From an uncultured Candidatus Saccharibacteria bacterium (lineage in GTDB: Bacteria > Patescibacteriota > Minisyncoccia > Phycocordibacterales > GWA1-40-21): DNA of 64,000 nucleotides. This document shows, piece by piece, positions 1 to 64,000 of the stretch. A program made the translations under genes and the position numbers. Numbering within the stretch: position 1 is the first letter of the stretch; every line of letters begins with the position of its first letter. The notes below the pieces were generated by a model. That model was not told where the DNA came from and did not search any database. It saw nothing but the letters and a program-made list of their open reading frames with translations. Where the stretch lies: the NCBI GenBank assembly GCA_964613715.1, contig CAZTJK010000003.1, positions 7,322-71,321 of the forward strand, written 5' to 3'.

Positions 1-27
1 TTTTTTACTGCGGCCACTGCCGGATGC

Positions 28-1470
28 ATGTCGGCGATTTTTATTGCTTCATTTTTTCATTTCGGATTTTCTTTTTTTCTTTTGATTGCGCTCTGTGCCA
101 TTGCCTGCGGTTTTTACCGTAAATTTTTCGCGCGTAGTGCGGCATCGCGTCATATTCTTCTCTGTCTTGCCATATTTCTCGCAGCTTTTTCTCTCGGCAC
201 ACTGTGCGCGGATATCAAGCACGCACATCCCGAGGCCGCTGTATTGTCCGACGTCATCGGTGCCCCTGTTTCATTTTCCGGCGTGATCGTCAGAGAACCC
301 CGGCAGACCGATTCGCGCACGCAGTCTGTCGTACATATCAGCAGCATGAATATCGGCAGCTCGACGAAAACCGTTTCTGCCAAGATACTCGTTGGCAGTG
401 GACTGTATCCGGAGCTTGCATACGGTGATTTCGTCTCGGTACACGGCACGCTCGAGCGGCCGAAGAATTTTTCCTCATTCGATTATCGGAGCTATCTGGC
501 CAAAGACGATATTGTGTACCAGGTCGATTTCGCGAGCGTTGCGATCGTCTCGCACGGAAACGGCAACCGCTTCATGCAATTCCTTTTTTCCATCAAGAAT
601 GCATTTCTCGACCGCCTGCGCCGTACGATCCATGAACCGGAGGCGGGACTTGCCTCCGGCATACTGCTCGGCACTGACAATGCGCTCGATGCGAGCACGA
701 CGGCCGCATTCCGCAGCGCCGGGCTGTCGCATATTGTCGCATTGTCGGGCTACAATATCACGATCGTCGCAAGTGCTATCGCAAGACTCTTTTCCTTTCT
801 GCCGAAAATTTATACTCTATCTCTCGGCGCTCTCGGTATCGTGCTCTTCGTGCTCATGTCGGGATCGTCTGCGACGGCGCTGCGTGCCGGCATCATGGCA
901 CTTGTCGTCATCCTTGCGCAGGCGTCCGGCAGGAAATACCAGATCGGCCGAGCACTTCTTTTTGCCGCGCTCGTCATGGTGCTGGCTAATCCTGACATTC
1001 TTGTTTTTGACCTATCCTTTCAGCTTTCATTTCTCGCTACGGTTGCCATCGTCTATATTGCGCCGATTCTCGAACGGAGCATGGTATTTCTGCCCGTGCG
1101 ATTCGGCATCCGCAATACTGTCGCCTCGACGCTTGCCGCAGAGCTTTTGGTGACTCCGCTTGTGCTCCACAGCATGGGCATGCTGTCGCTTGTCGCGGTC
1201 CTCGCGAATCTGTTCGTGTTGTTCCTCATTCCGGCTGTCATGCTTGCGAGCTTTTGTACTGGTCTCCTCGGTCTTTTGTGGCTGCCGCTCTCATTGCCAT
1301 TCGCGTGGATAGCATATGCATTGCTTGCCTATATTATTGCTGTCGTGGCCATATTTGCCCAGCTACCTTTTTCATCCATATCGATCACTTGGTTCTCATC
1401 AATGCTGATGATTCTTTCCTATGCATGTATCGGCGTATGGTTCTTTTCTCAAAAACATGAACATGCATAA
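28..1470 (+). CDS. comEC: ComEC/Rec2-family DNA internalisation channel, membrane part (DUF4131 plus competence domain)
   Basis: 480-aa polytopic membrane ORF. The motif LSHIVALSGYNITIV is typical of the ComEC competence domain. A separate MBL-domain ORF follows. Confidence 0.7.
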   Translation: MSAIFIASFFHFGFSFFLLIALCAIACGFYRKFFARSAASRHILLCLAIFLAAFSLGTLCADIKHAHPEAAVLSDVIGAPVSFSGVIVREPRQTDSRTQSVVHISSMNIGSSTKTVSAKILVGSGLYPELAYGDFVSVHGTLERPKNFSSFDYRSYLAKDDIVYQVDFASVAIVSHGNGNRFMQFLFSIKNAFLDRLRRTIHEPEAGLASGILLGTDNALDASTTAAFRSAGLSHIVALSGYNITIVASAIARLFSFLPKIYTLSLGALGIVLFVLMSGSSATALRAGIMALVVILAQASGRKYQIGRALLFAALVMVLANPDILVFDLSFQLSFLATVAIVYIAPILERSMVFLPVRFGIRNTVASTLAAELLVTPLVLHSMGMLSLVAVLANLFVLFLIPAVMLASFCTGLLGLLWLPLSLPFAWIAYALLAYIIAVVAIFAQLPFSSISITWFSSMLMILSYACIGVWFFSQKHEHA

Positions 1471-2263
1471 GCGATACATCACCTTTGCGATCCTTGCCTG
1501 CCTCTTTATCATTGCGCTTTTTGTCGCGTATGCTGTCTTTCGCGAAAGCGACCGAATGCTTCGCCTGACATTTTTACATGCGGGCGCGGGCGATGCGGTG
1601 CTCGTGCGCTCGCCGTCCGGGAACTATATACTGATCAATGCCGGAGCCGATGCATCCATTCTTCGCGCGCTCGGCCGCGCCCTGCCGTTTTATGTGCATA
1701 CGCTCGATCTTGTGATCACGACCGATCATGCAATTGGCCATATCGGTGGGCTGCCGAAAGTGCTCGATGCTTACGCCGTCAAACGGTATGTATCTCTTGG
1801 TAGTGCAGGAGATACTGTATCGCAAAGAGCAGCGCAGGAAATCATTGCAGCGAATCATATTGCTTCGGATACGCTGTATGAAGGTGACTCAATCAATCTT
1901 GGCGGCGGAGCCCGGCTTTCCGCGCTTTTTGTTGCCATGCAGGTACGGGCGCATGAGCAGTCGGTTGTGCAGCTTGCGTACGGGAAAACGCATGCCGCAT
2001 TTATTTCTGGACACATCGATCAATCTGCCATTCTCCGGCTGGGAATTCGGCTGCGAAGCGACATTGCTGACCTCAATACAATCGCAGTATTTTCTCCAGA
2101 GCTTTTTTCAGCGATCGCTCCGGCATATGTGATTGCACCATCGGGGACGAATTTTAATGCTTCAACCACGGATTTTTTCTCAACGCTCAAGACAGCCGTA
2201 ATCTCCACTGCTTCCGGCGAAGCGTCATTTTCCTCGGATGGAGAGGAATTTCAAGCCTTATAA
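1454..2263 (+). CDS. Metallo-beta-lactamase-fold protein with an N-terminal TM helix (the ComEC C-terminal nuclease-like domain, encoded separately)
   Basis: It lies in a different frame from the upstream ORF. The start ATG at 1454/1460 overlaps the upstream stop (ATGCATAA). The motif LTFLHAGAGDAVLV...TTDHAIGHIGG is a degenerate HxHxDH. An alternative start at 1421 is possible. Confidence 0.6.
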   Translation, partial: NMNMHKRYITFAILACLFIIALFVAYAVFRESDRMLRLTFLHAGAGDAVLVRSPSGNYILINAGADASILRALGRALPFYVHTLDLVITTDHAIGHIGGLPKVLDAYAVKRYVSLGSAGDTVSQRAAQEIIAANHIASDTLYEGDSINLGGGARLSALFVAMQVRAHEQSVVQLAYGKTHAAFISGHIDQSAILRLGIRLRSDIADLNTIAVFSPELFSAIAPAYVIAPSGTNFNASTTDFFSTLKTAVISTASGEASFSSDGEEFQAL

Positions 2264-2374
2264 TCAAACACATTTTCGTGTCCACAGCCACTGTTGTCTT
2301 TTTGAGGCTCTGGTATATAATTTTCCTTACAAACTCTTACGAGTGTATTTATTAGTTAATTATAGATAATCACA

Positions 2375-2782
2375 ATGGATGAAATGAAAAACAAAGGTGC
2401 AGGATCGGTCTTTCTCGGTCTTGTCATCGGCGTCATTATCGGCGTTGGCGGCCTGTGGACGTGGAATCACTTCTACGGCGGCTCGTCGCAGTCAGCGGTG
2501 ACCCAGGCGAACCAGGCCCAGGTCAAAGACCTGATCGCGAAGGTCGGAAAGCTCGTTATCTTGCCGACAGGCGAAGAGCCGGTCGTCGCAACGATCAACG
2601 ATGCCGCATCGCTCATCAAGCAGCAGGCATTCTACACGGGCGCGATCAATGGCGATGCTGTCCTTGTCTATCAGAAGGCGGCAAAGGCATTTGTCTATTC
2701 TCCGTCACGCAATATCGTCGTGAACGTCGGTCCAGTCTTCTTGCAGAATCAGCAGGCAGCAGCGACTTCCACGAAGAAATAA
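2375..2782 (+). CDS. hypothetical membrane-anchored protein
   Basis: 135-aa ORF with an N-terminal TM helix (VFLGLVIGVIIGVGGLW). It lies between the extended -10 TGgTATAtAAT at about 2313 and a terminator. Confidence 0.45.
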   Translation: MDEMKNKGAGSVFLGLVIGVIIGVGGLWTWNHFYGGSSQSAVTQANQAQVKDLIAKVGKLVILPTGEEPVVATINDAASLIKQQAFYTGAINGDAVLVYQKAAKAFVYSPSRNIVVNVGPVFLQNQQAAATSTKK

Positions 2783-2804
2783 ACCCTGAACGCAGGGAAA
2801 ACAA

Positions 2805-2840
2805 AAAGCCGGCTCGCTATGTGAGCCGGCTTTTTGTTTG
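2805..2840. terminator. bidirectional rho-independent terminator
   Basis: The hairpin aaagccggctcgctatgtgagccggcttttt sits between convergent genes. Confidence 0.6.
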
Positions 2841-2850
2841 TATTATTTTT

Positions 2851-3093
2851 TTAGATAATGCCCGCCTTGTGGAGGGTGGCGTATGCACCGTTCTTTTGGA
2901 TGGTCTTGATAGCGCGGGTGGAGAGCGTGAGCACGAAGGTTTTCTTCAATTCCGGGACATATACGCGCTTTTTCTGGAGATTGACGTATTTGCGGATCTT
3001 GCCGGTAGGGTTAAATTGCGTGGCGCGGGTTCTGTTCGAGTAGCCGCCTCCCATGATTGATCGCTTATTGGTGATTGCGCATGCTTTTGCCAT
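2851..3093 (-). CDS. rpmB: 50S ribosomal protein L28
   Basis: The 80-aa sequence MAKACAITNKR...NRTRATQFNP...VYVPELKKTFVLTLSTRAIKTIQKNG matches the bL28 family. Confidence 0.85.
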   Translation of the reverse strand: MAKACAITNKRSIMGGGYSNRTRATQFNPTGKIRKYVNLQKKRVYVPELKKTFVLTLSTRAIKTIQKNGAYATLHKAGII

Positions 3094-3141
3094 AGGTCTC
3101 GTATGCTATCATAGACGAAGCAGGAAGGCAACAGAAATCAT

Positions 3142-3744
3142 ATGATCATCATTTTCCAGATCCTCATCCTCATCTTTTCAGTCATGATACATGAAGTCTC
3201 CCATGGCCTTATGGCTCTTTCCTTCGGCGATCATACGGCGGAATACGAGGGAAGATTGACGCTGAATCCCGCAAAGCACATCGACATATTCGGCTCTATC
3301 ATCCTGCCATTTCTGCTGTTTATTACGGGCGCCGGCTTCATGATCGGCTGGGCAAAGCCGGTGCCATACAATGTCTATAATCTCCGCAATCGCACTATCG
3401 CCGAGCCGCTTGTCGCGCTTGCCGGCCCGCTGTCCAATCTCCTTATTGCTCTTTTCTTCGGCTTATTCATTCGTTTCATTACCCCGTCGGGAGCATTGCT
3501 CGAGATTGCAACCATCATCGTCATACTGAATATCAGCCTTGCCGTATTTAACCTCATCCCGATACCGCCGCTTGATGGTTCCAAGGTGCTTTTTTCGATA
3601 TTGCCTATCGGTGGCCGCTTCGTTTTTTCGCAATTTGCCGAAACATACGGCCTCTTGATCCTCATTCTGCTTGTCGGCTTTCTGCCGCGCCTCGTCATGC
3701 CGATTGTCAGTTTTCTCTTCAAGCTGATAACTGGACTTTCCTGA
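3142..3744 (+). CDS. site-2 protease family zinc metalloprotease (peptidase M50)
   Basis: It has the HEVSHG (HExxH) motif in TM1 and NLIPIPPLDGSKVL (the LDG motif), with a polytopic membrane topology. Confidence 0.75.
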   Translation: MIIIFQILILIFSVMIHEVSHGLMALSFGDHTAEYEGRLTLNPAKHIDIFGSIILPFLLFITGAGFMIGWAKPVPYNVYNLRNRTIAEPLVALAGPLSNLLIALFFGLFIRFITPSGALLEIATIIVILNISLAVFNLIPIPPLDGSKVLFSILPIGGRFVFSQFAETYGLLILILLVGFLPRLVMPIVSFLFKLITGLS

Positions 3745-3940
3745 GCTGGTGGATTGTCTTGCTATTTTCAACCGTTTGTATTATTATCGCTCTGACATTA
3801 GCTACTGGCTGTACGCAGTGTTCCTCCGCTTCCGGCGGATGAGTTCCAGAAGGAAAGAGTTGCGGGAATGTTCCACCCAAAATCACGGGACGTTTCTGTG
3901 ATTTTTTTGTTTTCATTTATCAAAGATAGTTTTATTCGAT

Positions 3941-4360
3941 ATGCCAACCATCAATCAGCTGATCAAACGAAATCGAAAGACGGCAAAGCGCAAGCCGAAG
4001 TCGGTAGCGCTCATGCGCGGTTTCAACACGCTTGAAAACCGCCCGACATACTTGAACTCTCCGTTCAAGCGCGGCGTCTGCATCAAAGTGACGACGAAGA
4101 CCCCGAAGAAGCCGAACTCCGCTATCCGCAAGATCGCGAGGGTGCGCCTTTCGAATGGCATGGAAGTCACCGCCTATATCCCGGGCATGGGCCATACGCT
4201 CCAGGAGCACTCGGTGGTATTGCTTCGCGGCGGCCGTGTGAAAGACGTCGGCCTTCGCTATCAGATCGTCCGCGGCGTCCTTGATGCGACGGGCGTGGAA
4301 GGTCGCAGAAAAGATAGAAGCTCGTACGGCGCGAAAAAGCCGAAAGCAGCCGGTAAGTAA
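3941..4360 (+). CDS. rpsL: 30S ribosomal protein S12
   Basis: The sequence [10 protein letters not shown]...[19 protein letters not shown]...[20 protein letters not shown] is canonical uS12. Confidence 0.97.
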
Positions 4361-4379
4361 TTTTCCCCTCTCAAATCCT

Positions 4380-4850
4380 ATGCGCAGAAAACTCAAAACA
4401 AAGCAACCGCTGAAGCCAGACTACAAATATCAGTCGGAAAAGATCGCGAAGCTCGTCAACTACGTCATGTATGACGGCAAGAAGTCCGTCGCAGAACGCG
4501 CCGTCTATGACATGCTCGAACTCATCAAGGAAAAAGCCAAAGTGAAGAATCCTGTCGAGGTCGTGGAATTGGCATTGTCCAATACCGCGCCGAATATGGA
4601 AGTCCGCTCCAAGCGTGTCGGCGGCGCCAATTACCAGGTGCCGATGGAAGTTCGCCCGGCTCGTCGATCCGCACTCTCCATGAAATGGATCGTCGAAGCA
4701 GCTCGCTCGAAAAAGGGTGCAGCGATTGCGGAAAAACTCTCAAACGAAATCATCGCAGCCTCGAAGAACGAAGGTGAAGCAGTGAAGAAGAAGGAGAACG
4801 TGCACAAGATGGCAGAGGCGAACAAGGCCTTCGCCCATTTCGCCTGGTAA
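4380..4850 (+). CDS. rpsG: 30S ribosomal protein S7
   Basis: MRRKLKTKQPLKPDYKYQSEKIAKLVNYVMYDGKKSVAER... matches the uS7 family. The start ATG at 4380 lies just after the rpsL stop. The ORF-track start at 4281 overlaps rpsL in another frame. Confidence 0.92.
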   Translation: MRRKLKTKQPLKPDYKYQSEKIAKLVNYVMYDGKKSVAERAVYDMLELIKEKAKVKNPVEVVELALSNTAPNMEVRSKRVGGANYQVPMEVRPARRSALSMKWIVEAARSKKGAAIAEKLSNEIIAASKNEGEAVKKKENVHKMAEANKAFAHFAW

Positions 4851-4997
4851 TTTTTCTTCAAATTTTCGCGCCTCGCTTCGTTGCCGAAAAAATTTCCTCC
4901 CGCGCAGTACTCCGGTACAGCTTGGTCGCAAATTTTTTCGGCGCCTGGCGATCCATCGAAAATTTTTTGAAAAATAGCAACATTACAACGTACAAGC

Positions 4998-5003
4998 TAT
5001 AAT
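4998..5003 (+). promoter_or_regulatory. -10 box TATAAT 6 nt upstream of the fusA ATG (leaderless arrangement)
   Basis: The sequence is gcTATAATcacattATG. Phased A/T tracts lie upstream at 4860-4980. Confidence 0.35.
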
Positions 5004-5009
5004 CACATT

Positions 5010-7175
5010 ATGAAACGAGATTATCCATTAGAAAAAGTACGCAATTTCGGTATTATCGCCCATATCGACGCAGGCAAGACGACGGTGTCGGAGCGCATTC
5101 TCTTCTATACCGGTTCGCAGCATAAGATCGGCGAAGTGCATGAAGGTGCGACGACGACCGACTGGATGGAACAGGAACGCGAGCGCGGCATTACGATCAC
5201 GTCGGCTGCCATCACCTGCTTCTGGAACCCGTCGTACATGCCGAAGGAGGACATTTCGAAAAAAGTCCGATTCAATATCATCGACACGCCGGGACACATC
5301 GACTTCACCGCAGAGGTGAAGCGCTCTCTTCGCGTGCTCGACGGCGCAGTCGTCGTGTTCGACGGCGTTGCCGGCGTGGAACCGCAGTCCGAGACCAACT
5401 GGCGCTATGCCGATGAAGGCAAAGTGCCGCGCATCTGTCTGATTAATAAATTGGACCGCACGGGCGGCTCATTCGAGCGCTCGTACCAGTCCATTCTCGA
5501 ACGCTTGACCAAAAATGCAGTAAGAATGCAATTGCCGATCGGCGCAGAATCCGATTTCAAGGGTCTCGTCGACCTGATGAAGATGAAAGCGTATTACTTC
5601 GAAGGCTCGATGGGCGAGAAAATCGTCGAGGGGGAAATTCCTGCCGAGATGATGGATGATGCAAAGAAATACCGCATCGAGCTCGTGGAGAAGATTGCCG
5701 GTGAGGATGAGAAGCTCATGACTGAATACCTCGAAGGCAAGGAGATTCCGCTCGCTGATTTGAAAGCAGCGCTCCGCAAGGCGACGATCGCAAACACCAT
5801 CGTACCGGTCTTTACCGGTTCTGCACTCAAGAACAAGGGCGTGCAGCTTACACTCGACGCCGTTGTCGACTATCTGCCATCTCCGCTCGATATTCCTCCA
5901 GTCAAAGGCGTGAACCCGAAGAATGGGGAAGAAATCGTCCGCCATGCATCCGATGCCGAGCCGTTCTGCGCCCTTGCATTCAAGCTCCAGAATGACCCGT
6001 TCGTAGGCCAGCTGACGTACTTCCGCGTATACTCAGGCAGCATCAGTGCCGGTACGTATATTTATAATTCAACGACGGGCGACCGTGAGCGCCTTGGCCG
6101 CATCGTGCGCATGCACGCAAACGATCGCGAAGACGTGGAAACCGTCTTTGCCGGAGAAATCGCGGCAGCCGTAGGACTCAAGAGCGCGAAGACCTCGCAT
6201 ACCTTCTGTGATGAAGCGAATCCGATCATTCTCGACCAGATCGTCTTCCCAGAGCCGGTCATTTCGCTCAGAATCGAGCCGAAGACGAAGGCTGACCAGG
6301 AAAAGATGGGCCTCGCGCTCAAGAAATTGTCCGACGAGGATCCGACATTCAAGATTAAGTCTGATTCTGAGACTGGCGAGACCGTCATGATGGGTATGGG
6401 CGAACTCCATTTGGAAATTCTCGTCGATCGCATGAAGCGCGAATTCAATGTGGAAGCGAATATCGGCAAGCCACAGGTCGCTTACAAGGAAACCATTACG
6501 GGCGAAGCAGAGAAGGAAGAGAAATACATCAAACAGACAGGCGGCAAGGGCCAATACGGCCATGTGCTCATCAAGATCAAGCCAATGGAGAAGCTTGAAG
6601 AGGGAGCCAAGATCCCGAAGAACGTCAAGCGCTACGACGAGTTCGAGTTCATCGACTCGATCAAGGGCGGCGTCATCCCGCAGGAATTCATCCCAGCCGT
6701 TGAAAAGGGCGTTCGCGAAGCAATGGAGCGCGGTATTGTTGCCGGCTACAAGATGGTGAATGTCTCGTGCGAACTGACATTCGGTTCCTATCACGATGTC
6801 GACTCGTCGGAAATTGCCTACAAGATCGCCGCGTCCCAGGCATTTCAGGATGCTGCGAAGCGCGCGCGGCCGGTCATTCTCGAGCCGATCATGAAAGTGG
6901 AAGTCGTCACCCCGGAGAAATTCATGGGCGATGTGTCAGGATCAATCAATTCACGCCGCGGACAGATCACGGAAATGTTTGATCGCGGTATGAACAAGGT
7001 CATCCGCGCGAACGTACCGCTCGCCGAAATGTTCGGCTACGTCACGACACTCCGCTCGATTTCCGAGGGTCGCGCATCATCAACCATGGAATTCGGCCAG
7101 TACGAGATCGTGCCGCCGAATGTGGCCAAATCGATCATCGAGGCTCGCGGGGTTACCTCCCAGCGCGTTTCGTAA
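5010..7175 (+). CDS. fusA: elongation factor G
   Basis: [10 protein letters not shown]-domain motifs, 721 aa, EF-G family throughout. Confidence 0.97.
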
Positions 7176-7192
7176 GAGACGCTCAATGCAGA

Positions 7193-7229
7193 AAACAGCC
7201 GGCCGCACAAAGCGCGGCCGGCTGTTTTC
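7193..7229 (+). terminator. rho-independent terminator after fusA
   Basis: aaacagccggccgcacaaagcgcggccggctgttttc. Confidence 0.6.
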
Positions 7230-7234
7230 ATTAT

Positions 7235-7263
7235 TTGACGTTTCCAACCTCATTTGCTACTAT
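7235..7263 (+). promoter_or_regulatory. sigma70-like promoter (TTGACG-17-TACTAT) for tuf
   Basis: Consensus-like hexamers with a 17-bp spacer. A 5' UTR of about 175 nt follows. Confidence 0.5.
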
Positions 7264-7444
7264 AGCGAAACGCACTGCGCTTTTTTCTTTTGTCCGGTTT
7301 TGGGCAAAAGTAGCGCAACGTTGCAAGTCGTAATTTACAAGTTTCCCAGTCCGCCCATGCGGCGAATGATGGGAGTAATCATATCTATTGGTTTTCGAGG
7401 CAGAGCCAATCTCGCGCGCTCCGCTTCAAAAATCAAAAAAACAT

Positions 7445-8647
7445 ATGGCAGAATTTTTGAGAGACAAACCGCACGTAAACGTCGGCACCATCGGTCACAT
7501 TGACCACGGCAAGACGACCCTTACCGCGGCTATTACCCATGTCCAGTCTTTGAAGGGCCTGGCAAATCAGATCGCCTACGATCAGGTCGCGAAAGCCTCC
7601 GAATCAGCAGGCCGCCGCGACGCATCGAAGATCATCACGATCGCGATCTCGCACGTTGAATACTCGTCAGACACGAGACACTATGCGCATGTGGACTGCC
7701 CAGGACACGCTGACTATGTGAAGAACATGATCACGGGTGCCGCCCAGATGGACGGTGCTATCCTCGTGGTATCCGCAGTCGACGGCCCGATGCCGCAGAC
7801 CCGCGAACACATCCTGCTTGCAAAGCAGGTTGGTGTGCCGAAGATCGTCGTCTTCCTCAACAAGTGCGATCTCGTCACCGATAAGGACCTTCTCGACCTC
7901 GTCGAGTCGGAAATCCGCGACCTTTTGACCAAGTATGGCTTTGACGGTGCAAATGCTCCGATCATCCGCGGTTCGGCAACCGGCGCTCTTGCAGCGACCA
8001 AGGCCGATGATGCGGGTGCAGCTTGCATCACTGAGCTTATGAAGGCGCTCGACACCTATATCCCGCTTCCAACACGCGATATCGACAAGCCATTCCTCAT
8101 GCCGATCGAAGACATCTTCTCCATTGAAGGTCGTGGCACCGTGGTTACGGGCAGAATCGAGCGTGGTCAGGTGAAAGTCGGTGAGGAAGTTGAAATCGTA
8201 GGTATCAAGCCGACGACAAAGACGACCATTACCGGTATCGAAATGTTCAACAAGCAGCTCCAGAGCGGCATGGCCGGCGACAATGCAGGCGTGCTCCTCC
8301 GCGGCACCAAGAAAGAGGATGTGCACCGCGGCCAGGTTCTTGCCAAGGCAGGAACGGTCACCCCGCACACCGAATTCGAGGCAGAAGTCTATGTCTTGAA
8401 GAAAGAAGAAGGAGGCCGCCATACGCCATTCTTCTCCGGCTACAAGCCGCAGTTCTACATGAGAACGACTGACGTTACTGGCGACGTGACCCTCGCATCA
8501 GGCGTGGAAATGGTCATGCCAGGCGACACCGTGACCTTCAAGGTCAAGCTCGTCGCTCCGGTCGCTCTTGAAGAGAAGATGCGCTTCGCATTCCGCGAAG
8601 GCGGCAAGACTGTCGGTTCCGGCGTTATCACGAAAGTCATCGCCTAA
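7445..8647 (+). CDS. tuf: elongation factor Tu
   Basis: [26 protein letters not shown]...[10 protein letters not shown]. The ATG at 7445 is preferred over the longer track ORF. Confidence 0.97.
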
Positions 8648-8682
8648 CCGACCGGGTGCTTGCACCCACCACAGAGCTCTTT

Positions 8683-9078
8683 ATGGAAAAAACAGCAGCA
8701 AAAAAGAATACAGCAAAGACCGCTGCGGCATCCAAAGTAAAAATGCCGAAAATGCCGGCAAAAGCCGACGCAACTTCGATCTTGCGCATCCGCGTCCGCG
8801 CGTATGATTCCAAGATCCTTGATGCGTCTGTAAAGCAGATCATTGAAACAGCGCTCCGCCACGACGCACAAGTCGTTGGTCCGGTGCCGCTTCCGACGGA
8901 AATCAAGAAATATACGGTCAACCGTGCGTCATTCGTCTACAAAAATGCGCGAGAGCAGTTTGAGATGAGGATACACCGCCGCTTGATCGATATTGTGAAT
9001 CCTTCGGCCAAAGTGATCGAGGCGCTCACCAACATGAGCTTGCCGTCCGGCGTGAACATTGATGTGAAGATGAACTAA
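8683..9078 (+). CDS. rpsJ: 30S ribosomal protein S10 with a Lys/Ala-rich N-terminal extension
   Basis: The core ILRIRVRAYDSKILD...RRLIDIVNPSAKVIEALT is uS10. About 30 extra N-terminal residues are present. Confidence 0.9.
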   Translation: MEKTAAKKNTAKTAAASKVKMPKMPAKADATSILRIRVRAYDSKILDASVKQIIETALRHDAQVVGPVPLPTEIKKYTVNRASFVYKNAREQFEMRIHRRLIDIVNPSAKVIEALTNMSLPSGVNIDVKMN

Positions 9079-9150
9079 GTGCGTATACCAGGGGCATGAT
9101 CCCGCACGCAAGAGCCTTGCGCGCGGGATCCTCTGCCATTAACGAAATCT

Positions 9151-9756
9151 ATGAAATTTACACTCGGGACAAAACAGAATATGACCCAGATCTTCGACGA
9201 GAACGGCACCGTCCACCCGGTGACCATCCTTGCCGCAGGACCTTTGACCGTCACCCAGGTCAAGACAAAAGATACCGACGGCTATGATGCCGTACAGGTC
9301 GCGTTCGGCATGCGCAAGGAGAAGAATATCTCCAAGGCAGTGCTCGGGCATCTGAAAGGCGTGCATGCGCGATTCATAAAGGAATTCCACACGGCGGATA
9401 CGTCGAAATTCAAAGTCGGCGATACGATTGACCTGTCTTCATTCACGATCGGCGACACGATCGAAGTGTCTGCCATCTCGAAAGGCAAGGGACATCAGTC
9501 GGTCATCAAGCGCCACGGTTTCCATGGCCAGCCACGAAGCCACGGCCAGAAGCATTCGGAAAACGCGCCGGGTTCCATCGGCGGCGGCTTGCGCAACAAG
9601 GTGCCGAAAGGCATGCGCATGGCTGGCCGCATGGGCGGGGAGCGCGTAACCGTGAAGAATTTGAAAGTCCTTGGCGTCGACAAGGAAGCGAATCAGATCC
9701 TCGTCGGCGGCGCAGTGCCGGGACGACGGGGAACGCTTGTCGAAGTGCGCGGCTAA
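9151..9756 (+). CDS. rplC: 50S ribosomal protein L3
   Basis: MKFTLGTKQNMTQIFDENG...FHGQPRSHGQKH matches uL3. Confidence 0.95.
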   Translation: MKFTLGTKQNMTQIFDENGTVHPVTILAAGPLTVTQVKTKDTDGYDAVQVAFGMRKEKNISKAVLGHLKGVHARFIKEFHTADTSKFKVGDTIDLSSFTIGDTIEVSAISKGKGHQSVIKRHGFHGQPRSHGQKHSENAPGSIGGGLRNKVPKGMRMAGRMGGERVTVKNLKVLGVDKEANQILVGGAVPGRRGTLVEVRG

Positions 9757-9767
9757 CCCTTACTACC

Positions 9768-10523
9768 ATGGAAAAAACTATGAAAAAAACAGAAACAGCG
9801 TCGGTGAAAAAGGTGAAAGCAGCGCCAAAGAAAGCGGCAGCAACATCAGCATCCGAAGCGCCGGTCTATAACCAGAGCGGCAAAGAAGTCGGCACCGTCA
9901 AATTGCCGGCAGCAGTGTTTGGCTTGTCATGGAATGCAGACTTGGTCCACCAGGTCGTCTATTCCATGCTCTCCGACCGACGCGTCACCTACGCGCATAC
10001 CAAAGGCCGCGGCGAAGTCCGCGGCGGCGGCAAGAAGCCCTGGAAGCAGAAAGGCACCGGCCGAGCACGCCACGGTTCTACCCGTTCGCCGATCTGGGTC
10101 GGCGGCGGCGTTGCGCATGGTCCGAATAATCTGAAAAATTATGAGCGCAAGATCAACAAGAAGATGAAGATCAAGGCGCTCTATACGATCCTTTCGAAGA
10201 AATTGAAGGATGGCGAAGTGCTCTTTGTCGATGCGCTTTCGATCGCAAAGCCGAAGACCGTAGACGCGCTTGCGATCCTTACCTCGCTTTCGAAGGTCAA
10301 GACCGCTTCCGATATTCTTTCGAAGAAAAAGAATAGCGCACTCATTGCGACCGCAGCAAAGAGCCCGGTCGTCGAAATGAGCTTTGCCAATATCGGCAAC
10401 GTCAAAGTCGACGAGCTTCGCAATATCAATCCGGTCGACCTCATGAATCTCAAATACGTCGTCATTGAGAATCCGGCCGAATCGGTGAAATTTATCGAGT
10501 CTAAGATGGCAAAGGCCAAATAA
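9768..10523 (+). CDS. rplD: 50S ribosomal protein L4 with an N-terminal extension
   Basis: [32 protein letters not shown] is the uL4 signature. Confidence 0.93.
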
Positions 10524-10528
10524 ATCCC

Positions 10529-10822
10529 ATGAACCACACGACAAAAACCGTGCTGCATGTCATCAAGCGCCCGCATATCACCGAAAAAGCCGGTATCAAG
10601 GCCGAGTCGCAGCATGTCTATACGTTCGAAGTCCTCAAGGGATCTTCAAAGAATGATGTTGCCAAGGCGATCACCGAAATCTACAAAGTCGTTCCGGTGA
10701 AAATCAATATGGTCAACCTTCCGGCAAAGAAAGTCGCACGGGGCGGCAAGGTCGGTCATCAGGGCTCTATCAAAAAGGCGCTTGTCTTCCTGAAGAAAGG
10801 GGATAAGATAGCGTTTATGTAA
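10529..10822 (+). CDS. rplW: 50S ribosomal protein L23
   Basis: The 97-aa sequence LHVIKRPHITEKA...VYTFEV matches uL23. Confidence 0.92.
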   Translation: MNHTTKTVLHVIKRPHITEKAGIKAESQHVYTFEVLKGSSKNDVAKAITEIYKVVPVKINMVNLPAKKVARGGKVGHQGSIKKALVFLKKGDKIAFM

Positions 10823-10832
10823 TTGTACTACC

Positions 10833-11684
10833 ATGAGAACCAACAGACCAACATCTCCGGGCCGCCGACACATGACATTTGTCACCTATCGCGGTGTGCT
10901 CACGGAATCAAAGCCGCTCAAAGCCCTCACGAAAGGCCAAAAAGGCCATTCCGGCCGCAATAACCGCGGACGCATCACCATGCGCCATCAGGGTGCCGGC
11001 CACAAGCAGGTATACCGCTTCGTGGACTTCATGTATGACAAAAAAGATATTCCAGCAACTGTGATGTCTGTGGAATACGATCCGTACCGCACCGGTTTCA
11101 TCGGCCTCGTAAACTATGCCGATGGCGAGAAGCGCTATACGCTCTTGCCGAAGGGTGTGAAGGCGGGCGACATGTTCCTGGTGTCCGAAAAGGCGGAGCT
11201 CAAGCCGGGCAACCGTATGCCACTCAAGAATATTCCGGTCGGTACCTTCGTGTATAACATCGAGATCAAAGTCGGCGGCGGTGCAAAGCTCGTCCGCTCG
11301 GCAGGATCATTCGCACAGATCGTCGCAAACGATGCAGGCTACGTGCATATCAAGATGCCATCGACCGAAGTCCGTAAGGTTCCGGAAAATGCATGGGCAT
11401 CGATCGGCAATGTTTCAAATGACGAGAACTGGCTCGTGAATATCGGCAAGGCAGGTCGTAGCCGCTGGATGGGTATTCGCCCGACGGTGCGCGGCTCGGT
11501 CATGAACCCGATGGATCACCCGTACGGCGGCGGCGAAGGCAAACAGGGCCGCGGCATGCGCTTTGCCAAGACCAAATGGGGTAAGCATGTCGGCAAAGGC
11601 CAGAAGTCGAGAACCCCGAAAAAGTACTCGAATTATCTGATCGTGAGCCGCAGAAAAGTAGGGAAGGCAAAGGACAATAAATAA
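10833..11684 (+). CDS. rplB: 50S ribosomal protein L2
   Basis: GRNNRGRITMRHQGAGHKQVYRF...MNPMDHPYGGGEGK matches uL2. Confidence 0.95.
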   Translation: MRTNRPTSPGRRHMTFVTYRGVLTESKPLKALTKGQKGHSGRNNRGRITMRHQGAGHKQVYRFVDFMYDKKDIPATVMSVEYDPYRTGFIGLVNYADGEKRYTLLPKGVKAGDMFLVSEKAELKPGNRMPLKNIPVGTFVYNIEIKVGGGAKLVRSAGSFAQIVANDAGYVHIKMPSTEVRKVPENAWASIGNVSNDENWLVNIGKAGRSRWMGIRPTVRGSVMNPMDHPYGGGEGKQGRGMRFAKTKWGKHVGKGQKSRTPKKYSNYLIVSRRKVGKAKDNK

Positions 11685-11696
11685 GTTTCAAATCTA

Positions 11697-11728
11697 AAGC
11701 GGCGCCTTACGGCGCCGCTTTACTTTTC
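11697..11728 (+). terminator. rho-independent terminator after rplB
   Basis: aaagcggcgccttacggcgccgctttacttttcc. It ends the S10 operon after L2. Confidence 0.6.
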
Positions 11729-11737
11729 CTGATTTTC

Positions 11738-11845
11738 TGCTACACTGCTTGCATAAGGCCAAAGACAACCGGCGGCATATGCAGAAGTCCGGTCGAGGTC
11801 CAAACGACACTCTCTGTCGGCCTTATCGGGTCGATTTTTTTATTT
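11738..11845 (+). promoter_or_regulatory. rplJ leader: an extended -10 (TGcTACACT) followed by a long-range helix and a U-tract (candidate L10-L12 autoregulatory attenuator)
   Basis: ataaggcc (11753-11760) pairs with ggccttat (11819-11826). The run tttttttatttc at 11834-11845 sits just before the rplJ RBS. Confidence 0.35.
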
Positions 11846-11866
11846 CAAAAATAAAAAGGAACAAGA

Positions 11867-12358
11867 ATGGCAATTACAAAAGAAAAGAAGAAAGAACTGG
11901 TAGCGGAAATCACAAAGGCACTCGCAGGCTCGAAGTCTGCAGTCTTTGTGAATTTCCACACGCTCAATGTCACGGACGAGCAGGCGATGCGCCGCGCTCT
12001 TCGTAAAGAAGGCGTCGGCTATTTGGTGGTGAGAAAAACGCTTGCCAAGCTCGCGCTTGCGGACGCAGGCATTGCTGGCACCATGCCGGAATTCGCCGGT
12101 GAGCTCGCACTTGTCTACGGCGATGATCTGACTGCTCCGGCGCGCGAATTCTACACGTTCCAGAAGAAATACAACGGCAATGTCAAAATTGTCGGTGGCA
12201 TCTTCGATGGAAAGTACATGAATATCGCGGAAATGACCGGTATCGCAGCCATCCCGTCCCAGCAGACCTTGTACGCACAGTTCGTCAATCTCATCAATTC
12301 CCCGATCCAGCGTTTCGCGGTCGTGCTTGATCAGATTGCAAAGACGAAGACAGTATAA
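11867..12358 (+). CDS. rplJ: 50S ribosomal protein L10
   Basis: [19 protein letters not shown]...[10 protein letters not shown] matches uL10. Confidence 0.9.
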
Positions 12359-12384
12359 TTTATCAACCTACACATAGAACAATC

Positions 12385-12780
12385 ATGGAAGAAAAGAAAG
12401 CAGTTGTGATTCCGGCGAAATTCGAAAAGCTTGTCGCCGAAATCGAAAAAATGTCAGTGATCGACCTCCACGAGCTCGTCAAAACGCTCGAGGAAAAGTT
12501 TGGCGTATCCGCAGCAGCAGTCGCAGTCGCGGGTCCTGCAGCAGGTGCAGCAGCGGCAGCGGAAGAGAAGACGGCCTTTACCGTCGAGCTCACCGATGCT
12601 GGCGCGCAGAAGATCGCCGTCATCAAGGTGGTCAAGGAAGCTCTCGCGCTCGGTCTTGCCGAAGCAAAGGGCATGGTAGATGCGGCTCCGAAGGTCCTCA
12701 AAGCGGACATGAAGAAGGAAGACGCGGAAAAGCTCAAAAAAGATATCGAAGCAGCGGGCGGAAAAGTTACCCTCAAGTAA
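12385..12780 (+). CDS. rplL: 50S ribosomal protein L7/L12
   Basis: An Ala/Pro hinge [20 protein letters not shown] is followed by the C-terminal domain [21 protein letters not shown]. Confidence 0.95.
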
Positions 12781-12800
12781 TAATTCGGCTCCTCAATAAG

Positions 12801-12838
12801 AAAAGGCGGTTTTTGCGAAGCAAAAACCGCCTTTTCTT
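12801..12838 (+). terminator. rho-independent terminator after rplL
   Basis: aaaaggcggtttttgcgaagcaaaaaccgcctttt. Confidence 0.6.
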
Positions 12839-12853
12839 ATGCGTCGTTTGCGG

Positions 12854-12859
12854 TATAAT
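12854..12859 (+). promoter_or_regulatory. -10 TATAAT 7 nt upstream of the ATG at 12867 (leaderless)
   Basis: cggTATAATgtgccccATG. Confidence 0.35.
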
Positions 12860-12866
12860 GTGCCCC

Positions 12867-13484
12867 ATGGAAATTTTGTCCAAGCTTTTCGGTAGCACGG
12901 CGCGGGTGAAGATCATGCGTCTATTTCTGTTCAATCCTGCTGATGCGTTCGATATGGATATGGTTGCCGAGAAATCCCATGTCGATGCCAAGACGGCGAA
13001 GCGCGAATGCGCGCTGCTTGCCCAAGCCGGTATGATCCGTCCGAAGGCATTTTTCAAGCTTACGACCCGCATGGTGCGAGGAAAGAGAGTCGAAAAGCGC
13101 CTAAAAGCGAAGGGCTATGAGCTCAATGGCCATTTCTCATATGTTGCCGGGCTCAAGCATCTCCTGATCAGCACGAAAACGCTCGAAGCGGGGGAGATTC
13201 TGAACCGGCTATCGAAAACCGGCAAATTGAAGCTGGTCATCATCGCCGGGATTTTCACGCGGGAAAAGGACAGCCGCCTCGATATCCTTATCGTCGGGGA
13301 CAATCTCAAGAAATCCGCCCTGGCGAGCGTCATCAAATCCATCGAAGCGGAGCTTGGCAAAGAGCTCCTCTACGCCTATTTCGAGACCAAGGACTTCCAA
13401 TACCGCCTCAGCATGTATGACAAGCTCGTAAAGGACGTACTCGATTATCCTCACGAGGTGCTCCTTGACCGGATGAGCCAATAA
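12867..13484 (+). CDS. winged-helix DNA-binding domain protein, hypothetical
   Basis: The N-terminal wHTH-like segment reads LFGSTARVKIMRLFLFNP...ECALLAQAGMI. The start at 12867 (MEIL) is preferred because the track start overlaps the rplL terminator. Confidence 0.45.
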   Translation: MEILSKLFGSTARVKIMRLFLFNPADAFDMDMVAEKSHVDAKTAKRECALLAQAGMIRPKAFFKLTTRMVRGKRVEKRLKAKGYELNGHFSYVAGLKHLLISTKTLEAGEILNRLSKTGKLKLVIIAGIFTREKDSRLDILIVGDNLKKSALASVIKSIEAELGKELLYAYFETKDFQYRLSMYDKLVKDVLDYPHEVLLDRMSQ

Positions 13485-13512
13485 AACCCGCCCGGCAAGG
13501 CGGGTTTGCAAT
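13484..13512 (+). terminator. rho-independent terminator
   Basis: aaacccgcccggcaaggcgggtttgc. Confidence 0.55.
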
Positions 13513-13619
13513 TATCCACACCTTGCTCGGGAAGCGGGCATCCGGGTGGTATAATACGGGGACAGTGGGATTATATCCGCACTAGCATTTATTAGGTTTC
13601 ATTAACAAATAATTCATTT

Positions 13620-14300
13620 ATGGTTACCTGGGCTGATGTGTTGTCTGCTTCATTGCAGAATGTATGGCTTGGCGTCGCGAATTTCATCCCGACTCTTTTG
13701 GCCGCTTTGATCATAGCGATCATCGGATGGGTCGTCGGTGCTTTGGCATTCAAGCTGGTGTCACAGCTCGTCAAATTGGCGAGAGTTGACAATGCCCTCC
13801 GGGCAGCAGGCGTGGAACGCTTTGTTGAAAAGGCCGGTTTCCGCCTCAACAGCGGCATGTTTATCGGCAAGCTCGTTGAGTGGTTCTTCGTGGTCGTATT
13901 CTTGGTCGCGTCACTCGATGTCTTGGGCTTGACCCAGGTCACGGCATTCCTCAAGGATGTCGTTCTCGGCTACTTGCCGCAGGTCATCGTGGCAGTCCTT
14001 ATCATCCTCGTTGCGGCTATTGTCGCTGAGGCCATGCAGAAAGTCGTTTCCGGCACTGCAAAGGCTGCGGATATGAAGTCGGCGAATTTCGCTGGCAAGA
14101 TCACGAAATGGGCTATCTGGATCTTCGCGATCCTCGCCGCTGTCATGCAGCTCGGCATTGCCGTTTCGTTCATCAACACCCTCTTTACGGGCATTATCAT
14201 AGCGGTATCGCTTGCTCTCGGCCTTTCATTTGGCCTTGGCGGTCAGGATGCTGCTGCGAAGTACATCGAAAAGGTAAAAGGAGAAATCGCAGAGCGCTAA
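13620..14300 (+). CDS. membrane protein with two conserved TM-helix repeats (MscS-type N-terminal TM_helix-like)
   Basis: Two internally repeated hydrophobic modules, each followed by a charged segment. 226 aa. Confidence 0.45.
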   Translation: MVTWADVLSASLQNVWLGVANFIPTLLAALIIAIIGWVVGALAFKLVSQLVKLARVDNALRAAGVERFVEKAGFRLNSGMFIGKLVEWFFVVVFLVASLDVLGLTQVTAFLKDVVLGYLPQVIVAVLIILVAAIVAEAMQKVVSGTAKAADMKSANFAGKITKWAIWIFAILAAVMQLGIAVSFINTLFTGIIIAVSLALGLSFGLGGQDAAAKYIEKVKGEIAER

Positions 14301-14318
14301 GCTCCGGTTTCATCTCGA

Positions 14319-14350
14319 AAAAAGCCGAAACGTATCGTTTCGGCTTTTTT
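14319..14350 (+). terminator. rho-independent terminator
   Basis: aaaagccgaaacgtatcgtttcggctttttt. Confidence 0.6.
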
Positions 14351-14438
14351 CATTTTCATTTCGCGAACAATTACAAGGCATTTTCTGCGCATATTACTTT
14401 ACAAATATCATAAAGAGATTTCTTCTGCATATTTTTTA

Positions 14439-14465
14439 TTGACGTGCGTGGGAGAGGAGTATAAT
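14439..14465 (+). promoter_or_regulatory. candidate promoter TTGACG-15-TATAAT
   Basis: -35 at 14439-14444 and -10 at 14460-14465. The 15-bp spacer is short. Confidence 0.35.
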
Positions 14466-14637
14466 TGAAGATGAGGATTACGAGTAAAGCATTATCCTCG
14501 TAAAAACATTTTAAGGGAGACTAACTTTTGCTGCGCCGTGGCGTATCATCGAGGTCACCCACCTAGAATATCTAGGGTAATGCTTATCTGGTAATCCGTA
14601 AGAGTATCCGTCCGCATTCCGGACGGATTTTCTTTTT
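14466..14637 (+). ncRNA. candidate small RNA, or an RNA leader that is terminated, of unknown class
   Basis: The unit of about 170 nt is bounded by a promoter and an intrinsic terminator (atccgtccgcattccggacggat plus a T-run) and has no ORF of 60 aa or more. The downstream gene has its own extended -10. Confidence 0.25.
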
Positions 14638-14644
14638 CACTCCG

Positions 14645-14653
14645 TGGTATAAT
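14645..14653 (+). promoter_or_regulatory. extended -10 TGgTATAAT 7 nt upstream of the ATG at 14661
   Basis: tggtataatagccgcaATG. Confidence 0.4.
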
Positions 14654-14660
14654 AGCCGCA

Positions 14661-15080
14661 ATGCTCCAGAAAAAACTGCTATTCCTCTCCGTCATTTCCA
14701 TTATGGTGATCGCCGTAGTGCATATCGTTTCTCTGCGCCTGTCCTGGTACTATACGCATCCATGGATGGACATCGTAATCCATATTCTTGGCGGTTTTTG
14801 GGTCGCGGCGACGGCGCTCTGGATGGCACTTCGCTTCGGGCATATTGATACGATCGTCAATTATCGCCGTAAGGCCTTCTTCATCTCCTTTGCGGCGGTA
14901 TTTTTGGTCGGCATTGCATGGGAAATGTTCGAGCTGCTCTCCGGCAATACGTTCCTGCACTCGGCGAATTTCGCTACCGATTCGCTTTCCGATATTCTCG
15001 ACAATTTCATCGGCTGTTTTTTCGCCTTTTTGTATGCAATCAGGATGAAGCGTTGCCGGGACGGCTTTATCTGCGAATAA
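14661..15080 (+). CDS. hypothetical polytopic membrane protein
   Basis: 139 aa, 4 predicted TM segments, Trp-rich. Confidence 0.45.
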   Translation: MLQKKLLFLSVISIMVIAVVHIVSLRLSWYYTHPWMDIVIHILGGFWVAATALWMALRFGHIDTIVNYRRKAFFISFAAVFLVGIAWEMFELLSGNTFLHSANFATDSLSDILDNFIGCFFAFLYAIRMKRCRDGFICE

Positions 15081-15087
15081 TTTTCTT

Positions 15088-16446
15088 ATGAAAATCACTT
15101 TTTATGGCGGGACGGGCAGTGTGACAGGGGCGAATTTTCTTGTTGAGCATGCAGGCTTGAAACTGCTCGTCGATTGCGGCCTGATGCAGGGGACCGAAGC
15201 CGCGGAATCTTTCAATCGCGATCCATTTCCGTACGATCCAGCTTCAGTTGACGTACTGGTTATCACGCATGCGCATATCGACCATATCGGCCGTATTCCA
15301 AAGCTCGTGCGAGACGGCTTCCGCGGGAAAATAATCAGCACGCCGCCGACGAAAGACATTTCGCATCTCCTGCTGCTTGATACTGCCGCGATCCTCGATG
15401 CCGAGTCTCGCCGTTCAGGCGTGCTTGCGCTCTTCGGAGACAAGGATGTCGAAGAAGCGATGAAGCTCTGGGAAACGCTGCCGTATCATACGCCGCGCGA
15501 TGTAGGTGAGGGTGTATCGATCTATTTGCGCGATTCAGGGCATATTCTTGGAGCATCCATGGTGGAAATAAGCACAGCTGGCACGAAAGCAGTATTTACG
15601 GGAGACCTCGGCAATTCGCCGTCGCTGTTGCTGAATGACACGGAAGATATTACCGATGCGAATTATATCGTCATGGAAAGCGTCTATGGCGACCGCAATC
15701 ACCAGTCGAAAGCCGAGCGCCAGGCCAAGCTTAAGGAAATCATCGCCGATACCATCGCGAACAAGCGGACGCTCATCATCCCGGCATTTTCCGTCGAACG
15801 CACCCAGCAGATGCTTTACGAGATGAATGAATTCTTTGAAGAGGACGGGCTTGCCGAAGTGCCGGTATTCTTGGATTCGCCACTTGCCATCAAGGTGACC
15901 AAGCTCTATGAGAAATACTCGTCCTATTTAAATGAGCATGTGCGTGACCAAATTGCCGAGGGAGATAAGGTATTCCGCTTCCCGAAGCTCAAGCTCACCA
16001 CGCTTTCCCAGGATTCGGCGAAGATCGAGCATACGGCGAGTCCCAAGATCATCATGGCCGGCAGCGGGATGTCCAATGGCGGCCGTATCGTGCACCATGA
16101 AAAGGATCATGCAGGCGATCCAAATGCCGTGATCCTGTTCGTTGGCTATCAGGCGGTTGGTACTTTGGGCAGGCAGCTCGAAGATGGGGCGAAGATGGTG
16201 AAGATAGACGGACAAGAAATCCGCGTGCGCGCAAGTATCAAGAAAATCGAAGGCTATTCCTCGCATAAGGATTCCGATCATCTCGTGTCATTTGTGGAGA
16301 CCGCTGCGCAAAGCGGCAAGTTAAAAAAGGTATTCACGGTCATGGGCGAGCCGAAATCATCGCTTTTTCTCGTCCAGCGCTTGCGCGACGATATCAATGT
16401 GCAAGGCGAGTATCCGGAGTATGGCGAAAGCATAGAATTAATCTGA
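15088..16446 (+). CDS. MBL-fold beta-CASP ribonuclease (RNase J / CPSF-like family)
   Basis: MKITFYGGTGSVTG...VLVITHAHIDHIGRIP (HxHxDH). The 452-aa length fits MBL plus beta-CASP. Confidence 0.7.
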   Translation: MKITFYGGTGSVTGANFLVEHAGLKLLVDCGLMQGTEAAESFNRDPFPYDPASVDVLVITHAHIDHIGRIPKLVRDGFRGKIISTPPTKDISHLLLLDTAAILDAESRRSGVLALFGDKDVEEAMKLWETLPYHTPRDVGEGVSIYLRDSGHILGASMVEISTAGTKAVFTGDLGNSPSLLLNDTEDITDANYIVMESVYGDRNHQSKAERQAKLKEIIADTIANKRTLIIPAFSVERTQQMLYEMNEFFEEDGLAEVPVFLDSPLAIKVTKLYEKYSSYLNEHVRDQIAEGDKVFRFPKLKLTTLSQDSAKIEHTASPKIIMAGSGMSNGGRIVHHEKDHAGDPNAVILFVGYQAVGTLGRQLEDGAKMVKIDGQEIRVRASIKKIEGYSSHKDSDHLVSFVETAAQSGKLKKVFTVMGEPKSSLFLVQRLRDDINVQGEYPEYGESIELI

Positions 16447-16529
16447 TTCTAGAGCTCTTTTTGACAAGGCTTTTTCTTTTGCTAGACTGATATCGTTGTT
16501 CTTTACTACATCGCGAAAGGAGTCGTGCA

Positions 16530-16691
16530 ATGTCAGCAGTACAAGCAAAAAGTGATTATGTCATCGCTCACATCGACACAGCATGCGATGGTTGCGAGCG
16601 AACGATTCCTCAAGGTACGGAGCATATTGTGATCATTCATAATATTGGTGGGGTTGAAGTTCCGCTCCACTACTGCCTGTTGTGTAATTAA
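16530..16691 (+). CDS. small zinc-ribbon protein (CxxC...CxxC)
   Basis: A 53-aa ORF that the track missed because it is under 60 aa. It reads MSAVQAKSDYVIAHIDTACDGCERTIPQGTEH...PLHYCLLCN. An RBS aaaggag lies 8 nt upstream and a terminator follows directly. Confidence 0.45.
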   Translation: MSAVQAKSDYVIAHIDTACDGCERTIPQGTEHIVIIHNIGGVEVPLHYCLLCN

Positions 16692-16692
16692 A

Positions 16693-16722
16693 AACTGCGT
16701 CAAAAAAGATGCAGTTTTTTCT
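16693..16722 (+). terminator. rho-independent terminator
   Basis: ctgcgtcaaaaaagatgcagttttttc. Confidence 0.6.
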
Positions 16723-16771
16723 ATATACATAAAAAAACGAGGGACAGATCATCCCTCGTTTATAGAGCTGC

Positions 16772-17875
16772 CTAGACAGCGACCAATTCCTGTTTCTCTA
16801 GAAGCATATCAGCGGCCTTCTTCAGCGCTGCGTATGCCTCCGGCGTATGTGCTCCTGCCGCCTCAAGCATAGCCGGTAGCTCGGCCGGGTCCGAAAACAG
16901 CGTGAGCGCATGTTCCCAGATAACCTTGCTCGCCTCGATTTTTCTCGAGACTATCTTGAAGTGAGCCAGGCATTCCCGGAGATTAGGCGTTGTAAGCGCT
17001 TTAACCTTGCATTCTTCGCCGACAAGCCTGTCGTACGTTTCTTGCACAACCAAGTACCGTTTGATTTCATCCGGGTTCGGATAGCTCGCGAGCTTTTTCC
17101 GATAGTCCTCAAGCGTCTGCAGCGGCTCGAATTGTTTCTCGAGCTTGGCATAGAAGAGATTATGGCCTTTCATCCGTACCTCTTCATGCAGATCCTTGAA
17201 TCGATCATACGAGATCGTCCCAAGGAGCATTACGCATTTCTTCTGCGTATCCGCAAGCGGGATTTTTCTCTTGATTTCAAGAGCCTCAAGCCCAGTTTCT
17301 TTTTTCAGCACTCTTGCTTCAAGCCCCGGGTCATATCCGAGGATCCTGTCCCGGATTTTCTTGCACGCTTTTGCGGTCTTCGCTTTTTCAAGAAACGCAG
17401 CGAGTTCCGCATTGAATTTCCGAGCGCTTTCCTCTTTTGCTTTCGTATGACCTGGTGCCTGCTCGTAAATACGCTCGTATTGCCGCATGGTTGTTGCGGC
17501 AGCGAGCTTTGGCAAAAGATCATCCGACAATAACTTATCCCGCTTTTCTGTGGCGAATGACTGCCCACTCGAGAGATAGTCCGGATATTTCTTCCGGATT
17601 TTCTCAATATCTGCTGGCGTATCCGCTTTTTTTACTTCTCTGATAAGACGATCATCCAAGAGATCATCGCGTTTACGTTCCGTCTTCCGTCTGAAGCTTT
17701 CGTCCGGAGCTGTGTCGATAAGCGCCTGGCATTGTTCCGGAGTCTCGGCCGCTTCGAATTGCGACTTCAGATCCGGCTTCAGCCCGAGAGCGATCTCGAT
17801 TTCTCCCATGATGCCTTTGCCGTTACCGGCAGACATTGCGAGCGCGTGCAGAACCAGCTTATTGTAAGAAGACAT
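16772..17875 (-). CDS. hypothetical Lys/Glu-rich alpha-helical protein, no recognisable domain
   Basis: 368 aa. The start at 17875 has a strong RBS (aaggaggaagtgt ATG). The longer track ORF was rejected. Confidence 0.55.
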   Translation of the reverse strand: MSSYNKLVLHALAMSAGNGKGIMGEIEIALGLKPDLKSQFEAAETPEQCQALIDTAPDESFRRKTERKRDDLLDDRLIREVKKADTPADIEKIRKKYPDYLSSGQSFATEKRDKLLSDDLLPKLAAATTMRQYERIYEQAPGHTKAKEESARKFNAELAAFLEKAKTAKACKKIRDRILGYDPGLEARVLKKETGLEALEIKRKIPLADTQKKCVMLLGTISYDRFKDLHEEVRMKGHNLFYAKLEKQFEPLQTLEDYRKKLASYPNPDEIKRYLVVQETYDRLVGEECKVKALTTPNLRECLAHFKIVSRKIEASKVIWEHALTLFSDPAELPAMLEAAGAHTPEAYAALKKAADMLLEKQELVAV

Positions 17876-17977
17876 ACACTTCCTCCTTTGTGAATGAACT
17901 GCTGTTACTGATTTTGATACTACTCTTAGGCCGGCTCTTGTCAATGAATGAAAAAACCGCCTTTCGGCGGCATTTCT

Positions 17978-18322
17978 TTATTTCGAGTGAGCGAGGATTC
18001 GCTTGAAGGCTTCCGGATGCGCGTCAGCGATCTCGGCGAGGACCTTGCGGTCGAGCTCGATGTTCTTCTTCTTGAGTGCGCCGATGAATTTGCTGTAGCT
18101 TGCACCTTGTTCGTGGAGCGCTGCGTTGATGCGGACATTCCAGAGTCTGCGGAAATCGCCCTTCTTGTCGCGGCGGCCTTCGAAGGCATTCGCGCCGGCA
18201 TGCATGATTGCGTCGATCGCTGCCGCTTCCTTGTTTCTGCGGTTCAGGCGATAGCCCTTGGTTTGCAGAAGTGTATTCTTTCTGCGCTTGTTCTTGATGA
18301 CGCCTCGTTTGACTCGTGACAT
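17978..18322 (-). CDS. rplT: 50S ribosomal protein L20
   Basis: MSRVKRGVIKNKRRKNTL...RRLWNVRINAA matches bL20. Confidence 0.95.
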   Translation of the reverse strand: MSRVKRGVIKNKRRKNTLLQTKGYRLNRRNKEAAAIDAIMHAGANAFEGRRDKKGDFRRLWNVRINAALHEQGASYSKFIGALKKKNIELDRKVLAEIADAHPEAFKRILAHSK

Positions 18323-18349
18323 GGTGGTAGTTTTACGGTTTCCTGGTAA

Positions 18350-18538
18350 TTAAAACATTCCCGGCAAAAAGCGTGCTTTTGCCCGTGCGGTAAAATGGAG
18401 CTGCATCGCCTTCTTCTTGCCGAGCTGGCTCTTGCGGCTCTCCTTGGCATTGAAATGGTCCTGACCTGCTTTGCGGCCGAGGATCTTTCCGTTGCGCGTC
18501 ACTTTCAAGCGCTTGGTGAATGATTTGTTGGTTTTCAT
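18350..18538 (-). CDS. rpmI: 50S ribosomal protein L35
   Basis: MKTNKSFTKRLKVTRNGKILGRKAGQDH matches bL35. The internal ATG at 18538 is the chosen start. Confidence 0.85.
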   Translation of the reverse strand: MKTNKSFTKRLKVTRNGKILGRKAGQDHFNAKESRKSQLGKKKAMQLHFTARAKARFLPGMF

Positions 18539-18548
18539 ATTGGTTTGC

Positions 18549-19067
18549 TTATTTCTTGGTGCCTTTCTCAAGCATCATCGTAAATCCTTTCGGACTTTTC
18601 TGCGGCTCTTCCGCGATACGATACTCGGTACTGATCAGCTTGAGTATGCGGGCCATGCGTTCCTTGAGGAATTTCTGGTCCAAATACTTGGCGCGCCCCG
18701 AGAGAAAGAGATTGAGCCGTACCCGGTGCCCTTCCGAGAGCCATTCGGAGGCCTTGGCTGCCTTCATGGCGAGATCGTGCTCGTCAGTGGCGATTTTGAC
18801 CTGAATGCTCTTGATTTCGACGTTCTGGACCTTGGCTTTCGACTCCTTCAGCTTCTTATTTTCAGCGTATTGAAATCTACCATAATCGGCGATTTTTGCA
18901 ACCGGCGGCACGGCGTTCGGCGAGATCTCGATGAGGTCAAGCCCCATCTCGACCGCCCGCTTCAAAGCCTCGCTTGTCGGCAATATGCCGAGGTTCTGGC
19001 CATCTTCAGTAATGACGCGCAATTCCGGCACGCGTATCTGATGATTCACTCGTACTTTCGTATTCAA
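18549..19067 (-). CDS. infC: translation initiation factor IF-3, non-AUG (TTG) start
   Basis: RVNHQIRVPELRVITEDGQNLGILPTSEAL...LDLIEISPNAVPPVAKIADYGRFQYAE matches IF-3. The first codon is TTG (19067-19065), and an in-frame stop 19 codons upstream precedes it. Confidence 0.9.
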   Translation of the reverse strand: MNTKVRVNHQIRVPELRVITEDGQNLGILPTSEALKRAVEMGLDLIEISPNAVPPVAKIADYGRFQYAENKKLKESKAKVQNVEIKSIQVKIATDEHDLAMKAAKASEWLSEGHRVRLNLFLSGRAKYLDQKFLKERMARILKLISTEYRIAEEPQKSPKGFTMMLEKGTKK

Positions 19068-19162
19068 TGTCGTAAAATTGATTATGCTGTCCTGCCGAAT
19101 GCGCGCGAAGGAGCGTTCGAATCAGGCCCTATTTGTATCATATTTTTGCCGTTCCGGCAATA

Positions 19163-19789
19163 TTATGCCAACGGATGATGCCAATGCCTGGTCACATGAT
19201 CTGCAAAAATATATGCGATGCATCCGACGAGTATCCCGCCAATGACATCCGAAGCGAAATGTACCGACAGATACATGCGGCTTGCTGCGATCAGTGAAAA
19301 GAGTAGTACGCTGAAAATCGCCGTTATAATCTTCATGCTTTTATTTTTTATGAGCGGCAGAAACAACAGCAGTGCGGAGAAAAGGAAAATCGTGGCGATC
19401 GTCGCATGGGCGCTCGGAAAGCTGTAGCCGCTTTCGGCAAGCAAGGTGCTTGCCGGTCGCACCCGCGCGATCGTTATTTTCAGAAATTCCGACATCGAAA
19501 TGCCGATGCCGGCCGCGATCGTGAATACGTACCAGTCATGCTTCTTTTTATGGGCGGCCAGGATTAGGCTGCCAATCAGAAAGATGAATGCCGCTTGCGC
19601 CGGGTCGCCAAGTGTCGTGAGTGTAAGCATAATGCGATCAAGAAGGGGAGTATGGGTGGCTGCCATGCTGGCTGCGATGTGTGCGTCGAATGCGGCAAGC
19701 CACGCGACATGGGCTGATACAAGAAAAAGGAGCGTGATGAATGCAAGTGTAAGGAATGTAAGCAATGAATATATTCCGTTTTGGCGCAT
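19163..19789 (-). CDS. PAP2-family phosphatase (undecaprenyl-diphosphatase-like)
   Basis: Motifs KITIARVRP, FPSAH and SRMYLSVHFASD in a 6-TM protein. The extended -10 TGcTACAAT sits 6 nt upstream of the ATG. Confidence 0.8.
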   Translation of the reverse strand: MRQNGIYSLLTFLTLAFITLLFLVSAHVAWLAAFDAHIAASMAATHTPLLDRIMLTLTTLGDPAQAAFIFLIGSLILAAHKKKHDWYVFTIAAGIGISMSEFLKITIARVRPASTLLAESGYSFPSAHATIATIFLFSALLLFLPLIKNKSMKIITAIFSVLLFSLIAASRMYLSVHFASDVIGGILVGCIAYIFADHVTRHWHHPLA

Positions 19790-19800
19790 GGACAGATTGT

Positions 19801-19845
19801 AGCAAAAAGAAAGGGCCGCAGCGAAGTTTGTGCTTCGTGCGGCCC
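19801..19845 (-). terminator. rho-independent terminator (minus strand)
   Basis: gggccgcagcgaagtttgtgcttcgtgcggccc, followed on the minus strand by tttctttttgct. Confidence 0.55.
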
Positions 19846-19907
19846 TGCGGCGTGTGTGCCCTGCAATCCCTCCCTGAAGGAGATTGCGAGCGTGAGCGCC
19901 AGGACTG

Positions 19908-20147
19908 TCAGTGGGCTACCCGTCGTGCCGGATGAATATCATGCATTCGCATGAACCGTTCGACTTCTTCCGGGGTGCCGGAAAAGATCAAGCGGCCGTT
20001 TGCATACAGATATTCGCGCGGCGGCACGTAGTAGCGGTAGGAAGAAGCGTCCGAGTTCCATTCCCATTGGTATCCCATATGGGCGACGCAACCGGATATG
20101 CTTGTTCCGAGCAGTATGAAAAGAAAAAAGAACGCATATTTTTGCAT
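19908..20147 (-). CDS. small putative lipoprotein
   Basis: The signal peptide plus lipobox MQKYAFFFLFILLGTSISGC points to a lipoprotein. The internal ATG was chosen as the start. Confidence 0.4.
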   Translation of the reverse strand: MQKYAFFFLFILLGTSISGCVAHMGYQWEWNSDASSYRYYVPPREYLYANGRLIFSGTPEEVERFMRMHDIHPARRVAH

Positions 20148-20235
20148 CACGCACCTCCCATCTCTTTTTACAGAGTACCGCATTTATAATATTTGTCAAT
20201 ACAGGTTCTCAGGGCCATTTTGCTATACTTTTTGC

Positions 20236-20868
20236 ATGAAAAACAACACACAAAATACTGATCTCGAGAATTGCTGCGATTGCGGCTCATGCGGCGATCT
20301 GGAAATGGTTGAAGTCGGCCAGAAAGTGCCGGCATTTGAGGCGAAAGCGCTTCATGGCGGCAAAGAAAAGAATATCAAGCTTGCCGATTACAAAGGGAAG
20401 TGGGTGATTGTCTTTTTCTATCCGAAGGATTTCACGTTCATCTGCCCGACCGAGCTTGAGGAAATGGCCGACTACTATGATAAGTTCAAGAAATTGAATA
20501 CCGAAGTGCTGTCAGTCTCCGTCGATACGGTGGAAGTGCACAAGGCATGGCAGGATGTATCAAAAGCGATCAAGAAAGTGAAATTCCCGATGCTCTCGGA
20601 CGCGACGCATGAGCTTTCTGAAATGTTCGGCACGTATATTCCGGAAGAAGGAGTGTCGCTCCGTGGCACATTTGTGATTGATTCGGACGGTGTACTCAAG
20701 TCGATGGAAGTGAATGATAATTCGATCGGCCGCTCCGCGAAGGAGCTCTACCGTAAGCTCCAGGCGGCGCAATTCGTCGCGACGCATGGCGGCAAAGTCT
20801 GCCCGGCATCATGGGAGCCGGGGGATGATACGCTTGAGCCCGGGCTTGATCTTGTGGGAAAGATATAA
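20236..20868 (+). CDS. 2-Cys peroxiredoxin (AhpC/TSA family) with a Cys-rich N-terminal extension
   Basis: It carries the peroxidatic FTFICPTE and the resolving GKVCPASW. The N-terminal sequence is MKNNTQNTDLENCCDCGSCGD. A -10 TATACT lies 4 nt upstream of the ATG. Confidence 0.85.
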   Translation: MKNNTQNTDLENCCDCGSCGDLEMVEVGQKVPAFEAKALHGGKEKNIKLADYKGKWVIVFFYPKDFTFICPTELEEMADYYDKFKKLNTEVLSVSVDTVEVHKAWQDVSKAIKKVKFPMLSDATHELSEMFGTYIPEEGVSLRGTFVIDSDGVLKSMEVNDNSIGRSAKELYRKLQAAQFVATHGGKVCPASWEPGDDTLEPGLDLVGKI

Positions 20869-20871
20869 AAA

Positions 20872-20904
20872 GAAAAACCGCTCTCATGTGAGAGCGGTTT
20901 ATTG
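20872..20904. terminator. bidirectional terminator
   Basis: aaaccgctctcatgtgagagcggttt sits between convergent genes. Confidence 0.6.
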
Positions 20905-21198
20905 TTCAGGCTCGAATTCGCTTGCCCAGTAGGTCGAGATCTGGCGGTCATCGAGATGCTCGACGAACCACAAGGTATCGCCGTCATGCGTCGGCACTTT
21001 GTAGAGCACTTTCGCGAGCATGTTGCTTTGCCGGTTTTTCAGGCGATCGGGCGAGACAAGATGGATCGGCTTTTCTTTGAGGGTGCCTGTGCGGATGCGC
21101 AGGCCTTTTGTAACGAGACTGCTGTCCATGATCGGCTCCTTTCGGGAAAAGATTCTGCCGCCATCATAGCATAGCTGCTTTTTTCCGAAAGGGGACAT
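20899..21198 (-). CDS. hypothetical protein
   Basis: 99 aa from the ATG at 21198. An alternative start at 21129 gives 76 aa. No recognisable domain. Confidence 0.35.
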   Translation of the reverse strand: MSPFGKKQLCYDGGRIFSRKEPIMDSSLVTKGLRIRTGTLKEKPIHLVSPDRLKNRQSNMLAKVLYKVPTHDGDTLWFVEHLDDRQISTYWASEFEPEQ

Positions 21199-21213
21199 GG
21201 TATACTCTTTCGT

Positions 21214-21564
21214 ATGATCGAATTTTTCAAAAATACGCTGCCAGGCGGCCTCGTCGCTCTCCTTTATTTCCTCCTGTTCTTTTTCATCGTGCCACTCGAT
21301 GTGAAATGCACGTATCATTCGCCCACCAATTACTGCGCGCAGCTCATTGAAAAAGATACATTGCCAGCATTTTTGCCGCCCACGCTCTTGCCGATCGACC
21401 TGACATTCTTTTCCCCGGTGTATCAGACACTGACATTTTTGACGCTTCACTTCACGCCGATTGATCCGAATGACACGGCACTCATCATTCTCTTGGATGG
21501 GGCAATCTTTTACTTGGGCGGCAGTATCGTGTGGGGATTGTTGCGGAAAATAGTAGGGCGATAA
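21214..21564 (+). CDS. hypothetical membrane protein
   Basis: 116 aa. The extended -10 TGgTATACT lies 7 nt upstream of the ATG. Confidence 0.4.
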   Translation: MIEFFKNTLPGGLVALLYFLLFFFIVPLDVKCTYHSPTNYCAQLIEKDTLPAFLPPTLLPIDLTFFSPVYQTLTFLTLHFTPIDPNDTALIILLDGAIFYLGGSIVWGLLRKIVGR

Positions 21565-21572
21565 GGTAGTGA

Positions 21573-21610
21573 AAAAAGGCGGGTCGCGCGAAGCGCGACC
21601 CGCCTTTTTG
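21573..21610. terminator. rho-independent terminator
   Basis: aaaaaggcgggtcgcgcgaagcgcgacccgccttttt. Confidence 0.6.
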
Positions 21611-21614
21611 TATG

Positions 21615-21637
21615 TTGTGGAGATGGCGAGAATCGGT
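21615..21637. repeat. partial direct copy of the tmRNA 3' end (acceptor/T-arm)
   Basis: ttgtggagatggcgagaatcgg resembles ttgtggagatgggcggaatcga at 21814-21836. Twelve nt match exactly and about 20 of 23 match overall. The copies are 199 bp apart. Confidence 0.5.
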
Positions 21638-21816
21638 CACGAATAAATTTCCTGACAGAAATTTTTCGCGACCCCGGCTCGCTATTTTTGCCTTTGCTTC
21701 GTAAAACAAAAATAAAGCTGCGCCCGTTCGATTCCGACGCACGCAAAGCAGTTTGCGTGCTCCTGAATCTTACTTATAAAAATAGCCCGACACGAAGTCG
21801 GGCTATTTTTATATTG

Positions 21817-22219
21817 TGGAGATGGGCGGAATCGAACCGCCGTGCAAATGATTGTTACCGATGATTCTACAAAGTCTAGTCGAATTTTTTCGCCGAAGCG
21901 AATTTAAGTGGAAAGGCTATAAGACGACAAAATACCTTCCTGCCGATTCTCTACAGTTCATATCGCGTCGAGAATCCGCGACATATACTCTGAATTATAT
22001 TCCACCCCGGTCCGAGTAATCAGATGTGCTCGGGCGGGACGTCGCTTAGGCTATTGCGTAAGCGAAGGACGCGTTCGAAACTCCGAAATACGGAGAGACG
22101 AGAGACGCGACCTTGCGAGAAATGCTGTTTGCATTTGTCATCCTGACGGTTAAGGAGTGTACAGGGTGCTCCACTTTGCTCATGCGGGAACGGATCAGTT
22201 GTCTAGGCCGATCATCCCC
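21817..22219 (-). ncRNA. ssrA: tmRNA (SsrA)
   Basis: The 5' end GGGGATGATCGGCCTAGAC pairs with the 3' end ...GGTTCGATTCCGCCCATCTCCA (tRNA-like T-arm and acceptor). An internal tag ORF reads ...ANSISRKVASLVSPYFGVSNASFAYAIA* (stop at 22046). smpB sits immediately upstream and a terminator immediately downstream. Confidence 0.85.
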
Positions 22220-22224
22220 ATGTC

Positions 22225-22671
22225 TCATTCGTTTTTCAATGTCCTCCGGATCTCGCGGTCCGATTCGCGCTTCCTGATGCTTTCGCGCTTGTCAGATTTC
22301 TTCTTGCCGCGGCCGATGCCAAGCTGTACTTTCAGCTTGTGTTTATTATTATACACTGAAAGTACGACTATCGTCAAGCCTTTCTGATTTTCCACTTTCG
22401 CGAGCCGCTCGATTTCCTTTTTTGTCAGAAGCAGGCGGCGGTTCCTGCGTTCGTCATAATCCTTTGGCGCATTTTTCGGCTGGAGCGGTGTCACAGCAGC
22501 GCCGATGAGGTATGCCTCACCTCCTCGGATCGTCGCGTATGCCCCATCAAGCGTCATGCGTCCCGCGCGAATCGCTTTCACTTCGATACCAAGCAGCTCA
22601 ATACCCGCCTCTATTTTCTCGAGGATTTCGTAGTTGAAATATGCTTTTCTATTTTCAGCGAATGCAGCCAT
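22225..22671 (-). CDS. smpB: SsrA-binding protein SmpB
   Basis: KAYFNYEILEKIEAGIELLGIEVKAIR...LLLTKKEIERL matches SmpB. The start at 22671 is preferred. Confidence 0.93.
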   Translation of the reverse strand: MAAFAENRKAYFNYEILEKIEAGIELLGIEVKAIRAGRMTLDGAYATIRGGEAYLIGAAVTPLQPKNAPKDYDERRNRRLLLTKKEIERLAKVENQKGLTIVVLSVYNNKHKLKVQLGIGRGKKKSDKRESIRKRESDREIRRTLKNE

Positions 22672-22765
22672 GCGGCAATGGTAGCAAAAGGGGAGAGAGT
22701 TGGGAAATAAAAAACGCCACACGATTTTCTCGTATGGCGTCTGTATGCGAGCATCAGCTTTCTGC

Positions 22766-23188
22766 TCAGGGAGTGTTCGCCTTCGCTTTTTCTGTGCTCA
22801 CCAGCTTGCTCTTTTCGATGAACGTAAACCACATATATGCTCGTCCTACATAACTCGGATCAATAACCCGGACTGCTTGCAGGATGACATATTTACCGGC
22901 ATCATTTCCAATCATCCGATTGAAAACTTCTTGCAAGGTCATTCCCTCAACTATCCTGCTGGATAAGTTCTCTGAGACGTCTTGTCGTACAGCGAGCGGA
23001 TCACTCACTTGTTCCATGGTGGCCGCTGGCGCCATATAAATGACGTCAGCCGAACTTGCTCCTTTACTGCTTTGTCCGCTGCTGCCGATCAGATAACCAA
23101 ACATGAAACTGCCTGTACCGGCATGGCTTGCGCCCGCGTTCATGAGGCAAAAAATCCCTACAACCAGTGCGGCGATATATGTACGCAT
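22766..23188 (-). CDS. hypothetical secreted protein
   Basis: Signal peptide MRTYIAALVVGIFCLMNAGASHA. 140 aa. Confidence 0.45.
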   Translation of the reverse strand: MRTYIAALVVGIFCLMNAGASHAGTGSFMFGYLIGSSGQSSKGASSADVIYMAPAATMEQVSDPLAVRQDVSENLSSRIVEGMTLQEVFNRMIGNDAGKYVILQAVRVIDPSYVGRAYMWFTFIEKSKLVSTEKAKANTP

Positions 23189-23335
23189 AGTACGCTCCTT
23201 TGTAATGAACTAGAATTGCAGGGTTTCATACCCCTGCCTGTTTTATATTTAAGCATTATTTATAATTATTGTCAATAGTTACGTATAGTTTGTCATTGTA
23301 AACATCATATTTTTCATGCTATTATTCGTTTCTCT

Positions 23336-25294
23336 ATGGATAATCCGAAGAACAAAAAGCAGGGGAAAAAGCAACCGGGCAAGGGCGCATCGCGCTTTTT
23401 CGGCGGGGGAAACGGCCCGATGTCGTATTTCACGAAGATCGGCAATGCGATCGTCATCCTCTTTGTCATTTCACTGCTCTATTCATTTCTTTTTGGCAGC
23501 TCGACTGCTGAACAGCAGATTCCGATCTCGCAGCTTGCAAGCGATATCAATGCTGGGCTCGTGCAAAAGATTGACGTGAAGTCTGACGACCTAACGATCA
23601 CCTATGCCACAACATCGGCAAATGCAGCTGCAGCAGTGAAGACTTCAAAAAAGGAAGAAGGCGTTGCGCTGACCGAGACGCTTGCGAACTACAAAGTCGC
23701 GCCGGAAAAGCTTGCAGTCGTGAATATCACGATCGAGAGCGATACCGGCTTTGGCTATTGGTTCCTCAATCTCGCGCCATTCGTTATTCCGCTCATTATT
23801 ATCGGTATTTTCATTTGGATGCTCATGCGACAGATGAAGGGGACGGGCATGCAGGCATTGTCATTTGGTCAATCGAAAGCGCGCATCATATTGCCAAGCG
23901 ACAAGAAGCAGCGCGTGACATTCGCGGATGTCGCTGGTGCAAAAGAGGCGAAAGAAGAGCTTGCTGAAGTTGTTGATTTCTTGAAGAATCCGAAGAAATT
24001 CCTCGATATCGGCGCTAAAATCCCGAAAGGCATACTCCTCATGGGCGCGCCAGGCACCGGCAAGACGCTCCTTGCGCGCGCAGTCGCAGGCGAGGCGGGC
24101 GTGGCATTCTTCTCGATTTCCGGCTCCGAATTCGTCGAGATGTTCGTGGGCGTCGGCGCTTCGCGTGTGCGCGACCTTTTCAAAATGGCGAAAGCTGCAG
24201 CACCAGCGATCATTTTTGTCGATGAGATAGACGCGGTCGGCCGTATTCGCGGCGGCGGCGTGGGCGGGGGAAATGATGAGCGCGAGCAGACACTCAACCA
24301 AATACTCGTTGAGATGGATGGCTTCGAGCAGAATGAGAAAGTGATCGTCATGGCGGCGACGAACCGCCCGGACGTGCTCGACAGCGCGCTTTTGCGCCCT
24401 GGTCGCTTCGATCGCCGTGTGGTGATCGACTTGCCGGATCGCAATGACCGCGAAGCGATACTCAAAGTACATTCGAAGGAAAAGCCATTTGCGGAAGATG
24501 TGAATCTCCGCACGGTTGCCGAGCGCACGCCGGGCTTCTCGGGTGCCGATCTCTACTCCCTTATGAATGAAGGCGCCATTCTCGCTGCGCGCGAAGGCCG
24601 TCAGAAGATTTCCCAATACGATCTCATCCGTTCCATCGAAAAGGTCATGATGGGCCCGGAGCGCAAGAGTCATATTCTCTCGAAGAAAGAAAAAGAAATC
24701 ACCGCGTACCATGAAGCAGGACATGCGCTCGTCTCATCCGTCTTGCCGTATGCCGATCCCGTGCACAAGGTCTCGATTATCGCGCGCGGCCGTGCAGGTG
24801 GCTATACACTCCACTTGCCGTTTGAGGACAAGCGCTTGCAATCGAAAAAGGAATTCATGGATGATATCGCGGTGTCCCTTGGTGGCTATGTGACAGAAAA
24901 GATGATGTTTGGCGATCTCACGACCGGCCCGTCGAATGACTTGCAGGTCGCGACCGCACTTGCACGTGATATGGTCACGAAATACGGCATGTCCGATGCA
25001 TTCGGCCCGGTAGCACTCGAGGGCGAAGGCGGCCGCACAATGTTCGGCAAAGGCGTCGGCGACAAGGAATATTCCGACAAGGTGAATGCCGAGATCGATC
25101 AGGAAGTGACGAATATTATGAATATGAATATGAAGCGTGCCGAGAAAATAGTTACGGATAATAAGAAGGCGCTTGATGCGATTGCGAAGAAACTCATTGA
25201 AACGGAAACGATCGAGCGGGAAGATTTCGAGAAGATTCTTGTGGCAAACGGGATCATGCCAAAGAAAAAGGAAGATATCGAACATCAGGCCTAG
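23336..25294 (+). CDS. ftsH: ATP-dependent zinc metalloprotease FtsH
   Basis: AAA+ Walker [24 protein letters not shown] zinc site, N-terminal TM. Confidence 0.95.
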
Positions 25295-25310
25295 GTTATT
25301 GTATTTTGCT

Positions 25311-25360
25311 CGTACCCAAAAGAAAAATGCGGAGCAGTCCGCATTTTTCTTTTGGGTACG
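25311..25360. repeat. long perfect palindrome (22-23-bp arms, 5-nt loop) acting as a bidirectional terminator. Its right arm includes the 3' end of tRNA-Ile.
   Basis: cgtacccaaaagaaaaatgcgga-gcagt-ccgcatttttcttttgggtacg. Confidence 0.6.
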
Positions 25361-25430
25361 CCCGCCTGGATTCGAACCAGGGACCACGAAGGTATAAGCT
25401 TCGCGCTCTAACCAGCTGAGCTACGGGCGT
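25357..25430 (-). tRNA. tRNA-Ile (anticodon UAU)
   Basis: Manual fold: acceptor acgcccg/cgggcgt, D-arm gctc-agctggtta-gagc, anticodon arm cgaag-cTTATAc-cttcg, T-arm cctgg-ttcgaat-ccagg. 74 nt. The 1-72 pair is A-U and CCA is not cleanly encoded. Confidence 0.75.
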
Positions 25431-25549
25431 ATGCGCCTATGCTATAGCAAAACGAGCTTCGCGGCAATTCATTTTCTTGCTGCAAGCGGGCCCGCATGCT
25501 AGGCTCAAAAAAGAAGCAGTCACAATCCTGAAAAAGAAAGGAGCCGGGC

Positions 25550-25825
25550 ATGGCCCTACCAGCAGATCATCTGATGGGAAACAAGCTTGCCGGGGCGCCT
25601 CCGCTCAGTCAGGCAGATCAGTCGAAACGCTACGGCGTCGTCTGGTACGTAAAAGAAACGGGTCTATGGTATTCGCCGTCGCATTTGGCCGATTTCAAGA
25701 CACAACGGGCGCGCGTATTGCGTTTCAAGAGAGAGAATGAGCAGGATAAGAAGAAAAACCTGAAGCTCCTCGATCAGACATTTGGGCTTGAGGACGAAGA
25801 TGGCACTGTCTATGCGCTGGATTGA
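25550..25825 (+). CDS. hypothetical protein
   Basis: 91 aa. RBS gaaaggag 6 nt upstream. Confidence 0.45.
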   Translation: MALPADHLMGNKLAGAPPLSQADQSKRYGVVWYVKETGLWYSPSHLADFKTQRARVLRFKRENEQDKKKNLKLLDQTFGLEDEDGTVYALD

Positions 25826-25906
25826 AAAGCGTGGAATCATACAAATGATTTCACGCTTTTTTCATGACGCTGCCATCCTGTCTCGCCACCATGCTATACT
25901 AGGGGC

Positions 25907-26158
25907 ATGGAACAAAAATTATGGTTCAAGGCAAAGCGCTACGGCTGGGGCTGGTATCCGGTATCCTGGGAAGGGTGGGTCATCATGCTTGCCTATATCG
26001 CCGCCCTCGTGAAAATATTCATCGTCATCGACCTGCGCTCGCATTCGGTGAGCGACCTGCTGATCGCTTTCGCGCCGAGCTTCATTATTATTACGGGCCT
26101 GTTTCTCACTATTTGCTACAAGAAAGGGGAGAAGCCAGCCTGGCATTGGGGGAAATAA
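25907..26158 (+). CDS. hypothetical small membrane protein
   Basis: 83 aa, Trp-rich N-terminus, 2 TM. Confidence 0.4.
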   Translation: MEQKLWFKAKRYGWGWYPVSWEGWVIMLAYIAALVKIFIVIDLRSHSVSDLLIAFAPSFIIITGLFLTICYKKGEKPAWHWGK

Positions 26159-26224
26159 GGCATACTTGACACTTATATAATATATAGGTAAAATAATATC
26201 GTTCATACCATAATAAAAACTACT

Positions 26225-26518
26225 ATGAAAGAAGGAGCATTGCTTGATCCGACTGATCGCCATGAAGAAGCAGCGAAGAAGCACGCAGAACGCATGGAGT
26301 ATCTCAAAACCCTTTCCGATGAGGAGCTGCACAAGGAGTTGCGCGGCCGTCCTCTCCTGCCGGCAACGCAGGAAGATATGGATGAAATTCTGAAGGATTT
26401 CATGGAAATCGACCGTGCTGAGCGCGAGCGCGCGTATCAGAAAGAACAGAAGCTTGCGGAGGAACAAGCACAGAAGCAGGCGGGCGAGAAAAAGCATGCA
26501 GATAAGAAAGTTGCTTAA
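26225..26518 (+). CDS. hypothetical charged protein
   Basis: 97 aa, Glu/Lys-rich. Confidence 0.4.
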   Translation: MKEGALLDPTDRHEEAAKKHAERMEYLKTLSDEELHKELRGRPLLPATQEDMDEILKDFMEIDRAERERAYQKEQKLAEEQAQKQAGEKKHADKKVA

Positions 26519-26527
26519 TCCATTGGT

Positions 26528-26926
26528 ATGAGTGAAACGCCGGACAGGCTGACATTTGCAGATTTCGAAGACGTGCCGAGCCCGGAAGAGCTTGAAAAGC
26601 TCAAGCAGCTCGAGAAAATGCTCGGCCAGCTGACGCGCGAGCAGCTCATCGAGAAGGCCAGGCTCTACGAAGACAATTTCAATGCCTCGATCGAAACGCT
26701 TGTAGATGCGAGTGCGTATACTCCCGAAGCGAAATCAGCGTACGAGCTGCGCAAAGCAGCACTCAAAGAGCTTGCCGAGCGTATTGATAGCGACAATAAA
26801 TTCCTGACAGCCCTCGAACATAAGGCTGTTGTGCTCGCGCATGAACACAAGCTTGATTGGCCGGAGCATTATGAGACGCAGAAGGGGAAGCATCTTGCGC
26901 AGTGGATCGCCGAGGGAAAGATATAA
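26528..26926 (+). CDS. hypothetical protein
   Basis: 132 aa, acidic. Confidence 0.45.
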   Translation: MSETPDRLTFADFEDVPSPEELEKLKQLEKMLGQLTREQLIEKARLYEDNFNASIETLVDASAYTPEAKSAYELRKAALKELAERIDSDNKFLTALEHKAVVLAHEHKLDWPEHYETQKGKHLAQWIAEGKI

Positions 26927-26932
26927 AAATAA

Positions 26933-26966
26933 AAAAGCCGGCGCGCGTTGCGTGCCGGCTTTTTGC
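26933..26966. terminator. bidirectional terminator
   Basis: aaagccggcgcgcgttgcgtgccggcttttt. Confidence 0.55.
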
Positions 26967-29125
26967 TATTCGAAATGTATTTCCGCCTTTTTTCGTTCTG
27001 CCAGCCGCGTTTTCACGAGCGGGAAATCTGCAAGCGACGGGTCTTGTGCGAGCATTGCTTCCGCTTCCGTGCGTGCCGCTTCCACCATCTTGATATTCTT
27101 GATCGCTTCCATGCCGATATCCGTGACGCCCCATTGCGCGCTGCCTGAAAGCTCGCCCGGGCCACGCAATTGCAGATCATATTCTGCAAGCTCAAAGCCG
27201 TTTGATGATTTTTTGAATGCAGAGAGTCGTTTCACTGTCTTCTCGCTTTTGGTCTCGGCAAAGACGAAGCAATATGCCTGATGGGTGCCGCGGATCACGC
27301 GGCCGCGCAGCTGATGAAGCTGTGCCAAGCCGAAGCGCTCTGCGCCCTCGATCACGATCATCGTGGCATTCGGCACGTTCACGCCGACTTCGACGACGCT
27401 TGTTGCCACCAGTATCTGAATTTTTCCATTCTTGAAATCCTGCATCACCGCTTCTTTTTCTTTCGGCAGCATTTTCGAGTGCAGTATGCCGATCGTTTCG
27501 GTCTTGAATACGTCGCGCGCAAGGCGCTTGGCTTCTTCAGTGACGGATTTGGCGATCACGGCGCTTTCTTTTGCTGGATCCGGCTCATCGATACGCGGGC
27601 AGATGACATATGCCTGCCTGCCGGTTTTTATTTCCCCGCGGATCTTTTCATAGGTCGCTTCGCGCGCTCCCGGCAGCACGATTTCAGTGATGATCGGCTT
27701 TCGCCCTGCCGGCATTTCATCAAGGAGCGACAAGTCGAGATCGCCATAAATGGTGAGCGCAAGGGTGCGCGGTATCGGCGTTGCCGTCATGGAGAGGAGA
27801 TGCGGATTCATGCCGTCTTTCGTGGCGAGCTTTTGCCGCTGTAGCGTGCCGAACCGATGCTGCTCGTCGATCACGACGAATGCTAAGTGCTTGAACTTCA
27901 CGGATTTCTGTATGAGCGCATGCGTGCCGATGAGTATCGGTATCTCGCCATTTGCCACCCATTTCAAAAGCTGCGTGCGGGAAATCTGCGTCGAGCTTTT
28001 CGGATTTACCTTCGAAGGGAATTTGCGGCATTCCGTGCCGGTGATGAGACCGACCTGTATGCCGAGGTGCGTGAAATACTCGATGAATGATTCGAAATGC
28101 TGCTTGGCGAGGATTTCGGTCGGCGCCATATAGGCTACCTGCAGATTACCGAAGCTTTTTCCGTTCGGCCGTGATGTCACGACGGTATATGCCGCAGTTG
28201 CAGCCACCGCCGTTTTGCCTGAACCGACATCACCTTCAAGCAGTCGTGCCATAGCATGGCCTTTTGTAAAATCTTTCATGATATGCGAGATAGCCTTTTC
28301 TTGGGCTCCCGTAGCTTGGAAAGGGAATCGGCCGGTAAAATCCGCGATATCCTTCGTGGTTTTCTCAATCTGGTATGCAGGCTCTTTGTCCCAGGCTATG
28401 CGCGAGAGCTTTTTTGCAAGCTGTATGAAAAAGATTTCTTCGAAGGCGAATCGCTTGCGGGCGGCAAGCGCATGTTCTTCTTTCTGCGGCGCATGGATCC
28501 AGATGAGCGCGGTGGCGAGCTTGGGGAGATTGTATTTCTCGCGCATCGCATCCGGAATCGCGTCCTCGGTATCTTCGAGCAGCTTTGCCTGGAAGATTTT
28601 CTGTATCGCGTGGTAAAACCAATTCGAGGTTATGCCGCGGCTTTCGGGATACACAGGATAGAGCGAATGCGCCTCGCCCTCTTCGCCAAAAAGCGACGCT
28701 CCGACACCGATCGGCAATTTTTCCACCACTTCTATTTTCGGATTCGAAAGATAGAGTGCTTCTTTTCGCTCGGATACCTTGCCATCCGCACGCACGAATG
28801 CGCCATCGTGTACCATCTTTGCGATATACGGCTGGTGGAACCACACGGCCTTGATGCTGCCGGATTCGTCTTCGATATATGCTTCCGACATGGGGATTTT
28901 CGTGCGGAAGCCTTTCGAGGTTTTTAGGCGGGAAATCCTGCCGAAAATCACCGCCTTTTCTCCAGCGGCGAGCGAGCCGATATTTCTTTTCTCCGACGTA
29001 TCGCCGTAGCGGGCGGGGAAATGATACAGAAGGTCCGCGACTGTAGCGAGACCAAGCTTTTTCAGCGCCTTTTTCTGCGGTTCCTGCAAGCGAAAGGCGG
29101 TTTCAAGTGGAGTGTCGAGCGTCAT
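26966..29125 (-). CDS. recG: ATP-dependent DNA helicase RecG
   Basis: 719 aa, wedge domain plus DEQH helicase motifs (VIDEQHRFG), Walker A GDVGSGKT. Confidence 0.93.
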   Translation of the reverse strand: MTLDTPLETAFRLQEPQKKALKKLGLATVADLLYHFPARYGDTSEKRNIGSLAAGEKAVIFGRISRLKTSKGFRTKIPMSEAYIEDESGSIKAVWFHQPYIAKMVHDGAFVRADGKVSERKEALYLSNPKIEVVEKLPIGVGASLFGEEGEAHSLYPVYPESRGITSNWFYHAIQKIFQAKLLEDTEDAIPDAMREKYNLPKLATALIWIHAPQKEEHALAARKRFAFEEIFFIQLAKKLSRIAWDKEPAYQIEKTTKDIADFTGRFPFQATGAQEKAISHIMKDFTKGHAMARLLEGDVGSGKTAVAATAAYTVVTSRPNGKSFGNLQVAYMAPTEILAKQHFESFIEYFTHLGIQVGLITGTECRKFPSKVNPKSSTQISRTQLLKWVANGEIPILIGTHALIQKSVKFKHLAFVVIDEQHRFGTLQRQKLATKDGMNPHLLSMTATPIPRTLALTIYGDLDLSLLDEMPAGRKPIITEIVLPGAREATYEKIRGEIKTGRQAYVICPRIDEPDPAKESAVIAKSVTEEAKRLARDVFKTETIGILHSKMLPKEKEAVMQDFKNGKIQILVATSVVEVGVNVPNATMIVIEGAERFGLAQLHQLRGRVIRGTHQAYCFVFAETKSEKTVKRLSAFKKSSNGFELAEYDLQLRGPGELSGSAQWGVTDIGMEAIKNIKMVEAARTEAEAMLAQDPSLADFPLVKTRLAERKKAEIHFE

Positions 29126-29197
29126 GGGTAGATTATAGCGGGATTTTCATGCTCCGTATATGCTATACTTGAATCCGTTATTTATTCATCTTTTACT

Positions 29198-29686
29198 ATG
29201 ACAATACTCACCACAGCAGAAATCATTACTCGCATCGCGATCGCCGTCGGTCTCGGCGCTATCCTTGGTCTTGAGCGCACTTTTGCCGGCAAGCGCGCTG
29301 GCATGCGCACCTACGCCATGGTCGCGCTCGGCGCTGCGGTATTCATTATTATTGCGCAAAATGTCATCGCGGGGCTCGCATCTGCCGTCGGAGCAAATCC
29401 GCTCGGCGTTGCCGGTGCCATTATTTCTGGTATTGGCTTCATCGGTGCTGGTCTTCTGATTTTCCATGACAATAAGGTGACGGGTCTCACGACTGCTGCC
29501 GGCCTTTGGGTCTCTTCCGCAGTTGGCATGGCCTCGGGATTTGGTTTTTTTAGTCTTGCAACGATGACGACTGTCGCAGCGCTCATGGTATTCACCATGT
29601 TCTGGTTCATCGAGCACGGATTCCTCAAGTTTACGAGCCGCAAGAATTCGGATTATACCGACGAAGACGAGAACGGGAAGAAATAA
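29198..29686 (+). CDS. MgtC/SapB family membrane protein
   Basis: MTILTTAEIITRIAIAVGLGAILGLER...GMRTYAMVALGAAVF matches the MgtC N-terminal domain. Confidence 0.8.
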   Translation: MTILTTAEIITRIAIAVGLGAILGLERTFAGKRAGMRTYAMVALGAAVFIIIAQNVIAGLASAVGANPLGVAGAIISGIGFIGAGLLIFHDNKVTGLTTAAGLWVSSAVGMASGFGFFSLATMTTVAALMVFTMFWFIEHGFLKFTSRKNSDYTDEDENGKK

Positions 29687-29698
29687 AAAAATGAATCA

Positions 29699-29736
29699 AA
29701 AAAGCGCCGGCCGCGAAGCGGCCGGCGCTTTTCATT
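29699..29736. terminator. bidirectional terminator
   Basis: aaaagcgccggccgcgaagcggccggcgctttt. Confidence 0.6.
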
Positions 29737-29740
29737 TTCT

Positions 29741-30190
29741 TTACTGCCACGCAGCAAGGATTGCTCCCATCACTGCCACTTCAGTGAGCAAGCTCACGGT
29801 ATCAAAAAGCCAGAGCTTTTTCGATCGGCCCATCCAGATCATTTCTACCGATGACGCCGCTGCGACAAAAAGCCACATCCATGCGCCAAGCACCGCGCCA
29901 CGGTACCAGCTGATCGCGCCCATTAGTGGGGAGGCGAATACGAGCCACATTGCTCCGGAGAGCACGAATGCCAGGACAACATTTGCGACATAGTTTGCAA
30001 ACATCTGCCCTTTCATGCCAGCAAACGTTTCCTTGCCGGTCGGGGTCACGTTTGCAAGCCGCATCCAGATTTTGCCGAAGAGCGGTCCATGAAAGAGAAA
30101 GCCGATGATAAAAGCTGCTGCTGCAGCGACGAGTATTGCGAGAATATTGATCGTGAACATGAGTGAATTATATAATAAGGCTGATAACAC
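29741..30190 (-). CDS. DUF1761-like membrane protein
   Basis: AILVAAAAAFIIGFLFHGPLFGKIWMRLA resembles the DUF1761 N-terminus. 149 aa, 4 TM. Confidence 0.5.
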   Translation of the reverse strand: MLSALLYNSLMFTINILAILVAAAAAFIIGFLFHGPLFGKIWMRLANVTPTGKETFAGMKGQMFANYVANVVLAFVLSGAMWLVFASPLMGAISWYRGAVLGAWMWLFVAAASSVEMIWMGRSKKLWLFDTVSLLTEVAVMGAILAAWQ

Positions 30191-30200
30191 TCTTAGTATA

Positions 30201-30455
30201 TCATTTTTTCTTGTCCTTCCAGTTCCACCACTTCAGCTTCTCGACATCACGCCCACCTTCGGCATAGTACACTGCCGTGCGAAATACATATAAGAGACAG
30301 CGGTCTTGCACCAGACCTGCGAATTTATTCGAGGCATCAAAGAGCTTTTCCGGATCTTTACCAGCGAGGTCTTTTACTTCCTGGATGCCGATTTCTTCCA
30401 AATCTTTCGCGATCGATTCCCCGACGCCCGGGATGATAGTAAGAGGAGATTTCAT
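30201..30455 (-). CDS. helix-hairpin-helix domain protein
   Basis: 84 aa. TIIPGVGESIAKDLEEIGIQEVKDLAGK is HhH-like. Confidence 0.55.
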   Translation of the reverse strand: MKSPLTIIPGVGESIAKDLEEIGIQEVKDLAGKDPEKLFDASNKFAGLVQDRCLLYVFRTAVYYAEGGRDVEKLKWWNWKDKKK

Positions 30456-30683
30456 TGTGCGGGGGCTCGTGAACGACGTTAGAAACGCAGTAATAAATTC
30501 CGACCAAAACTACTCCTTAAATATACCTGAAATTTCAGAAATGAAAAATTCGGATAGCACGCCTGAAATTATACCGGTCATAACCGATACAGACCAAGAC
30601 TCCTGAAGTTATCATCTTTTGTAACTTTCCTATAGAACTTATACACACCTAAACGCATTAGATTTAGGGTAAGTACAAACTAT

Positions 30684-30863
30684 ATGGAAATCTCAAAAGA
30701 AGGGATCGAGGAGTTTAAGCAAGCTCACTTGGAGGTATATGGGTATGAAATATCGGATGAGGAAGCGAGGGAGATAGCCCAGAGACTTGTCGGATTACTT
30801 TTATTGGTAGAAAGGCCGTTACCAGAAGACGTGGAACTAGAAAAAGATGAGGATGATTTTTAA
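30684..30863 (+). CDS. small acidic hypothetical protein (59 aa)
   Basis: ORF MEISKEGIEEFKQAHLEVYGYEISDEEAREIAQRLVGLLLLVERPLPEDVELEKDEDDF, which falls below the 60-aa track cut-off. It is speculative. Confidence 0.2.
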   Translation: MEISKEGIEEFKQAHLEVYGYEISDEEAREIAQRLVGLLLLVERPLPEDVELEKDEDDF

Positions 30864-30893
30864 TAATAAAGGATTGGATACGAGTTCACCACC

Positions 30894-31328
30894 TTAAGAA
30901 ATATCACGAGCAGGGCACACTAAAATATTTTTGCCTACCAGTTCCTTTTTAACTTTTCTGATCAACGCCGCATCATCAGAATAAACAGTTGTTTGAATTT
31001 GAAATAGTTGGGTTTGACGTTGATTTGCCGAGATTTCTGAAAACATAAGCAGTGTTGCCAGAATGGAAACGTCCCCAAATCCCGTCATGTTGTAAAAAGA
31101 ACGCCCACCATACTTGTTAAGAATCTGTCGGTAATGTTTAAGGTAAACTCCTTCATCAAAATCGTTAGTTTTGGAAATTGTAAATATTCGATCTGGAAGA
31201 TGTTTTTTATGAATTATTTCGGTCATCTCAACTTCATCCTCAACATCGGGTACCAAGAAATAATCATCTTGAAGAGTAAGATTATTTTTAAGGATATGTT
31301 GGACGGCGTTTGTATCAATGATGTTCAT
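30894..31328 (-). CDS. PIN-domain nuclease (VapC-like)
   Basis: MNIIDTNAVQHIL (the D-T-N motif). Later acidic residues are at PDVEDE, GFGDVSILA and SDDAALI. The start overlaps the upstream stop (ATGA). Confidence 0.65.
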   Translation of the reverse strand: MNIIDTNAVQHILKNNLTLQDDYFLVPDVEDEVEMTEIIHKKHLPDRIFTISKTNDFDEGVYLKHYRQILNKYGGRSFYNMTGFGDVSILATLLMFSEISANQRQTQLFQIQTTVYSDDAALIRKVKKELVGKNILVCPARDIS

Positions 31329-32521
31329 ATACCAAGCTCATTACGATATTTGCGATAGCCCTTTTTATTAGGTGCTCCCCATATCAAATATTGGGCCTGT
31401 GTACTTGGCAAAGTACCAGCTTGAATCGATCTGTTAATAGTTTGAAATGTAATTCGGCCGCAAAATTTTTCCACTGATGTTGAAATTCGTGGAGCGCGAC
31501 CTCGTCTTTTATTTTTTTTCGGAACATATGGTGGCGGTTTTAATGATTCGTATTCTTGCTTGGAGATAATTCCTCTCAGATGAAGAGTGGTAACCAGCGC
31601 CAGTGGAGAAACCTTTAGCTTGCTGGAAAGAGTATCGATTGTTGATCGGGTTACACGTTCCTTGCGTAGAGGTTCAACCTCTATTGATGGAATAAGGAGT
31701 TCTGACGTAATCGTGTGTAGTCTTGCCGGAACACCAGTTGCCTTCAACATTTTGGTTTTAAAATCCTTATCAAGAAAGTAGTTGTACTGCCCAAGACCAA
31801 TGATTGATAGGAGATAAACCAGTGTATAGATTTGCCGGCTTTCTACCTCATCCGGATTGACCTCGCTTGGAAGGAAAACAAAAGGTACCCGATCATCTTT
31901 AATGACAAAACCACTGGTGTTCCGGTAAACATCGCTTGATACGACCTGGTGCATCGGAAGAATCTTATGTGTCAGGACTCCTCGCGAGACAGTGATGTTT
32001 TTGCTTTCCACTTGACGAATAAGATATTCCAGCGCCTTTCCTTTTCCAGTAAAGCGCCACAATTGATTTCGATCAATTTCGAAATGAGAAAGGATCTGGT
32101 TCGCCGCTTGACTTGGTTGAAATCCATTTATTGACCCGCAGAATAGATTTTTAGGAAAAACAGTTGAAGTTGTCAGGAAATTTTGCTGACGGATTAACCT
32201 ATCGATGATGCGCTTCGAGGTGATATTCCCAGATCCTTTGCGTTTCGCAATAAGTTTGGGAGAGATTTTATATCGACGTTGCTTATCAATATGGTCGATT
32301 TGAATATCGAGATTAGCGGAAGTGAGAAAAAACATCTGCCAAGCAATTAGAATTATCTCGCTTTCTTTTTGGAGATCCGAAAAGTCGATTTGTCCATTGG
32401 TGAATGCAGTACTAAAAACAGGTCTGTTTATCAATCCTTCTTCGGGATAAATTTCAAGAATGCGTTTGACTACGCCATCTTCAATTTCTACGGAATTTGT
32501 ATCGTCGACTGTGACATACAT
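31325..32521 (-). CDS. hypothetical protein (398 aa) with a basic C-terminus, no recognisable domain
   Basis: Co-oriented and translationally coupled with the PIN gene. No P-loop or HExxH. The C-terminus KKNKRRGRAPRIS...KKGYRKYRNELGI is basic. Confidence 0.5.
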   Translation of the reverse strand: MYVTVDDTNSVEIEDGVVKRILEIYPEEGLINRPVFSTAFTNGQIDFSDLQKESEIILIAWQMFFLTSANLDIQIDHIDKQRRYKISPKLIAKRKGSGNITSKRIIDRLIRQQNFLTTSTVFPKNLFCGSINGFQPSQAANQILSHFEIDRNQLWRFTGKGKALEYLIRQVESKNITVSRGVLTHKILPMHQVVSSDVYRNTSGFVIKDDRVPFVFLPSEVNPDEVESRQIYTLVYLLSIIGLGQYNYFLDKDFKTKMLKATGVPARLHTITSELLIPSIEVEPLRKERVTRSTIDTLSSKLKVSPLALVTTLHLRGIISKQEYESLKPPPYVPKKNKRRGRAPRISTSVEKFCGRITFQTINRSIQAGTLPSTQAQYLIWGAPNKKGYRKYRNELGI

Positions 32522-32530
32522 AAAGTTGAC

Positions 32531-33352
32531 CTAATGAGTAGCTTCTTTTGGCGGATTGTATTCGATTTTTGGCGGTAGATCAGTCATTGCATAATGGACA
32601 AACTGCTGACCAAGTTCTGAAAGTTCATACAAATCTTCCTCATCGAAGGCTGATTCCATTGGTTTCGGGCCAGAGCGCGGCACCGGCGATCTTCTCTGGG
32701 GTGTTTTTCCGTAAAAATTACCTTCCGCATCTTTTTCCCGATGTTGTCGGATGATACCACCCATGTTGAGATCACGAATGAGGAGGCGATACAAACCAGC
32801 TTCTGGTGAGTCTTCACGCACTGGACCTTTGCCGATCTTCCGCCAAATCACTCCGCGACTTATTCCGTTTGTGTTATACACGGCAGCGATCACCTGGAAG
32901 TGTAATTCGGAGTAGGTCTTAAGCCAATCAATGAACAACCGTACCACATCGTCACTTGTAATGGTTGAAGCGGCAGCATTCGCAAGAATATTTCTGATAT
33001 AAACTCTTTTTTCCTCGCTTTCTGTCCCCGACCATTCGCGGAACGTTTTCTTCATAAGAGACTGATATTCCTTACTCTCGATCCTTTCGGCTACCTTGTT
33101 GTCATGCATATCAAGCCTTGCCATTATTTCGAGAATGGTTTGCTGTTTTTCTCGTAGTTCATCCTCAAGCATTTTTATCCAATGCTGAAAGAATTTGTTT
33201 ACTTTTTCCTGTTCGTTTTCAGACCAAGCCCCTGCCGCAGCTGAAAATAAGCCACCTGCGAATGGAACTGCGCCACCAATAACTTGCAATGCACCGCGCA
33301 CGATTTTCGGCGTTGGACCTTCTTCTGGTATATTTTTATTTTCTTCGGTCAT
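32531..33352 (-). CDS. hypothetical protein (273 aa) with a Gly/Ala-rich N-terminal hydrophobic segment
   Basis: The N-terminal segment is GALQVIGGAVPFAGGLFSAAAGAW. It overlaps the doc stop by 4 bp (ATGA) and sits 9 bp upstream of the next gene. Confidence 0.5.
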   Translation of the reverse strand: MTEENKNIPEEGPTPKIVRGALQVIGGAVPFAGGLFSAAAGAWSENEQEKVNKFFQHWIKMLEDELREKQQTILEIMARLDMHDNKVAERIESKEYQSLMKKTFREWSGTESEEKRVYIRNILANAAASTITSDDVVRLFIDWLKTYSELHFQVIAAVYNTNGISRGVIWRKIGKGPVREDSPEAGLYRLLIRDLNMGGIIRQHREKDAEGNFYGKTPQRRSPVPRSGPKPMESAFDEEDLYELSELGQQFVHYAMTDLPPKIEYNPPKEATH

Positions 33353-33810
33353 TGCGATACATCCTCAGATTGCATTGCGGCCATTTCTCTGTTATCAACC
33401 AAATGTTTTTCTATCGTTTCTGCTATTTGCTCCATGATGGTAATCCGTTCTGCTGGTTTGCTTCCTGCGATTCCCACCGCGAAATTATACAACTCTATCT
33501 TATTGATATTGAGCCATTTGCCATTTTTGTAGAGAAAATAGAATAGGCTCATGACCGCGATTCGCTTGTTGCCATTTTGGAATGGATGGTTCTTGATCAT
33601 GAGGTAAAAGAAGGTGCTGGCTTTACTCACAAGCCCTTGATATTGGTCTTTTTTGGCGAAACGGAAGAAGGGTGTTTTGATGCAACTTTCAAGCACGTTT
33701 GGAAACCGGGTACCAAAATCAGGGATCGGCTCATCCCAATTCATGAGCTTTTGAGCGAATGCAAAAGCAACGTATTCAATTTCATTGACCGTAATATTCT
33801 TTGTTCTCAT
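33349..33810 (-). CDS. doc: Doc/Fic-family toxin (death-on-curing-like)
   Basis: Fic motif HPFQNGNKRIAV (HxFx[D/N]GNKR). 153 aa. Overlaps the upstream HTH gene by 4 bp. Confidence 0.8.
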   Translation of the reverse strand: MRTKNITVNEIEYVAFAFAQKLMNWDEPIPDFGTRFPNVLESCIKTPFFRFAKKDQYQGLVSKASTFFYLMIKNHPFQNGNKRIAVMSLFYFLYKNGKWLNINKIELYNFAVGIAGSKPAERITIMEQIAETIEKHLVDNREMAAMQSEDVSQ

Positions 33811-34064
33811 TCCTTTCCGAGTTGCTTAAAGACATCCCCATACTCTATTAATGCCCGATCAATAGCTTTTTCTATTTCTTCTTTCTTTGTGGTTCCGATT
33901 GCCTTTCCAAGCAACTCTTCTAATGATTCATAGGGAATGACATAGTTACGTCCGACCTTCTGGGCTTTGATTTCTCCAGATTGGATCTTTTGGAAGACAG
34001 CTATACGGCTCAGATGCAGAATATTGGCTGCTTCTACGGTGGAATACATTGATTTTATAGTCAT
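33807..34064 (-). CDS. HTH (excisionase/MerR-type) DNA-binding protein, the putative antitoxin of Doc
   Basis: 85 aa. STVEAANILHLSRIAVFQKIQSGEIKAQKVGRNYVI is an HTH_17-like motif. It is the first gene of the operon. Confidence 0.7.
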   Translation of the reverse strand: MTIKSMYSTVEAANILHLSRIAVFQKIQSGEIKAQKVGRNYVIPYESLEELLGKAIGTTKKEEIEKAIDRALIEYGDVFKQLGKE

Positions 34065-34072
34065 ATTTGAAG

Positions 34073-34088
34073 CTTAACATATGTTAAG
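34073..34088. promoter_or_regulatory. perfect 16-bp palindrome cttaacatatgttaag, the candidate operator for the HTH antitoxin
   Basis: It lies 9-24 nt upstream of the antitoxin ATG on the minus strand. Confidence 0.45.
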
Positions 34089-34114
34089 TCTCAAGCAAGA
34101 CGATGAGCTAGCCA

Positions 34115-34160
34115 GTTCTAACATCGTCTCGGAAACAGTAACACTGGACTATGTTAGAAC
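34115..34160. repeat. 10-bp perfect inverted repeat gttctaacat...atgttagaac with a 26-bp spacer
   Basis: It sits between the island operon promoter and the tRNA-Ser 3' end and is followed by tttt on the plus strand. Confidence 0.4.
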
Positions 34161-34214
34161 TTTTGAAAATATCCTTGTGGATTTTGGTTTTTTTATTTGG
34201 GTAGGACTAAAAAG

Positions 34215-34303
34215 CGGAGACGGTGGGATTCGAACCCACGAGACCTTTAAGGGGTCTACCTCGTTAGCAGTGAGGTGCTTTCGGCCAGCTCAGCCACGTC
34301 TCC
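34215..34303 (-). tRNA. tRNA-Ser (anticodon GCU)
   Basis: Manual fold: GGAGACG...GCTGAGCTGGCCGAAAGC...cctca-CTGCTAA-cgagg, a long variable arm, T-arm cgtgg-gttcgaatc-ccacc, 3' cgtctcc. 89 nt. Confidence 0.85.
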
Positions 34304-34386
34304 GTATCCGCCCACGATAGCATATTCACTTCTATTATTCTACTTTTCTTGCCTTGCTCCTCGTGGTGCTCTTGCTATACTTGTGA

Positions 34387-34756
34387 TATGGCTCATCGAA
34401 ACATTCTCAACTTTCTTTTAGTACTGCAGCTTCTGCTCAATGCGCTTTGGTTCGTGCTTGCATACATGACGAAAAGCGCCGGCATCGCATATACGTCGGT
34501 ATTACTCTTGTGGATGTCCGTGATCGCAATTCTACTTTTCGCAAACCTGTCAAAAGGCATCGTCCTGCTCCTCGTACCATATATATTGTGGATATACGGC
34601 ATTTCCTACAGCACCTATTTTTCCTGGCAGGGGAATCAGGCGCTTGCGGCAGAGCCGGTGGCCTGCACCATGGAGGCAAAGCTTTGCCCGGATGGATCAT
34701 ATGTGGGACGTACGGGACCATCCTGCGAATTCGCTGCATGCCCAGGAGGGAAATAA
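34387..34756 (+). CDS. hypothetical membrane protein with a Cys-rich C-terminal tail
   Basis: 122 aa from the ATG at 34387, which has a TATACT -10 7 nt upstream. The C-terminus reads CTMEAKLCPDGSYVGRTGPSCEFAACPG. Confidence 0.4.
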
Positions 34757-34764
34757 TATAAAAA

Positions 34765-34806
34765 CAAAAAGCGGCGCGTGCGAAGCATGCGCCGCTTTTT
34801 GTTTTT
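34765..34806. terminator. bidirectional terminator
   Basis: aaaagcggcgcgtgcgaagcatgcgccgctttttgttttt. Confidence 0.6.
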
Positions 34807-34811
34807 AATTT

Positions 34812-35480
34812 TTAATGCGCGATCGCAATGCCAAGCACGTGTTTTGCACCGGCTGCCCGGAGCGTCTTCATCGCTTCATTCATGGTGGCGCCGGTAGTGA
34901 TGACATCATCAAGCACGATGATATTTCTTCCGCGCACTATTCTCGCATCTGCGGAAAATGAGCCGGCGAGATTTGCGAGGCGCTTCGCCCGGCCGCCAAG
35001 ACGGGATTGATGCGGCGTTGCTTTTATTTTCGATAATGCAGAAAGGGAAAGGGTGAGATTTTTCTCACCATCAAGCCGGGTGATTTCTCTGGCGATGAGT
35101 TCGCACTGATTATGCCCGCGCTCGCGAAGCGTTTGTCGATGCACAGGTATTGGCACGAGCAGGGGATCAGCGAAATTTGCAAAGAGAGTTGCATCGCCGA
35201 GCTCGTCGAGGAGGAATGTGTAGAGAAGTGCCGCGAATTTCCGCACAAGCGTGCGATTGCCGCGGTATTTTATTTCCCAAATTGCCGTTTTTACGATTGG
35301 ATACCGATAGGTAAAGAGCGCTGTGCAGTTTTTCGCAGACGTATCCTCCGCTTGCGGCACCGTTCCAAGGATTTCTTCCTCGGACATCGCTTCGATGGCG
35401 CCGACGTGCGCATCTTGCGGCACGATGATCGAAAGTACGGCATTCAAAAAGTTTTTCAACTGCTGCATATGATGGAACAA
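34812..35480 (-). CDS. comFC: ComF-family phosphoribosyltransferase-domain protein
   Basis: PRTase motif IIVLDDVITTGATM. 222 aa. Confidence 0.8.
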   Translation of the reverse strand: MFHHMQQLKNFLNAVLSIIVPQDAHVGAIEAMSEEEILGTVPQAEDTSAKNCTALFTYRYPIVKTAIWEIKYRGNRTLVRKFAALLYTFLLDELGDATLFANFADPLLVPIPVHRQTLRERGHNQCELIAREITRLDGEKNLTLSLSALSKIKATPHQSRLGGRAKRLANLAGSFSADARIVRGRNIIVLDDVITTGATMNEAMKTLRAAGAKHVLGIAIAH

Positions 35481-35539
35481 TCTCGTTGTAGGGCGATATT
35501 CGTGTGGTATAATACCATGAATAGTATAGAGTATTTCGC

Positions 35540-36661
35540 ATGAAGAACCCTTTTGCAGATCTGATCAGCAAATTCGCCCCGGCGCAGAAAAGCCCGAGCG
35601 TGCTTGGCATCGACATCGGCTCCTCCTCCGTAAAAATGGTGCAGCTGAAGAAAAAAGGCGGCAAAGCGATCCTTGAAACCTATGGTGAAATCGCACTCGG
35701 CCCGTATGCGGGGACGGATGTGGGGCGCGCAAGCGTGCTCGGAGCAGCGAAAGTATCGGATGCCCTGAAGGATCTTTTGCGCGAGGCCAATACCACGACG
35801 CTTGAAAGCGGACTCTCTATTTCCGTCGGCTCAAGCTTTATCGTGTTCATGAAATTGCCGAAGTCCGATGAAAAGCGTCTTGCTGAAATGGTGCCGATCG
35901 AAGCGCGCAAATATATTCCAGTGCCGATTTCTGAAGTTTCGCTCGACTGGTGGGCGATACCGCAGGATGAGAGCACCGTCTCCGAATTTCAGAATGGCCA
36001 GAAAGTGACCGAGGATAAAGAGTCCGAAGTATTGCTCATCGTCATTCACAATGATGCGATCACAAAAAATAAAGACATTCAAAAGCTTGCTGGTCTGAAC
36101 GTCAGCTTTTCCGAAGTGGAAATTTTCAGCTCGATGCGCGCAGTGCTCGAGCCGGCAATCGCGCCGCAGATGATCATGGATTTCGGCGCGGGATCGACGA
36201 AAGTATTCATTGTCGAGCGCGGCATCCTGAAAGCATCGCATGTGATCAACCGCGGCGCGCAAGATATCACCATCGCTATTTCGAAATCGCTCAACCTGCC
36301 ATTTGATGAGGCAGAAAAAGTAAAACGTATCCAGGGCATCACCAGCGGCGGAGTAGGAGCGAATATCGCCGAGGTATCATCCGTCACCATCGACTACATT
36401 CTTGCGGAAACCGGCCGCTTCGTCCTTTCATACTACAAGAAATCCGGCAAGAAATTGACGAAAACGGTACTCACCGGCGGCGGCGCTCTTTTGAAGGGTC
36501 TCAAGGAAAAGGCGCAAGCCGCATTCGAGACGCCAGTGGAAGTGGCGAATCCGTTTGCCAAGGTAGATTACCCCGCCTTTCTCGAAGAGACGCTCAAAAA
36601 TGCCGGTCCGGAATTCGCCGTTGCTATCGGCATCGCCATCCGCAAGCTCCAGGAAATATAG
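35540..36661 (+). CDS. pilM: type IV pilus assembly protein PilM
   Basis: Actin-like ATPase fold. VLGIDIGSSSVKMVQL. 373 aa. Confidence 0.85.
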   Translation: MKNPFADLISKFAPAQKSPSVLGIDIGSSSVKMVQLKKKGGKAILETYGEIALGPYAGTDVGRASVLGAAKVSDALKDLLREANTTTLESGLSISVGSSFIVFMKLPKSDEKRLAEMVPIEARKYIPVPISEVSLDWWAIPQDESTVSEFQNGQKVTEDKESEVLLIVIHNDAITKNKDIQKLAGLNVSFSEVEIFSSMRAVLEPAIAPQMIMDFGAGSTKVFIVERGILKASHVINRGAQDITIAISKSLNLPFDEAEKVKRIQGITSGGVGANIAEVSSVTIDYILAETGRFVLSYYKKSGKKLTKTVLTGGGALLKGLKEKAQAAFETPVEVANPFAKVDYPAFLEETLKNAGPEFAVAIGIAIRKLQEI

Positions 36662-36718
36662 TCCACACGGGATTTCTTGCCCGGGGCGCAGTTTTTCGTG
36701 ATATACTAAGCATAGGAA

Positions 36719-37342
36719 ATGGATACGAAATTCCAAACATCGTTCATACCGAAAAAGCCGATCGGGGATTCCCGCGGCTCCCGAGCGGGCATCAGCCTGT
36801 TTCTCCTCGTGTCGCTCATCATTTTCTTCATCATGGCCGGCATTGCCGCGTGGGTATTCCTCGAAAAGAAGATTCTCGTGCAGGGCATCGCGAGCCAGCA
36901 GGCAACGATCAGCACGAACAAGACCGGCCTGATTTCCGACCAGATCACGGTGCAGAGCATCGTGGATCTCAACTCCCGCATCATCGCCGCCAAGCAGCTT
37001 TTGGCGCAGCATATTTCGGTCTCGCCGGTATTCGCGTTTTTCCAGCAGACAACGCTCAAGAATGTGCGCTTCAATAATTTCAATTTTGCTGCAAGCGGCA
37101 AGGACGACAGCGGTAAAGTCGGCGTTTCTGTGCAGATGTCGGGCCTCGCCCGCGATTGGGAGACGGTGGCATCCCAGGCTGATGAATTTGGCCTGTCGGA
37201 ATGGCGCAATATCATCAGCCAGCCGAAAATCTCAAACTTGAGCCTGAACGGCGACGGCAGCGTGTCATTCGTCTTTACGGCGATCATCAATCCGGATTTC
37301 ATCGTCTACGGCAACCCGCAGGCGATCCCATCGCAAAATTAA
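36719..37342 (+). CDS. PilN-like bitopic pilus assembly protein
   Basis: 207 aa with a single N-terminal TM. It follows directly after pilM. Confidence 0.5.
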   Translation: MDTKFQTSFIPKKPIGDSRGSRAGISLFLLVSLIIFFIMAGIAAWVFLEKKILVQGIASQQATISTNKTGLISDQITVQSIVDLNSRIIAAKQLLAQHISVSPVFAFFQQTTLKNVRFNNFNFAASGKDDSGKVGVSVQMSGLARDWETVASQADEFGLSEWRNIISQPKISNLSLNGDGSVSFVFTAIINPDFIVYGNPQAIPSQN

Positions 37343-37346
37343 TAAC

Positions 37347-37916
37347 ATGAACTTCCTTTTTCCAATCATTCTCATCATCACATCCATCGGCCTCTTTTTC
37401 GGCTACATTGATCCGAACTACAAGGGCACTGGTGCAACCGGCGACTATACCACGATGGGCATCATTCCGCTGCGTGCCGAGCTTGCGAAGTATCAGGATA
37501 TCGCCAAGAGCTCCAACTCAATCGTCTCCGAGCGCGACAACCTGGTCAAGAAGAAAAATACGATTTCAAATGACGATCAGGCACGCCTCGAGCGTTTGCT
37601 GCCGTCGAATATCGACAATATCCGCCTGATCATCGAGATCAGCCAGATCGCCGCAAACCGCGGCCTCGTAGCCAAGAATATTTCTGTCTCCTCGAATGCC
37701 AAACCGGCAACTGCCGCCATCGGCCCGAACGATTCCCTCTATGGCACGCTGACAATGAACTTCACTGTCAACGCCTCGTACAGCAATTTCCTGAATTTCC
37801 TCTCGGATTTGGAGAATAATCTGCGTCTGGTCGATATCACCAATATCACGTTCGGGTCGAGCGACAGTGGTTTCTATGATTTTTCAGTGACGCTCAATAC
37901 CTATTGGCTTAAATAA
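37347..37916 (+). CDS. PilO-like pilus assembly protein
   Basis: 189 aa with an N-terminal TM. Called from its position. Confidence 0.45.
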   Translation: MNFLFPIILIITSIGLFFGYIDPNYKGTGATGDYTTMGIIPLRAELAKYQDIAKSSNSIVSERDNLVKKKNTISNDDQARLERLLPSNIDNIRLIIEISQIAANRGLVAKNISVSSNAKPATAAIGPNDSLYGTLTMNFTVNASYSNFLNFLSDLENNLRLVDITNITFGSSDSGFYDFSVTLNTYWLK

Positions 37917-37921
37917 TACCT

Positions 37922-38257
37922 ATGAAGAAAAACATCGTCATTTTCATCGTGATCCTGCTGACCGTCCTTGTCGTCTTCTGGTATCTGGGATCGGACAGTT
38001 CCACGAGCTCTGATTCTTCGCTTTCGGCGGGGGAAACCTCCGCGCAGTCTGCCGATGCGCAGTACATCTATTCGCTGCTGCAGAAAATGGCGCAGGTAAA
38101 ACTCGATGATTCCATGTTCTCCAACCAGGTTTTCCAGTCCCTGAAAGACAATACCGTGTCATTTCCGCCGCAGGCAGCCGGCCGCGATAATCCGTTTGCG
38201 CCGATCGGCAGCTCGGGCGGTCCGGTCTCCACGACGACGATTCGTATTAAGCAATAA
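37922..38257 (+). CDS. hypothetical secreted protein in the pilus operon (PilP-like position)
   Basis: 111 aa with an N-terminal TM or signal and a Ser-rich linker. Confidence 0.35.
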   Translation: MKKNIVIFIVILLTVLVVFWYLGSDSSTSSDSSLSAGETSAQSADAQYIYSLLQKMAQVKLDDSMFSNQVFQSLKDNTVSFPPQAAGRDNPFAPIGSSGGPVSTTTIRIKQ

Positions 38258-38263
38258 TTCGCC

Positions 38264-39985
38264 ATGAACGTACTTGAACTTTTGGCCAACAAAAAGGTCA
38301 TCGGCAAAGGCGACGTCGCGAAAATCGAGAAGCAGGCAAGCGCATCGGGAAAAACGATTGAAGAAATTCTCGAATCAAGCGGTGTATCCGCCGATGCGAT
38401 TCTCGATGCAAAAGGCGAGTACTACAATCTCCCGACGCAGAATCTCGAAGGCCGGGAAGTCGGCTTTTCAGTATTGAAATACGTGTCGAGCGACGCGGCG
38501 AACCGCTACGGCTTTGCGCCGATCGGCATCAAGGACGGTACCTTGGAGCTCGGCATCGTGGATCCGGAAAATATCGAGGCGCGCGACGCGATCAGCTTCA
38601 TCGTCGGCAAGCTCAATGTGCCCTACAAGCTCTTCGTCATTTCCGAAAAGGATTTTGCAAAGGTGATCGAAAGCTACAAAGGTCTTTCCGGCGAAGTAAA
38701 AAAGGCGCTCAATGAGCTCGAGACCGAGCTGTCGAGCGATGTCGAAGGCGTTGATATCATCAAGAATGAGGAGAAGCAGGAGAATCCGGCTGATACGCGT
38801 ATCATTGAAGATGCGCCGGTGACAAAAATCGTCGCGACGATTCTCCGCTACGCCACCGAAGGCAATGCCTCAGACGTGCATATCGAGCATATGTCAGACA
38901 AGATCCGCGTGCGCTTCCGCGTCGACGGCGTTTTGAATACCTCGCTCGTGCTTCCGGTCGAAGTGCATCAGGCGGTCGTTGCGCGCATCAAGATTCTCTC
39001 GAACATGCGTCTCGACGAGAAGCGCAAACCGCAAGACGGCCGTTTCAGCGCCAATATCGAAGGCCGCAAGATAGACTTCCGCGTGTCCACCTTCCCATCT
39101 TATTACGGCGAAAAAGTGGTGATGAGAATTCTTGACCAGGAAAAAGGCGTCAAGCCTTTGGAGCAAATGGGTCTCTTGCCGCGCTATCTCTCGATGGTCC
39201 GCGATGCGATGCAGCGCCCGTACGGTATGATTCTCATTTCCGGTCCGACCGGTTCCGGTAAGACGACGACGCTCTATTCTATGCTTCAGGAAATCAACAA
39301 GGATCAGAAAAACGTCCTCTCGCTCGAAGACCCGATCGAATACAATATTGAAGGCATGAGCCAATCGCAGGTCTTTCCTGAAATCGGCTACGATTTCGCG
39401 AATGGCTTGCGCACGACGCTCCGCCAAGACCCGGACATCATCATGGTTGGCGAGATCCGCGATAAAGAGACCGCGCAGCTTGCCGTGCAGGCCGCGCTCA
39501 CCGGCCACCTTGTGCTTTCGACTATTCATACCAATACCGCCTGCGGCGTGATTCCACGCCTCATCGATATGGGCGTCGATCCGTATCTGATTGCACCGAC
39601 CCTCATCCTTGCCATGGGACAGCGCCTCGTTTCCCAATTATGTCCGGGTACCGGCAAGCCGATCGAGGTGACCGGCAGCATGGAGGCAATGATCAAACAC
39701 CAATTCGATGATTTGCCGGCAGAATTCAGGAAAGAAATTCCGGAAACCGTGCAGCTATTTGAAAAAGAATCAACGCCGCAATGCCCAACCGGCACCAAAG
39801 GCCGCCTCGCTGTCTTTGAAATGTTCAAGATGGATCATGATATTGAAGAAGTCATCCTCAAAAACCCAGTGGAATCCGAAGTATTCCGCACTGCGCGCAA
39901 GAAGGGCCTGATTACGATGAAAGAAAATGCCATGATCAAAGCCATGGAAAAGGTGATCCCGTTCGAGGAAATCAACCAGCTCTAG
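38264..39985 (+). CDS. pilB: type IV pilus assembly ATPase PilB (GspE family)
   Basis: Walker A ISGPTGSGKTTTL, Asp/His boxes, tetracysteine CPGTG...CPTG. 573 aa. Confidence 0.93.
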   Translation: MNVLELLANKKVIGKGDVAKIEKQASASGKTIEEILESSGVSADAILDAKGEYYNLPTQNLEGREVGFSVLKYVSSDAANRYGFAPIGIKDGTLELGIVDPENIEARDAISFIVGKLNVPYKLFVISEKDFAKVIESYKGLSGEVKKALNELETELSSDVEGVDIIKNEEKQENPADTRIIEDAPVTKIVATILRYATEGNASDVHIEHMSDKIRVRFRVDGVLNTSLVLPVEVHQAVVARIKILSNMRLDEKRKPQDGRFSANIEGRKIDFRVSTFPSYYGEKVVMRILDQEKGVKPLEQMGLLPRYLSMVRDAMQRPYGMILISGPTGSGKTTTLYSMLQEINKDQKNVLSLEDPIEYNIEGMSQSQVFPEIGYDFANGLRTTLRQDPDIIMVGEIRDKETAQLAVQAALTGHLVLSTIHTNTACGVIPRLIDMGVDPYLIAPTLILAMGQRLVSQLCPGTGKPIEVTGSMEAMIKHQFDDLPAEFRKEIPETVQLFEKESTPQCPTGTKGRLAVFEMFKMDHDIEEVILKNPVESEVFRTARKKGLITMKENAMIKAMEKVIPFEEINQL

Positions 39986-40033
39986 GCATCTTTTTTGCAA
40001 GAGCGGGGAGTGATGCTATACTGATAACCGAAT

Positions 40034-40423
40034 ATGTCCGATACGAAGCGCATTTTAATAACTGATGACGACAAGTTTCTCTTGAGCATGTACTCGATGA
40101 AGTTCGAAAAGAGCGGATTCGAGGTGAAAATCGCTTCAAGCGGCGCCGAAGCGCTCGATACGCTGCGCTCCGGCTTCAAGCCGGACATACTTCTGTTTGA
40201 TCTCATCATGCCTATCATGGACGGCTTTGCCGTCTATGAGGCAGTCAAAAAAGAAAAGCTTGCTTCGGGGGCAATCGCGATCATGCTGACGAATCAGGGA
40301 CTGAGCACTGATATCAGCCGGGCGAAGGAGCTTGGCGTCGCCGGATATATCATCAAAGCGACGACGATCCCCTCGGAAGTGGTGAGCGAAGTACTGGCGA
40401 TTTATCAGAAGAGCAAGAAATAA
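40034..40423 (+). CDS. single-domain response regulator (CheY-like receiver)
   Basis: ILITDDD...DILLFDLIMP...GYIIK is a REC domain. 129 aa. Confidence 0.8.
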   Translation: MSDTKRILITDDDKFLLSMYSMKFEKSGFEVKIASSGAEALDTLRSGFKPDILLFDLIMPIMDGFAVYEAVKKEKLASGAIAIMLTNQGLSTDISRAKELGVAGYIIKATTIPSEVVSEVLAIYQKSKK

Positions 40424-40457
40424 AGAGTTCTTTTTATTCAATTAACGCTATATTGCG

Positions 40458-41519
40458 ATGGAATACAAAAAAGAGTTGGAAGAGCTGATCAAGATCGTGT
40501 TTCAGGAAGGTGCATCCGACCTGCATCTTGCGGAGGGAAAGCGACCAACAATCCGCGTTTCAGGTCTCTTGCTGCCGCTCGTCAAGCGCGACATGATCGA
40601 CCATGAATCGATGCTCGGCATTCTCTCGCAGCTTGTCACCAAGGAGCATCGCGAGATATTCCTCCGCGATAAGGAGCTCGATTTCTCTTATGCCATGGAT
40701 AATGGCGAGCGTTTCCGCGGCAATGCCTTTTTCCAGCAAGGACTCATCTCCATTGCACTGCGTCTCATCCCGAAAAAAATACGCAGCCTTGCCGAGCTCA
40801 ATCTGCCTGAGACGCTCAAGGTATTTGCCGACAAGCCACAGGGATTCTTTCTTGTCGTCGGTCCCGTTGGCCACGGCAAGACGACGACGCTTGCCGCGAT
40901 GATCGAGCATATCAATGAATCCCGCGCCGAGCATATCATCACGATCGAAGACCCGATCGAGTATGTTTACGAAGCGAAAAAATCGATCGTCGACCAGCGC
41001 GAAATCCGCCTCGATACGAAGGATTTTCCGACAGCGCTGCGCAGCATGTTTCGCGAGGATGTCGACGTGGCGCTCATCGGCGAGATGCGCGGATCGGAAA
41101 CCATCGGCACTGCTGTCACTGCAGCGGAAACCGGACACCTCATCTTCTCGACTTTGCATACCAATTCGGCCGCACAGACGATCAGCCGCATCATCGACTC
41201 GTTTCCGGCAGAGCAGCAGGCGCAGATCCGCATTCAGCTTGCCGGGTCGCTCACCGGCATCCTTTCGCAGCGTCTCATTCCGCGCATTTCCGGCGGCCTC
41301 ATCCCGGCATACGAACTGTTGATCAATAACAATGCCGTGGCGAACCTGATCCGCGAGAACCGCATCCATGAGATCGCAAGCGTGATCGAGACCTCTTCGC
41401 AGGAAGGCATGGTGGATCTCAACCGCAGCCTGTCCGAGCTTGTCTCCCGCGGGGAAATCACGGTGGAGAACGCGTACATCTACGCGACCGATACGAGAAT
41501 TTTGGAAAAAATGCTATAA
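40458..41519 (+). CDS. pilT: twitching motility ATPase PilT
   Basis: Walker A VVGPVGHGKTTTL and GEMRGSETI. 353 aa. Confidence 0.93.
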   Translation: MEYKKELEELIKIVFQEGASDLHLAEGKRPTIRVSGLLLPLVKRDMIDHESMLGILSQLVTKEHREIFLRDKELDFSYAMDNGERFRGNAFFQQGLISIALRLIPKKIRSLAELNLPETLKVFADKPQGFFLVVGPVGHGKTTTLAAMIEHINESRAEHIITIEDPIEYVYEAKKSIVDQREIRLDTKDFPTALRSMFREDVDVALIGEMRGSETIGTAVTAAETGHLIFSTLHTNSAAQTISRIIDSFPAEQQAQIRIQLAGSLTGILSQRLIPRISGGLIPAYELLINNNAVANLIRENRIHEIASVIETSSQEGMVDLNRSLSELVSRGEITVENAYIYATDTRILEKML

Positions 41520-41548
41520 TTACGGATAATTAAGTACGCGTATCACGG

Positions 41549-42757
41549 ATGACATTCAAATATACAACAATAGATGCGAGCGGCGCGAGCAAAGCGGGAA
41601 CCATCGACGCCATTAATATGGAAGTGGCGATCGCCGCGCTCCAGAAACGCGGCCTTTCCGTGGTCTCGATCAAGCCTGAAGAAGAGGGTGCCTCACTTTT
41701 TTCGAAAAATATTTCTTTCTTCGACCATGTGTCGAACAAGGATATCGTCATCCTGTCGCGCCAGATGGCGACCCTGTTCGAAGCGCAGGTTTCCGCACTG
41801 CGCATTTTCCAGCTCTTGGCCGTGCAGGCAGAAAACGCCGTATTACGCCGGAAACTGAAGGAAATCGTCGACGATCTGCAGGCCGGGAGCTCCATTTCGG
41901 CCGCGCTCGCGAAACATCCCGATGCTTTCTCGCAATTTTATGTGAATATGGTGCGCGCAGGCGAAGAGTCGGGCAAGCTCGATCAGACATTCATGTATCT
42001 TGCCGATCATCTGGACCGCACCTATGAAGTGAACTCGAAAGTAAAGACCGCCCTCATCTATCCGTCTTTCGTCGTCTTCACGTTCATTGCCGTCATGGTG
42101 CTCATGCTTGTTGTTGTCATCCCGAAAATCAGCGGCATTCTCAAGGAATCCGGACAGGCAGTGCCGATTTACACGAAAATCGTTCTCGGCTTCTCGAGCT
42201 TTCTTGTCAATTACGGCCTGTTTCTCCTGATCGGCCTTGTCGTCGGCGGATTCTTCCTTTTCCGCTATTCGCGCACCGAAACGGGAAAAGTCGCTTTTGA
42301 TGAGCTGAAAATTACCATGCCATTTGTCAGAAAGCTCTATTCAAAGCTCTATCTCTCACGCATCGCCGACAATATGAATACCATGATCGTTTCCGGCATT
42401 CCGATGGTCCGCGGCCTCGACATCACTTCGTCAGTCGTCGACAATCTCGTGTTCAAGCAGGTACTCGATAAGACCGTCGAAGATATCAAGGGTGGCAGCT
42501 CGGTATCGGACGCCATGGGCAAACATGAGGAAATCCCGGGCATTTTCGTGCAAATGGTGAAAATCGGCGAGGAAACCGGCCAGCTCGGTAATATCCTCAA
42601 AACGCTTGCGAATTTTTATCGCCGGGAAGTAACGAATACCATTGATGCGATGGTAAGCCTCATTGAGCCGGCCATGATTGTGCTCCTTGGTTTTGGTGTG
42701 GCATTTCTCATGGCATCCGTCCTTGTGCCTATCTACAATATTTCCGCAGGTATATAG
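41549..42757 (+). CDS. pilC: type IV pilus inner-membrane platform protein PilC (GspF family)
   Basis: 402 aa with two GspF repeats. Confidence 0.9.
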   Translation: MTFKYTTIDASGASKAGTIDAINMEVAIAALQKRGLSVVSIKPEEEGASLFSKNISFFDHVSNKDIVILSRQMATLFEAQVSALRIFQLLAVQAENAVLRRKLKEIVDDLQAGSSISAALAKHPDAFSQFYVNMVRAGEESGKLDQTFMYLADHLDRTYEVNSKVKTALIYPSFVVFTFIAVMVLMLVVVIPKISGILKESGQAVPIYTKIVLGFSSFLVNYGLFLLIGLVVGGFFLFRYSRTETGKVAFDELKITMPFVRKLYSKLYLSRIADNMNTMIVSGIPMVRGLDITSSVVDNLVFKQVLDKTVEDIKGGSSVSDAMGKHEEIPGIFVQMVKIGEETGQLGNILKTLANFYRREVTNTIDAMVSLIEPAMIVLLGFGVAFLMASVLVPIYNISAGI

Positions 42758-42965
42758 TCTTCGCTACAGTTTTAAAAAGCCTTATTTTCCCTAGTTATCC
42801 ACACCTATTTTTGCAAGGGTGTATAATTCTTTCGTAAGCTTGAATATTGCAATATTCGCGCTTTTCGGTTCGCTTCTCGCCTTGAGCAAGGAGAAAGCAA
42901 GCCGGACAGGCGGAAAAAACAAGCTCATTATTAAGGATTAATTTTTATCGATAGAAATTAAGATT

Positions 42966-43400
42966 ATGAAGATGAAAAAAGGTTTTACATTGATCGAACT
43001 CTTGGTGGTTATCGCCATCATCGGTATTCTTTCGTCAGTCGTGCTCGCCAGCTTGAACTCAGCACGCACGAAGGGTTCGGATGCGGCAGTGAAAGCAGCG
43101 ATGAACAATCTGCGCGCACAGGCAGCCCTCTACTATGATGGCACCGGCGGCCAGACCTACGACTCGTCATTGACGTCGATCGCCTGCAACGGCAGTGCGT
43201 CACACGGCTTGTTCTCTGCAGATCCTCAGGCGAAAGCGATCGCATCGAACATCGCTTCAAACTCAGCATCATCGACCTGTATGTCGACCTCGACAACATT
43301 CGCAGTGGTCGCTCAGTTGAAGGGCGGCAGCTATTGGTGCGTTGACAGCAGCGGTGCTGCAACCGGATCGACTGCAATCAGCGGCGGTCTTTGCCAATAA
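42966..43400 (+). CDS. type IV major pilin
   Basis: Prepilin leader MKMKKG|FTLIELLVVIAIIGIL and C-terminal Cys. Confidence 0.85.
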   Translation: MKMKKGFTLIELLVVIAIIGILSSVVLASLNSARTKGSDAAVKAAMNNLRAQAALYYDGTGGQTYDSSLTSIACNGSASHGLFSADPQAKAIASNIASNSASSTCMSTSTTFAVVAQLKGGSYWCVDSSGAATGSTAISGGLCQ

Positions 43401-43418
43401 AGAACATTATTTGTTCAG

Positions 43419-43450
43419 AAAAACGCCCGGCAACGGGCGTTTTTCTTTTA
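43419..43450 (+). terminator. rho-independent terminator
   Basis: aaaacgcccggcaacgggcgttttc. Confidence 0.6.
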
Positions 43451-43475
43451 CGGGCGGAAACGCTATACTATCTGC

Positions 43476-43982
43476 ATGAGATTTTCTTCGACATCGCGGG
43501 GGTTCAGTATCGCGGAAGTCATCGTTGTCATCGCAGTCATCGCGACATTGTCCGCGCTCGCGTACTCGTCCTTCAGTACCAATCGTGCGCGCAGCCGCGA
43601 TCAGCAGCGGGTTTCGGATCTCAATTACGTTGCGCTTGCGCTTGAGCAGTACTTGAATGCCAATGGGACATATCCGAGCGTTTTGAGCACTCTCGTTCCC
43701 GGATATATGGCCGCCGTGCCGGTACCGCCGACAACGCCGTCCGGCAATGCATATCAATATCATTATGTGCCGCTTGCTGCTGATTCGGCAGGCTCCCACA
43801 ACTGCACGTCTTATCAGCTCTGGACGACATTCGAGCTCTCGAATTCATACGTGAATGCGAAAGCGGGATTCGATTCGAAGAGCGGGGAAGTATCACGCGG
43901 CTATTTCTGCTACAGTCCGGCATCGACCGATCAGATCGACGCGTCGAATACGCCGCTTGTCTATGATGTCGTGCCGAAATGA
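43476..43982 (+). CDS. type IV pilin-like protein
   Basis: The N-terminus is GFSIAEVIVVIAVIATLSALAY. Confidence 0.7.
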   Translation: MRFSSTSRGFSIAEVIVVIAVIATLSALAYSSFSTNRARSRDQQRVSDLNYVALALEQYLNANGTYPSVLSTLVPGYMAAVPVPPTTPSGNAYQYHYVPLAADSAGSHNCTSYQLWTTFELSNSYVNAKAGFDSKSGEVSRGYFCYSPASTDQIDASNTPLVYDVVPK

Positions 43983-44758
43983 TCGCCGCTCCTTTTTTTG
44001 TTTTCATACTCGGCACTATCGTCGGCAGCTTCGTGAATGTGCTTGCGCTGCGCTATAATACCGGCCTGTCATTTTTTTCGGGCCGCTCAAAATGCTTTTC
44101 CTGCGGCAAAACATTGCAGGCGCATGAGTTGGTTCCCGTGCTCAGTTTCCTTTTCCTTGGCGGCAAATGCTCATCATGCAAAAGTAGGATATCCTGGCAA
44201 TACCCGCTTGTGGAGCTTGTAACCGGGTTTTTGTTTCTTCTGGCGTATCTTACCATCGGCGCCGTGCCAGCACTTCTGCTCTCTGTCATTATGATCGTTC
44301 TCTTGCTTGCCATCGGCCTCTATGATCTCAAGCACATGATCATCCCGGATGGCCTCGTATTTTTATTCGACGCCATTGCGCTTGTCTCGTTCTTCCTCTC
44401 AAACACCTGGCATCCGTTCTGGCAGTCGCTCGATTTCTGGGCCGGTCCGATACTCTTCGCATTTCTTGCGTTTTTCTGGCTCGTATCAGGTGGGCGGTGG
44501 ATGGGTTTTGGCGATGCGAAGCTTGTGATCGGCACGGGCTGGATGCTCGGTTTTTCCGGCGGTATCTTCGCGCTCATGCTCGCGTTTTGGCTCGGCGCAC
44601 TTTGGGGTATACTAGTGATGGTATTGGGCAGGATCGGCCTGACGAAGACGAAGCTCAAAGGCTCAAGCGAGGTGCCGTTCGCGCCGTTCATCATCTCTGC
44701 GGCGCTCCTCCAGCTTTTCGGGAATTTCGCCATCGCGCATGTTCTTTTCCCATACTAG
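43979..44758 (+). CDS. pilD: prepilin peptidase PilD (A24 family)
   Basis: Tetra-Cys CFSCG...CSSCK. Polytopic membrane protein. 259 aa. Confidence 0.9.
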   Translation: MIAAPFFVFILGTIVGSFVNVLALRYNTGLSFFSGRSKCFSCGKTLQAHELVPVLSFLFLGGKCSSCKSRISWQYPLVELVTGFLFLLAYLTIGAVPALLLSVIMIVLLLAIGLYDLKHMIIPDGLVFLFDAIALVSFFLSNTWHPFWQSLDFWAGPILFAFLAFFWLVSGGRWMGFGDAKLVIGTGWMLGFSGGIFALMLAFWLGALWGILVMVLGRIGLTKTKLKGSSEVPFAPFIISAALLQLFGNFAIAHVLFPY

Positions 44759-44762
44759 ACCT

Positions 44763-45386
44763 ATGGCATTCCACAAAGAGAGCAGAATACGACAACAGCA
44801 GCGAACGAATGGCGGCTTCACCCTTGTCGAGCTTCTGGTGACTATCGTCATCTTCGTATTGCTCACGAGCCTTGTCCTTTTCAGCCAGGGCAATTTCAAC
44901 AATACGGTGCTTCTGAATAATCTTGCATACGATCTCGCACTTTCTATCCGCCAGGCCCAGGATTATGGCACAAGCATCCGCGAGTTCGCATCCTCGACGC
45001 CGCTTTTCTCATCGTACGGCATGTATTTCAATACGACGGTGAGCAACAAGAATTTCGTCCTCTTTGCCGATACGACAGGGGACAATCGCTACAACGGCTC
45101 GGTCGCGCTCTGCCCGGCGAACGATCCAGAATGTATCCAGAAATATTCGATCAATAATGGCAGCTTCATCAAGTCTATCTGCGCCGGCGCGGACAGTGCA
45201 CACTGCAATGCGATCGCAAGCTACATGAATATCATGTTCAAGCGCCCGAATCCGGATGCCGGCATCTATATGGATGCCAATCCGACCGCACAAAATTACG
45301 CGGCGATCACCCTCTCGTCGGTCAGCGGCACGACGCGTACCGTGGTCGTGACATCAGTCGGTCAAATCTATGTCCAGAAAAATTAA
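44763..45386 (+). CDS. minor pilin / pseudopilin
   Basis: GFTLVELLVTIVIF. The start may be 44739. Confidence 0.6.
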   Translation: MAFHKESRIRQQQRTNGGFTLVELLVTIVIFVLLTSLVLFSQGNFNNTVLLNNLAYDLALSIRQAQDYGTSIREFASSTPLFSSYGMYFNTTVSNKNFVLFADTTGDNRYNGSVALCPANDPECIQKYSINNGSFIKSICAGADSAHCNAIASYMNIMFKRPNPDAGIYMDANPTAQNYAAITLSSVSGTTRTVVVTSVGQIYVQKN

Positions 45387-45981
45387 TCCTACAACTGCAT
45401 ACCGTTTCTCGCGGGGCTTCACCCTCGTCGAAATGCTCGTGTCTATCGCCGTCTTCATGTCGGTCATGGTGGTCGCTGCAGGTTCGCTCGTCTCGATCAT
45501 CAACGAGAATGACAAGGCGCAGAATATCAAAAGCGTCGTCGACAATGTGACATTCGCCATCGACAGCATTTCGCGCAATCTTCGCTCCGGCAGTGATTTT
45601 TCCTGCATCCCGACAAACGGTTCCTCATTTTCCGGCGACTGTTCGACGGGGGGACAGACCATTCGCTATTGGAATAGCACCGATGGTGCTTATACTGAAT
45701 ACCGCTTCGTGGATTCCGGCTCGATCAGTAGCAGCACGGGCAATATCCAGCGGGCAAGCGGCTGCGATGTAAGCGGCGTCTGCACTACGAGCTGGCAAAG
45801 CATTACCGCGCCGACGGCGAATGTCACCATTTCTAATATGGTATTTTATGTATTGGGAACCACGGCTGGGTTTCAGCCGCGCGTCCTCGTCACCGTCTCG
45901 GGCACTATCACATCGAAGGACGGTACGAAGACCGAATTCACGATGCAGACGACCGCATCAGAGCGCGTGCGCATTCAATAA
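45370..45981 (+). CDS. minor pilin / pseudopilin
   Basis: GFTLVEMLVSIAVFMSV. Confidence 0.6.
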   Translation: MSRKINPTTAYRFSRGFTLVEMLVSIAVFMSVMVVAAGSLVSIINENDKAQNIKSVVDNVTFAIDSISRNLRSGSDFSCIPTNGSSFSGDCSTGGQTIRYWNSTDGAYTEYRFVDSGSISSSTGNIQRASGCDVSGVCTTSWQSITAPTANVTISNMVFYVLGTTAGFQPRVLVTVSGTITSKDGTKTEFTMQTTASERVRIQ

Positions 45982-45988
45982 TCAAGTC

Positions 45989-46572
45989 ATGATCACATTT
46001 TCTCAAAAAACTGAAAAAGGATTCACGCTCGTCGAGTCGCTCGTCGCCATTTCCGTGCTCATGATCGCAATCGCGAGCCCGATGGCCATTTCCCAGAAAG
46101 GCCTATCGACGGCAACCCAGTCGAAAGATCAGATGATCGCCTCGTTTCTCGCCCAGGACGGTCTTGAAGCCGTGAAAAACATCCGTGATCAGATTGCAGT
46201 GAGCGCGTCCGCCGGTACTTCCTGGCTCACGGGCCTCGACAAATGCGTCTGTGCCGCCGGTAGTTGCACTAACTTCGCGCAATACTGCAATATCGACACG
46301 ACATATCCGGATCTCACCACTTCGGGCGCTGTGAAGCAGTACAATGAATCAGGCGTTAACCCATTGAAGACTAATACCGATATCAACGGTAAATTCATCA
46401 ATTTCAATTTGAGCGCTGCGACCGCCTCGATCTTTTCCCGCTATATCAATGTCTATCAGTCGACGGATAATCCGAACGAGGCGAAAGTCAATGTGCGGGT
46501 CTCATGGAATACACCATCCGGCATCCAAAATGTCACCATCACCGATTTCATTTATAATTATTCGGTCAACCT

Positions 46573-46576
<4 letters not shown>
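45989..46576 (+). CDS. minor pilin / pseudopilin
   Basis: GFTLVESLVAISVLMIAI. The ATG at 45989 is preferred over the longer track ORF. Confidence 0.6.
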
Positions 46577-49148
<2,572 letters not shown>

Positions 49149-49190
49149 GTATCGGATTCTCATTTTTATCCGTTGTGCTATAGTGTTTTC

Positions 49191-49475
49191 ATGTTGGAAA
49201 TCAAGGATATCGAGAAGCTCGGCAAACTCGCGCGCATAGAGCTGTCGGATGCCGAAAAAGCGAAATTCCTCAAGGAAATCGACCCTATTTTAGGATATGT
49301 GACCCAGGTGAATGCCGTCGTCTCTTCGATCGGCACGGATAAGAAAGTTCCGGAGCATCACAATATTACTCGTCTCGATACTGGCGTGACGGATACGGGT
49401 TCGAATACTGATGTGGTCGTGAAGAATTTCCCCCAAAAGGAAAGCAATTATCTGAAAGTAAAGAAAATCCTCTAG
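49191..49475 (+). CDS. gatC: Asp/Glu-tRNA amidotransferase subunit C
   Basis: 94 aa, GatC-like. The internal ATG at 49191 was chosen. Confidence 0.75.
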   Translation: MLEIKDIEKLGKLARIELSDAEKAKFLKEIDPILGYVTQVNAVVSSIGTDKKVPEHHNITRLDTGVTDTGSNTDVVVKNFPQKESNYLKVKKIL

Positions 49476-49477
49476 CT

Positions 49478-50917
49478 ATGACTATCGATCTCAAAAATCT
49501 GACTGTCGAAAAAGCGCATGCATCGCTCAGAGCAGGCGAGTACACGGCGACCGCGCTTGCACAGGCATATCTCGATGAAATAAAAAAGAAGGATGGCGCG
49601 ATCCACGCCTATCTTGAAGTCTATGACAATGTGCTCGCCCAGGCCGGATTTGCTGACAAGGCGATTGCTGCGGCGCGTGCGGCGAAAAAAGATTTTCCGC
49701 TTCTAACAGGTATTCCGGTCGCGGTGAAAGACAATATTCTCGTGAAAGGGAAGGTGGCAAGCTCGGCATCGAAAATCCTCGAGAAATATGTAGCGGCATA
49801 TGATGCGACCGTCATCGAGAAATTGCAGCGCGAGCAGGGTGCGGTGCTTATCGGCCGGACGAATATGGATGAATTCGCCATGGGCGGCTCGACCGAGAAC
49901 TCGGCATATGGTCCGACGAAAAATCCGTTTGACACCTCGCGCGTCCCGGGCGGCTCGTCCGGCGGCTCGGCTGCGGCGGTCGCAGCAGACATGGCACTTG
50001 TCGCGCTTGGCTCGGACACCGGCGGCTCTATCCGCCAGCCGGCGTCTTTCTGCGGGCTTGTCGGCTTGAAGCCAACGTATGGCGCGGTATCTCGCTATGG
50101 CGTTATGGCTATGGGCTCGTCGCTCGATCAGATCGGTCCGTTTGGCAAGACGGTGCGGGATGCAGAAATACTGTTCAATGCAATCAAAGGCAAAGACCCG
50201 ATGGACGGTACCTCACGCGATTTTCCGGAGAAAAAAGCCCCGGCAAAACTGAAAATCGGCGTGCCGCGTGACTTCTTGAGTATGGGCGGCATCGACAAGG
50301 CGGTGATAGACAATTTCAATGCATCGCTTGCGAAACTCAAATCGCTCGGCCACGAGATCGTGGATATCGCATTGCCGAATCTCAAATACTCGCTCGCAGT
50401 CTATTACATCATCGTGCCGGCGGAAGTGTCATCGAACATGGCTCGCTACGACGGCATGCGCTACGGCACGCGCATCGCGGGCGGGAACGGCATCGAGGAA
50501 TATCTCTTGTCGCGCCAGGCAGGGCTCGGCGCCGAAGTGAAGCGCCGCATCATTGTCGGCACGTATGTGCTTTCCTCCGGCTATTATGATGCGTATTACA
50601 ATAAGGCGAATATTGTCCGTGATCTTATCACCGCGGATTACAAGAAAGCATTCCAGACAGTCGATGTCATCGCGACGCCGACCACGCCAGACGCCGCATT
50701 CAAACTTGGTGAGAAAGTGAATGATCCGCTTGCCATGTACCTCGAGGATATATTTACCGTGCCGGTGAATCTTTCCGGCGTCCCGGCTATTTCAGTACCG
50801 TCCGGATTCAAGGAAGCATCAGGAACGCAATTGCCGCTCGGCATCCAATTCATCGCTGATCACGGCGGCGAATCCATTCTCTTTGCTGCGGCAAAAAGCT
50901 TCCGCGGCGAGAAATAG
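49478..50917 (+). CDS. gatA: Glu-tRNA(Gln)/Asp-tRNA(Asn) amidotransferase subunit A
   Basis: Amidase signature GGSSGGSAAAVAA. 479 aa. Confidence 0.93.
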   Translation: MTIDLKNLTVEKAHASLRAGEYTATALAQAYLDEIKKKDGAIHAYLEVYDNVLAQAGFADKAIAAARAAKKDFPLLTGIPVAVKDNILVKGKVASSASKILEKYVAAYDATVIEKLQREQGAVLIGRTNMDEFAMGGSTENSAYGPTKNPFDTSRVPGGSSGGSAAAVAADMALVALGSDTGGSIRQPASFCGLVGLKPTYGAVSRYGVMAMGSSLDQIGPFGKTVRDAEILFNAIKGKDPMDGTSRDFPEKKAPAKLKIGVPRDFLSMGGIDKAVIDNFNASLAKLKSLGHEIVDIALPNLKYSLAVYYIIVPAEVSSNMARYDGMRYGTRIAGGNGIEEYLLSRQAGLGAEVKRRIIVGTYVLSSGYYDAYYNKANIVRDLITADYKKAFQTVDVIATPTTPDAAFKLGEKVNDPLAMYLEDIFTVPVNLSGVPAISVPSGFKEASGTQLPLGIQFIADHGGESILFAAAKSFRGEK

Positions 50918-50944
50918 AGAAGCCCTCGTGATATACTATTTTGC

Positions 50945-51598
50945 ATGATACAGACGAGCGTAGACACGATGCACTCCTATGATCCGATTGCCATCCTGAA
51001 GGCCCTTCGAGACCTTATTTTCGGCATTCCGGGCGGCAAAACAGCGACGAGTACTCTCATTGGGCAGATCCATCAGACGGCTGCTGATGTGGCCCAAACT
51101 GCCCCGTATTATCTCATCAACCTGTTCGCCAAATACGCCGTATTCGCATTCCTGTTTTCCATCGCTATGCTTATCGTCATCGTGCTCTATGCCTATCGGT
51201 ATAATGCGACAAAAGACAGAATGATCAAAAAAATCGTGCCGCAGGGCAGCGAGGCCGGCGGAGATATGGCAGCTACTGAAGCGGAAAATCCGAAATGGAA
51301 GCTCGTGCAAGAGCATATCAATTCCGATGACCCGAACAAATGGAAGCTTGCCATCCTTGAGTCCGATATCATTCTTGCCGATCTGTTGGACAGCTTGCAG
51401 CTGCCGGGGGACGGCGTCGGAGAAAAGCTGAAAGCAGTGGAAAAATCTGATTTCAATACGATCGAGGATGCATGGGAAGCGCATAAGATCAGGAATGCGA
51501 TCGCGCATGAAGGATCTGATTTCCTCATCAATGCACGGGAAGCGAAGCGCGTGATCGGGCTCTACGAGAATGTATTCACCGAGTTCGAGATAATCTAA
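50945..51598 (+). CDS. hypothetical protein with one TM
   Basis: 217 aa, no recognisable domain. Confidence 0.4.
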   Translation: MIQTSVDTMHSYDPIAILKALRDLIFGIPGGKTATSTLIGQIHQTAADVAQTAPYYLINLFAKYAVFAFLFSIAMLIVIVLYAYRYNATKDRMIKKIVPQGSEAGGDMAATEAENPKWKLVQEHINSDDPNKWKLAILESDIILADLLDSLQLPGDGVGEKLKAVEKSDFNTIEDAWEAHKIRNAIAHEGSDFLINAREAKRVIGLYENVFTEFEII

Positions 51599-51622
51599 AA
51601 GGCCTCTTCCGAGGCCTTTTCA
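51597..51622. terminator. bidirectional terminator
   Basis: aaaaggcctcttccgaggcctttt. Confidence 0.6.
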
Positions 51623-51628
51623 ATTATG

Positions 51629-51702
51629 CGCGACCGAGCGGACTCGAACCGCCGACCTCCCGCGTGACAGGCGGGCGCTCTAACCAGCTGAGCTACGATC
51701 GC
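51629..51702 (-). tRNA. tRNA-Asp (anticodon GUC)
   Basis: GCGATCG-TA-GCTCAGCTGGTTAGAGC-cccgc-CTGTCAC-gcggg...GGTTCGAGTCC. Confidence 0.85.
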
Positions 51703-51750
51703 AACCCCGATAAAATAGCAGAAATATTGATTCTCGGCAATTTCATCGTG

Positions 51751-51821
51751 TGTCGATGGATGGAATCGGACCATCGTTTGAGGCTTATGAGTCCCCCGTT
51801 CTACCATTGAACTACACCGAC
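51751..51821 (-). tRNA. tRNA with anticodon CAU (elongator Met, or Ile2 with lysidine)
   Basis: Acceptor gtcggtg/catcgac with G1-C72 paired. Anticodon loop cTCATAa. T-loop tccgatt, which is atypical with C55. Confidence 0.55.
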
Positions 51822-51860
51822 ATTCGTCGCACTATAGCATTTTTCCTCTGAAAAACAAAT

Positions 51861-51897
51861 CAAAATGCTGCGCGCCCGAAGGGCGCGCAGCATTTTG
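51861..51897. terminator. strong hairpin between two tRNA genes
   Basis: caaaatgctgcgcgcccgaagggcgcgcagcattttg. Confidence 0.5.
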
Positions 51898-51904
51898 ATT
51901 CTTG

Positions 51905-51975
51905 TTGCGGGGACAGGATTTGCACCTATATCTTCAGGTTATGAGCCTGACGAATTACTGTTACTCTACCCCGCT
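51905..51975 (-). tRNA. tRNA with anticodon CAU that has initiator-like features (candidate tRNA-fMet)
   Basis: A1xA72 mismatch at the top of the acceptor stem, A11:U24 in the D-stem, and a perfect anticodon arm tcagg-cTCATAa-cctga. The D-loop lacks GG and the T-loop tgcaaat is atypical. The likely promoter is TTGATT-16-TATACT on the minus strand at 51984-52012. Confidence 0.45.
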
Positions 51976-52103
51976 AGTAGGGCAGTATACGCTGAAACAC
52001 TGAAAAATCAAGGTTCTGCTAGACTTGGTTGACAATATTTCTCGTAGCACGTATCGTGCATGATAGCTCGTTATTTTATATTTTACAGAAGGATGGTGGC
52101 GCC

Positions 52104-52421
52104 ATGGCCGATCAGCCAAGAGCTCCGAAAGAATGCGATAAAACTATCTACGAAAAGGGGATATTTGTTTGTATGACCGATAGTATCCCGGCGGATGCTA
52201 CGGAGCAGTGGGTTCAGAAAATTGCCAAACAATCCGGCCAGAAGGTTGATTGGTTTTTTATGGGAGGACGGATTGTCGTAAAAGCCCTGGGAGATATGCA
52301 AAAGGTGCGATCGGCTGTTCGTGCATTGACACCGGAGCACAACAGGCTTTTTCGGGAAGCAGCTCAAAGTAGGGTGCCGGGATTGTCTGCAGCTTCGATA
52401 GTCGTGCCAAAGCTTCTGTAA
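52104..52421 (+). CDS. hypothetical protein
   Basis: 105 aa from the ATG at 52104 with RBS gaaggatgg. The longer track ORF was rejected. Confidence 0.35.
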   Translation: MADQPRAPKECDKTIYEKGIFVCMTDSIPADATEQWVQKIAKQSGQKVDWFFMGGRIVVKALGDMQKVRSAVRALTPEHNRLFREAAQSRVPGLSAASIVVPKLL

Positions 52422-52432
52422 TCTGGGAGTGT

Positions 52433-52470
52433 TCGTATACGCGTACCATTCGGTACGCGTATTTATTTTA
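52433..52470. terminator. bidirectional terminator
   Basis: atacgcgtaccattcggtacgcgtat followed by ttatttta. Confidence 0.55.
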
Positions 52471-53419
52471 TGATTTTCTCTATCACCTGCCGTATTGCTT
52501 TCGGATCGGAAACGAGTGCGCCTTTGTCGTTTGTGACGGCAAGCGGCGCGAAGATAACGCGTTTGTCGGAGCGCTTCACGAATTTACTGAGCTCGACTTT
52601 GCTTTCGAGAGAATAGTTCAGCAGCACTTTTTTGGCGATCGGCGCATTATTCGAAACGATATGGTCGACTTTCGTGCCGAGGTATTTCTCGATCTCGCGG
52701 ATGAAATCGTCTGCGGTATAGTTGTCCGTTTCGCCGGATTTCGTCATGATATTCAAAAAGAGAATGATGGTCGCACCGCTTTTCTTCACGGCTTCCTTGA
52801 CGCCGGATGGCAAGAGCGTCGGTACGATGCTGGAATACAAATCTCCTGGAGAAATGATGATATAGTCGGCCGTGGTAATTGCTTTTTTCACATCACTCGA
52901 TGCTGAGACACGCGGCGACAGATACACGCTTTTGATGGAATGAACATTCGGATTCCAAAGCGGATTTTGCGCAATCGTATCGATATTCGTCTCGCCAGAA
53001 ATGACGCTGCCCATGGCAAGCTTCGCGCGCAATTCCGTCTTCTGTTCGGTGACCGGCAATACAGTATGGCCGTTGATATCGCAGATATCTGCCATAGTCT
53101 TCATTGCTGAACGGAGATTGCCCGTTTCCTCAAGGGCGAAGAAAAGGAGGTTCTTGATGGAGTGCCCCTCGATCGGCCCTGCGCCATAACGGTAGGAAAG
53201 AGCCTTTGCAAGCGCTGGCTTTCTCGAGAGTGCGACGATGCATTTGGTCAGGTCACCGAGGTAGCCGCTTGCGCCATAGGCGTCAGCGAGGATACCGGTA
53301 GAGCCTCCGGAATCGGTGCTCGGGCAGATCGCGGTAATGGCGATGTCTTTCGTATCCTTGAGTGCCGAGAGCACTTGCGAATGGCCGCTGCCGCCGCCGA
53401 GCGTGACGATATTTTTCAT
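52463..53419 (-). CDS. yvcK: YvcK/CofD-family protein (gluconeogenesis factor / UPF0052)
   Basis: MKNIVTLGGGSGHSQVLSALK matches the N-terminus of the family. 318 aa. Confidence 0.8.
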   Translation of the reverse strand: MKNIVTLGGGSGHSQVLSALKDTKDIAITAICPSTDSGGSTGILADAYGASGYLGDLTKCIVALSRKPALAKALSYRYGAGPIEGHSIKNLLFFALEETGNLRSAMKTMADICDINGHTVLPVTEQKTELRAKLAMGSVISGETNIDTIAQNPLWNPNVHSIKSVYLSPRVSASSDVKKAITTADYIIISPGDLYSSIVPTLLPSGVKEAVKKSGATIILFLNIMTKSGETDNYTADDFIREIEKYLGTKVDHIVSNNAPIAKKVLLNYSLESKVELSKFVKRSDKRVIFAPLAVTNDKGALVSDPKAIRQVIEKIIK

Positions 53420-53437
53420 AGTGGGTATTCTACGCGC

Positions 53438-53974
53438 CTAGGCATTTTTGACAAGCTGCACGGCGCTTTTCTCGAGCAGCGTTTTCTGGAGCTCCCGCGC
53501 GGTACCGATATCGATGATGTCGAGCACCACTTCCGATTCTTCGCCGTGCTTGCCGTCAGTGGTAGCGGCAGTGAGCACGATGATCTTGCCGATGCCGACA
53601 AGCTTGCCGAGAATACTTTCATCGATGTCGACATCCTGGATCTGGCGATAGGGAATGGATATCTCGTCCTTGCTGATAATGCCGCGATTGATCCTGAACG
53701 CGAAGTCATCGAGCATGATATGCGTGCCGAAATAGCGCCAGAGATTGACGAATAAGCCGATCGCGATCGCGGCGATCGCGAAAAGATAAAGTCCTCCGGT
53801 CAGGAAGAGGATAATCTTGTTCACGCCGTCTGCGCTCGTATAGCCGGAATGAAGGAAGAGGCCGATGACGGTATTCTTGAATGAGAGCAACGCAAGCGAA
53901 AGAAACAAAAGTATCACGCCCGGCAACAAGCCCTTGATCACGTAGGCGATAAGCGCGCGGAATCCAAGTGTCAT
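53438..53974 (-). CDS. membrane-anchored bacterial PH-domain protein (YdbS/YdbT-like)
   Basis: Two N-terminal TM helices are followed by a bPH_2-like domain. Confidence 0.6.
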   Translation of the reverse strand: MTLGFRALIAYVIKGLLPGVILLFLSLALLSFKNTVIGLFLHSGYTSADGVNKIILFLTGGLYLFAIAAIAIGLFVNLWRYFGTHIMLDDFAFRINRGIISKDEISIPYRQIQDVDIDESILGKLVGIGKIIVLTAATTDGKHGEESEVVLDIIDIGTARELQKTLLEKSAVQLVKNA

Positions 53975-54067
53975 GCTTCTATGCTAGCATAGAGTCCCTT
54001 CGAGGAGAACCATCTTTTCCTTTTGCAAAAAAGGGAAAAATCGCTTAGTATGCACAGTGCTTGCCGT

Positions 54068-54143
54068 GCCGTTGTAGCTCAGTCGGTAGAGCACGTCATT
54101 GGTAATGACGAGGTCACCAGTTCGATCCTGGTCAACGGCTCCA
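54068..54143 (+). tRNA. tRNA-Thr (anticodon GGU), CCA encoded
   Basis: GCCGTTG-TA-GCTCAGTCGGTAGAGC-cgtca-tTGGTAa-tgacg...GGTTCGATCC...CAACGGCTCCA. Confidence 0.9.
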
Positions 54144-54144
54144 G

Positions 54145-54217
54145 GCCACCTTAGCTCAGTTGGTAGAGCACATCTTTCGTAAAGATGGGGTCCGCGGTTC
54201 GATCCCGCGAGGTGGCT
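54145..54217 (+). tRNA. tRNA-Thr (anticodon CGU)
   Basis: GCCACCT-TA-GCTCAGTTGGTAGAGC-catct-tTCGTAa-agatg...GGTTCGATCCCGCG-AGGTGGC-T. It begins 1 nt after the CCA of the previous tRNA. Confidence 0.9.
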
Positions 54218-54219
54218 CA

Positions 54220-54960
54220 AAAGGACAGTTGCATTTTGTGTGCCGAGTGCTAGCATTTTCATATCCGAAAGAATTTCTGTCTGTAGGCTTTACGGCCATA
54301 GATAGGCGGATTGAGGAGCCTGGATTAGATACCCAGGTTGCGGTTGTGCAAGCGCGGACGTTGTCCGCGAGCATGGAGCCGGTTCTCGGCTATTCTGCAC
54401 AGGTAGGCCTGCGATTGCGATGGGCCACATGCCTTGTCTTGACCTCCGCCTTTGCCTTCTTTCGGATTCGGATGTTGTACCGCCGATTGCATTCGGCGGC
54501 TTAGAATCCTCCGCTTTCCATTGGGTAGCGGGGGATTTTTTATTTTAACTATGTTAGTATTTTATGGTTCAGAAAAGATGAGGTTTGAGAGGGTTCTTCA
54601 CGTCATGCTTGTCGCTTTCTGTTGTGTATGCCAGATTCAAAAACCACAACAGGTATGTTTCAAGTTGACGAACTTGTACACACCGCCTTTCCAATTTTTC
54701 TGGACAATAATAATCCCCGCGGCTTTGTCACGGGGATTTTTTGTGTCATTCTGTGCTTACTTGAGTTCAAAATGAATTGTGCTACTATTTTTGTAGGTTA
54801 GGGGCTCTCTCTCGTGCGCGAGGGAGGTACCACATCCGGATCGGAAAAAAGCTACCGATATAAGGACCGGCTGAAACGAACTTTCCCATAAATTCTGGCG
54901 AGTTCCTGCCTACCTGACCTATTCCCCTGTCTGCAGATGGGGGATTTTTTTATGGCCTTC
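54220..54960 (+). other. 740-bp non-coding region punctuated by three intrinsic terminators (54511-54545, 54713-54743, 54923-54952), candidate small RNA loci
   Basis: No credible ORF is present. The only track ORF reads through a terminator hairpin. Each of the three units of about 200-320 nt ends in a GC hairpin plus a T-run. Confidence 0.35.
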
Positions 54961-54976
54961 TGCTATACTCGACCCC

Positions 54977-55849
54977 ATGAAAGAAGAACTCGAAGCGAAG
55001 CTGAAATCATTGGAAGCCGACGTGCAACGCCCGGATTTCTGGACGGATAAGGCGAAAGCGCAGGCGACGCTCAAGGAAATCAATTTCCTCAAATCTGAAA
55101 TACTCGGCAAGAACAAATACGATGCGGGCCATGCCATCATGACCATCTTTTCCGGGGCGGGGGGCGATGATGCGGAGGATTTTTCCCGGATACTTTTTGA
55201 AATGTATTCGAAATATTGCGCCAAGCAGAACTGGGACTATCGCATCGTGGATGAGACGGAAAACGACCACGGCGGCTATCGCAATATCACGCTCGAGATC
55301 ATCGGGCCGAATGCCTACGGTCTCTTGAAGCATGAGTCTGGCGTGCATCGTCTCGTGCGCCTGTCGCCCTTCAATGCGAAAAGTCTGCGGCAGACTTCCT
55401 TTTCGCTTGTCGAAGTTGTGCCGAAAATTGATAAAGATGGCGAGATACAAGTCCCGGATACTGAGCTCAAGATAGATATCTCGAAAGCAGGCGGTCCCGG
55501 CGGACAGAACGTGAACAAGCGCGAGACGGCGGTGCGCATGGTCCATATTCCGACTGGTATCGCGGTACGCAGCGCTTCCGAGCGTTCGCAGCAGCAGAAT
55601 CGCGAGAAAGCACTCCAAGTATTGAAGGGCAAATTGTATAAGCTGAAAGAAGCGGAGGATAAGGCCAAGCAAAGCGGCATGCATATCTCGAAGACGGTAT
55701 CGATAGACTGGGGGAATCAGATACGCTCGTATGTCTTTCACCCGTATAAGATGATCAAGGATCATCGCACGGATGTGGAAACGGCGAATATCGACAAGGT
55801 ATTGAATGGCGATCTTACTGATTTCATCGACGCGGAGAAGAATCTATAA
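54977..55849 (+). CDS. prfB: peptide chain release factor 2, N-terminally reduced, with no programmed frameshift
   Basis: SPF tripeptide (RLSPFNAK) and GGQ (AGGPGGQNVNK). 290 aa. The extended -10 TGcTATACT lies 7 nt upstream of the ATG. No upstream CTT-TGA shift site is present. Confidence 0.85.
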   Translation: MKEELEAKLKSLEADVQRPDFWTDKAKAQATLKEINFLKSEILGKNKYDAGHAIMTIFSGAGGDDAEDFSRILFEMYSKYCAKQNWDYRIVDETENDHGGYRNITLEIIGPNAYGLLKHESGVHRLVRLSPFNAKSLRQTSFSLVEVVPKIDKDGEIQVPDTELKIDISKAGGPGGQNVNKRETAVRMVHIPTGIAVRSASERSQQQNREKALQVLKGKLYKLKEAEDKAKQSGMHISKTVSIDWGNQIRSYVFHPYKMIKDHRTDVETANIDKVLNGDLTDFIDAEKNL

Positions 55850-55853
55850 GAGA

Positions 55854-55895
55854 AAACTGGGCGGGCCTGCAAAGCAGGCCCGCCCAGTTTTATTT
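55854..55895 (+). terminator. rho-independent terminator
   Basis: aaactgggcgggcctgcaaagcaggcccgcccagttttatttc. Confidence 0.65.
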
Positions 55896-55924
55896 CTCCG
55901 GTAATACTGCTATACTATTCATTC

Positions 55925-56605
55925 ATGATCGTTTTCGAGAAAGTCAGCAAGATATACGCAGATGAGACCGTCGCGCTCGACGAGGTGACCGTCTCCATAG
56001 ATCCGAAAGAATTCGTCTCTATCGTCGGCCACTCCGGCGCGGGCAAGACCACCCTTATCAAGATGCTCCTGGCCGAGGAAAAGCCGACCTCCGGCCGCGT
56101 TTTTTACGAGTCCCTCGATATCCATAAGCTGAAAAAGAACGAGATCCATCATCTCCGCAGGAAGATCGGCACGGTGTTTCAGGATTTTCGCCTCCTGCCC
56201 AACAAGACCGTCTATGAGAACATCGCTTTTGCCATGGAAGTGTCCGGAAAAGGCGATGCGGAAATCCATGCTGATGTGCCGCATGTCTTGGAGCTCGTCA
56301 ATCTTGGCAATAAGGCATTTAATTTCCCGCACGAACTTTCAGGAGGAGAAAAGCAACGCGTCGCCATCGCCCGTGCCATCGTGAACCAGCCGGATATCAT
56401 CATTGCCGACGAGCCAACCGGCAATCTTGACCCGATCAATACCTATGAAGTCGTGCAGATCCTGAAGAAGATCAATGATCTCGGCACGACGGTCATCCTT
56501 ACCACCCACAACAAAGGCGTGATCGACAGCCTCGGCAGGCGTGTGCTCACCATGGAAAACGGCAAGGTGGTCCGCGATGACAAGACAGGTAAGTTTTCAA
56601 TGTAG
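55925..56605 (+). CDS. ftsE: cell-division ABC transporter ATP-binding protein FtsE
   Basis: Walker [11 protein letters not shown] and signature [14 protein letters not shown]. 226 aa. Confidence 0.93.
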
Positions 56606-56620
56606 TATAATGCAATAACG

Positions 56621-57553
56621 ATGTTCTGGCTCAATACCAAAAGAATTATCCGCTCCGGCCTTCAGAATTTCTTCAGGAACGGCTTCGTTTCGCTTTCATC
56701 CGTGCTCGTCATGACGATTACGCTGTTTATCATCGCTTCCGTAATGATTCTCGGCGGCTTTTTGAACTACAGCCTCAATCAGGTCAAGGAAAAGGTGGAT
56801 GTGAAAGTGTATTTCGTCACGACTGCCGATGAAAACGACATTCTTGCCATCAAGAAATCGCTCGAGGGGCTCGCTGAAGTGGCTCGTGTCGAATACACCT
56901 CACGCGACACAGCACTTGCCAATTTCCGTGACAAACACGCGGGCGACAGCCTCACGCTCGCTGCGCTCGACGAGCTTGGCGATAATCCGCTCGGCGCATC
57001 GCTCAATATCAAAGCGAAGGATCCGTCCCAATATGCCGGCATCGCCGAATTCTTGAATGGCAATAGCTCGGAGCTCCTGTCCAAAGACGGCTCGAAGATC
57101 ATCGACAGCGTGAATTATGCCCAGAACAAGATGGTTATTGATCGCTTGAATAGTATACTCAATTCAGCAAACAAGCTCGGCCTTTCGCTCGCCATCCTCT
57201 TCATCATCATCTCGGTGCTCGTGACTTTCAATACCATCAAGCTGACCATTTTCATGGCACGTGATGAAATATCCGTCATGCGGCTTGTCGGCGCCTCAAG
57301 CAAATACGTGAAGGGGCCGTTCGTCGTCTCTGGCGTATTTTGCGGCATCATCTCGGCATTCCTTGTCATCCTCTGTTTTGCTGTCATTACCTACGGTATC
57401 AATCATTATTACAGCGCCTATTTTGTCGGCTTCGATCTCTTCTCGTATTATATGCAGATCTTTTTCAAGATAGCGGGAGTTGTTTTCGGATCAGGCATAC
57501 TTGCCGGTGCCATCGCAAGCTATCTGGCAGCGCAGAAGTATTTGAAGAATTAA
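56621..57553 (+). CDS. ftsX: cell-division ABC transporter permease FtsX
   Basis: 310 aa. A TM helix is followed by a periplasmic domain and then 3 TM helices. It lies directly after ftsE. Confidence 0.85.
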   Translation: MFWLNTKRIIRSGLQNFFRNGFVSLSSVLVMTITLFIIASVMILGGFLNYSLNQVKEKVDVKVYFVTTADENDILAIKKSLEGLAEVARVEYTSRDTALANFRDKHAGDSLTLAALDELGDNPLGASLNIKAKDPSQYAGIAEFLNGNSSELLSKDGSKIIDSVNYAQNKMVIDRLNSILNSANKLGLSLAILFIIISVLVTFNTIKLTIFMARDEISVMRLVGASSKYVKGPFVVSGVFCGIISAFLVILCFAVITYGINHYYSAYFVGFDLFSYYMQIFFKIAGVVFGSGILAGAIASYLAAQKYLKN

Positions 57554-57560
57554 AAGGATA

Positions 57561-57596
57561 AAAGGGCGCGGGCCTTCGGCCCGCGCCCTTTTCCCT
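57561..57596 (+). terminator. rho-independent terminator
   Basis: aaagggcgcgggccttcggcccgcgccctttt. Confidence 0.65.
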
Positions 57597-57631
57597 TGAA
57601 AAAACGGCATTTTCAGGTATCATCAGCCGTA

Positions 57632-57702
57632 TTGCGGGATCGTCTAATGGTAGGACACGCCCCTCTGGAGGGTGGTATCTTGGTTCGAGTCCAAGTCCCG
57701 CA
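57632..57702 (+). tRNA. tRNA-Gln (anticodon CUG)
   Basis: U1:A72 (tgcggga/tcccgca), D-arm gtc-taatggta-ggac, anticodon arm cgccc-cTCTGGa-gggtg, T-arm cttgg-ttcgagt-ccaag. 71 nt. Confidence 0.75.
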
Positions 57703-57846
57703 GCAAAAAGAACACAGCGATTTTTGCTGCGGGAAGCAAGCGCAGAGCTTGCGTCTTGGACGAGAAGACCTTGAGTATATCGCACGGAGCCTTTGCGAGT
57801 ACGATACGAAAGGTGTACAGTGCCTGTAAGGAACGAGATGCGAAGC

Positions 57847-57862
57847 GGTCCAAGTCCCGCAG
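57847..57862 (+). repeat. exact 16-bp direct copy of the tRNA-Gln 3' end (gtccaagtcccgcagc)
   Basis: It is identical to 57688-57703 and sits 159 bp downstream, immediately before the AT-rich island. Confidence 0.6.
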
Positions 57863-57874
57863 CTAGCAAATCTC

Positions 57875-57880
57875 GGTATA
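57875..57880 (+). promoter_or_regulatory. -10 TATAAT 9 nt upstream of the ATG at 57890
   Basis: ctcggTATAATcatcaacATG. Confidence 0.3.
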
Positions 57881-57889
57881 ATCATCAAC

Positions 57890-58147
57890 ATGCTTGTTGT
57901 ATCGAAAAAAATTTCATTGCTTCTTCTCGGCATTACGGCTATCACCTGCTCCAGGATCTTGTTTCTTTGTATTAACGATCCTGAAGGCCCAAATCTGCTC
58001 GTCGTTCTAGGTATGGCAGCGATTCTCTACTTTTTGTCTTTGGCAGTATATGTATTCCTTCCCGCAACCGTCAGTCTCAAGAAGCTCCCATTGGCTATTT
58101 TGACACAGCTGCTCATAGCCGCCGGATTATATTTTTGTTTGCGCTGA
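57890..58147 (+). CDS. hypothetical small membrane protein
   Basis: 85 aa, 3 TM. AT-rich. Confidence 0.35.
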   Translation: MLVVSKKISLLLLGITAITCSRILFLCINDPEGPNLLVVLGMAAILYFLSLAVYVFLPATVSLKKLPLAILTQLLIAAGLYFCLR

Positions 58148-58268
58148 GAGTTCCAGCCTCGCACGAGCCGGAGTATTTTCTCATTTCTCATTCATGCATG
58201 CTATACTTGCATCCAGTTATAAGCTAAACATATTCATATGAATCCAGTCCTGCATTTCGAAAAAAGAT

Positions 58269-59111
58269 TTATCGCCATATTTTTCCGAATATCCTTTCAG
58301 ACAATGCTATAAGCTCAGAATCGTTTTTAATTGTTTCAAAAATAGGATCTTGATCATATTCTTTCCATCTTTCAAGGACTGACATTTTTAAGGCATCTTC
58401 TTTGAATTTCATCCCATCGAAAGAGCTGCCGCCTCCATAAGTCGAAACTTTTGGCCATTGAGCTACTTCTAGCTCGCAACCCAGCTTTTTTGAAAGCTCG
58501 AGCCTGTAATCCTCATCCAGGAACCATGTATTGAAGTTTATGGTAATTTTGTCAGGTAGATGATTTGTCATTCCCAAAAATTCTCGAGCGTGCGATTTCC
58601 AGACAGTTATCGTATGTGCATAAGCTGCGCTTTTTAGTTTGATATCCTGAAGCGTCAATTCTCGGCCGCTTTTTATCCTGCTTGCGATGAAATTATAAAT
58701 ATCTCGCAGAATGAGTATACATTTCCTATTTTTGTACGGAGCGAAGTGATTGGCAAAATCATCTACTGACATGGGTAAATGGGCAGGATCGAGATTCTCG
58801 AAATTCATCATTAATAGATTTTTTTCAGAATTGAAAATCCTTGTTTTTATATCCCTTGTTTCTGGAAGGAATTCCTTAAGCTTTTCCTTTACTAATCCAT
58901 GCTTGACCCAGCTATCGCTTATCTTAGAATAGTATTTTCTGTTATTATAGTGATATTGGACTCGGTTTTCGAATAGAGAGTCAGGCGATGAGAAATCGCA
59001 ATAATTGAAGAAGAATTTTTCCGGCCCAAATTGCTCGTAGATCCATTCCATGACCCCATGGTGGCCGCTACGGGACATCGCTATCACGAGGAATAAGTTT
59101 TTATTAGGCAT
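58269..59111 (-). CDS. sulfotransferase-like P-loop protein (tentative)
   Basis: 280 aa. The N-terminal LFLVIAMSRSGHHGVMEWI resembles a PAPS-binding 5'-PSB loop. AT-rich island gene. Confidence 0.35.
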   Translation of the reverse strand: MPNKNLFLVIAMSRSGHHGVMEWIYEQFGPEKFFFNYCDFSSPDSLFENRVQYHYNNRKYYSKISDSWVKHGLVKEKLKEFLPETRDIKTRIFNSEKNLLMMNFENLDPAHLPMSVDDFANHFAPYKNRKCILILRDIYNFIASRIKSGRELTLQDIKLKSAAYAHTITVWKSHAREFLGMTNHLPDKITINFNTWFLDEDYRLELSKKLGCELEVAQWPKVSTYGGGSSFDGMKFKEDALKMSVLERWKEYDQDPIFETIKNDSELIALSERIFGKIWR

Positions 59112-59126
59112 AGATTACTTATCAGT

Positions 59127-59618
59127 ATGGAAATAAAATCAAAAATTAGCAATACTGACGGAAGCGAGACAGAAATTACTTACATCGATACTCAATCGTT
59201 TGATAGTTTAGAGTGCGATAAAGTACGGCAAGCATACGGAGTATGTTTCCTCAACGGACAGATGCTCATTGTTTTTAATCGTAAACGCAAAGCCTGGGGA
59301 CTCGTGGGCGGCAGTCTTGAAGTAGGAGAAACCTATGAGGAATGTTTGAAAAGGGAGGTGGAAGAAGAGGCAAATATGCAGGTTCTTAATTTCCAGCCAA
59401 TCGGCTATCAAAAAGTGGATATTCCTGCAAAGGGATTCATATATCAGCTTCGCTATGTCTGTATTATTGAACCACTCGGTCCTTTTGTCGCAGATCCAGA
59501 CGGTTCAATTACTGAGATCAAGCTCATCGACCCTACAACTTACAAAGAGTATTTTGATTGGGGGGATATTGGCCATCATATCATTACCAAAGCAATCGAA
59601 ATCAGTCGGTCGCTTTAA
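59127..59618 (+). CDS. Nudix hydrolase
   Basis: Nudix box GGSLEVGETYEECLKREVEEEANM. 163 aa. Confidence 0.8.
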   Translation: MEIKSKISNTDGSETEITYIDTQSFDSLECDKVRQAYGVCFLNGQMLIVFNRKRKAWGLVGGSLEVGETYEECLKREVEEEANMQVLNFQPIGYQKVDIPAKGFIYQLRYVCIIEPLGPFVADPDGSITEIKLIDPTTYKEYFDWGDIGHHIITKAIEISRSL

Positions 59619-59680
59619 TTGACTAACCTTGACTTTTATAGTACTCTTCTTAGAGAAAACCTTTTTGAAAGGAGGGTGTC

Positions 59681-60214
59681 ATGCTCGATGAAATAGTTCA
59701 CATTATGCTGAAGCCTGACACTCTCGAGTGCGGCATCCGTAATGTAATCCTTGATGAACTGTTGAAGGTTGGCGGAAGCCTGATTTTTTCCAAACGGTTG
59801 GTTCTTACCATGTCGCAGATTTCAGTCATTTATCCTCACTTCGGTAATGAGAGGGCTAAAGGAGCAGTCTTCCATTATTTTACTTCCCGTGAAACCGAAC
59901 ATCTTGCTTTTGGGGGACCAAAAGGAATCCATGCTCGGTATCAAGAAGCGAAAGGAAAAACGGGAACCGGGATTGGTATAAAGGGAAAGTATTATACTCG
60001 ATATACCAAACTGACTGAGGACGAGCTCAGAAAATGGTTCGACGGGACTCTTGAGAACATACAAGATATTGATCTTGAAATGTTCGGAAGAGACATCCTC
60101 CATATTCCGAATTCTCCCGAAGAAAGTATAAATGATATCTTTTCTGTTTTTGAACCTTGTGAAATAGCTGTCATCAGCACGTGGTATCAGTTTCCGAAAA
60201 GAACTTGCGTGTGA
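59681..60214 (+). CDS. nucleoside-diphosphate-kinase-like protein (divergent)
   Basis: N-terminal IVHIMLKPD and RDILHIPNSPEE are reminiscent of the NDK NIIHGSD region. 177 aa. Confidence 0.4.
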   Translation: MLDEIVHIMLKPDTLECGIRNVILDELLKVGGSLIFSKRLVLTMSQISVIYPHFGNERAKGAVFHYFTSRETEHLAFGGPKGIHARYQEAKGKTGTGIGIKGKYYTRYTKLTEDELRKWFDGTLENIQDIDLEMFGRDILHIPNSPEESINDIFSVFEPCEIAVISTWYQFPKRTCV

Positions 60215-60238
60215 TACGCAAGTTCTTTTTTAAAAAAG

Positions 60239-60862
60239 ATGCAGGATAAAAAAATTGTCATCTTCGATTTTTGGCAAACTTTGGCTGACGCTCAGCTCAA
60301 GCCTTCTTTCTTGTTGGGATTTTTTCCACTACCCAAGCCAGATTTGCATACTTTTTTAACAAGACTTTCCAGTTCAGATCTTTATTTAAAAGATGTTGAG
60401 ACCATCAAGGGAGTAGCGAATTTCCTTTTGCATTTCGATATTACAGATAAGAAAATCGTCGAAAAGATATCTTCCGCCTGGAAAGATTTAATCAAGACTG
60501 TTTATATTATTCCCGGAGCTTTAAAAATGATATCCGATCTGAAAGCACATGGGCATGCGGTATGTCTCATGAGCAACACTGATAAATTCGGCCATGAGCA
60601 TTTTCCTTTCCCTGAATTTTTTAAAAAATTCGACATGTTTTTCCTTTCATATAAAGAGGGTTTTGCAAAGCCAGATTTAAAATGCTGGCAGATTATTCGA
60701 GACCGTTCGGGGTATACTTATGACGATATGATTATGATAGGGGATAGCATGGAAAATGATATCTTACCCGCTCATGAGCTGGGCATAGATTCTATCCATA
60801 TTCAGAGGCAGGGAGACTTTGGCGTAGTGTATGACCGCCTGATAAACCATTCCGATGTATAA
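60239..60862 (+). CDS. HAD-superfamily hydrolase
   Basis: Motif I VIFDFWQTLAD, motif II CLMSNTD, motif III K (KPD), motif IV GDSMENDI. 207 aa. Confidence 0.75.
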   Translation: MQDKKIVIFDFWQTLADAQLKPSFLLGFFPLPKPDLHTFLTRLSSSDLYLKDVETIKGVANFLLHFDITDKKIVEKISSAWKDLIKTVYIIPGALKMISDLKAHGHAVCLMSNTDKFGHEHFPFPEFFKKFDMFFLSYKEGFAKPDLKCWQIIRDRSGYTYDDMIMIGDSMENDILPAHELGIDSIHIQRQGDFGVVYDRLINHSDV

Positions 60863-61931
60863 ACTGAAAATCGCATTCGTATATCCAAAGCGTTATTCCT
60901 TTTATCCTCCTGATTATGTATCTAGAGGCTTAGGAGGAACCGAAAGCACTCTCGTGCTTCTCGCGAGAGCTATCGCTAGACTCGGGCATGCAGTCGAAGT
61001 GTATAATTGCTGCTTCAAGCCGGGCGTTTATGATGGTGTTGTCTGGAGTTCTCTGTTAGATATCGATTCAAAAAGAGAATATGACGTAGTCATTTCTTTG
61101 CGCCTTCTTGAGACATTCCGAGACTATCATTTCAATGCAAAGCTCCGTGCTTTGTGGATCCATGACGAAGCCCTGAGTGGTGCTGAAGATTTTGATAAGA
61201 ACGGGATTGTAAATACGTGGATTTCAGTTTCGGAAACTCAAAAGAAAAGCCTATGTCGAGATCAATATATCGAAGATACACATTGGTTCGTCACTCGCAA
61301 TGCGTATGATGAGGACATATATACTGACGAGCTGAGAAAGACGAAGAAGATAAAAAACAGAGCCATTTACTGCAGCGCTCCCGATCGAGGGCTTAAATAT
61401 TTGCTTGAAATGTGGCCTGCAATAAAAGCAGAGGTACCTGATGCGAGTCTCGTTGTAACTGGCAGCTATGCTCTTTGGGGTACGTCTGACGAGGAAAATA
61501 AGCGGATCTTCGCCGATATTTATTCAATGGCTGACAAAACCGATGATGTTCAAATTCTCCAGAGGGTTTCCAAGCAAGAACTCTCAAAACTTCAGGTAGA
61601 AAGTGAGGTCATGCTGTATCCTACGGATTTCAACGAGATGTTTTGTATAAGCGCCCTCGAGTGTTTTGCTGCTGGAACGCCGATTATTTCTTCCAAAAGA
61701 GCCGCGATGATTGAACGAGTGGAAGAAGGTAAAACAGGATTTCTTATCGATGGAGATCCGAAAAACCTTGATTGTAAAGAACGATTCATTGCAACCGCGG
61801 TGAGATTTTTGAATGATGAAAAGATGAAACATGAATTCTCAAAAAATACTCTTCGTTCTTCTGCGAAATTAAATTTCGATAATCTTGCTCGGGAATGGGA
61901 AATTGAATTAATGAAGCGCCTTGAAATATGA
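60855..61931 (+). CDS. GT-B glycosyltransferase (family 4-like)
   Basis: C-terminal EALECFAAGTPIISS...GKTGFLI matches the GT4 nucleotide-sugar binding region. 358 aa. Confidence 0.7.
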   Translation: MYKLKIAFVYPKRYSFYPPDYVSRGLGGTESTLVLLARAIARLGHAVEVYNCCFKPGVYDGVVWSSLLDIDSKREYDVVISLRLLETFRDYHFNAKLRALWIHDEALSGAEDFDKNGIVNTWISVSETQKKSLCRDQYIEDTHWFVTRNAYDEDIYTDELRKTKKIKNRAIYCSAPDRGLKYLLEMWPAIKAEVPDASLVVTGSYALWGTSDEENKRIFADIYSMADKTDDVQILQRVSKQELSKLQVESEVMLYPTDFNEMFCISALECFAAGTPIISSKRAAMIERVEEGKTGFLIDGDPKNLDCKERFIATAVRFLNDEKMKHEFSKNTLRSSAKLNFDNLAREWEIELMKRLEI

Positions 61932-63457
61932 AAGTGGCAATCGGAGTATGTGCGAGGAACGAAGAGGCATGCATTATCCAGACATTGGATTCAATCCTTG
62001 TGTCCGCAGCGAGGATTGAGAACCTAGATTGGTCGCTTTTCGTGTGTGCGAACGGATGTACTGACACCACTGTCGATCTCGTGAGAAGCTGGTGGAAGGG
62101 AAATCCCGGCTGTAAAGGCACTCTTGTTGTTTTGGATCAGGCGAATTTAGTCGAAGCTCAGAGGGAAATCGTAAATATTTCAAAAGCCGCAGGATATAGC
62201 TCTATTATATTTTTCGATGCGGATGTAGTAGTCGATCCTCTCTGTATAGGTGCATTATTGAACGCTGCTCAAGCGGATGAAGTTCAGGCTGTTTATGCAG
62301 TTTCAGTACCGATTACGAGAGACAAGCGGACTCTTATCGAGAGGGCTTTGAACCAATACGATCTCTCATCCTCTGTTTTCACTGAAAGGAAACATCTTCA
62401 TGGTCGGGGCTTCCTGATTAAGGACTGGTATATTCCCATGACAAGTCCCAAGCTTGTGGCTGATGATATGTATCTCTCTTTTTCCCTGCTTAAAAAATAT
62501 GGTCCTCAGTCAATAAAAAAAGTCCCTTCAGCAAAAGTTTATTTCAGACAGATAATTTCTTTTACGGACTTTTACAAGGCCTATCGTCGAAGGAGTATAG
62601 AATTAAATAAATGTCTTGCGCTATTCCCTGAATTCAAGCTATTACCGGCAGATCAAATAAATCGCAGGATACTTTGGAAAAAGCTTTTCAGCGAATCGTC
62701 CAGACGGCTACTCTTGTGGTTCGTGCTATTCTTCTTTAAATTAGTCTCCCGCATCCGATATGCATTTGAAAAGAATATTTCTGAAGAATGGATACCAACA
62801 GATACAAGCAAGAGAACAAAGTACAGACCCATACTGGTCCTTGTGGAGGGTCTTGATTGCTCTGGGAAAAAGACCGTCTCCCGGATACTTCAACAGAAAT
62901 TTTTGGACGCAGGCATTTCTTGCAGGGTTAATAAAGGCCCTCTGAATTCAAGGGGGTATAGAGCTCTCTCAAGATTAGTGAGCCTATACCCATTCCCAAA
63001 TGTTATCAGGTCTCTCGTTTACTCGCTGGAGGGTATTGGGGAAAAAGAATGGTTCCGATATTTTTCGACCCAAGTAGTAGTGCAGATTTCTTCACCATAC
63101 CGTAATTGGGCGTATGCACATTGCAATAAAAGCCACTTAAGAATCTTTATTTCCCAAAAAATAAAGAGGTTTATTGCGCACTACGATTTCATCTTTTTTC
63201 TCACGGCCCCTTACGGTATTCGTCTTCAACGTCATGCAGCGCAAGTTTCTTCGGGTGAGAATCCGGACCACATTGAAAAAAGATTTTTTGGAGAACAGAA
63301 GTTTAATGAAATGGAATTTATTCTGAAGAATCTTTTCAAAGTATCTAACCCAATTGATGCTGAATTTGACAGTTCGATCCAATCATCGGTAGCTATCGCT
63401 ACGGATATTTTTTCACGCGTTGTTATAAAAATCCCCAAAACATCAGACATTGTCTAG
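61928..63457 (+). CDS. fusion protein: a family-2 glycosyltransferase domain plus a thymidylate-kinase-like P-loop domain
   Basis: The N-terminus MKVAIGVCARNEEACIIQTLDSIL...DADVV is GT2. After about residue 300, ILVLVEGLDCSGKKTVSRIL is a TMK-like P-loop. 509 aa. Confidence 0.6.
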   Translation: MKVAIGVCARNEEACIIQTLDSILVSAARIENLDWSLFVCANGCTDTTVDLVRSWWKGNPGCKGTLVVLDQANLVEAQREIVNISKAAGYSSIIFFDADVVVDPLCIGALLNAAQADEVQAVYAVSVPITRDKRTLIERALNQYDLSSSVFTERKHLHGRGFLIKDWYIPMTSPKLVADDMYLSFSLLKKYGPQSIKKVPSAKVYFRQIISFTDFYKAYRRRSIELNKCLALFPEFKLLPADQINRRILWKKLFSESSRRLLLWFVLFFFKLVSRIRYAFEKNISEEWIPTDTSKRTKYRPILVLVEGLDCSGKKTVSRILQQKFLDAGISCRVNKGPLNSRGYRALSRLVSLYPFPNVIRSLVYSLEGIGEKEWFRYFSTQVVVQISSPYRNWAYAHCNKSHLRIFISQKIKRFIAHYDFIFFLTAPYGIRLQRHAAQVSSGENPDHIEKRFFGEQKFNEMEFILKNLFKVSNPIDAEFDSSIQSSVAIATDIFSRVVIKIPKTSDIV

Positions 63458-63532
63458 TATGTCCGGTTCGTAGTTTAAGAGGCAAGTATGGCATGGTATA
63501 CTCACTTATGTATGTGTGCAAGAAGAAAAACT

Positions 63533-63967
63533 ATGAATAAATCAAATCCAGTCGTACATTTTGAAATGGGATATTTCGATCGTGAGCGGATGAAGAAATT
63601 TTACGAGTCTGCATTCCAGTGGAAGATGCAGCAGCTCGGGAAAGAGATGGGGAGCTATGTCGTGGCACAAACAGCAGAGACCGATGCCAATGGCATGGTG
63701 AAAACGCCAGGCACGATAAATGGCGGCTTTTATCAGAAAGCAGAGAGCCCGGGTTCTCATGCACCGTCTGTTGTCATTTCCGTTCATGATATTCAGGCGG
63801 CAATCAAGGCAGTGAAAGCAGCAGGCGGTAAAATCCTCGGCGCTATGGATCAGTCCGGCAAGCAAAGCATGGAACCACAAATGATACCCGGCGTCGGCCT
63901 CTGGATTTCTATCGAGGATACTGAAAAGAATCGGGTAAGTATGTTGCAGCCGCTTGCCGGCAAATAA
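63533..63967 (+). CDS. VOC/glyoxalase-family protein
   Basis: MNKSNPVVHFEMGYFDRERMKKFYESAFQW is a VOC N-terminus. 144 aa from the internal ATG. Confidence 0.55.
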   Translation: MNKSNPVVHFEMGYFDRERMKKFYESAFQWKMQQLGKEMGSYVVAQTAETDANGMVKTPGTINGGFYQKAESPGSHAPSVVISVHDIQAAIKAVKAAGGKILGAMDQSGKQSMEPQMIPGVGLWISIEDTEKNRVSMLQPLAGK

Positions 63968-64000
63968 AATTATATGCATTGGAATCACGAGTATCATCCG

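What the first reader, a model, noticed from the sequence alone, without database searches (positions are those of the whole stretch)
30894..34064. Five-gene translationally coupled operon HTH-Doc-X273-X398-PIN: a candidate undescribed multi-component toxin or defence module
On the minus strand the genes run 33807-34064 (HTH), 33349-33810 (Doc, Fic motif HPFQNGNKRIA), 32531-33352 (273 aa), 31325-32521 (398 aa) and 30894-31328 (PIN with the DTN motif). The junctions overlap by 4 bp (ATGA) at three places and leave a 9-bp gap at the fourth, so the five are almost certainly one transcript. Two-gene Phd-like/Doc and VapB/VapC pairs are common. A Doc toxin and a PIN nuclease bracketing two large co-translated proteins with no recognisable motifs is not an arrangement I know. 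The 273-aa protein starts with a Gly/Ala-zipper hydrophobic segment (GALQVIGGAVPFAGGLFSAAAGAW). The 398-aa protein ends in a very basic tail that could bind nucleic acid. There is no dedicated small antitoxin for the PIN protein, so the unknown proteins may regulate or aim the two toxin activities. That would fit an abortive-infection style system.
Basis: partly seen in the sequence, partly recalled or inferred. Interest (0 to 1): 0.85.

Follow-up and report, generated by a model that had tools for sequence, protein, structure and literature searches.

The report
Three stacked toxin/defence modules, not one system
The five tightly packed genes are real, but they are three separate mobile modules sitting side by side in a small foreign-DNA island next to a tRNA gene: a Doc toxin with its regulator, a lone widespread gene of unknown function, and a conserved protease-like/nuclease pair.

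Summary
Five minus-strand ORFs at the stated coordinates have three ATGA overlaps and one 9-bp gap. They lie in a 3.8-kb low-GC island (about 0.41 against 0.52) abutting the 3' end of tRNA-Ser.

The interpretation as one five-component system does not hold. Relatives of the 398-aa protein are followed by the PIN-like gene in 18 of 18 loci where DNA continues, but never accompanied by HTH, Doc or the 273-aa gene (0 of 19). Relatives of the 273-aa protein, in 91 loci, never accompany any of the other four. DNA similarity to foreign loci starts and stops at the module borders.

- **HTH-Doc:** an ordinary Doc pair with an excisionase-type HTH partner.
- **X273:** a large, highly conserved orphan family with only a sub-threshold hint of Abi-alpha.

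The five-gene order occurs only in this organism. Interest is modest.

The parts
34214..34303 (-). tRNA-Ser (anticodon GCU). Its 3' end faces the island, so this is the likely insertion landmark.
   Evidence: ARAGORN and Rfam tRNA at 54.7 bits. GC drops immediately downstream of it.
34065..34213 (-). Leader and putative promoter/operator region of the cluster. It holds an inverted repeat at 34114-34128 / 34147-34161 and a palindrome at 34057-34104 that overlaps the HTH start codon.
   Evidence: Inverted repeats I19 (15-nt arms, 93% complementary) and I1. Their function is inferred only. The promoter scan is not above chance.
33807..34064 (-). Module 1a: small excisionase/MerR-type HTH protein of 85 aa, or 80 aa from the second ATG. 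It is the presumed antitoxin and autoregulator of Doc.
   Evidence: Pfam HTH_17 at 2.5e-7 and TIGR01764 at 2.7e-8. It overlaps Doc by 4 bp. No relative was found in any X273 or X398 locus.
33349..33810 (-). Module 1b: Doc-family (Fic-fold) toxin of 153 aa, with the Doc signature HPFQNGNKR.
   Evidence: Pfam Fic at 6.4e-9, TIGR01550 DOC_P1 at 3.7e-13 (above cutoff) and phrog_577 Doc-like toxin at 4.5e-20. It is 30-35% identical to annotated death-on-curing toxins on plasmids and phages.
32531..33352 (-). Module 2: X273, a stand-alone accessory gene of 273 aa. It has an N-terminal glycine-zipper hydrophobic segment, then a long helix, a helical domain and a possible winged-helix C-terminal half. 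Its function is unknown.
   Evidence: More than 2659 relatives at 70-85% identity across phyla and 612 clusters at 50% identity. Its neighbours are heterogeneous. It never accompanies the other four genes. DNA homology is confined to the ORF. One of ten members scanned singly gives a sub-threshold Abi_alpha hit (2 of 45 in the pooled scan). Weak linker-histone (winged-helix) profile hits have E 0.3-0.5.
31325..32521 (-). Module 3a: X398, an ImmA/IrrE (M78)-like pseudo-peptidase with an HTH-like region and a basic C-terminal helical domain. It is the conserved partner of the PIN-like gene and the presumed antitoxin/regulator.
30894..31328 (-). Module 3b: PIN-like putative nuclease of 144 aa, the presumed toxin of the X398 pair.
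   Evidence: It lies immediately downstream of X398 in 18 of 18 loci, mostly with a 4-bp overlap. E32, D86, S88 and D119 are invariant and D5 at least 90% conserved in 63 relatives. A non-significant, colinear two-motif match to the PIN nuclease Fcf1 has E 0.33. There is no Pfam or DUF4411 match.
30684..30863 (+). Convergent 59-aa ORF inside the low-GC island. Its function is unknown and it may not belong to any module.
   Evidence: ORF listed and called as a gene in L100 and L101. No family hit.
30350..34210 (.). Low-GC island of about 3.8 kb that carries the three modules. It has no integrase and no detectable att repeat.
   Evidence: GC is 0.35-0.45 inside and 0.50-0.55 outside. No tRNA-derived direct repeat was found.

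Best explanation
The cluster is a small horizontally acquired island next to tRNA-Ser. Three independent selfish or defence-type modules have been stacked in it head to tail and are probably read from one promoter upstream of the HTH gene.

**Module 1, HTH_17 plus Doc.** This is a type II toxin-antitoxin pair.
- Doc is a Fic-fold kinase. In the P1 paradigm it phosphorylates EF-Tu and stops translation (established knowledge).
- The small HTH protein is inferred to bind and neutralise Doc and to repress the promoter.

**Module 2, X273.** This is an autonomous single gene that travels alone between very different bacteria and some prophages.
- It is inferred to be a membrane-associated accessory or exclusion protein.
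- Its glycine-zipper N-terminus would insert into the membrane.
- Its helical, winged-helix-like C-terminal part would sense or bind a partner.
- How it acts was not shown here.

**Module 3, X398 plus the PIN-like protein.** This is a two-gene toxin-antitoxin-like or defence module. It belongs to the HTH/COG2856 (ImmA/IrrE) plus PIN-like class.
- The PIN-like protein is the inferred Mg-dependent RNase toxin.
- X398 is its obligate partner.
- Because the family has lost the HExxH zinc site, X398 cannot act as a protease switch. It is inferred to hold the nuclease inactive by direct binding, and to release it or be titrated away on a trigger such as phage infection or loss of the element.

**Shown here:** the modular independence, the homology assignments, the loss of the catalytic motif and the type I R-M context.

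**Inferred:** toxicity, neutralisation, the trigger and co-transcription.
For: **Independence of the modules**
- tblastn of all five proteins on 15 genome loci with X398 relatives gives PIN in 14 of 14 loci where DNA continues, and HTH, Doc and X273 in 0 of 15.
- Four further loci carry the pair only.
- 80 metagenome loci and 11 viral loci with X273 relatives carry none of the other four genes.
- blastn shows that similarity to X273 loci begins at the X273 start codon and ends before its stop. Similarity to X398-PIN loci begins at the X398 start and ends at the PIN stop.
- Clustering the neighbours of the pair finds only type I R-M subunits recurring: HsdR in 5 loci, a putative HsdS in 4 and HsdM in 3. 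HsdM and HsdR in L013 are confirmed against PDB.

**X398 identity**
- BFVD top hit: IrrE.
- The single plasmid tblastn hit is an ImmA/IrrE gene, and a DUF4411 gene follows it.
- In 10 of 10 plasmids a 278-419 aa ImmA/IrrE or XRE-fusion gene directly precedes DUF4411, mostly with a 4-bp overlap.
- hhalign A1 against A7: 97.9%, E 6e-13.
- The position aligned to HExxH reads YLLxI in 120 of 120 relatives.

**Literature**
- PIN-like domains co-transcribed with HTH and DUF955/COG2856 are predicted to be three-component TA systems. PIN-like genes have also been noted inside type I R-M operons (PMC5499597).

**Doc**
- Scores are above the cutoffs and the signature motif is present.

**X273**
- A huge family with heterogeneous neighbours.
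- In L107 it occupies a prophage position next to the terminase genes.

**Island**
- GC profile and adjacent tRNA.
Against: - No experiment or structure supports toxicity or neutralisation for any module.
- The PIN fold is not demonstrated. There is no Pfam or PDB hit, and hhalign against DUF4411 gives a probability below 1%. The only fold-level hint is a non-significant Fcf1 match.
- In L011 the X398 relative is split by a frameshift while the PIN gene is intact. That is unexpected if X398 is an essential antitoxin, unless it is an assembly error.
- No relatives of the HTH_17-Doc pair could be collected, so its autonomy is inferred from the Doc paradigm and from its absence in the other loci.
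- X273 often sits 30 bp or less downstream of a same-strand gene (about 37 of 68 loci). A small XRE gene recurs 2-3 genes upstream in 11 loci. A functional link between HTH-Doc and X273 therefore cannot be excluded.
- No integrase or att repeat defines the island.
Confidence: 0.78

Rival explanations
1. One reading: all five genes form one multi-component toxin or abortive-infection system, in which X273 and X398 regulate or aim both the Doc and PIN activities.
For: - The junctions are tight: three ATGA overlaps and one 9-bp gap.
- No internal terminator signal rises above chance.
- The same five-gene order is present in two contigs.
Against: - Those two contigs are from the same organism.
- Among 110 loci with relatives of X273 or X398, no combination beyond X398+PIN occurs.
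- DNA homology breaks exactly at the module borders.
- Tight junctions are common in this genome.
- X398 already has a defined family role as the partner of a PIN-like gene.
Confidence: 0.04
2. There are two units rather than three. HTH-Doc-X273 is one operon of a type 'small HTH regulator, then variable effector(s), then X273', with Doc filling the variable slot. X398-PIN is the second unit.
For: - X273 relatives lie 30 bp or less downstream of a same-strand gene from many different families in about 37 of 68 loci.
- In 11 loci a 65-72 aa XRE HTH gene lies 2-3 genes upstream, with variable genes in between.
- Doc and X273 overlap by ATGA here.
Against: - The rate of tight junctions (about 54%) is not far above the background seen in this window (about 37%).
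- The upstream genes include housekeeping-type proteins such as an alpha/beta hydrolase, a PLP enzyme, GyrA and histidine kinases.
- No X273 locus carries Doc or an HTH_17 gene.
- DNA similarity stops at the X273 start codon.
Confidence: 0.12
3. X398-PIN is not a toxin-antitoxin pair. It is instead an accessory of type I restriction-modification systems, for example a regulator or a back-up nuclease, and here it is an orphan remnant.
For: - An HsdR homologue is adjacent in 5 of 15 loci.
- In L010, L013 and L014 the pair sits between the putative hsdS gene and hsdR.
Against: - Ten of 15 loci and the window itself have no R-M genes nearby.
- Other copies lie next to recombinases and a PanA-type antitoxin.
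- The homologous ImmA-DUF4411 pairs on plasmids have no R-M context.
- Insertion of TA or Abi genes into type I R-M operons is a known defence-island pattern (PMC5499597).
Confidence: 0.1
4. The block is the decayed regulatory end of an integrative element at tRNA-Ser. Under this reading the excisionase-family HTH is a recombination directionality factor, the ImmA-like protein is an anti-repressor protease, and the genes are not defence or toxin modules.
For: - The island is low-GC and abuts the tRNA.
- The HTH matches excisionase models TIGR01764, phrog_2907 and phrog_2655.
- ImmA/IrrE proteins control induction of mobile elements (established knowledge).
- Some copies of the pair lie next to serine recombinases.
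Against: - There is no integrase, no att repeat and no repressor gene.
- The HTH overlaps a bona fide Doc toxin.
- The ImmA-like protein has no HExxH in any relative.
- It is always coupled to the PIN-like gene, including inside R-M operons.
Confidence: 0.06

Closest known systems
HTH / DUF955 (COG2856, ImmA/IrrE, Peptidase_M78) + PIN-like (DUF4411, COG2405, PIN_14/20/26) predicted three-component toxin-antitoxin modules (Matelska et al. 2017, PMC5499597)
   Same: - Gene order and sizes match: a partner of about 380-420 aa, then a PIN-like gene of about 145-165 aa, usually with a 4-bp overlap.
- X398 is homologous to the partner over 263 columns (hhalign 97.9%) and shares its fold.
- The downstream protein keeps four acidic residues in PIN order.
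- Both are found on mobile DNA and in defence contexts.
   Different: - The HExxH zinc site is replaced by YLLxI in the whole X398 family, so there is no protease activity.
- The N-terminal XRE HTH is degenerate.
- The 144-aa protein does not match the DUF4411 model or profile.
- The family is almost confined to Patescibacteria/CPR-type MAGs, going by the record titles.
- The class itself is only predicted. As far as the searched papers show, it has not been characterised experimentally.
Phd/Doc type II toxin-antitoxin system (phage P1)
   Same: - A Doc toxin with the HxFx[DN][AG]NKR motif and Fic fold, scoring above the family cutoffs.
- A small upstream gene overlaps it by 4 bp.
   Different: - The upstream protein is an HTH_17/excisionase-type protein, not Phd/YefM or AbrB-type. 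It shows no similarity to the antitoxin next to a Treponema Doc gene.
- Antitoxin function was not tested.
Protease-switch regulators ImmA/ImmR, IrrE(PprI)/DdrO and CapP/CapH
   Different: - These proteins work by metal-dependent cleavage of a repressor.
- X398 lacks the metal ligands, and no repressor gene is adjacent.
Abi-alpha (EF2833, Pfam PF14337/DUF4393), a single-gene prophage abortive-infection protein of Enterococcus (PMC6356687)
   Same: - Similar length: 272 against 273 aa.
- Both are stand-alone genes that occur in prophages and near other defence genes.
- One family member gives a partial Abi_alpha hit at E 2.4e-4.
   Different: - The hit scores 21.6 bits, below the cutoff of 29, and occurs in 2 of 45 members.
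- There is no PHROG or PADLOC support.
- The window protein itself gives no hit.
- Homology is a lead, not a result.
VapBC (PIN toxin plus small antitoxin)
   Same: A PIN-like acidic tetrad, an upstream overlapping partner gene, and the antitoxin-first gene order.
   Different: - The partner is a 398-aa multidomain pseudo-peptidase rather than a small DNA-binding antitoxin.
- There is no match to the PIN (PF01850) model.

Membership tests
Doc (death-on-curing) toxins, Fic fold | Match to the Fic/Doc family models above their curated cutoffs | tested here: met
   PF02661 at 37 bits (cutoff 24); TIGR01550 at 49.7 bits (cutoff 38.65); phrog_577 at 4.5e-20.
Doc (death-on-curing) toxins, Fic fold | Doc-type active-site motif HxFx[DN][AG]NKR | tested here: met
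   HPFQNGNKR is present in the translation. The motif definition comes from established knowledge.
Doc (death-on-curing) toxins, Fic fold | A cognate antitoxin that neutralises the toxin | not testable with these tools
   An overlapping upstream HTH_17 gene is present. Neutralisation is inferred only.
ImmA/IrrE (Peptidase_M78, COG2856) metallopeptidases | M78 fold or homology | tested here: met
ImmA/IrrE (Peptidase_M78, COG2856) metallopeptidases | HExxH zinc-binding catalytic motif | tested here: not met
   The aligned position reads Y-L-[LIV]-x-[VIL] in 120 of 120 relatives. X398 is therefore a pseudo-peptidase relative, not an active member.
ImmA/IrrE-DUF4411 two-gene modules | An ImmA-like gene immediately upstream of, and coupled to, a PIN-like gene | tested here: met
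   18 of 18 X398 loci. The reference pattern holds in 10 of 10 plasmids.
DUF4411 (PF14367) PIN-like proteins | Match to the family model or profile | tested here: not met
   No Pfam hit in 14 members. hhalign probability is below 1% with both small and large alignments.
PIN domain-like superfamily | Four conserved acidic residues in the order D...E...D...D | tested here: met
   E32, D86 and D119 are invariant and D5 is at least 90% conserved in 63 sequences.
PIN domain-like superfamily | PIN alpha/beta fold | tested here: inconclusive
The profile search against PDB gives only a non-significant, colinear two-motif match to Fcf1 (E 0.33).
Abi-alpha (PF14337) | Match to the family model above its gathering score | tested here: not met
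   The best hit is 21.6 bits against a cutoff of 29, in P0428; 2 of 45 members match and the window protein does not.
Abi-alpha (PF14337) | Abortive-infection phenotype (premature lysis) | not testable with these tools
   The phenotype is known only for EF2833 (PMC6356687).
   None of 110 foreign loci shows any combination other than X398+PIN. The five-gene order occurs only in the source organism.
Known defence systems in PADLOC-DB v2 | Match of X273, X398 or PIN to a system model | tested here: not met
   Only weak hits: X273 to PRTase_III-A at 7.8e-4, X398 to RmrA at 0.013, and none for PIN. Doc hits the candidate system PDC-S23 at 6e-17.

The most novel reading that the evidence does not exclude
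X273 may represent a very large, unannotated family of single-gene, membrane-acting exclusion or abortive-infection proteins. The family has at least 612 clusters at 50% identity and members 70-85% identical across unrelated phyla. Members have a glycine-zipper N-terminus and a winged-helix-like body, and the family is at most distantly related to Abi-alpha.

Separately, the X398-PIN pair may be a protease-dead, CPR-specialised offshoot of the ImmA-PIN modules, in which a pseudo-peptidase has become a direct sensor or antitoxin.

Here both would be expressed from one Doc-antitoxin-controlled promoter as a three-module mini defence island.
Probability: 0.3. Interest if true: 0.55.

Novelty: new variant of a known kind. 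Interest (0 to 1): 0.33.

Why it matters
The proposed five-component system would have been a new architecture, and the evidence says it is not one. Three smaller points remain.

1. **The X398-PIN pair.** It documents a family-wide loss of the catalytic zinc site in an ImmA/IrrE-type partner of a PIN-like toxin. That argues that in this branch the protease module works by binding rather than by cleavage. It is a concrete case for studying how these predicted, still uncharacterised three-component TA modules operate. It also adds to the very thin catalogue of toxin and defence genes in Patescibacteria.

2. **X273.** It is a large, strongly conserved and widely transferred family with no Pfam, PADLOC or PHROG model. 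It occurs in prophages and next to restriction and Shedu-type genes, which makes it a reasonable candidate for defence-gene screens.

3. **A cautionary example.** Overlapping start and stop codons between neighbouring genes in a compact genome do not show that the genes belong to one system.

Tried and rejected
- **att repeat.** I looked for a tRNA-derived direct repeat that would bound the island and found none; only chance-level short repeats appeared.
- **Promoter and terminator scan.** Counts equal the shuffled expectation.
- **X273 structure.** AlphaFold with 17 close homologues gave pLDDT 46.6, which is unusable, so no fold search was run on it. Both prediction jobs were then spent, so the PIN protein could not be modelled.
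- **AFDB50 fold library.** It was unavailable.
- **PIN against DUF4411.** hhalign was tried with a single sequence, with a 10-sequence profile, with a 117-sequence query alignment, and with relaxed and global settings. None gave support.
- **PIN and X398 profiles against PDB sequences.** Nothing significant.
- **X273 in sequence collections.** No match in 72,556 plasmids or 50,697 phage genomes, even at E of 1 or less. There was no PHROG family. The profile search against PDB gave only E 0.1-0.5 hits.
- **X398 and Doc in IMG/VR viral contigs.** None found.
- **Window PIN in plasmids at E of 10 or less.** None found.
- **Antitoxin comparison.** The window HTH shows no similarity to the small gene upstream of a Treponema Doc gene.
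- **X273 as a partner of its upstream gene.** I considered this and set it aside as unproven. The upstream genes belong to dozens of unrelated families, and the rate of tight junctions is close to the background in this genome.
- **Contigs ending just after X273.** I considered this as a sign of an element edge and did not use it, because most of those contigs are only 1-3 kb long.

Full report
**1. Observation**

The sequence shows ATGA start/stop overlaps at HTH/Doc, Doc/X273 and X398/PIN, and a 9-bp gap between X273 and X398. The quoted motifs are present:
- HPFQNGNKRIA in Doc;
- the Gly/Ala-rich hydrophobic stretch in X273, with a Kyte-Doolittle 19-residue maximum of 1.51 at residues 24-42;
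- MNIIDTN at the start of the 144-aa protein;
- the basic stretch near the C-terminus of X398.

HTH matches HTH_17 and the excisionase-family model TIGR01764. Doc matches Fic and TIGR01550 above their cutoffs.

The block is a low-GC island of about 30350-34210, with GC 0.35-0.45 against 0.50-0.55 in the flanks. It abuts the 3' end of tRNA-Ser(GCU) at 34214-34303. No integrase or att repeat is present.

Tight junctions are common in this genome. By crude ORF calls, 19 of 52 same-strand neighbour pairs are 15 bp or less apart or overlap by 4 bp. Promoter-like and terminator-like sites are not above chance. Co-transcription is therefore likely, but the packing says nothing about functional unity.

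**2. Is it one system?**

*X398.* It has 218 relatives, nearly all 396-403 aa. The named ones come from Parcubacteria, Paceibacterota and other Patescibacteria. In 15 loci from GTDB genomes I ran tblastn with all five window proteins.
- A PIN relative lies directly downstream of X398 in 14 of 14 loci where the DNA continues, mostly with a 4-bp overlap.
- HTH, Doc and X273 are absent from all 15.
- Four more loci, retrieved through a PIN relative, show the same pair and nothing else from the cluster.

*X273.* It has more than 2659 relatives at 70-85% identity, including sequences labelled Izemoplasmatales, Chitinivibrionales and Sulfurovum. The family has 612 clusters at 50% identity. In 80 metagenome loci and 11 IMG/VR loci, none of the other four genes is present.

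*Module borders.* At the DNA level, similarity between the window and the X273 loci begins at the X273 start codon and ends just before its stop. Similarity to the X398-PIN loci begins at the X398 start and ends at the PIN stop. The borders therefore fall in the Doc/X273 overlap and in the 9-bp gap.

*Uniqueness.* The five-gene order was recovered only in two short contigs from sequencing runs of what is evidently the same organism.

The exception is that X398 and PIN do belong together.

**3. The X398-PIN pair**

*Fold and homology of X398.*
- AlphaFold gave a good model (pLDDT 83, pTM 0.83).
- The top viral hit is an IrrE protein.
- Eight of 20 relatives give weak Peptidase_M78 hits.

*Link to DUF4411 modules.*
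- The single plasmid hit of X398 is a Gordonia ImmA/IrrE gene, which is followed by a DUF4411 gene.
- In all ten plasmids I opened, DUF4411 is directly preceded by a 278-419 aa gene annotated as ImmA/IrrE or as an XRE family regulator, mostly with a 4-bp overlap.
- The profile-profile comparison of the X398 family with these partners gives 97.9% probability and E 6e-13 over 263 columns.

*Loss of the catalytic site.* The invariant FTLxHELxH of the plasmid proteins aligns with YTLxYLLxI in X398. None of 120 relatives has His or Glu at these positions. X398 is therefore a catalytically dead relative of the ImmA partner.

*The 144-aa protein.*
- Its family of 147 proteins has no Pfam annotation.
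- E32, D86, S88 and D119 are invariant and D5 is nearly invariant. That is the acidic tetrad expected of PIN-like nucleases.
- It does not match DUF4411 by hmmscan or hhalign.
- The only fold-level hint is a non-significant, colinear match of its first and last motifs to the PIN nuclease Fcf1 (E 0.33).

*Literature and context.* Matelska et al. (PMC5499597) describe PIN-like domains (DUF4411, COG2405, PIN_14, PIN_20, PIN_26) co-transcribed with HTH and DUF955/COG2856 as predicted three-component TA systems. They also note PIN-like genes inside type I R-M operons. Consistent with that:
- Five of the 15 loci have an HsdR homologue adjacent to the pair.
- In L010, L013 and L014 the pair sits between the putative hsdS gene and hsdR. 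HsdM and HsdR in L013 are confirmed against PDB.
- Other copies lie next to serine recombinases and a PanA-type antitoxin.

*Proposed mechanism (inferred).* The PIN-like protein is the toxin or effector nuclease. X398 binds and silences it, and a trigger releases it. One observation sits badly with an essential antitoxin: in L011 the X398 relative is frameshifted while the PIN gene is intact. This may be an assembly error.

**4. HTH-Doc**

Doc is 30-35% identical to annotated death-on-curing toxins on plasmids and phages and carries the Doc signature. Its partner is an excisionase/MerR-type HTH rather than Phd, and it shows no similarity to the small gene upstream of a Treponema Doc gene.

My homologue searches were exhausted, so I could not collect relatives of this pair. 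Its autonomy is inferred from the Doc paradigm and from its absence in the other loci. An inverted repeat (34114-34128 / 34147-34161) and a palindrome over the start codon are candidate operators. Neither was tested.

**5. X273**

*Neighbours.* They are heterogeneous.
- The gene just upstream is on the same strand and within 30 bp in about 37 of 68 loci.
- Those upstream genes belong to many families: zinc-ribbon proteins, Shedu SduA_C, HsdS, AAA_15/21, an alpha/beta hydrolase, a PLP enzyme, an integrase, peptidase S24 and others.
- A small XRE gene recurs 2-3 genes upstream in 11 loci.
- No downstream partner is conserved.
- In L107 the gene sits directly upstream of terminase-like and portal-like ORFs of a prophage-like contig.

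*Structure and remote homology.*
- The AlphaFold model was poor (pLDDT 46.6).
- With a diverse 45-sequence alignment, two members give sub-threshold Abi_alpha hits. The one identified is P0428, with E 2.4e-4 and 21.6 bits against a cutoff of 29.
- The profile gives weak linker-histone (winged-helix) matches over residues 159-237 (E 0.3-0.5).
- PHROGs, PADLOC, plasmids and cultured phages give nothing.

Abi-alpha (EF2833, 272 aa) is a single-gene prophage Abi that causes premature lysis (PMC6356687). The resemblance is a lead only. My working reading is a stand-alone, membrane-associated accessory or exclusion gene. The alternative, that it is the conserved terminal gene of operons headed by a small HTH (here HTH-Doc-X273), is kept as a rival at about 0.12.

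**6. Verdict**

The island holds three independent modules stacked at a tRNA:
- a Doc pair with an unusual HTH partner;
- an orphan gene from a large unannotated family;
- a protease-dead variant of the ImmA/IrrE plus PIN-like module class.

This is a new variant of known kinds rather than a new kind of system. Interest is modest. It rests on the pseudo-peptidase twist and on the size, conservation and lack of annotation of the X273 family.

Noticed in passing
window 58000-64000 (tRNA-Gln at 57633-57704): A second low-GC block (0.39-0.43) begins right after tRNA-Gln. By eye its ORFs look like sugar or surface-polysaccharide genes: two glycosyltransferase-like ORFs, a Nudix-like ORF and a HAD-like ORF. 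It is probably another tRNA-flanked island.
   Followed up: no
window 21814-22219 (-) and 25353-25431 (-): A tmRNA gene (Rfam, 77 bits) and a tRNA-Ile with anticodon TAT.
   Followed up: no
L107 7953-8807, with 8850-13173 downstream: In a high-GC IMG/VR contig the X273 relative sits directly upstream of ORFs that look by eye like small terminase, large terminase and portal genes. That is a typical prophage accessory-gene slot.
   Followed up: partly
L017, L018, L029, L031, L032, L036, L038, L041, L045 and others, upstream of X273: A conserved 65-72 aa XRE (HTH_3) gene recurs 2-3 genes upstream of X273, with variable zinc-ribbon and other genes in between. The XRE gene and X273 appear to bracket a variable region.
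   Followed up: partly
L011 6001-7195: The X398 relative is split into two reading frames (tblastn segments 6001-6522 and 6503-7195) while the downstream PIN-like gene is intact. This is either a frameshift or an assembly error.
   Followed up: no
L096-L099 3338-8019: The X398-PIN pair lies between a large serine recombinase (Resolvase/Recombinase/Zn_ribbon_recom) and an HTH+SocA_Panacea (PanA-type) gene.
   Followed up: no
L010, L013, L014 (also L002, L006): In L010, L013 and L014 the X398-PIN pair is inserted between the putative hsdS gene and hsdR of type I restriction-modification operons; in L002 and L006 it lies next to hsdR.
   Followed up: yes
window 34057-34161: A 15-nt inverted repeat (34114-34128 / 34147-34161, 93% complementary) and a palindrome over the HTH start codon lie between tRNA-Ser and the first gene. 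They are candidate operator sites.
   Followed up: no
window 33349-33810: The best PADLOC match of the Doc protein is the C-terminal third of the candidate single-gene defence family PDC-S23 (E 6e-17, profile positions 217-325 of 327). That suggests Doc-domain proteins have already been flagged as defence candidates.
   Followed up: no
window 30684-30863 (+): A 59-aa acidic ORF lies convergent to the PIN gene, inside the low-GC island. It is called as a gene in the source contigs and has no family match.
   Followed up: no

Follow-up and report, generated by a model that had tools for sequence, protein, structure and literature searches.

The ar14 or 'cuckoo' genes of the CcsR family in Alphaproteobacteria are tandem genes for trans-acting sRNAs, with promoters of their own and intrinsic terminators. 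RNase P RNA is marked by universal nucleotides in P4 and CR-I (GGAAAGUCC) and in CR-V (ACAGAA..GGCUUA), 6S RNA is a ligand of the RNA polymerase holoenzyme and the template for pRNA, and helix 24 of 16S rRNA, with its 790 loop, and the 16S strand at 1390-1403 are elements of the P site and platform. To our knowledge, almost nothing is known about the regulatory RNAs of Patescibacteria (CPR), a largely uncultured group with tiny genomes, and a search of the literature on RNase P, 6S, or ncRNA of CPR found nothing relevant. In a 64,000-nt stretch of DNA from such a genome, hereafter the window, the spacer between tRNA-Thr(CGU) and prfB can be read as three orphan sRNA-type transcription units, U1 to U3, which would together be an insertion particular to this lineage, at a junction that varies. 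This reading is given roughly an even chance of being right.

The host genome is patescibacterial, of the Paceibacteria/Parcubacteria type, and its RF2 is matched best by MAGs that carry the labels Patescibacteria, Paceibacterota, or Saccharibacteria. The spacer (54219-54976, 758 nt) is bordered on the left by tRNA-Thr(CGU) (54145-54218), which is preceded by tRNA-Thr(GGU) (54068-54143), both identified on the plus strand by ARAGORN and the Rfam tRNA model. On its right lies prfB (54977-55849, plus strand), encoding an RF2 of 290 aa with Pfam PCRF and RF-1 domains in one uninterrupted ORF without a frameshift site. A crude ORF/RNA map of the window places the spacer as the largest of 85 gaps, in agreement with the exceptional size claimed for it by the first-pass annotation; the gaps have a median of 41 nt, and that annotation's range of 5-150 bp for the other spacers was slightly overstated, as 9 of the 85 gaps exceed 200 nt. 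With a median this short, an inert spacer of 758 nt would be out of the ordinary, which speaks for sRNA units. The identical 758 nt are present in a separate assembly (Logan contig L001), which was probably built from the same reads. GC content is uneven across the spacer, at ~0.58 in U1 and ~0.40 in U2.

The stretch had been described as free of genes, and the whole spacer is indeed non-coding, a Pfam search of its ORFs having returned no match. The 107-aa ORF at 54452-54775, which had been noted as reading through a terminator, runs through two of them, and the start of a further ORF (54160-54504) falls inside the tRNA. A pseudogene test by tblastn, using the ORFs that fill the same junction in relatives, gave matches only at E>=0.02. 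Tandem repeats were not found in the spacer, and pairwise comparison of U1, U2, and U3 revealed no paralogy, the terminator arm alone being common to them.

The three sites at which a hairpin followed by a T-run had been claimed are all real, and all are oriented on the plus strand. T1 (54507-54541) has the form UCCUCCGCUUUCC-AUU-GGGUAGCGGGGGA followed by U6 (-19.9 kcal/mol), T2 (54714-54742) is UCCCCGCGGC-UUU-GUCACGGGGA followed by U6 (-15.7 kcal/mol), and T3 (54923-54951) is UCCCCUGUC-UGCA-GAUGGGGGA followed by U7 (-13.6 kcal/mol). Each thus has the G+C-rich stem-loop and the run of at least 5 U by which Rho-independent terminators are recognized, with stems of 9-13 bp and a common 3' arm, GGGG(G)AUUUUUU. 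The exact 11-mer GGGGATTTTTT is present in three copies in the 64 kb, every one inside the spacer, and this terminator style is absent elsewhere in the window, where the other terminators have an A-tract, a G+C-rich stem, and a GAA or TTC triloop and are often bidirectional. Just 2 terminators of the U1-U3 style were found in 607 kb of related loci, and a pattern scan of viral contigs for paired GGGGATTTTTT terminators returned 12 unrelated matches. A terminator-scan program reported 3 sites versus 1.5 +/- 1.4 in shuffles, a count that is not significant by itself; of its three sites T3 alone coincides with a plus-strand terminator described here, T2 was scored on the minus strand, and T1 was missed.

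Upstream of these units, putative promoters were located with the extended -10 motif TGNTANN[AC]T, a 5-base degenerate pattern with 37 matches (0.58 per kb) on the plus strand of the window; -35 elements are weak. Within the 758 nt it matches four times on the plus strand and not once on the minus strand, and each of the four is followed, after 7-8 nt, by a closing helix or by the ATG of prfB. The putative U1 promoter (TGCTAGCAT, 54248-54256) lies 29 nt past the tRNA and 7 nt before the U1 closing helix, that of U2 (TGTTAGTAT, 54552-54560) is found 10 nt past T1 and before the 11-bp U2 closing stem, and that of U3 (TGCTACTAT, 54780-54788) follows T2 by 37 nt and precedes the U3 closing helix, all on the plus strand. 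A TTGAGT upstream of the TGCTACTAT box is a possible -35 element. The fourth plus-strand box (TGCTATACT, 54961-54969), 9 nt past T3 and 7 nt before the ATG, is the putative promoter of prfB. The 13-mer ACTATGTTAGTAT at the U2 box has an identical copy in the spacer of locus L030, and all relatives with a spacer carry, 6-9 nt upstream of the prfB start codon, a TGnTA(T/C)ACT box. This regularity of box, helix, and terminator is the main argument for three autonomous units and a leaderless prfB; the start sites of U1-U3 are predicted ones, placed from the -10 boxes and the closing helices.

U1 (54263-54542, plus strand) is a predicted RNA of ~280 nt with an MFE of -122.8 kcal/mol (z -4.94, 0 of 200 shuffles as good), in which an 11-bp closing helix (54263-54273/54457-54467, an 11/11 inverted repeat) surrounds a multi-branch domain and is followed by a hairpin at 54480-54499 and then by T1. 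U2 (54567-54743, plus strand), a predicted rod-like RNA of ~177 nt (MFE -55.0 kcal/mol, z -3.49, 1 of 200 shuffles as good), consists of an 11-bp closing stem (54567-54577/54695-54705) supported by an inverted repeat, a 9-bp stem at the apex whose loop has 18 nt, and T2. In U3 (54795-54951, plus strand), predicted to be ~157 nt long (MFE -58.3 kcal/mol, z -2.77, 1 of 200 shuffles as good), a closing helix (AGGUUAGGGGC/GCC..CCUACCU) encloses a three-hairpin junction, and the tail GACCUAUU leads into T3. The three internal hairpins that had been named are all present. As a whole, the spacer folds with z -6.8 on the plus strand and z -7.2 on the minus strand, and coding controls gave z +0.30 (55200-55479) and +0.99 (56000-56176). 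Since either strand folds this well, what the z-scores reveal is a surplus of inverted repeats and not one particular RNA; the RNA strand was assigned as plus from the U-tracts and promoter boxes, rather than from these scores.

A further inverted repeat links two of the units. Positions 54456-54484 of U1 are complementary to 54823-54851 of U3, both on the plus strand, with 24 of 29 Watson-Crick pairs (25 with G-U) and a duplex energy of -33.6 kcal/mol. This is the best 29-nt inverted repeat of the spacer, with 24 matches versus a maximum of 23 in 100 shuffles, and it could represent RNA-RNA pairing, an inverted partial duplication, or the long-range structure of a single transcript. That it belongs to a MITE was considered and ruled out on the absence of a target-site duplication.

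The same junction was compared in loci from 80 GTDB species genomes and 80 metagenomes and in 6 loci retrieved by exact-protein look-up; the nearest RF2 in 5.8 billion proteins is 81% identical, so that these data contain no close relative. The order tRNA-Thr(GGU), tRNA-Thr(CGU), prfB is widely conserved among the fetched loci. In about half of those showing both tRNA-Thr(CGU) and prfB the spacer measures 0-10 nt, and the prfB ATG often overlaps the tRNA end in relatives (GGTGGCTCATG). The nine closest relatives, with an RF2 at least 77% identical (range 77-81%), have a spacer of 0-7 nt in four cases (L002, L004, L205, and L199), a 124-nt palindromic insert in L003, a rearranged junction in L204, a different unit of ~150 nt with one promoter/terminator in L206, and a non-coding RNA of ~300 nt, here called X, in L200 and L201. 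Searches for U1-U3 in ~1 Mb of related loci by blastn, Smith-Waterman alignment against shuffles, and nhmmer produced null-level scores only, and distant blastn against phages and plasmids gave no match. With U1-U3 lacking homologues, covariation and conservation are both absent, which speaks against sRNA units, and a recent insertion may simply await purging, which does so as well. The first-pass annotation had suggested RNase P, SRP, or 6S RNA for this region; the comparison tells against any such housekeeping identity, U1-U3 being without a homologue in the related loci and the closest relatives having a spacer of 0-7 nt or an unrelated RNA at this site.

RNA X is clearly a real RNA, judging from the alignment of its two copies. 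L200 and L201 align with a score of 65 (null 15.5 +/- 2.6), and X has its own promoter and terminator. Several compensatory changes fall in its 12-bp closing helix, and 9 of the 41 pairs predicted for its core differ on both sides; Rfam contains no family that X matches. A covariance model, R1, built on 179 positions and 41 pairs of the X core, matched only L200 and L201 across 666 kb, and its best score on 53000-56000 with filters off was 5.4 bits, on the wrong strand. Homology of the spacer to RNA X was ruled out on this result and on the null-level Smith-Waterman and nhmmer scores.

More distant relatives have other promoter/terminator units at the junction (L016/L227, L217, L024, and L226), three such units in L252, and in L246 an RNA resembling ar14/'cuckoo' (47.4 bits, E 8.5e-6, under the gathering score). 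In some relatives the junction is filled by protein genes instead: NirK-like, NUDIX, RAYT-like, GT2, RlmH, and aminotransferase genes. There are thus precedents for sRNA units at the junction in X of L200/L201, the ar14-like RNA of L246, the three units of L252, and one each in L206, L217, L016, and L226. Because its occupants differ among relatives, the tRNA-Thr(CGU)/prfB junction is a variable hot spot, of which, on these sequence comparisons, the 758 nt are one lineage-specific occupant. The first-pass annotation had stated that a negative cmscan together with variability among close relatives would indicate junk or decayed DNA. Both came true, but the junk verdict was not adopted, because the promoter/terminator grammar and the fold statistics favor live transcription units.

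Known RNA families were sought with Rfam 15 in the window at the gathering score and in 54150-55050 at E<=10 with lax filters. At the gathering score, the window contains tRNAs and one tmRNA (21814-22219) and nothing else, which bears out the remark that RNase P, SRP, and 6S RNAs are not seen elsewhere in it; at E<=10, 54150-55050 yielded only weak, terminator-driven noise (NsiR1, mmgR, anti-hemB, and similar). The models for RNase P (RF00010 and RF00011), 6S (RF00013), and SRP RNA (RF00169 and RF01854) had no match in this region at E<=10, nor did ROOL (RF03087), GOLLD (RF01998), or ar14/cuckoo (RF02344), and the CCUCCUCCC loop motif of the last was absent by inspection. The earlier proposal of one or more structured RNAs is therefore supported as far as the anatomy of the units goes, and the identities suggested for them, RNase P, SRP, and 6S RNA, fail at both thresholds. 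By inspection, U1 contains neither GGAAAGUCC nor ACAGAA..GGCUUA, and its GAGGAGCCUGG pairs within a local hairpin, as the 5' arm, instead of forming a long-range P4. The GNRA tetraloop of SRP helix 8 and its symmetric-loop AGCA are absent, the hairpin loop of U3 being AAAAAAGCUA, and the large central bubble of 6S RNA is absent from U2, whose MFE structure shows small internal loops only. No homologue was found in ~165 related loci, either at the corresponding site or in the +/-2.5-4 kb around it, although RNase P RNA, as the product of an essential gene, should be present in close relatives. A housekeeping RNA is also expected to be conserved in position or sequence, and this locus is not.

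Parts of U1 and U2 resemble 16S rRNA. The plus-strand U1 hairpin AGCCUGG-AUUAGAUAC-CCAGGUU (54317-54339) is a look-alike of helix 24 and its 790 loop, and its 13-mer GGATTAGATACCC equals E. coli 16S 785-797. A plus-strand segment of U2 (54654-54687) resembles 16S 1375-1403, broken by 7 nt; the 15-mer CTTGTACACACCGCC in U2 equals E. coli 16S 1389-1403, weakly above chance, and TATGTTTCAAGT in U2 resembles Paceibacteria 16S. Shuffles gave, per window, 5.6 matches to rRNA at a length of >=13 nt and 0.15 at >=15 nt, and the best local alignment of the spacer to Paceibacteria 16S scored 15.5 versus 15.0 for unrelated tiles. SSU models had no match at E<=10 on 54150-55050, and nhmmer with Paceibacteria 16S found nothing. 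A 16S pseudogene was ruled out on these negative searches and on a local alignment barely above that of other window tiles, and a mosaic of rRNA pieces, including a split GGATGTTG...GGCTTAGAA (23S ~1055-1070), was demoted, the 13-mers being at chance and the 15-mer mildly unusual. In 1.05 Mb of Paceibacteria loci, the loop A[U/G]UAGAUAC closed by a stem of >=4 bp is found 7 times, versus 0.53 in shuffled sequence. Of the seven, one belongs to genuine 16S (L013) and two fall within coding DNA (L018 and L070); the non-coding cases (the window, L030, L226, and L269) flank tRNA-Thr(CGU) in 4/4 instances, with stems that differ among them, and that of L269 may be just a -10 box. In viral contigs, the helix-24 pattern gave 104 matches, all in coding-gene families and at chance level, and the tRNA-anchored pattern gave 0.

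These similarities raise the question of whether the units are rRNA mimics, the U1 copy of the helix-24/790 loop and the U2 copy of 16S 1390-1403 titrating or recruiting a factor that reads them, such as IF3, KsgA, or another 30S-platform binder. The excess of stemmed A[U/G]UAGAUAC loops over shuffled sequence, the placement of every non-coding one beside tRNA-Thr(CGU) despite unlike stems, the U2 15-mer with its adjacent similarity to Paceibacteria 16S, and the occurrence of TTGCACACACACCGC in the junction RNA of L024 are all consistent with mimicry. The reading is nevertheless unlikely: chance accounts for 13-mers and, at 0.15 per window, occasionally for 15-mers; the 16S alignment hardly exceeds that of unrelated tiles and nhmmer is negative; the L269 hairpin may be a -10 box only; the flanks of the three good hairpins align at just z ~2; and the viral-contig matches are coding and at chance level. 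The more specific claim that U1, and perhaps U2, belongs to a new Paceibacteria RNA class beside tRNA-Thr(CGU) that mimics the helix-24 790 loop and the 1390-1403 decoding-site strand is quite unlikely. If true, mimics upstream of prfB could sequester or deliver a 30S-platform/P-site factor, and so act as rRNA decoys in organisms whose ribosomes are reduced. It is highly improbable that the units conceal small-protein or type I toxin-antitoxin genes. Small ORFs are available, a hydrophobic one of 66 codons from the ATG at 54578 and others of 43 codons from 54373 and 25 codons from 54814, but a Shine-Dalgarno sequence is absent from all of them, the longest crosses T2 and enters the U3 promoter, and neither a Pfam match nor conservation was observed. 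Divergent housekeeping RNAs, with RNase P RNA in U1, 6S RNA in U2, and SRP RNA in U3, are barely credible. The sizes of U1 and U2 (280 and 177 nt) are roughly right, U2 is a rod with paired ends, and the window has none of the three RNAs elsewhere; against this, the five Rfam models stay silent even at E<=10, the signature motifs are missing by inspection, and close relatives have an empty locus.

The whole-region fold (z -6.8), the 29-nt complementarity over long range (54456-54484 with 54823-54851), and the adjoining tRNA genes would also suit a single structured RNA of ~700 nt in the manner of ROOL or GOLLD, whose internal hairpins have been taken for terminators. Such an RNA is very unlikely, as every hairpin has U6-U7 and then a -10 box, the whole-region MFE leaves U3 as its own domain, the ROOL and GOLLD models are silent at E<=10, and homologues are absent. 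Inserted DNA that is inert, a foreign or mobile remnant in the hot spot that merely terminates transcription of the tRNA operon and makes no functional RNA, is the main rival, a possible, if doubtful, explanation; prfB would then have had to gain its own promoter, or would have arrived with one. The 758-nt stretch is absent from all relatives examined, four of the nine closest having a spacer of 0-7 nt, other lineages have unrelated genes at the junction, the GC content changes from 0.58 in U1 to 0.40 in U2, the terminators differ in style from all others in the window, and homologues were found nowhere among related loci, phages, and plasmids. What argues against inert DNA is the set of four well-spaced -10 boxes on one strand, each paired with a closing helix, together with the strong folding and with the absence of decayed ORFs and of att-type tRNA repeats, local alignment of both tRNAs with the spacer for a repeated tRNA 3' segment having stayed at null level. 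In addition, a streamlined genome would be expected to drop 758 useless bases.

The favored interpretation remains that U1-U3 are orphan sRNA-type genes and not housekeeping RNAs. Each unit would be transcribed from an extended -10 promoter, and the 5' end of its RNA would pair with sequence lying directly ahead of the intrinsic terminator and its U-tract; the predicted plus-strand products would be ~280 nt (U1), ~177 nt (U2), and ~157 nt (U3). T3 and the fourth -10 box, 7 nt before the ATG, would yield a separately transcribed, leaderless prfB mRNA, where many relatives instead have prfB joined to the tRNA 3' end. If transcribed, the RNAs may act in trans, with C/U-rich single-stranded stretches as the base-pairing parts, or U1 and U3 may pair with each other over the 29 nt; we infer trans-acting base-pairing RNAs as the probable mechanism, possibly including a U1:U3 interaction. 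If expressed, U1-U3 would be three new orphan sRNAs in a CPR genome. Different lineages appear to use the tRNA-Thr(CGU)/prfB junction as a landing pad for different small RNA genes, and it could serve for a systematic harvest of CPR sRNA candidates. Likewise, prfB appears to be leaderless in either arrangement, being cut from the tRNA precursor or started by the -10 box 7 nt before its ATG. If the units are silent, the spacer is only an ordinary lineage-specific insertion.

Comparison with described systems places the spacer near several of them. Remnants of tRNA-targeted integrative elements share with it the insertion at a tRNA 3' end and a site with varied insertions in relatives, but the spacer duplicates no tRNA 3' end, encodes no integrase, and resembles neither phages nor plasmids. 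ROOL and GOLLD RNAs are alike in that ~0.7 kb of highly structured non-coding sequence adjoins tRNA genes; they differ in that no model matches and that internal U-tract terminators and promoters divide the spacer into three units. RNase P RNA resembles U1 in its ~280 nt, multi-branched form, and closing helix, whereas U1 has no P4, CR-I, or CR-V and no Rfam match, and relatives lack the locus. Similarly, 6S RNA is like U2 in being ~177 nt long and rod-like with paired 5' and 3' ends, whereas U2 is without the big central bubble, an Rfam match, or conservation in relatives. RNA X, at ~300 nt versus 157 nt for U3, matches U3 in neither sequence nor structure (R1 <6 bits), but the two occupy the same slot and have in common their own promoter, an end-to-end closing helix, and a tail (GACC(A/U)AU in X), followed by a terminator and the -10 box of prfB. 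Compared with the ar14/cuckoo arrays, finally, U1-U3 are not paralogues of one another, are 2-3 times longer than cuckoo RNAs, and have no CCUCCUCCC loops, but both are head-to-tail series of short units, each with a promoter, stem-loops, C/U-rich stretches, and a Rho-independent terminator.

The junction between tRNA-Thr(CGU) and prfB, the gene for RF2, is, judging by its varied occupants, an insertion hot spot. Unrelated accessory genes occupy it in other lineages (loci L007/L008/L209, L011/L015, L049/L064, L071, L052 and L038 of the related genomes and metagenomes compared), namely copper nitrite-reductase-like, NUDIX, RAYT/IS200-like transposase, GT2 glycosyltransferase, RlmH and aminotransferase genes. 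Three consecutive promoter/terminator units lie there in L252 (1997-2488; RF2 identity 61%), and their sequences are unrelated to U1-U3, the three predicted small RNA units of the window spacer. The terminators of the latter differ in style from the ordinary ones of the genome, which are bidirectional: a long, G+C-rich, perfectly paired hairpin, capped by a GAA/TTC triloop, lies between an A-tract and a T-tract (examples are window 2805-2845, 21575-21615, 29700-29742, 34765-34809, 51861-51906 and 55854-55898).

Roughly half of the related genomes have the prfB ATG abutting or overlapping the 3' end of tRNA-Thr(CGU) (..GGTGGCTCATG..; L002 3990-4010, L004 3993-4010, L080, L003, L205, L244 and many others). 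Because of this arrangement, tRNA 3' processing is suggested to release a leaderless prfB mRNA where the ATG adjoins the tRNA. Every genome with a spacer carries instead an extended -10 box, TGnTA(T/C)ACT, 6-9 nt upstream of the prfB ATG, as at window 54961-54977.

A non-coding RNA of ~300 nt, here called X, occupies the junction in L200 (143-479) and L201 (1573-1866), the latter copy being identical in L202 and L203. X is equipped with a promoter and a terminator of its own, is closed by a 12-bp helix, shows nine compensatory pairs in its core and matched no Rfam family. A direct repeat within it covaries, with two copies of CAGCUUUU and AAGCUG in L200 and two copies of CGACUUUU and AAGUCG in L201, which hints at alternative pairings.

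Look-alikes of the 16S helix-24 790-loop hairpin flank tRNA-Thr(CGU) in non-coding DNA of four genomes (window 54317-54339; L030 2256-2274; L226 2246-2266; L269 2349-2365). Their loop is A[U/G]UAGAUAC and their stems vary; seven hairpins with this loop occurred in 1.05 Mb, compared with 0.53 in shuffles. At window 54654-54687, U2 contains a 15-mer equal to 16S 1389-1403 with adjoining Paceibacteria-16S-like bases, the two being separated by a hairpin-forming insert of 7 nt; a similar TTGCACACACACCGC is found in the junction RNA of L024 (3857-3871). This likeness is only mildly unusual statistically.

Mini-insertions of ~90-190 nt lie inside or after tRNA-Thr genes of relatives and end with a duplicated T-arm/acceptor 3' segment (L003 3602-3751, L199 165-319, L208 845-1010, L239, L015, L020, L022, L016, L060/L271, and two tandem copies in L233 981-1400). 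A conserved core, GAGCCAAC..CTGCTTGG..GATCGAAAG.., is common to several of them, and the insertions may constitute a Paceibacteria family of miniature elements that target tRNAs. Elsewhere in the window (57690-57865), the last 15 nt of tRNA-Gln (TCCAAGTCCCGCAGC) recur downstream at 57851-57865, bracketing a 146-nt insert, the signature of a tiny integration event at that tRNA's 3' end. A membrane-like ORF of 85 codons follows (57891-58147).

The junction of L246 (2349-2454) holds an sRNA resembling ar14/'cuckoo', with two CCUCCUCCC-type loops; its score of 47.4 bits (E 8.5e-6) is below the gathering score of 58.8, and this candidate lies far outside Alphaproteobacteria. RF2 itself, of only ~290 aa, is a single ORF in the window (54977-55849) and all relatives, each of which lacks the programmed +1 frameshift site by which prfB is autoregulated in most bacteria.

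Follow-up and report, generated by a model that had tools for sequence, protein, structure and literature searches.

Following the tRNA-Gln gene of the window, as we call the whole stretch of 64,000 nucleotides analysed here, are an exact copy of that gene's own 3′ end and then a block of genes of low GC content. tRNA 3′ ends are classic integration sites, and the locus raises the question of what the two repeats delimit. The original prediction took them for attL- and attR-like relics of an integration that had brought in the gene block, with a second such event at the tmRNA gene. The 16-mer pair does not mark the border of the block, which lies outside it, and we describe here what the pair does enclose, how the enclosed unit is distributed in related genomes and how its presence may be explained.

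Anatomy of the element behind tRNA-Gln

The tRNA-Gln gene (anticodon CTG, CCA not encoded) occupies positions 57633–57704 on the plus strand (ARAGORN; Rfam tRNA, 54.7 bits), and located about 10 nt 5′ of it is a promoter-like site on the same strand (57596–57623; TTGAAA, 16 nt, TATCAT; 10/12 matches). Ending the gene is the 16-mer GTCCAAGTCCCGCAGC (57689–57704, referred to here as A), composed of the last two T-loop nucleotides, the 3′ strands of the T-stem and of the acceptor stem, the discriminator and one further base. It occurs exactly twice in the window, the second copy, A′, lying at 57848–57863, and none of 100 shuffles gave two matches. The original prediction was thus correct about the exact duplication and, as ARAGORN and Rfam confirm, about the first copy being the tRNA 3′ end; the true coordinates are one higher than the 57688–57703 and 57847–57862 that it gave.

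Between the two 16-mers lie approximately 143 bp of structured, non-coding DNA. The hairpins foreseen there are supported by folding and repeat analysis of the interval, which also contains an inverted copy of the tRNA end (57721–57734 and 57755–57766) that had been overlooked. Directly after the gene is a plus-strand spacer formed by AAAAA, an 11-nt loop and TTTTT (57705–57725), part of a palindrome at the tRNA end in which TTTTTGCTGCGGGA (57721–57734) and 57696–57709 make a perfect 14-bp inverted repeat. The inverted copy, B, consists of two plus-strand segments found by inverted and direct repeat analysis: B2, GCTGCGGGA (57726–57734), is the inverted acceptor 3′ strand, and B1, CTTGGACGAGAA (57755–57766), is the inverted T-stem 3′ strand with T-loop and is complementary at 10/12 positions. 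Splitting B is a 20-nt junction hairpin (57735–57754; stem 57736–57741 with 57747–57752), which interrupts it exactly at the junction of acceptor and T-stem (65/66) and stands at the same place in relatives. Beginning with B1 is a folded module named T1 (57755–57854, plus strand; covariance model R1, 52.9 bits, E = 3e-12), the sole copy in the window, and leading into A′ is a 13-nt linker, GAGATGCGAAGCG (57835–57847, plus strand), which is identical in the related loci L016 and L019.

A′ is the 3′ strand of a closing helix: it can pair with B1 and B2, completing a branched fold (z = −2.9). Three mutually exclusive pairings are available among the tRNA end, B and A′, and in silico folding of the whole transcript prefers the tRNA end paired with B (−93.4 kcal/mol) over the cloverleaf together with the closing helix, P1 (−81.1 kcal/mol). 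In three sequencing runs, the contigs of this strain (Logan L003, L004 and L005) end at 57704/57707 and resume at 57732, that is, at the palindrome of tRNA end and inverted copy; these breaks could reflect population heterogeneity, by loop inversion or excision, or coverage.

The element is followed on the plus strand by a flank of 26 nt (57864–57889) and an ATG at 57890. The flank contains the TATAAT box predicted after the second copy, at 57877–57882 and not at 57875–57880, and resembles the sequence directly after the tRNA-Gln gene of L014, which has no element: 17 of the 26 nucleotides are identical, including TATAATCATC. The cassette thus sits between tRNA-Gln and a sequence that appears to be the flank originally following this gene, and the low-GC block lies beyond both element and flank. 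No plus-strand terminator was found between the promoter-like site and the ATG at 57890.

A second element behind the tmRNA gene

The parallel drawn with the tmRNA locus holds. The last 21 nt (21814–21834) of the tmRNA gene (21814–22219, minus strand; Rfam RF00023, 77.3 bits) recur at 21615–21635 with 18/21 identities and an exact 12-mer inside, a similarity matched in 0 of 100 shuffles. Extending over 21615–21775 on the minus strand is an element of the same superfamily, whose parts were found by repeat and fold analysis and by comparison with relatives: an inverted T-arm copy (21726–21736, minus strand), a junction hairpin with the family consensus GCAAACTGCTTTGC (21739–21760, minus strand) and a conserved core, GAGCCGGGGTCGCGA (21666–21680, minus strand), common to elements behind tRNA-Thr, tRNA-Met and tRNA-Gln in relatives. 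Hairpin terminators flank it at about 21776–21810 and at 21573–21609. Both window elements, one unit at tRNA-Gln and one at tmRNA, measure approximately 160–190 bp and follow the same order of inverted 3′-end copy split by a hairpin, folded module and direct copy.

A family of trailing elements in Paceibacteria

The gene just 5′ of tRNA-Gln is ftsX, and a search with FtsX places the organism among the Paceibacteria (Patescibacteria, also known as the Candidate Phyla Radiation, CPR); the closest relative, at 76% FtsX identity, has a 682-kb chromosome, and the order ftsX, tRNA-Gln is syntenic in the closest loci. Related Paceibacteria loci from 80 relatives (1.22 Mb) contain 246 tRNA/tmRNA genes according to ARAGORN, including 238 tRNA genes with scorable flanks. 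An exact copy of a gene's own 3′ end (at least 10 nt, within 400 nt) lies downstream of 48 of these 238 (approximately 20%), versus 8 upstream, and an inverted copy downstream of 33, versus 6 upstream.

The host genes in these loci are tRNA-Gln, tRNA-Thr, tRNA-Asp and both tRNA-Met genes, to which the window adds its tmRNA gene. The same architecture is seen in L016, L018, L019, L057, L011, L015, L027, L037 and others, several of them behind tRNA-Gln, and its arms vary with the tRNA that they adjoin: CCAGG stands in both the tRNA and A′ of L016, with CCTGG in B, and both direct copies of L018 contain CGCAAC. Presence is patchy, as the tRNA-Gln orthologues of L007, L012, L014 and L017 have no element, and one tRNA may be followed by different module types in different genomes. 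The T-loop, T-stem and acceptor of the tRNA itself are a better match to B than the sequence to the left of A′ is, and B is complementary to the T-loop and the trailer of the tRNA, more than pairing with A′ requires. Lying between tRNA and B in many relatives is a terminator, so co-transcription with the tRNA cannot be general, and most copies are followed by a terminator and not by a gene.

A scan of metagenomes with a strict T1 pattern gave at least 120 loci. Among the matches listed are 125 T1 copies, with a co-oriented tRNA or tmRNA gene within 3 kb upstream in 88 cases and within 150 nt in 75; an exact copy of the host tRNA end of at least 10 nt follows 52 of these 75. Hosts within 150 nt, among the matches listed, are tRNA-Ser, Arg, Gly, Leu, Val, Lys, Glu, Gln, Ile, His, Thr, Asp, Ala and Cys, and tmRNA; with tRNA-Pro at 150–400 nt, the 14 tRNA species make at least 15. 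Several copies scored as having no tRNA still come after a tRNA-like 3′ end. The proteins encoded next to 120 metagenomic T1 copies, once clustered, comprised only syntenic housekeeping genes, YraN, a CCA-adding enzyme and an HTH protein.

Separated by a single nucleotide in the window are two tRNA-Thr genes (GGT and CGT, 54068–54218); in L009, L013 and L020 a trailing element of the same family parts the orthologous pair.

Folded modules

The inner parts of the elements fall into at least six recurrent types, which we refer to here as T1 to T6, and the start of the repeat is roughly type-specific (approximately 20 nt for T1 and 15 nt for T2). T1 is defined by the closing helix P1, the junction GAAG, a stem a with a GAG-hairpin, the motif GGUACUG, a 5-bp hairpin with a UGUAA loop, and covariation; the window sequence 57755–57854 qualifies. 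Inside its P1 are GAAG (57764–57767), stem a (57768–57772 with 57810–57814), enclosing GAG and an inner hairpin, then GTACAG (57815–57820) and the 5-bp hairpin with a TGTAA loop (57820–57834). It deviates from the family in having GTACAG instead of GTACTG and in the 13-nt linker ahead of A′.

An alignment of 14 T1 sequences describes a three-way junction with compensatory changes in 26 of 31 pairs. The covariance model retrieves 25 copies in the related loci and the one in the window; across 25 sequences, 92.7% of the alignment cells are paired, versus 66% in shuffles and 40–54% with slid partners, and 29 of the 31 pairs are altered on both sides. Covariation is also present in T2 (26/37 pairs); T1 and T2 are at least two covariation-supported RNA motifs missing from Rfam. 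Of 33 elements, 30 give the more stable fold on the tRNA-sense strand, the advantage averaging 5.8 kcal/mol (p = 4e-6), and the T1 alignments contain conserved unpaired nucleotides, GNRA-type loops and G-U pairs.

T1 copies within one genome do not resemble one another significantly more than copies in different genomes do (p = 0.12). Nearest to the window T1 is the one at the tRNA-Gln gene of L010 (84% identical), a relationship that suits vertical inheritance as well as mobility.

Tandem arrays and ORF-carrying units

Additional tRNA-end copies occur in relatives 0.5–2.5 kb downstream, where they bound ORF-bearing segments whose cargo is in all cases co-oriented with the tRNA. Tandem elements at tRNA or tmRNA genes, parted by partial tRNA copies, are found in L015, L030, L033, L034, L037, L047, L056 and L066, and tandem units also in L205, L226 and L247. 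The elements thus act as arrays of cassettes, with the tRNA 3′ end as their anchor. In L047, where the ORF encodes a Ser_hydrolase protein, and in the third unit of L033, the order is ORF, hairpin, B, module, A′. L056 differs from L066 by one additional ORF-less unit, and the ORF units of L034 and of L056/L066 are without B. The unit in L030 has an acceptor arm unlike that of the adjacent tRNA and carries its module inside an otherwise tRNA-like body.

Several related arrangements were observed. At about 760–1200 (minus strand) of L247, a tandem T1 pair with tRNA-Ser-like arms ending in CCGCCA has no adjoining tRNA and comes after a conserved region of no assigned identity and a TATAAT box. 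Elements of type T5 (L015 8311–10833; L008 and L009, downstream of tRNA-Gln) hold their cargo between inverted and direct tRNA copies and have a conserved start, CTCGAGC.ACGCTCAAGTCGCGTCG, after each repeat; the L015 cargo comprises a 348-aa ORF, radical-SAM-like as judged by eye, and a 209-aa ORF. Placed between tRNA-Asp (1533–1611) of L058 and a 13-nt copy of its 3′ end is an ORF of about 85 aa (approximately 1150–1532, minus strand), GIY-YIG-like by eye, possibly a homing-endonuclease cassette occupying a comparable site.

The low-GC gene block

The gene block starting at the ATG (57890–63457) is treated here as a separate feature, delimited by GC, GC3, ORFs, Pfam and the flanks of relatives. 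GC falls from about 0.51 to 0.39–0.43 from 58 kb onward. GC3 is 0.64–0.70 in prfB, ftsE and ftsX, 0.48 in the first ORF, 0.39–0.41 in the next six genes and 0.50 in the VOC gene; the proposed comparison with core genes accordingly finds the block deviant (0.39–0.48 versus 0.64–0.70). Its genes are a membrane ORF of 85 aa, a minus-strand ORF of 280 aa, ORFs for Nudix, NDK-like and HAD proteins, one for a glycosyltransferase of the GT1/GT4 type and one for a fusion of GT2 with a P-loop domain. Pfam agrees with the assignments of Nudix, HAD, GT1/GT4, GT2 and VOC; NDK falls below the cut-off (E = 0.0036), and no Pfam family was found for the protein called sulfotransferase-like or for a TMK domain.

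By exact-protein look-ups, the window was lengthened by 740 bp with a Logan contig; the look-up for the first ORF of the block gave no match. The gene following VOC, which we read as VIT1-like from its sequence rather than from a database match, has a GC3 of 0.635, and the block therefore ends near 63.5–64.0 kb. Its start at 57890 and its low GC are as originally described; it does not run off the window. A search of the window and the added 740 bp revealed no third 16-mer at up to 4 mismatches; the motif screen gave no integrase in the window, and Pfam detected no recombinase among the block's proteins.

The block as such is absent from the 10 kb downstream of ftsX in all 80 relatives. Five of its seven genes have no homologue there, as the predicted island would lead one to expect; for the other two, the first ORF and the Nudix gene, some relatives have homologues downstream of tRNA-Gln. 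Probably the block is a variable region that was acquired, or replaced, separately.

A second low-GC block (GC 0.40–0.42; 30894–34303) lies directly downstream of a tRNA-Ser(GCT) gene (34214–34303, minus strand). It has four minus-strand ORFs, one of them encoding a Fic/DOC protein (33349–33810; PF02661, E = 6e-9) and the other three having no Pfam match; no copy of the tRNA-Ser(GCT) end was found near it.

Searches for associated enzymes and known counterparts

No recombinase, reverse transcriptase or nuclease was found in or adjoining the elements in the window, the related loci or the flanks of the metagenomic T1 copies, and a regex-level motif screen of all ORFs of the window and the 80 related loci (1.2 Mb) gave no tyrosine recombinase. 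No excised form was seen, nor any same-strain allele that was truly empty; both results count against mobility. Rfam holds no family for the element, as searched in the window at gathering thresholds and at E up to 10, in seven related loci at gathering, and with canonical T1, T2 and T3 at E up to 10; apart from tRNA and tmRNA, all matches were spurious hairpins. blastn against phage and plasmid records gave no match to the elements, exact-pattern T1 and T2 scans of viral contigs gave chance matches only, and literature searches found no described equivalent of the family, the nearest being the tycheposons.

Hammerhead, HDV-like and twister ribozymes, group I and II introns, retrons, IS200/IS605 or IS110 guide RNAs, casposons and primer-binding-site-like elements were considered and set aside, as they do not agree with the elements in core motifs, partner genes or geometry. 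The match of the window B to the genomic trailer (AAAAA), and not to a CCA end, argues against a primer-binding site.

Origin and possible role of the element

With some reserve, we consider it probable that a non-coding cassette of about 160 bp (57705–57863), with the second 16-mer as its downstream arm, belongs to a family trailing tRNA and tmRNA genes, that the low-GC block is a separate feature, and that the cassette is co-transcribed with tRNA-Gln and processed. At the DNA level, a unit duplicates the 12–21 nt with which an RNA gene ends, beginning in its T-loop or T-stem; since the gene's end is duplicated and A′ closes the element, the tRNA stays intact. Units would be inserted or duplicated in this interval, presumably by site-specific recombination, and may stack in tandem and carry ORFs. 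On the sense strand, B would pair with A′, rebuilding a helix like that of acceptor plus T-stem and clamping the folded module, here the T1 three-way junction; the hairpin in this helix would stand where nucleotides 8–48 leave a real tRNA. The promoter-like site at 57596–57623, with no terminator before 57890, suggests that the window element is most likely co-transcribed with tRNA-Gln. The tRNA-like clamp would let tRNA-processing enzymes or RNase III excise the element from the transcript, separating tRNA, module and downstream mRNA. The low-GC block, starting after the flank, would be a separate acquisition or a variable region.

Weighing against parts of this reading are the flank homology to L014, which amounts to 17/26 bases, and the pairing properties of B: a simple clamp for processing predicts neither the preference for pairing of the tRNA end with B nor the complementarity of B to T-loop and trailer. 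That preference in the whole transcript makes a role in competing pairings possible, or one as an attC-like single-stranded DNA hairpin.

The latter role is central to an explanation in which B, module and A′ form a folded single-stranded DNA recombination site, like attC or the hairpin attP of CTX phage, whose stem is a mimic of the duplex at the tRNA gene's 3′ end, with this duplex standing in for attI or attB, the cassettes being moved by a recombinase encoded elsewhere. The cassettes with the order ORF, B, module, A′ (L047 and the third unit of L033), the tandem arrays, the ORF-less units and the uniform orientation of the cargo all fit it, as does B being a full inverted copy of the target that includes T-loop and trailer. 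The L030 and L247 units, owning tRNA-like arms that differ from those of the adjacent gene or stand without any tRNA, also agree with it, and a strand-specific fold suits a single recombinogenic DNA strand too. We nevertheless judge this explanation unlikely: the motif screen of the 1.2-Mb loci gave no tyrosine recombinase, of integron type or other; the T-loop GTTCGAR and the B1 motif YTCGAAC, compared by eye, do not fit the core sites GTTRRRY/RYYYAAC; several ORF units (L034, L056/L066) have no B; and conserved unpaired nucleotides, GNRA-type loops and G-U pairs look more RNA-like. The element might instead be a fixed cis-acting RNA, immobile and derived from a local duplication of the tRNA end, serving as a leader or switch in which B pairs alternatively with the tRNA end or with A′ and governing tRNA-Gln maturation or expression of the downstream genes. 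The three exclusive pairings, a P1 that closes a multi-helix junction as in riboswitch aptamers, the 84% identity of the window and L010 T1 copies at the same tRNA and the missing terminator ahead of the downstream ORF in the window would all be in keeping with this. Such a fixed RNA is quite unlikely, however, given that the same module types stand behind at least 15 tRNA species and tmRNA, that different types occur at the same tRNA, that presence is patchy with tandem arrays and stand-alone copies, and that most copies precede a terminator rather than a gene.

Highly improbable, and already largely refuted, is the view that the 16-mers are attL/attR-like relics of an integration that brought in a low-GC island of sugar-modification genes. 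Its appeal derives from the deviant composition of the block, its absence downstream of ftsX/tRNA-Gln in the 80 relatives, and the established use of tRNA 3′ ends as integration sites, known also from tycheposons. The repeat pair, however, brackets about 143 bp of non-coding DNA, leaving the island outside; no third copy (up to 4 mismatches, window plus 740 bp) or integrase motif was found; A′ is followed by a flank resembling the one after tRNA-Gln in L014; and homologues of the first ORF and the Nudix gene lie downstream of tRNA-Gln in relatives. The second 16-mer is moreover the 3′ strand of a helix conserved across many genomes that lack the island, the very circumstance that the original prediction had named as speaking against it. 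What survives of the proposed integration at two RNA genes is the duplicated 3′ ends, such as DNA inserted there would leave, with further copies bounding tandem segments in relatives.

Extending the preferred reading of a tRNA-trailing cassette, we tentatively raise the possibility, itself rather doubtful, that in Paceibacteria small cassettes form integron-like arrays for which tRNA and tmRNA genes are the anchors, each cassette ending in a folded site built from an inverted tRNA-end copy, one of the conserved junction modules T1–T6 and a direct tRNA-end copy. The modules would then form a novel class of structured nucleic acids directing their own insertion at any tRNA gene, as hairpin mimics of the target or as guides; alternatively, they would gate tRNA maturation by way of competing pairings. 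A recombination or RNA system of either kind would have no described counterpart.

Comparison with known systems

Every one of the nearest known systems has features in common with the elements but departs from them in a defining one. Integrative elements at tRNA and tmRNA genes, reportedly treated by Williams in 2002, offer one comparison. The repeats of the elements described here start in the T-loop or T-stem, like those of the T-loop class of integrase sites. As in these integrative elements and in tycheposons (Hackl et al., bioRxiv 10.1101/2020.12.28.424599), insertion is at the 3′ part and leaves the gene intact, and tycheposon-type arrays likewise have partial tRNA copies as direct repeats and tandem stacks with cargo, in streamlined genomes. 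The tandem arrays with partial tRNA copies are present in our relatives; a hallmark tyrosine or large serine recombinase with a replication module was not found in the loci. The units here, unlike those elements, are mostly 110–260 bp and ORF-less, with no integrase, primase or other hallmark gene in the loci, and they have an inverted target copy and a conserved covarying module, which are not described for those systems. Relative to a tRNA-integrated island of the tyrosine-integrase type, deviant composition and absence from relatives apply to the block, but the 3′-end repeats are 143 bp apart instead of flanking it, and no integrase was found next to the putative att site (Pfam on the block, regex motif screen of the window and 80 loci).

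Integron cassettes with attC sites share the arrays of short, often promoter-less, co-oriented cassettes, some of them ORF-less, as well as a terminal imperfect palindrome in which structure is conserved over sequence, with a strand-specific fold. The anchor here is a tRNA gene and not an attI site beside intI: no intI was found, the upstream gene is ftsX and the motif screen gave no tyrosine recombinase. The repeat is 12–21 nt of tRNA sequence in place of a 7-nt core, and unpaired nucleotides are conserved within the variable part.

tRNA-like processing signals are known from mascRNA at the MALAT1 3′ end, from mitochondrial tRNA punctuation and from engineered tRNA scaffolds. An acceptor/T-stem-like helix within a longer transcript is common to these and to the elements, and by analogy could recruit RNase P or RNase Z; here, in contrast, the T-loop nucleotides are paired or replaced by a large module and the L-shape is not reproduced. 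The Rfam mascRNA model matched only the tRNA-Gln gene itself, not the element, and at 13.2 bits against a threshold of 42.5.

Similar to MITEs, the elements are small, ORF-less, repeated and patchy, with terminal inverted repeats (B and A′) and a duplicated target at the flanks. They differ in that the inverted repeats are copies of the target, changing with each tRNA, that the length of the duplication depends on the module type (approximately 15–21 nt), and that no parent transposon is known; none was found in pattern scans of viral contigs or by blastn against phage and plasmid records.

Significance and other features of the window

The family is large and apparently undescribed, residing downstream of tRNA and tmRNA genes in Patescibacteria with small genomes. 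If it is as it appears, about one-fifth of the tRNA genes in the sampled regions are trailed by a folded element that copies their tail in both orientations. The adaptation of the same few modules to nearly every tRNA species poses a testable question of how the arms are retargeted. The elements are also a candidate route of gene-cassette gain in Patescibacteria, in which, to our knowledge, few mobile elements are recognised. For annotation, partial tRNA repeats in such genomes should not be read as evidence of a neighbouring island.

Among other features of the window, the prfB ORF (region 54790–55849) is only 290 aa long, with no frameshift site seen upstream of it. The 160-nt intergenic stretch at 54790–54950 has no Rfam match at gathering, looks structured and ends in a terminator. 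Located at 25353–25431 on the minus strand is a tRNA-Ile gene with anticodon TAT, which is rare in bacteria.
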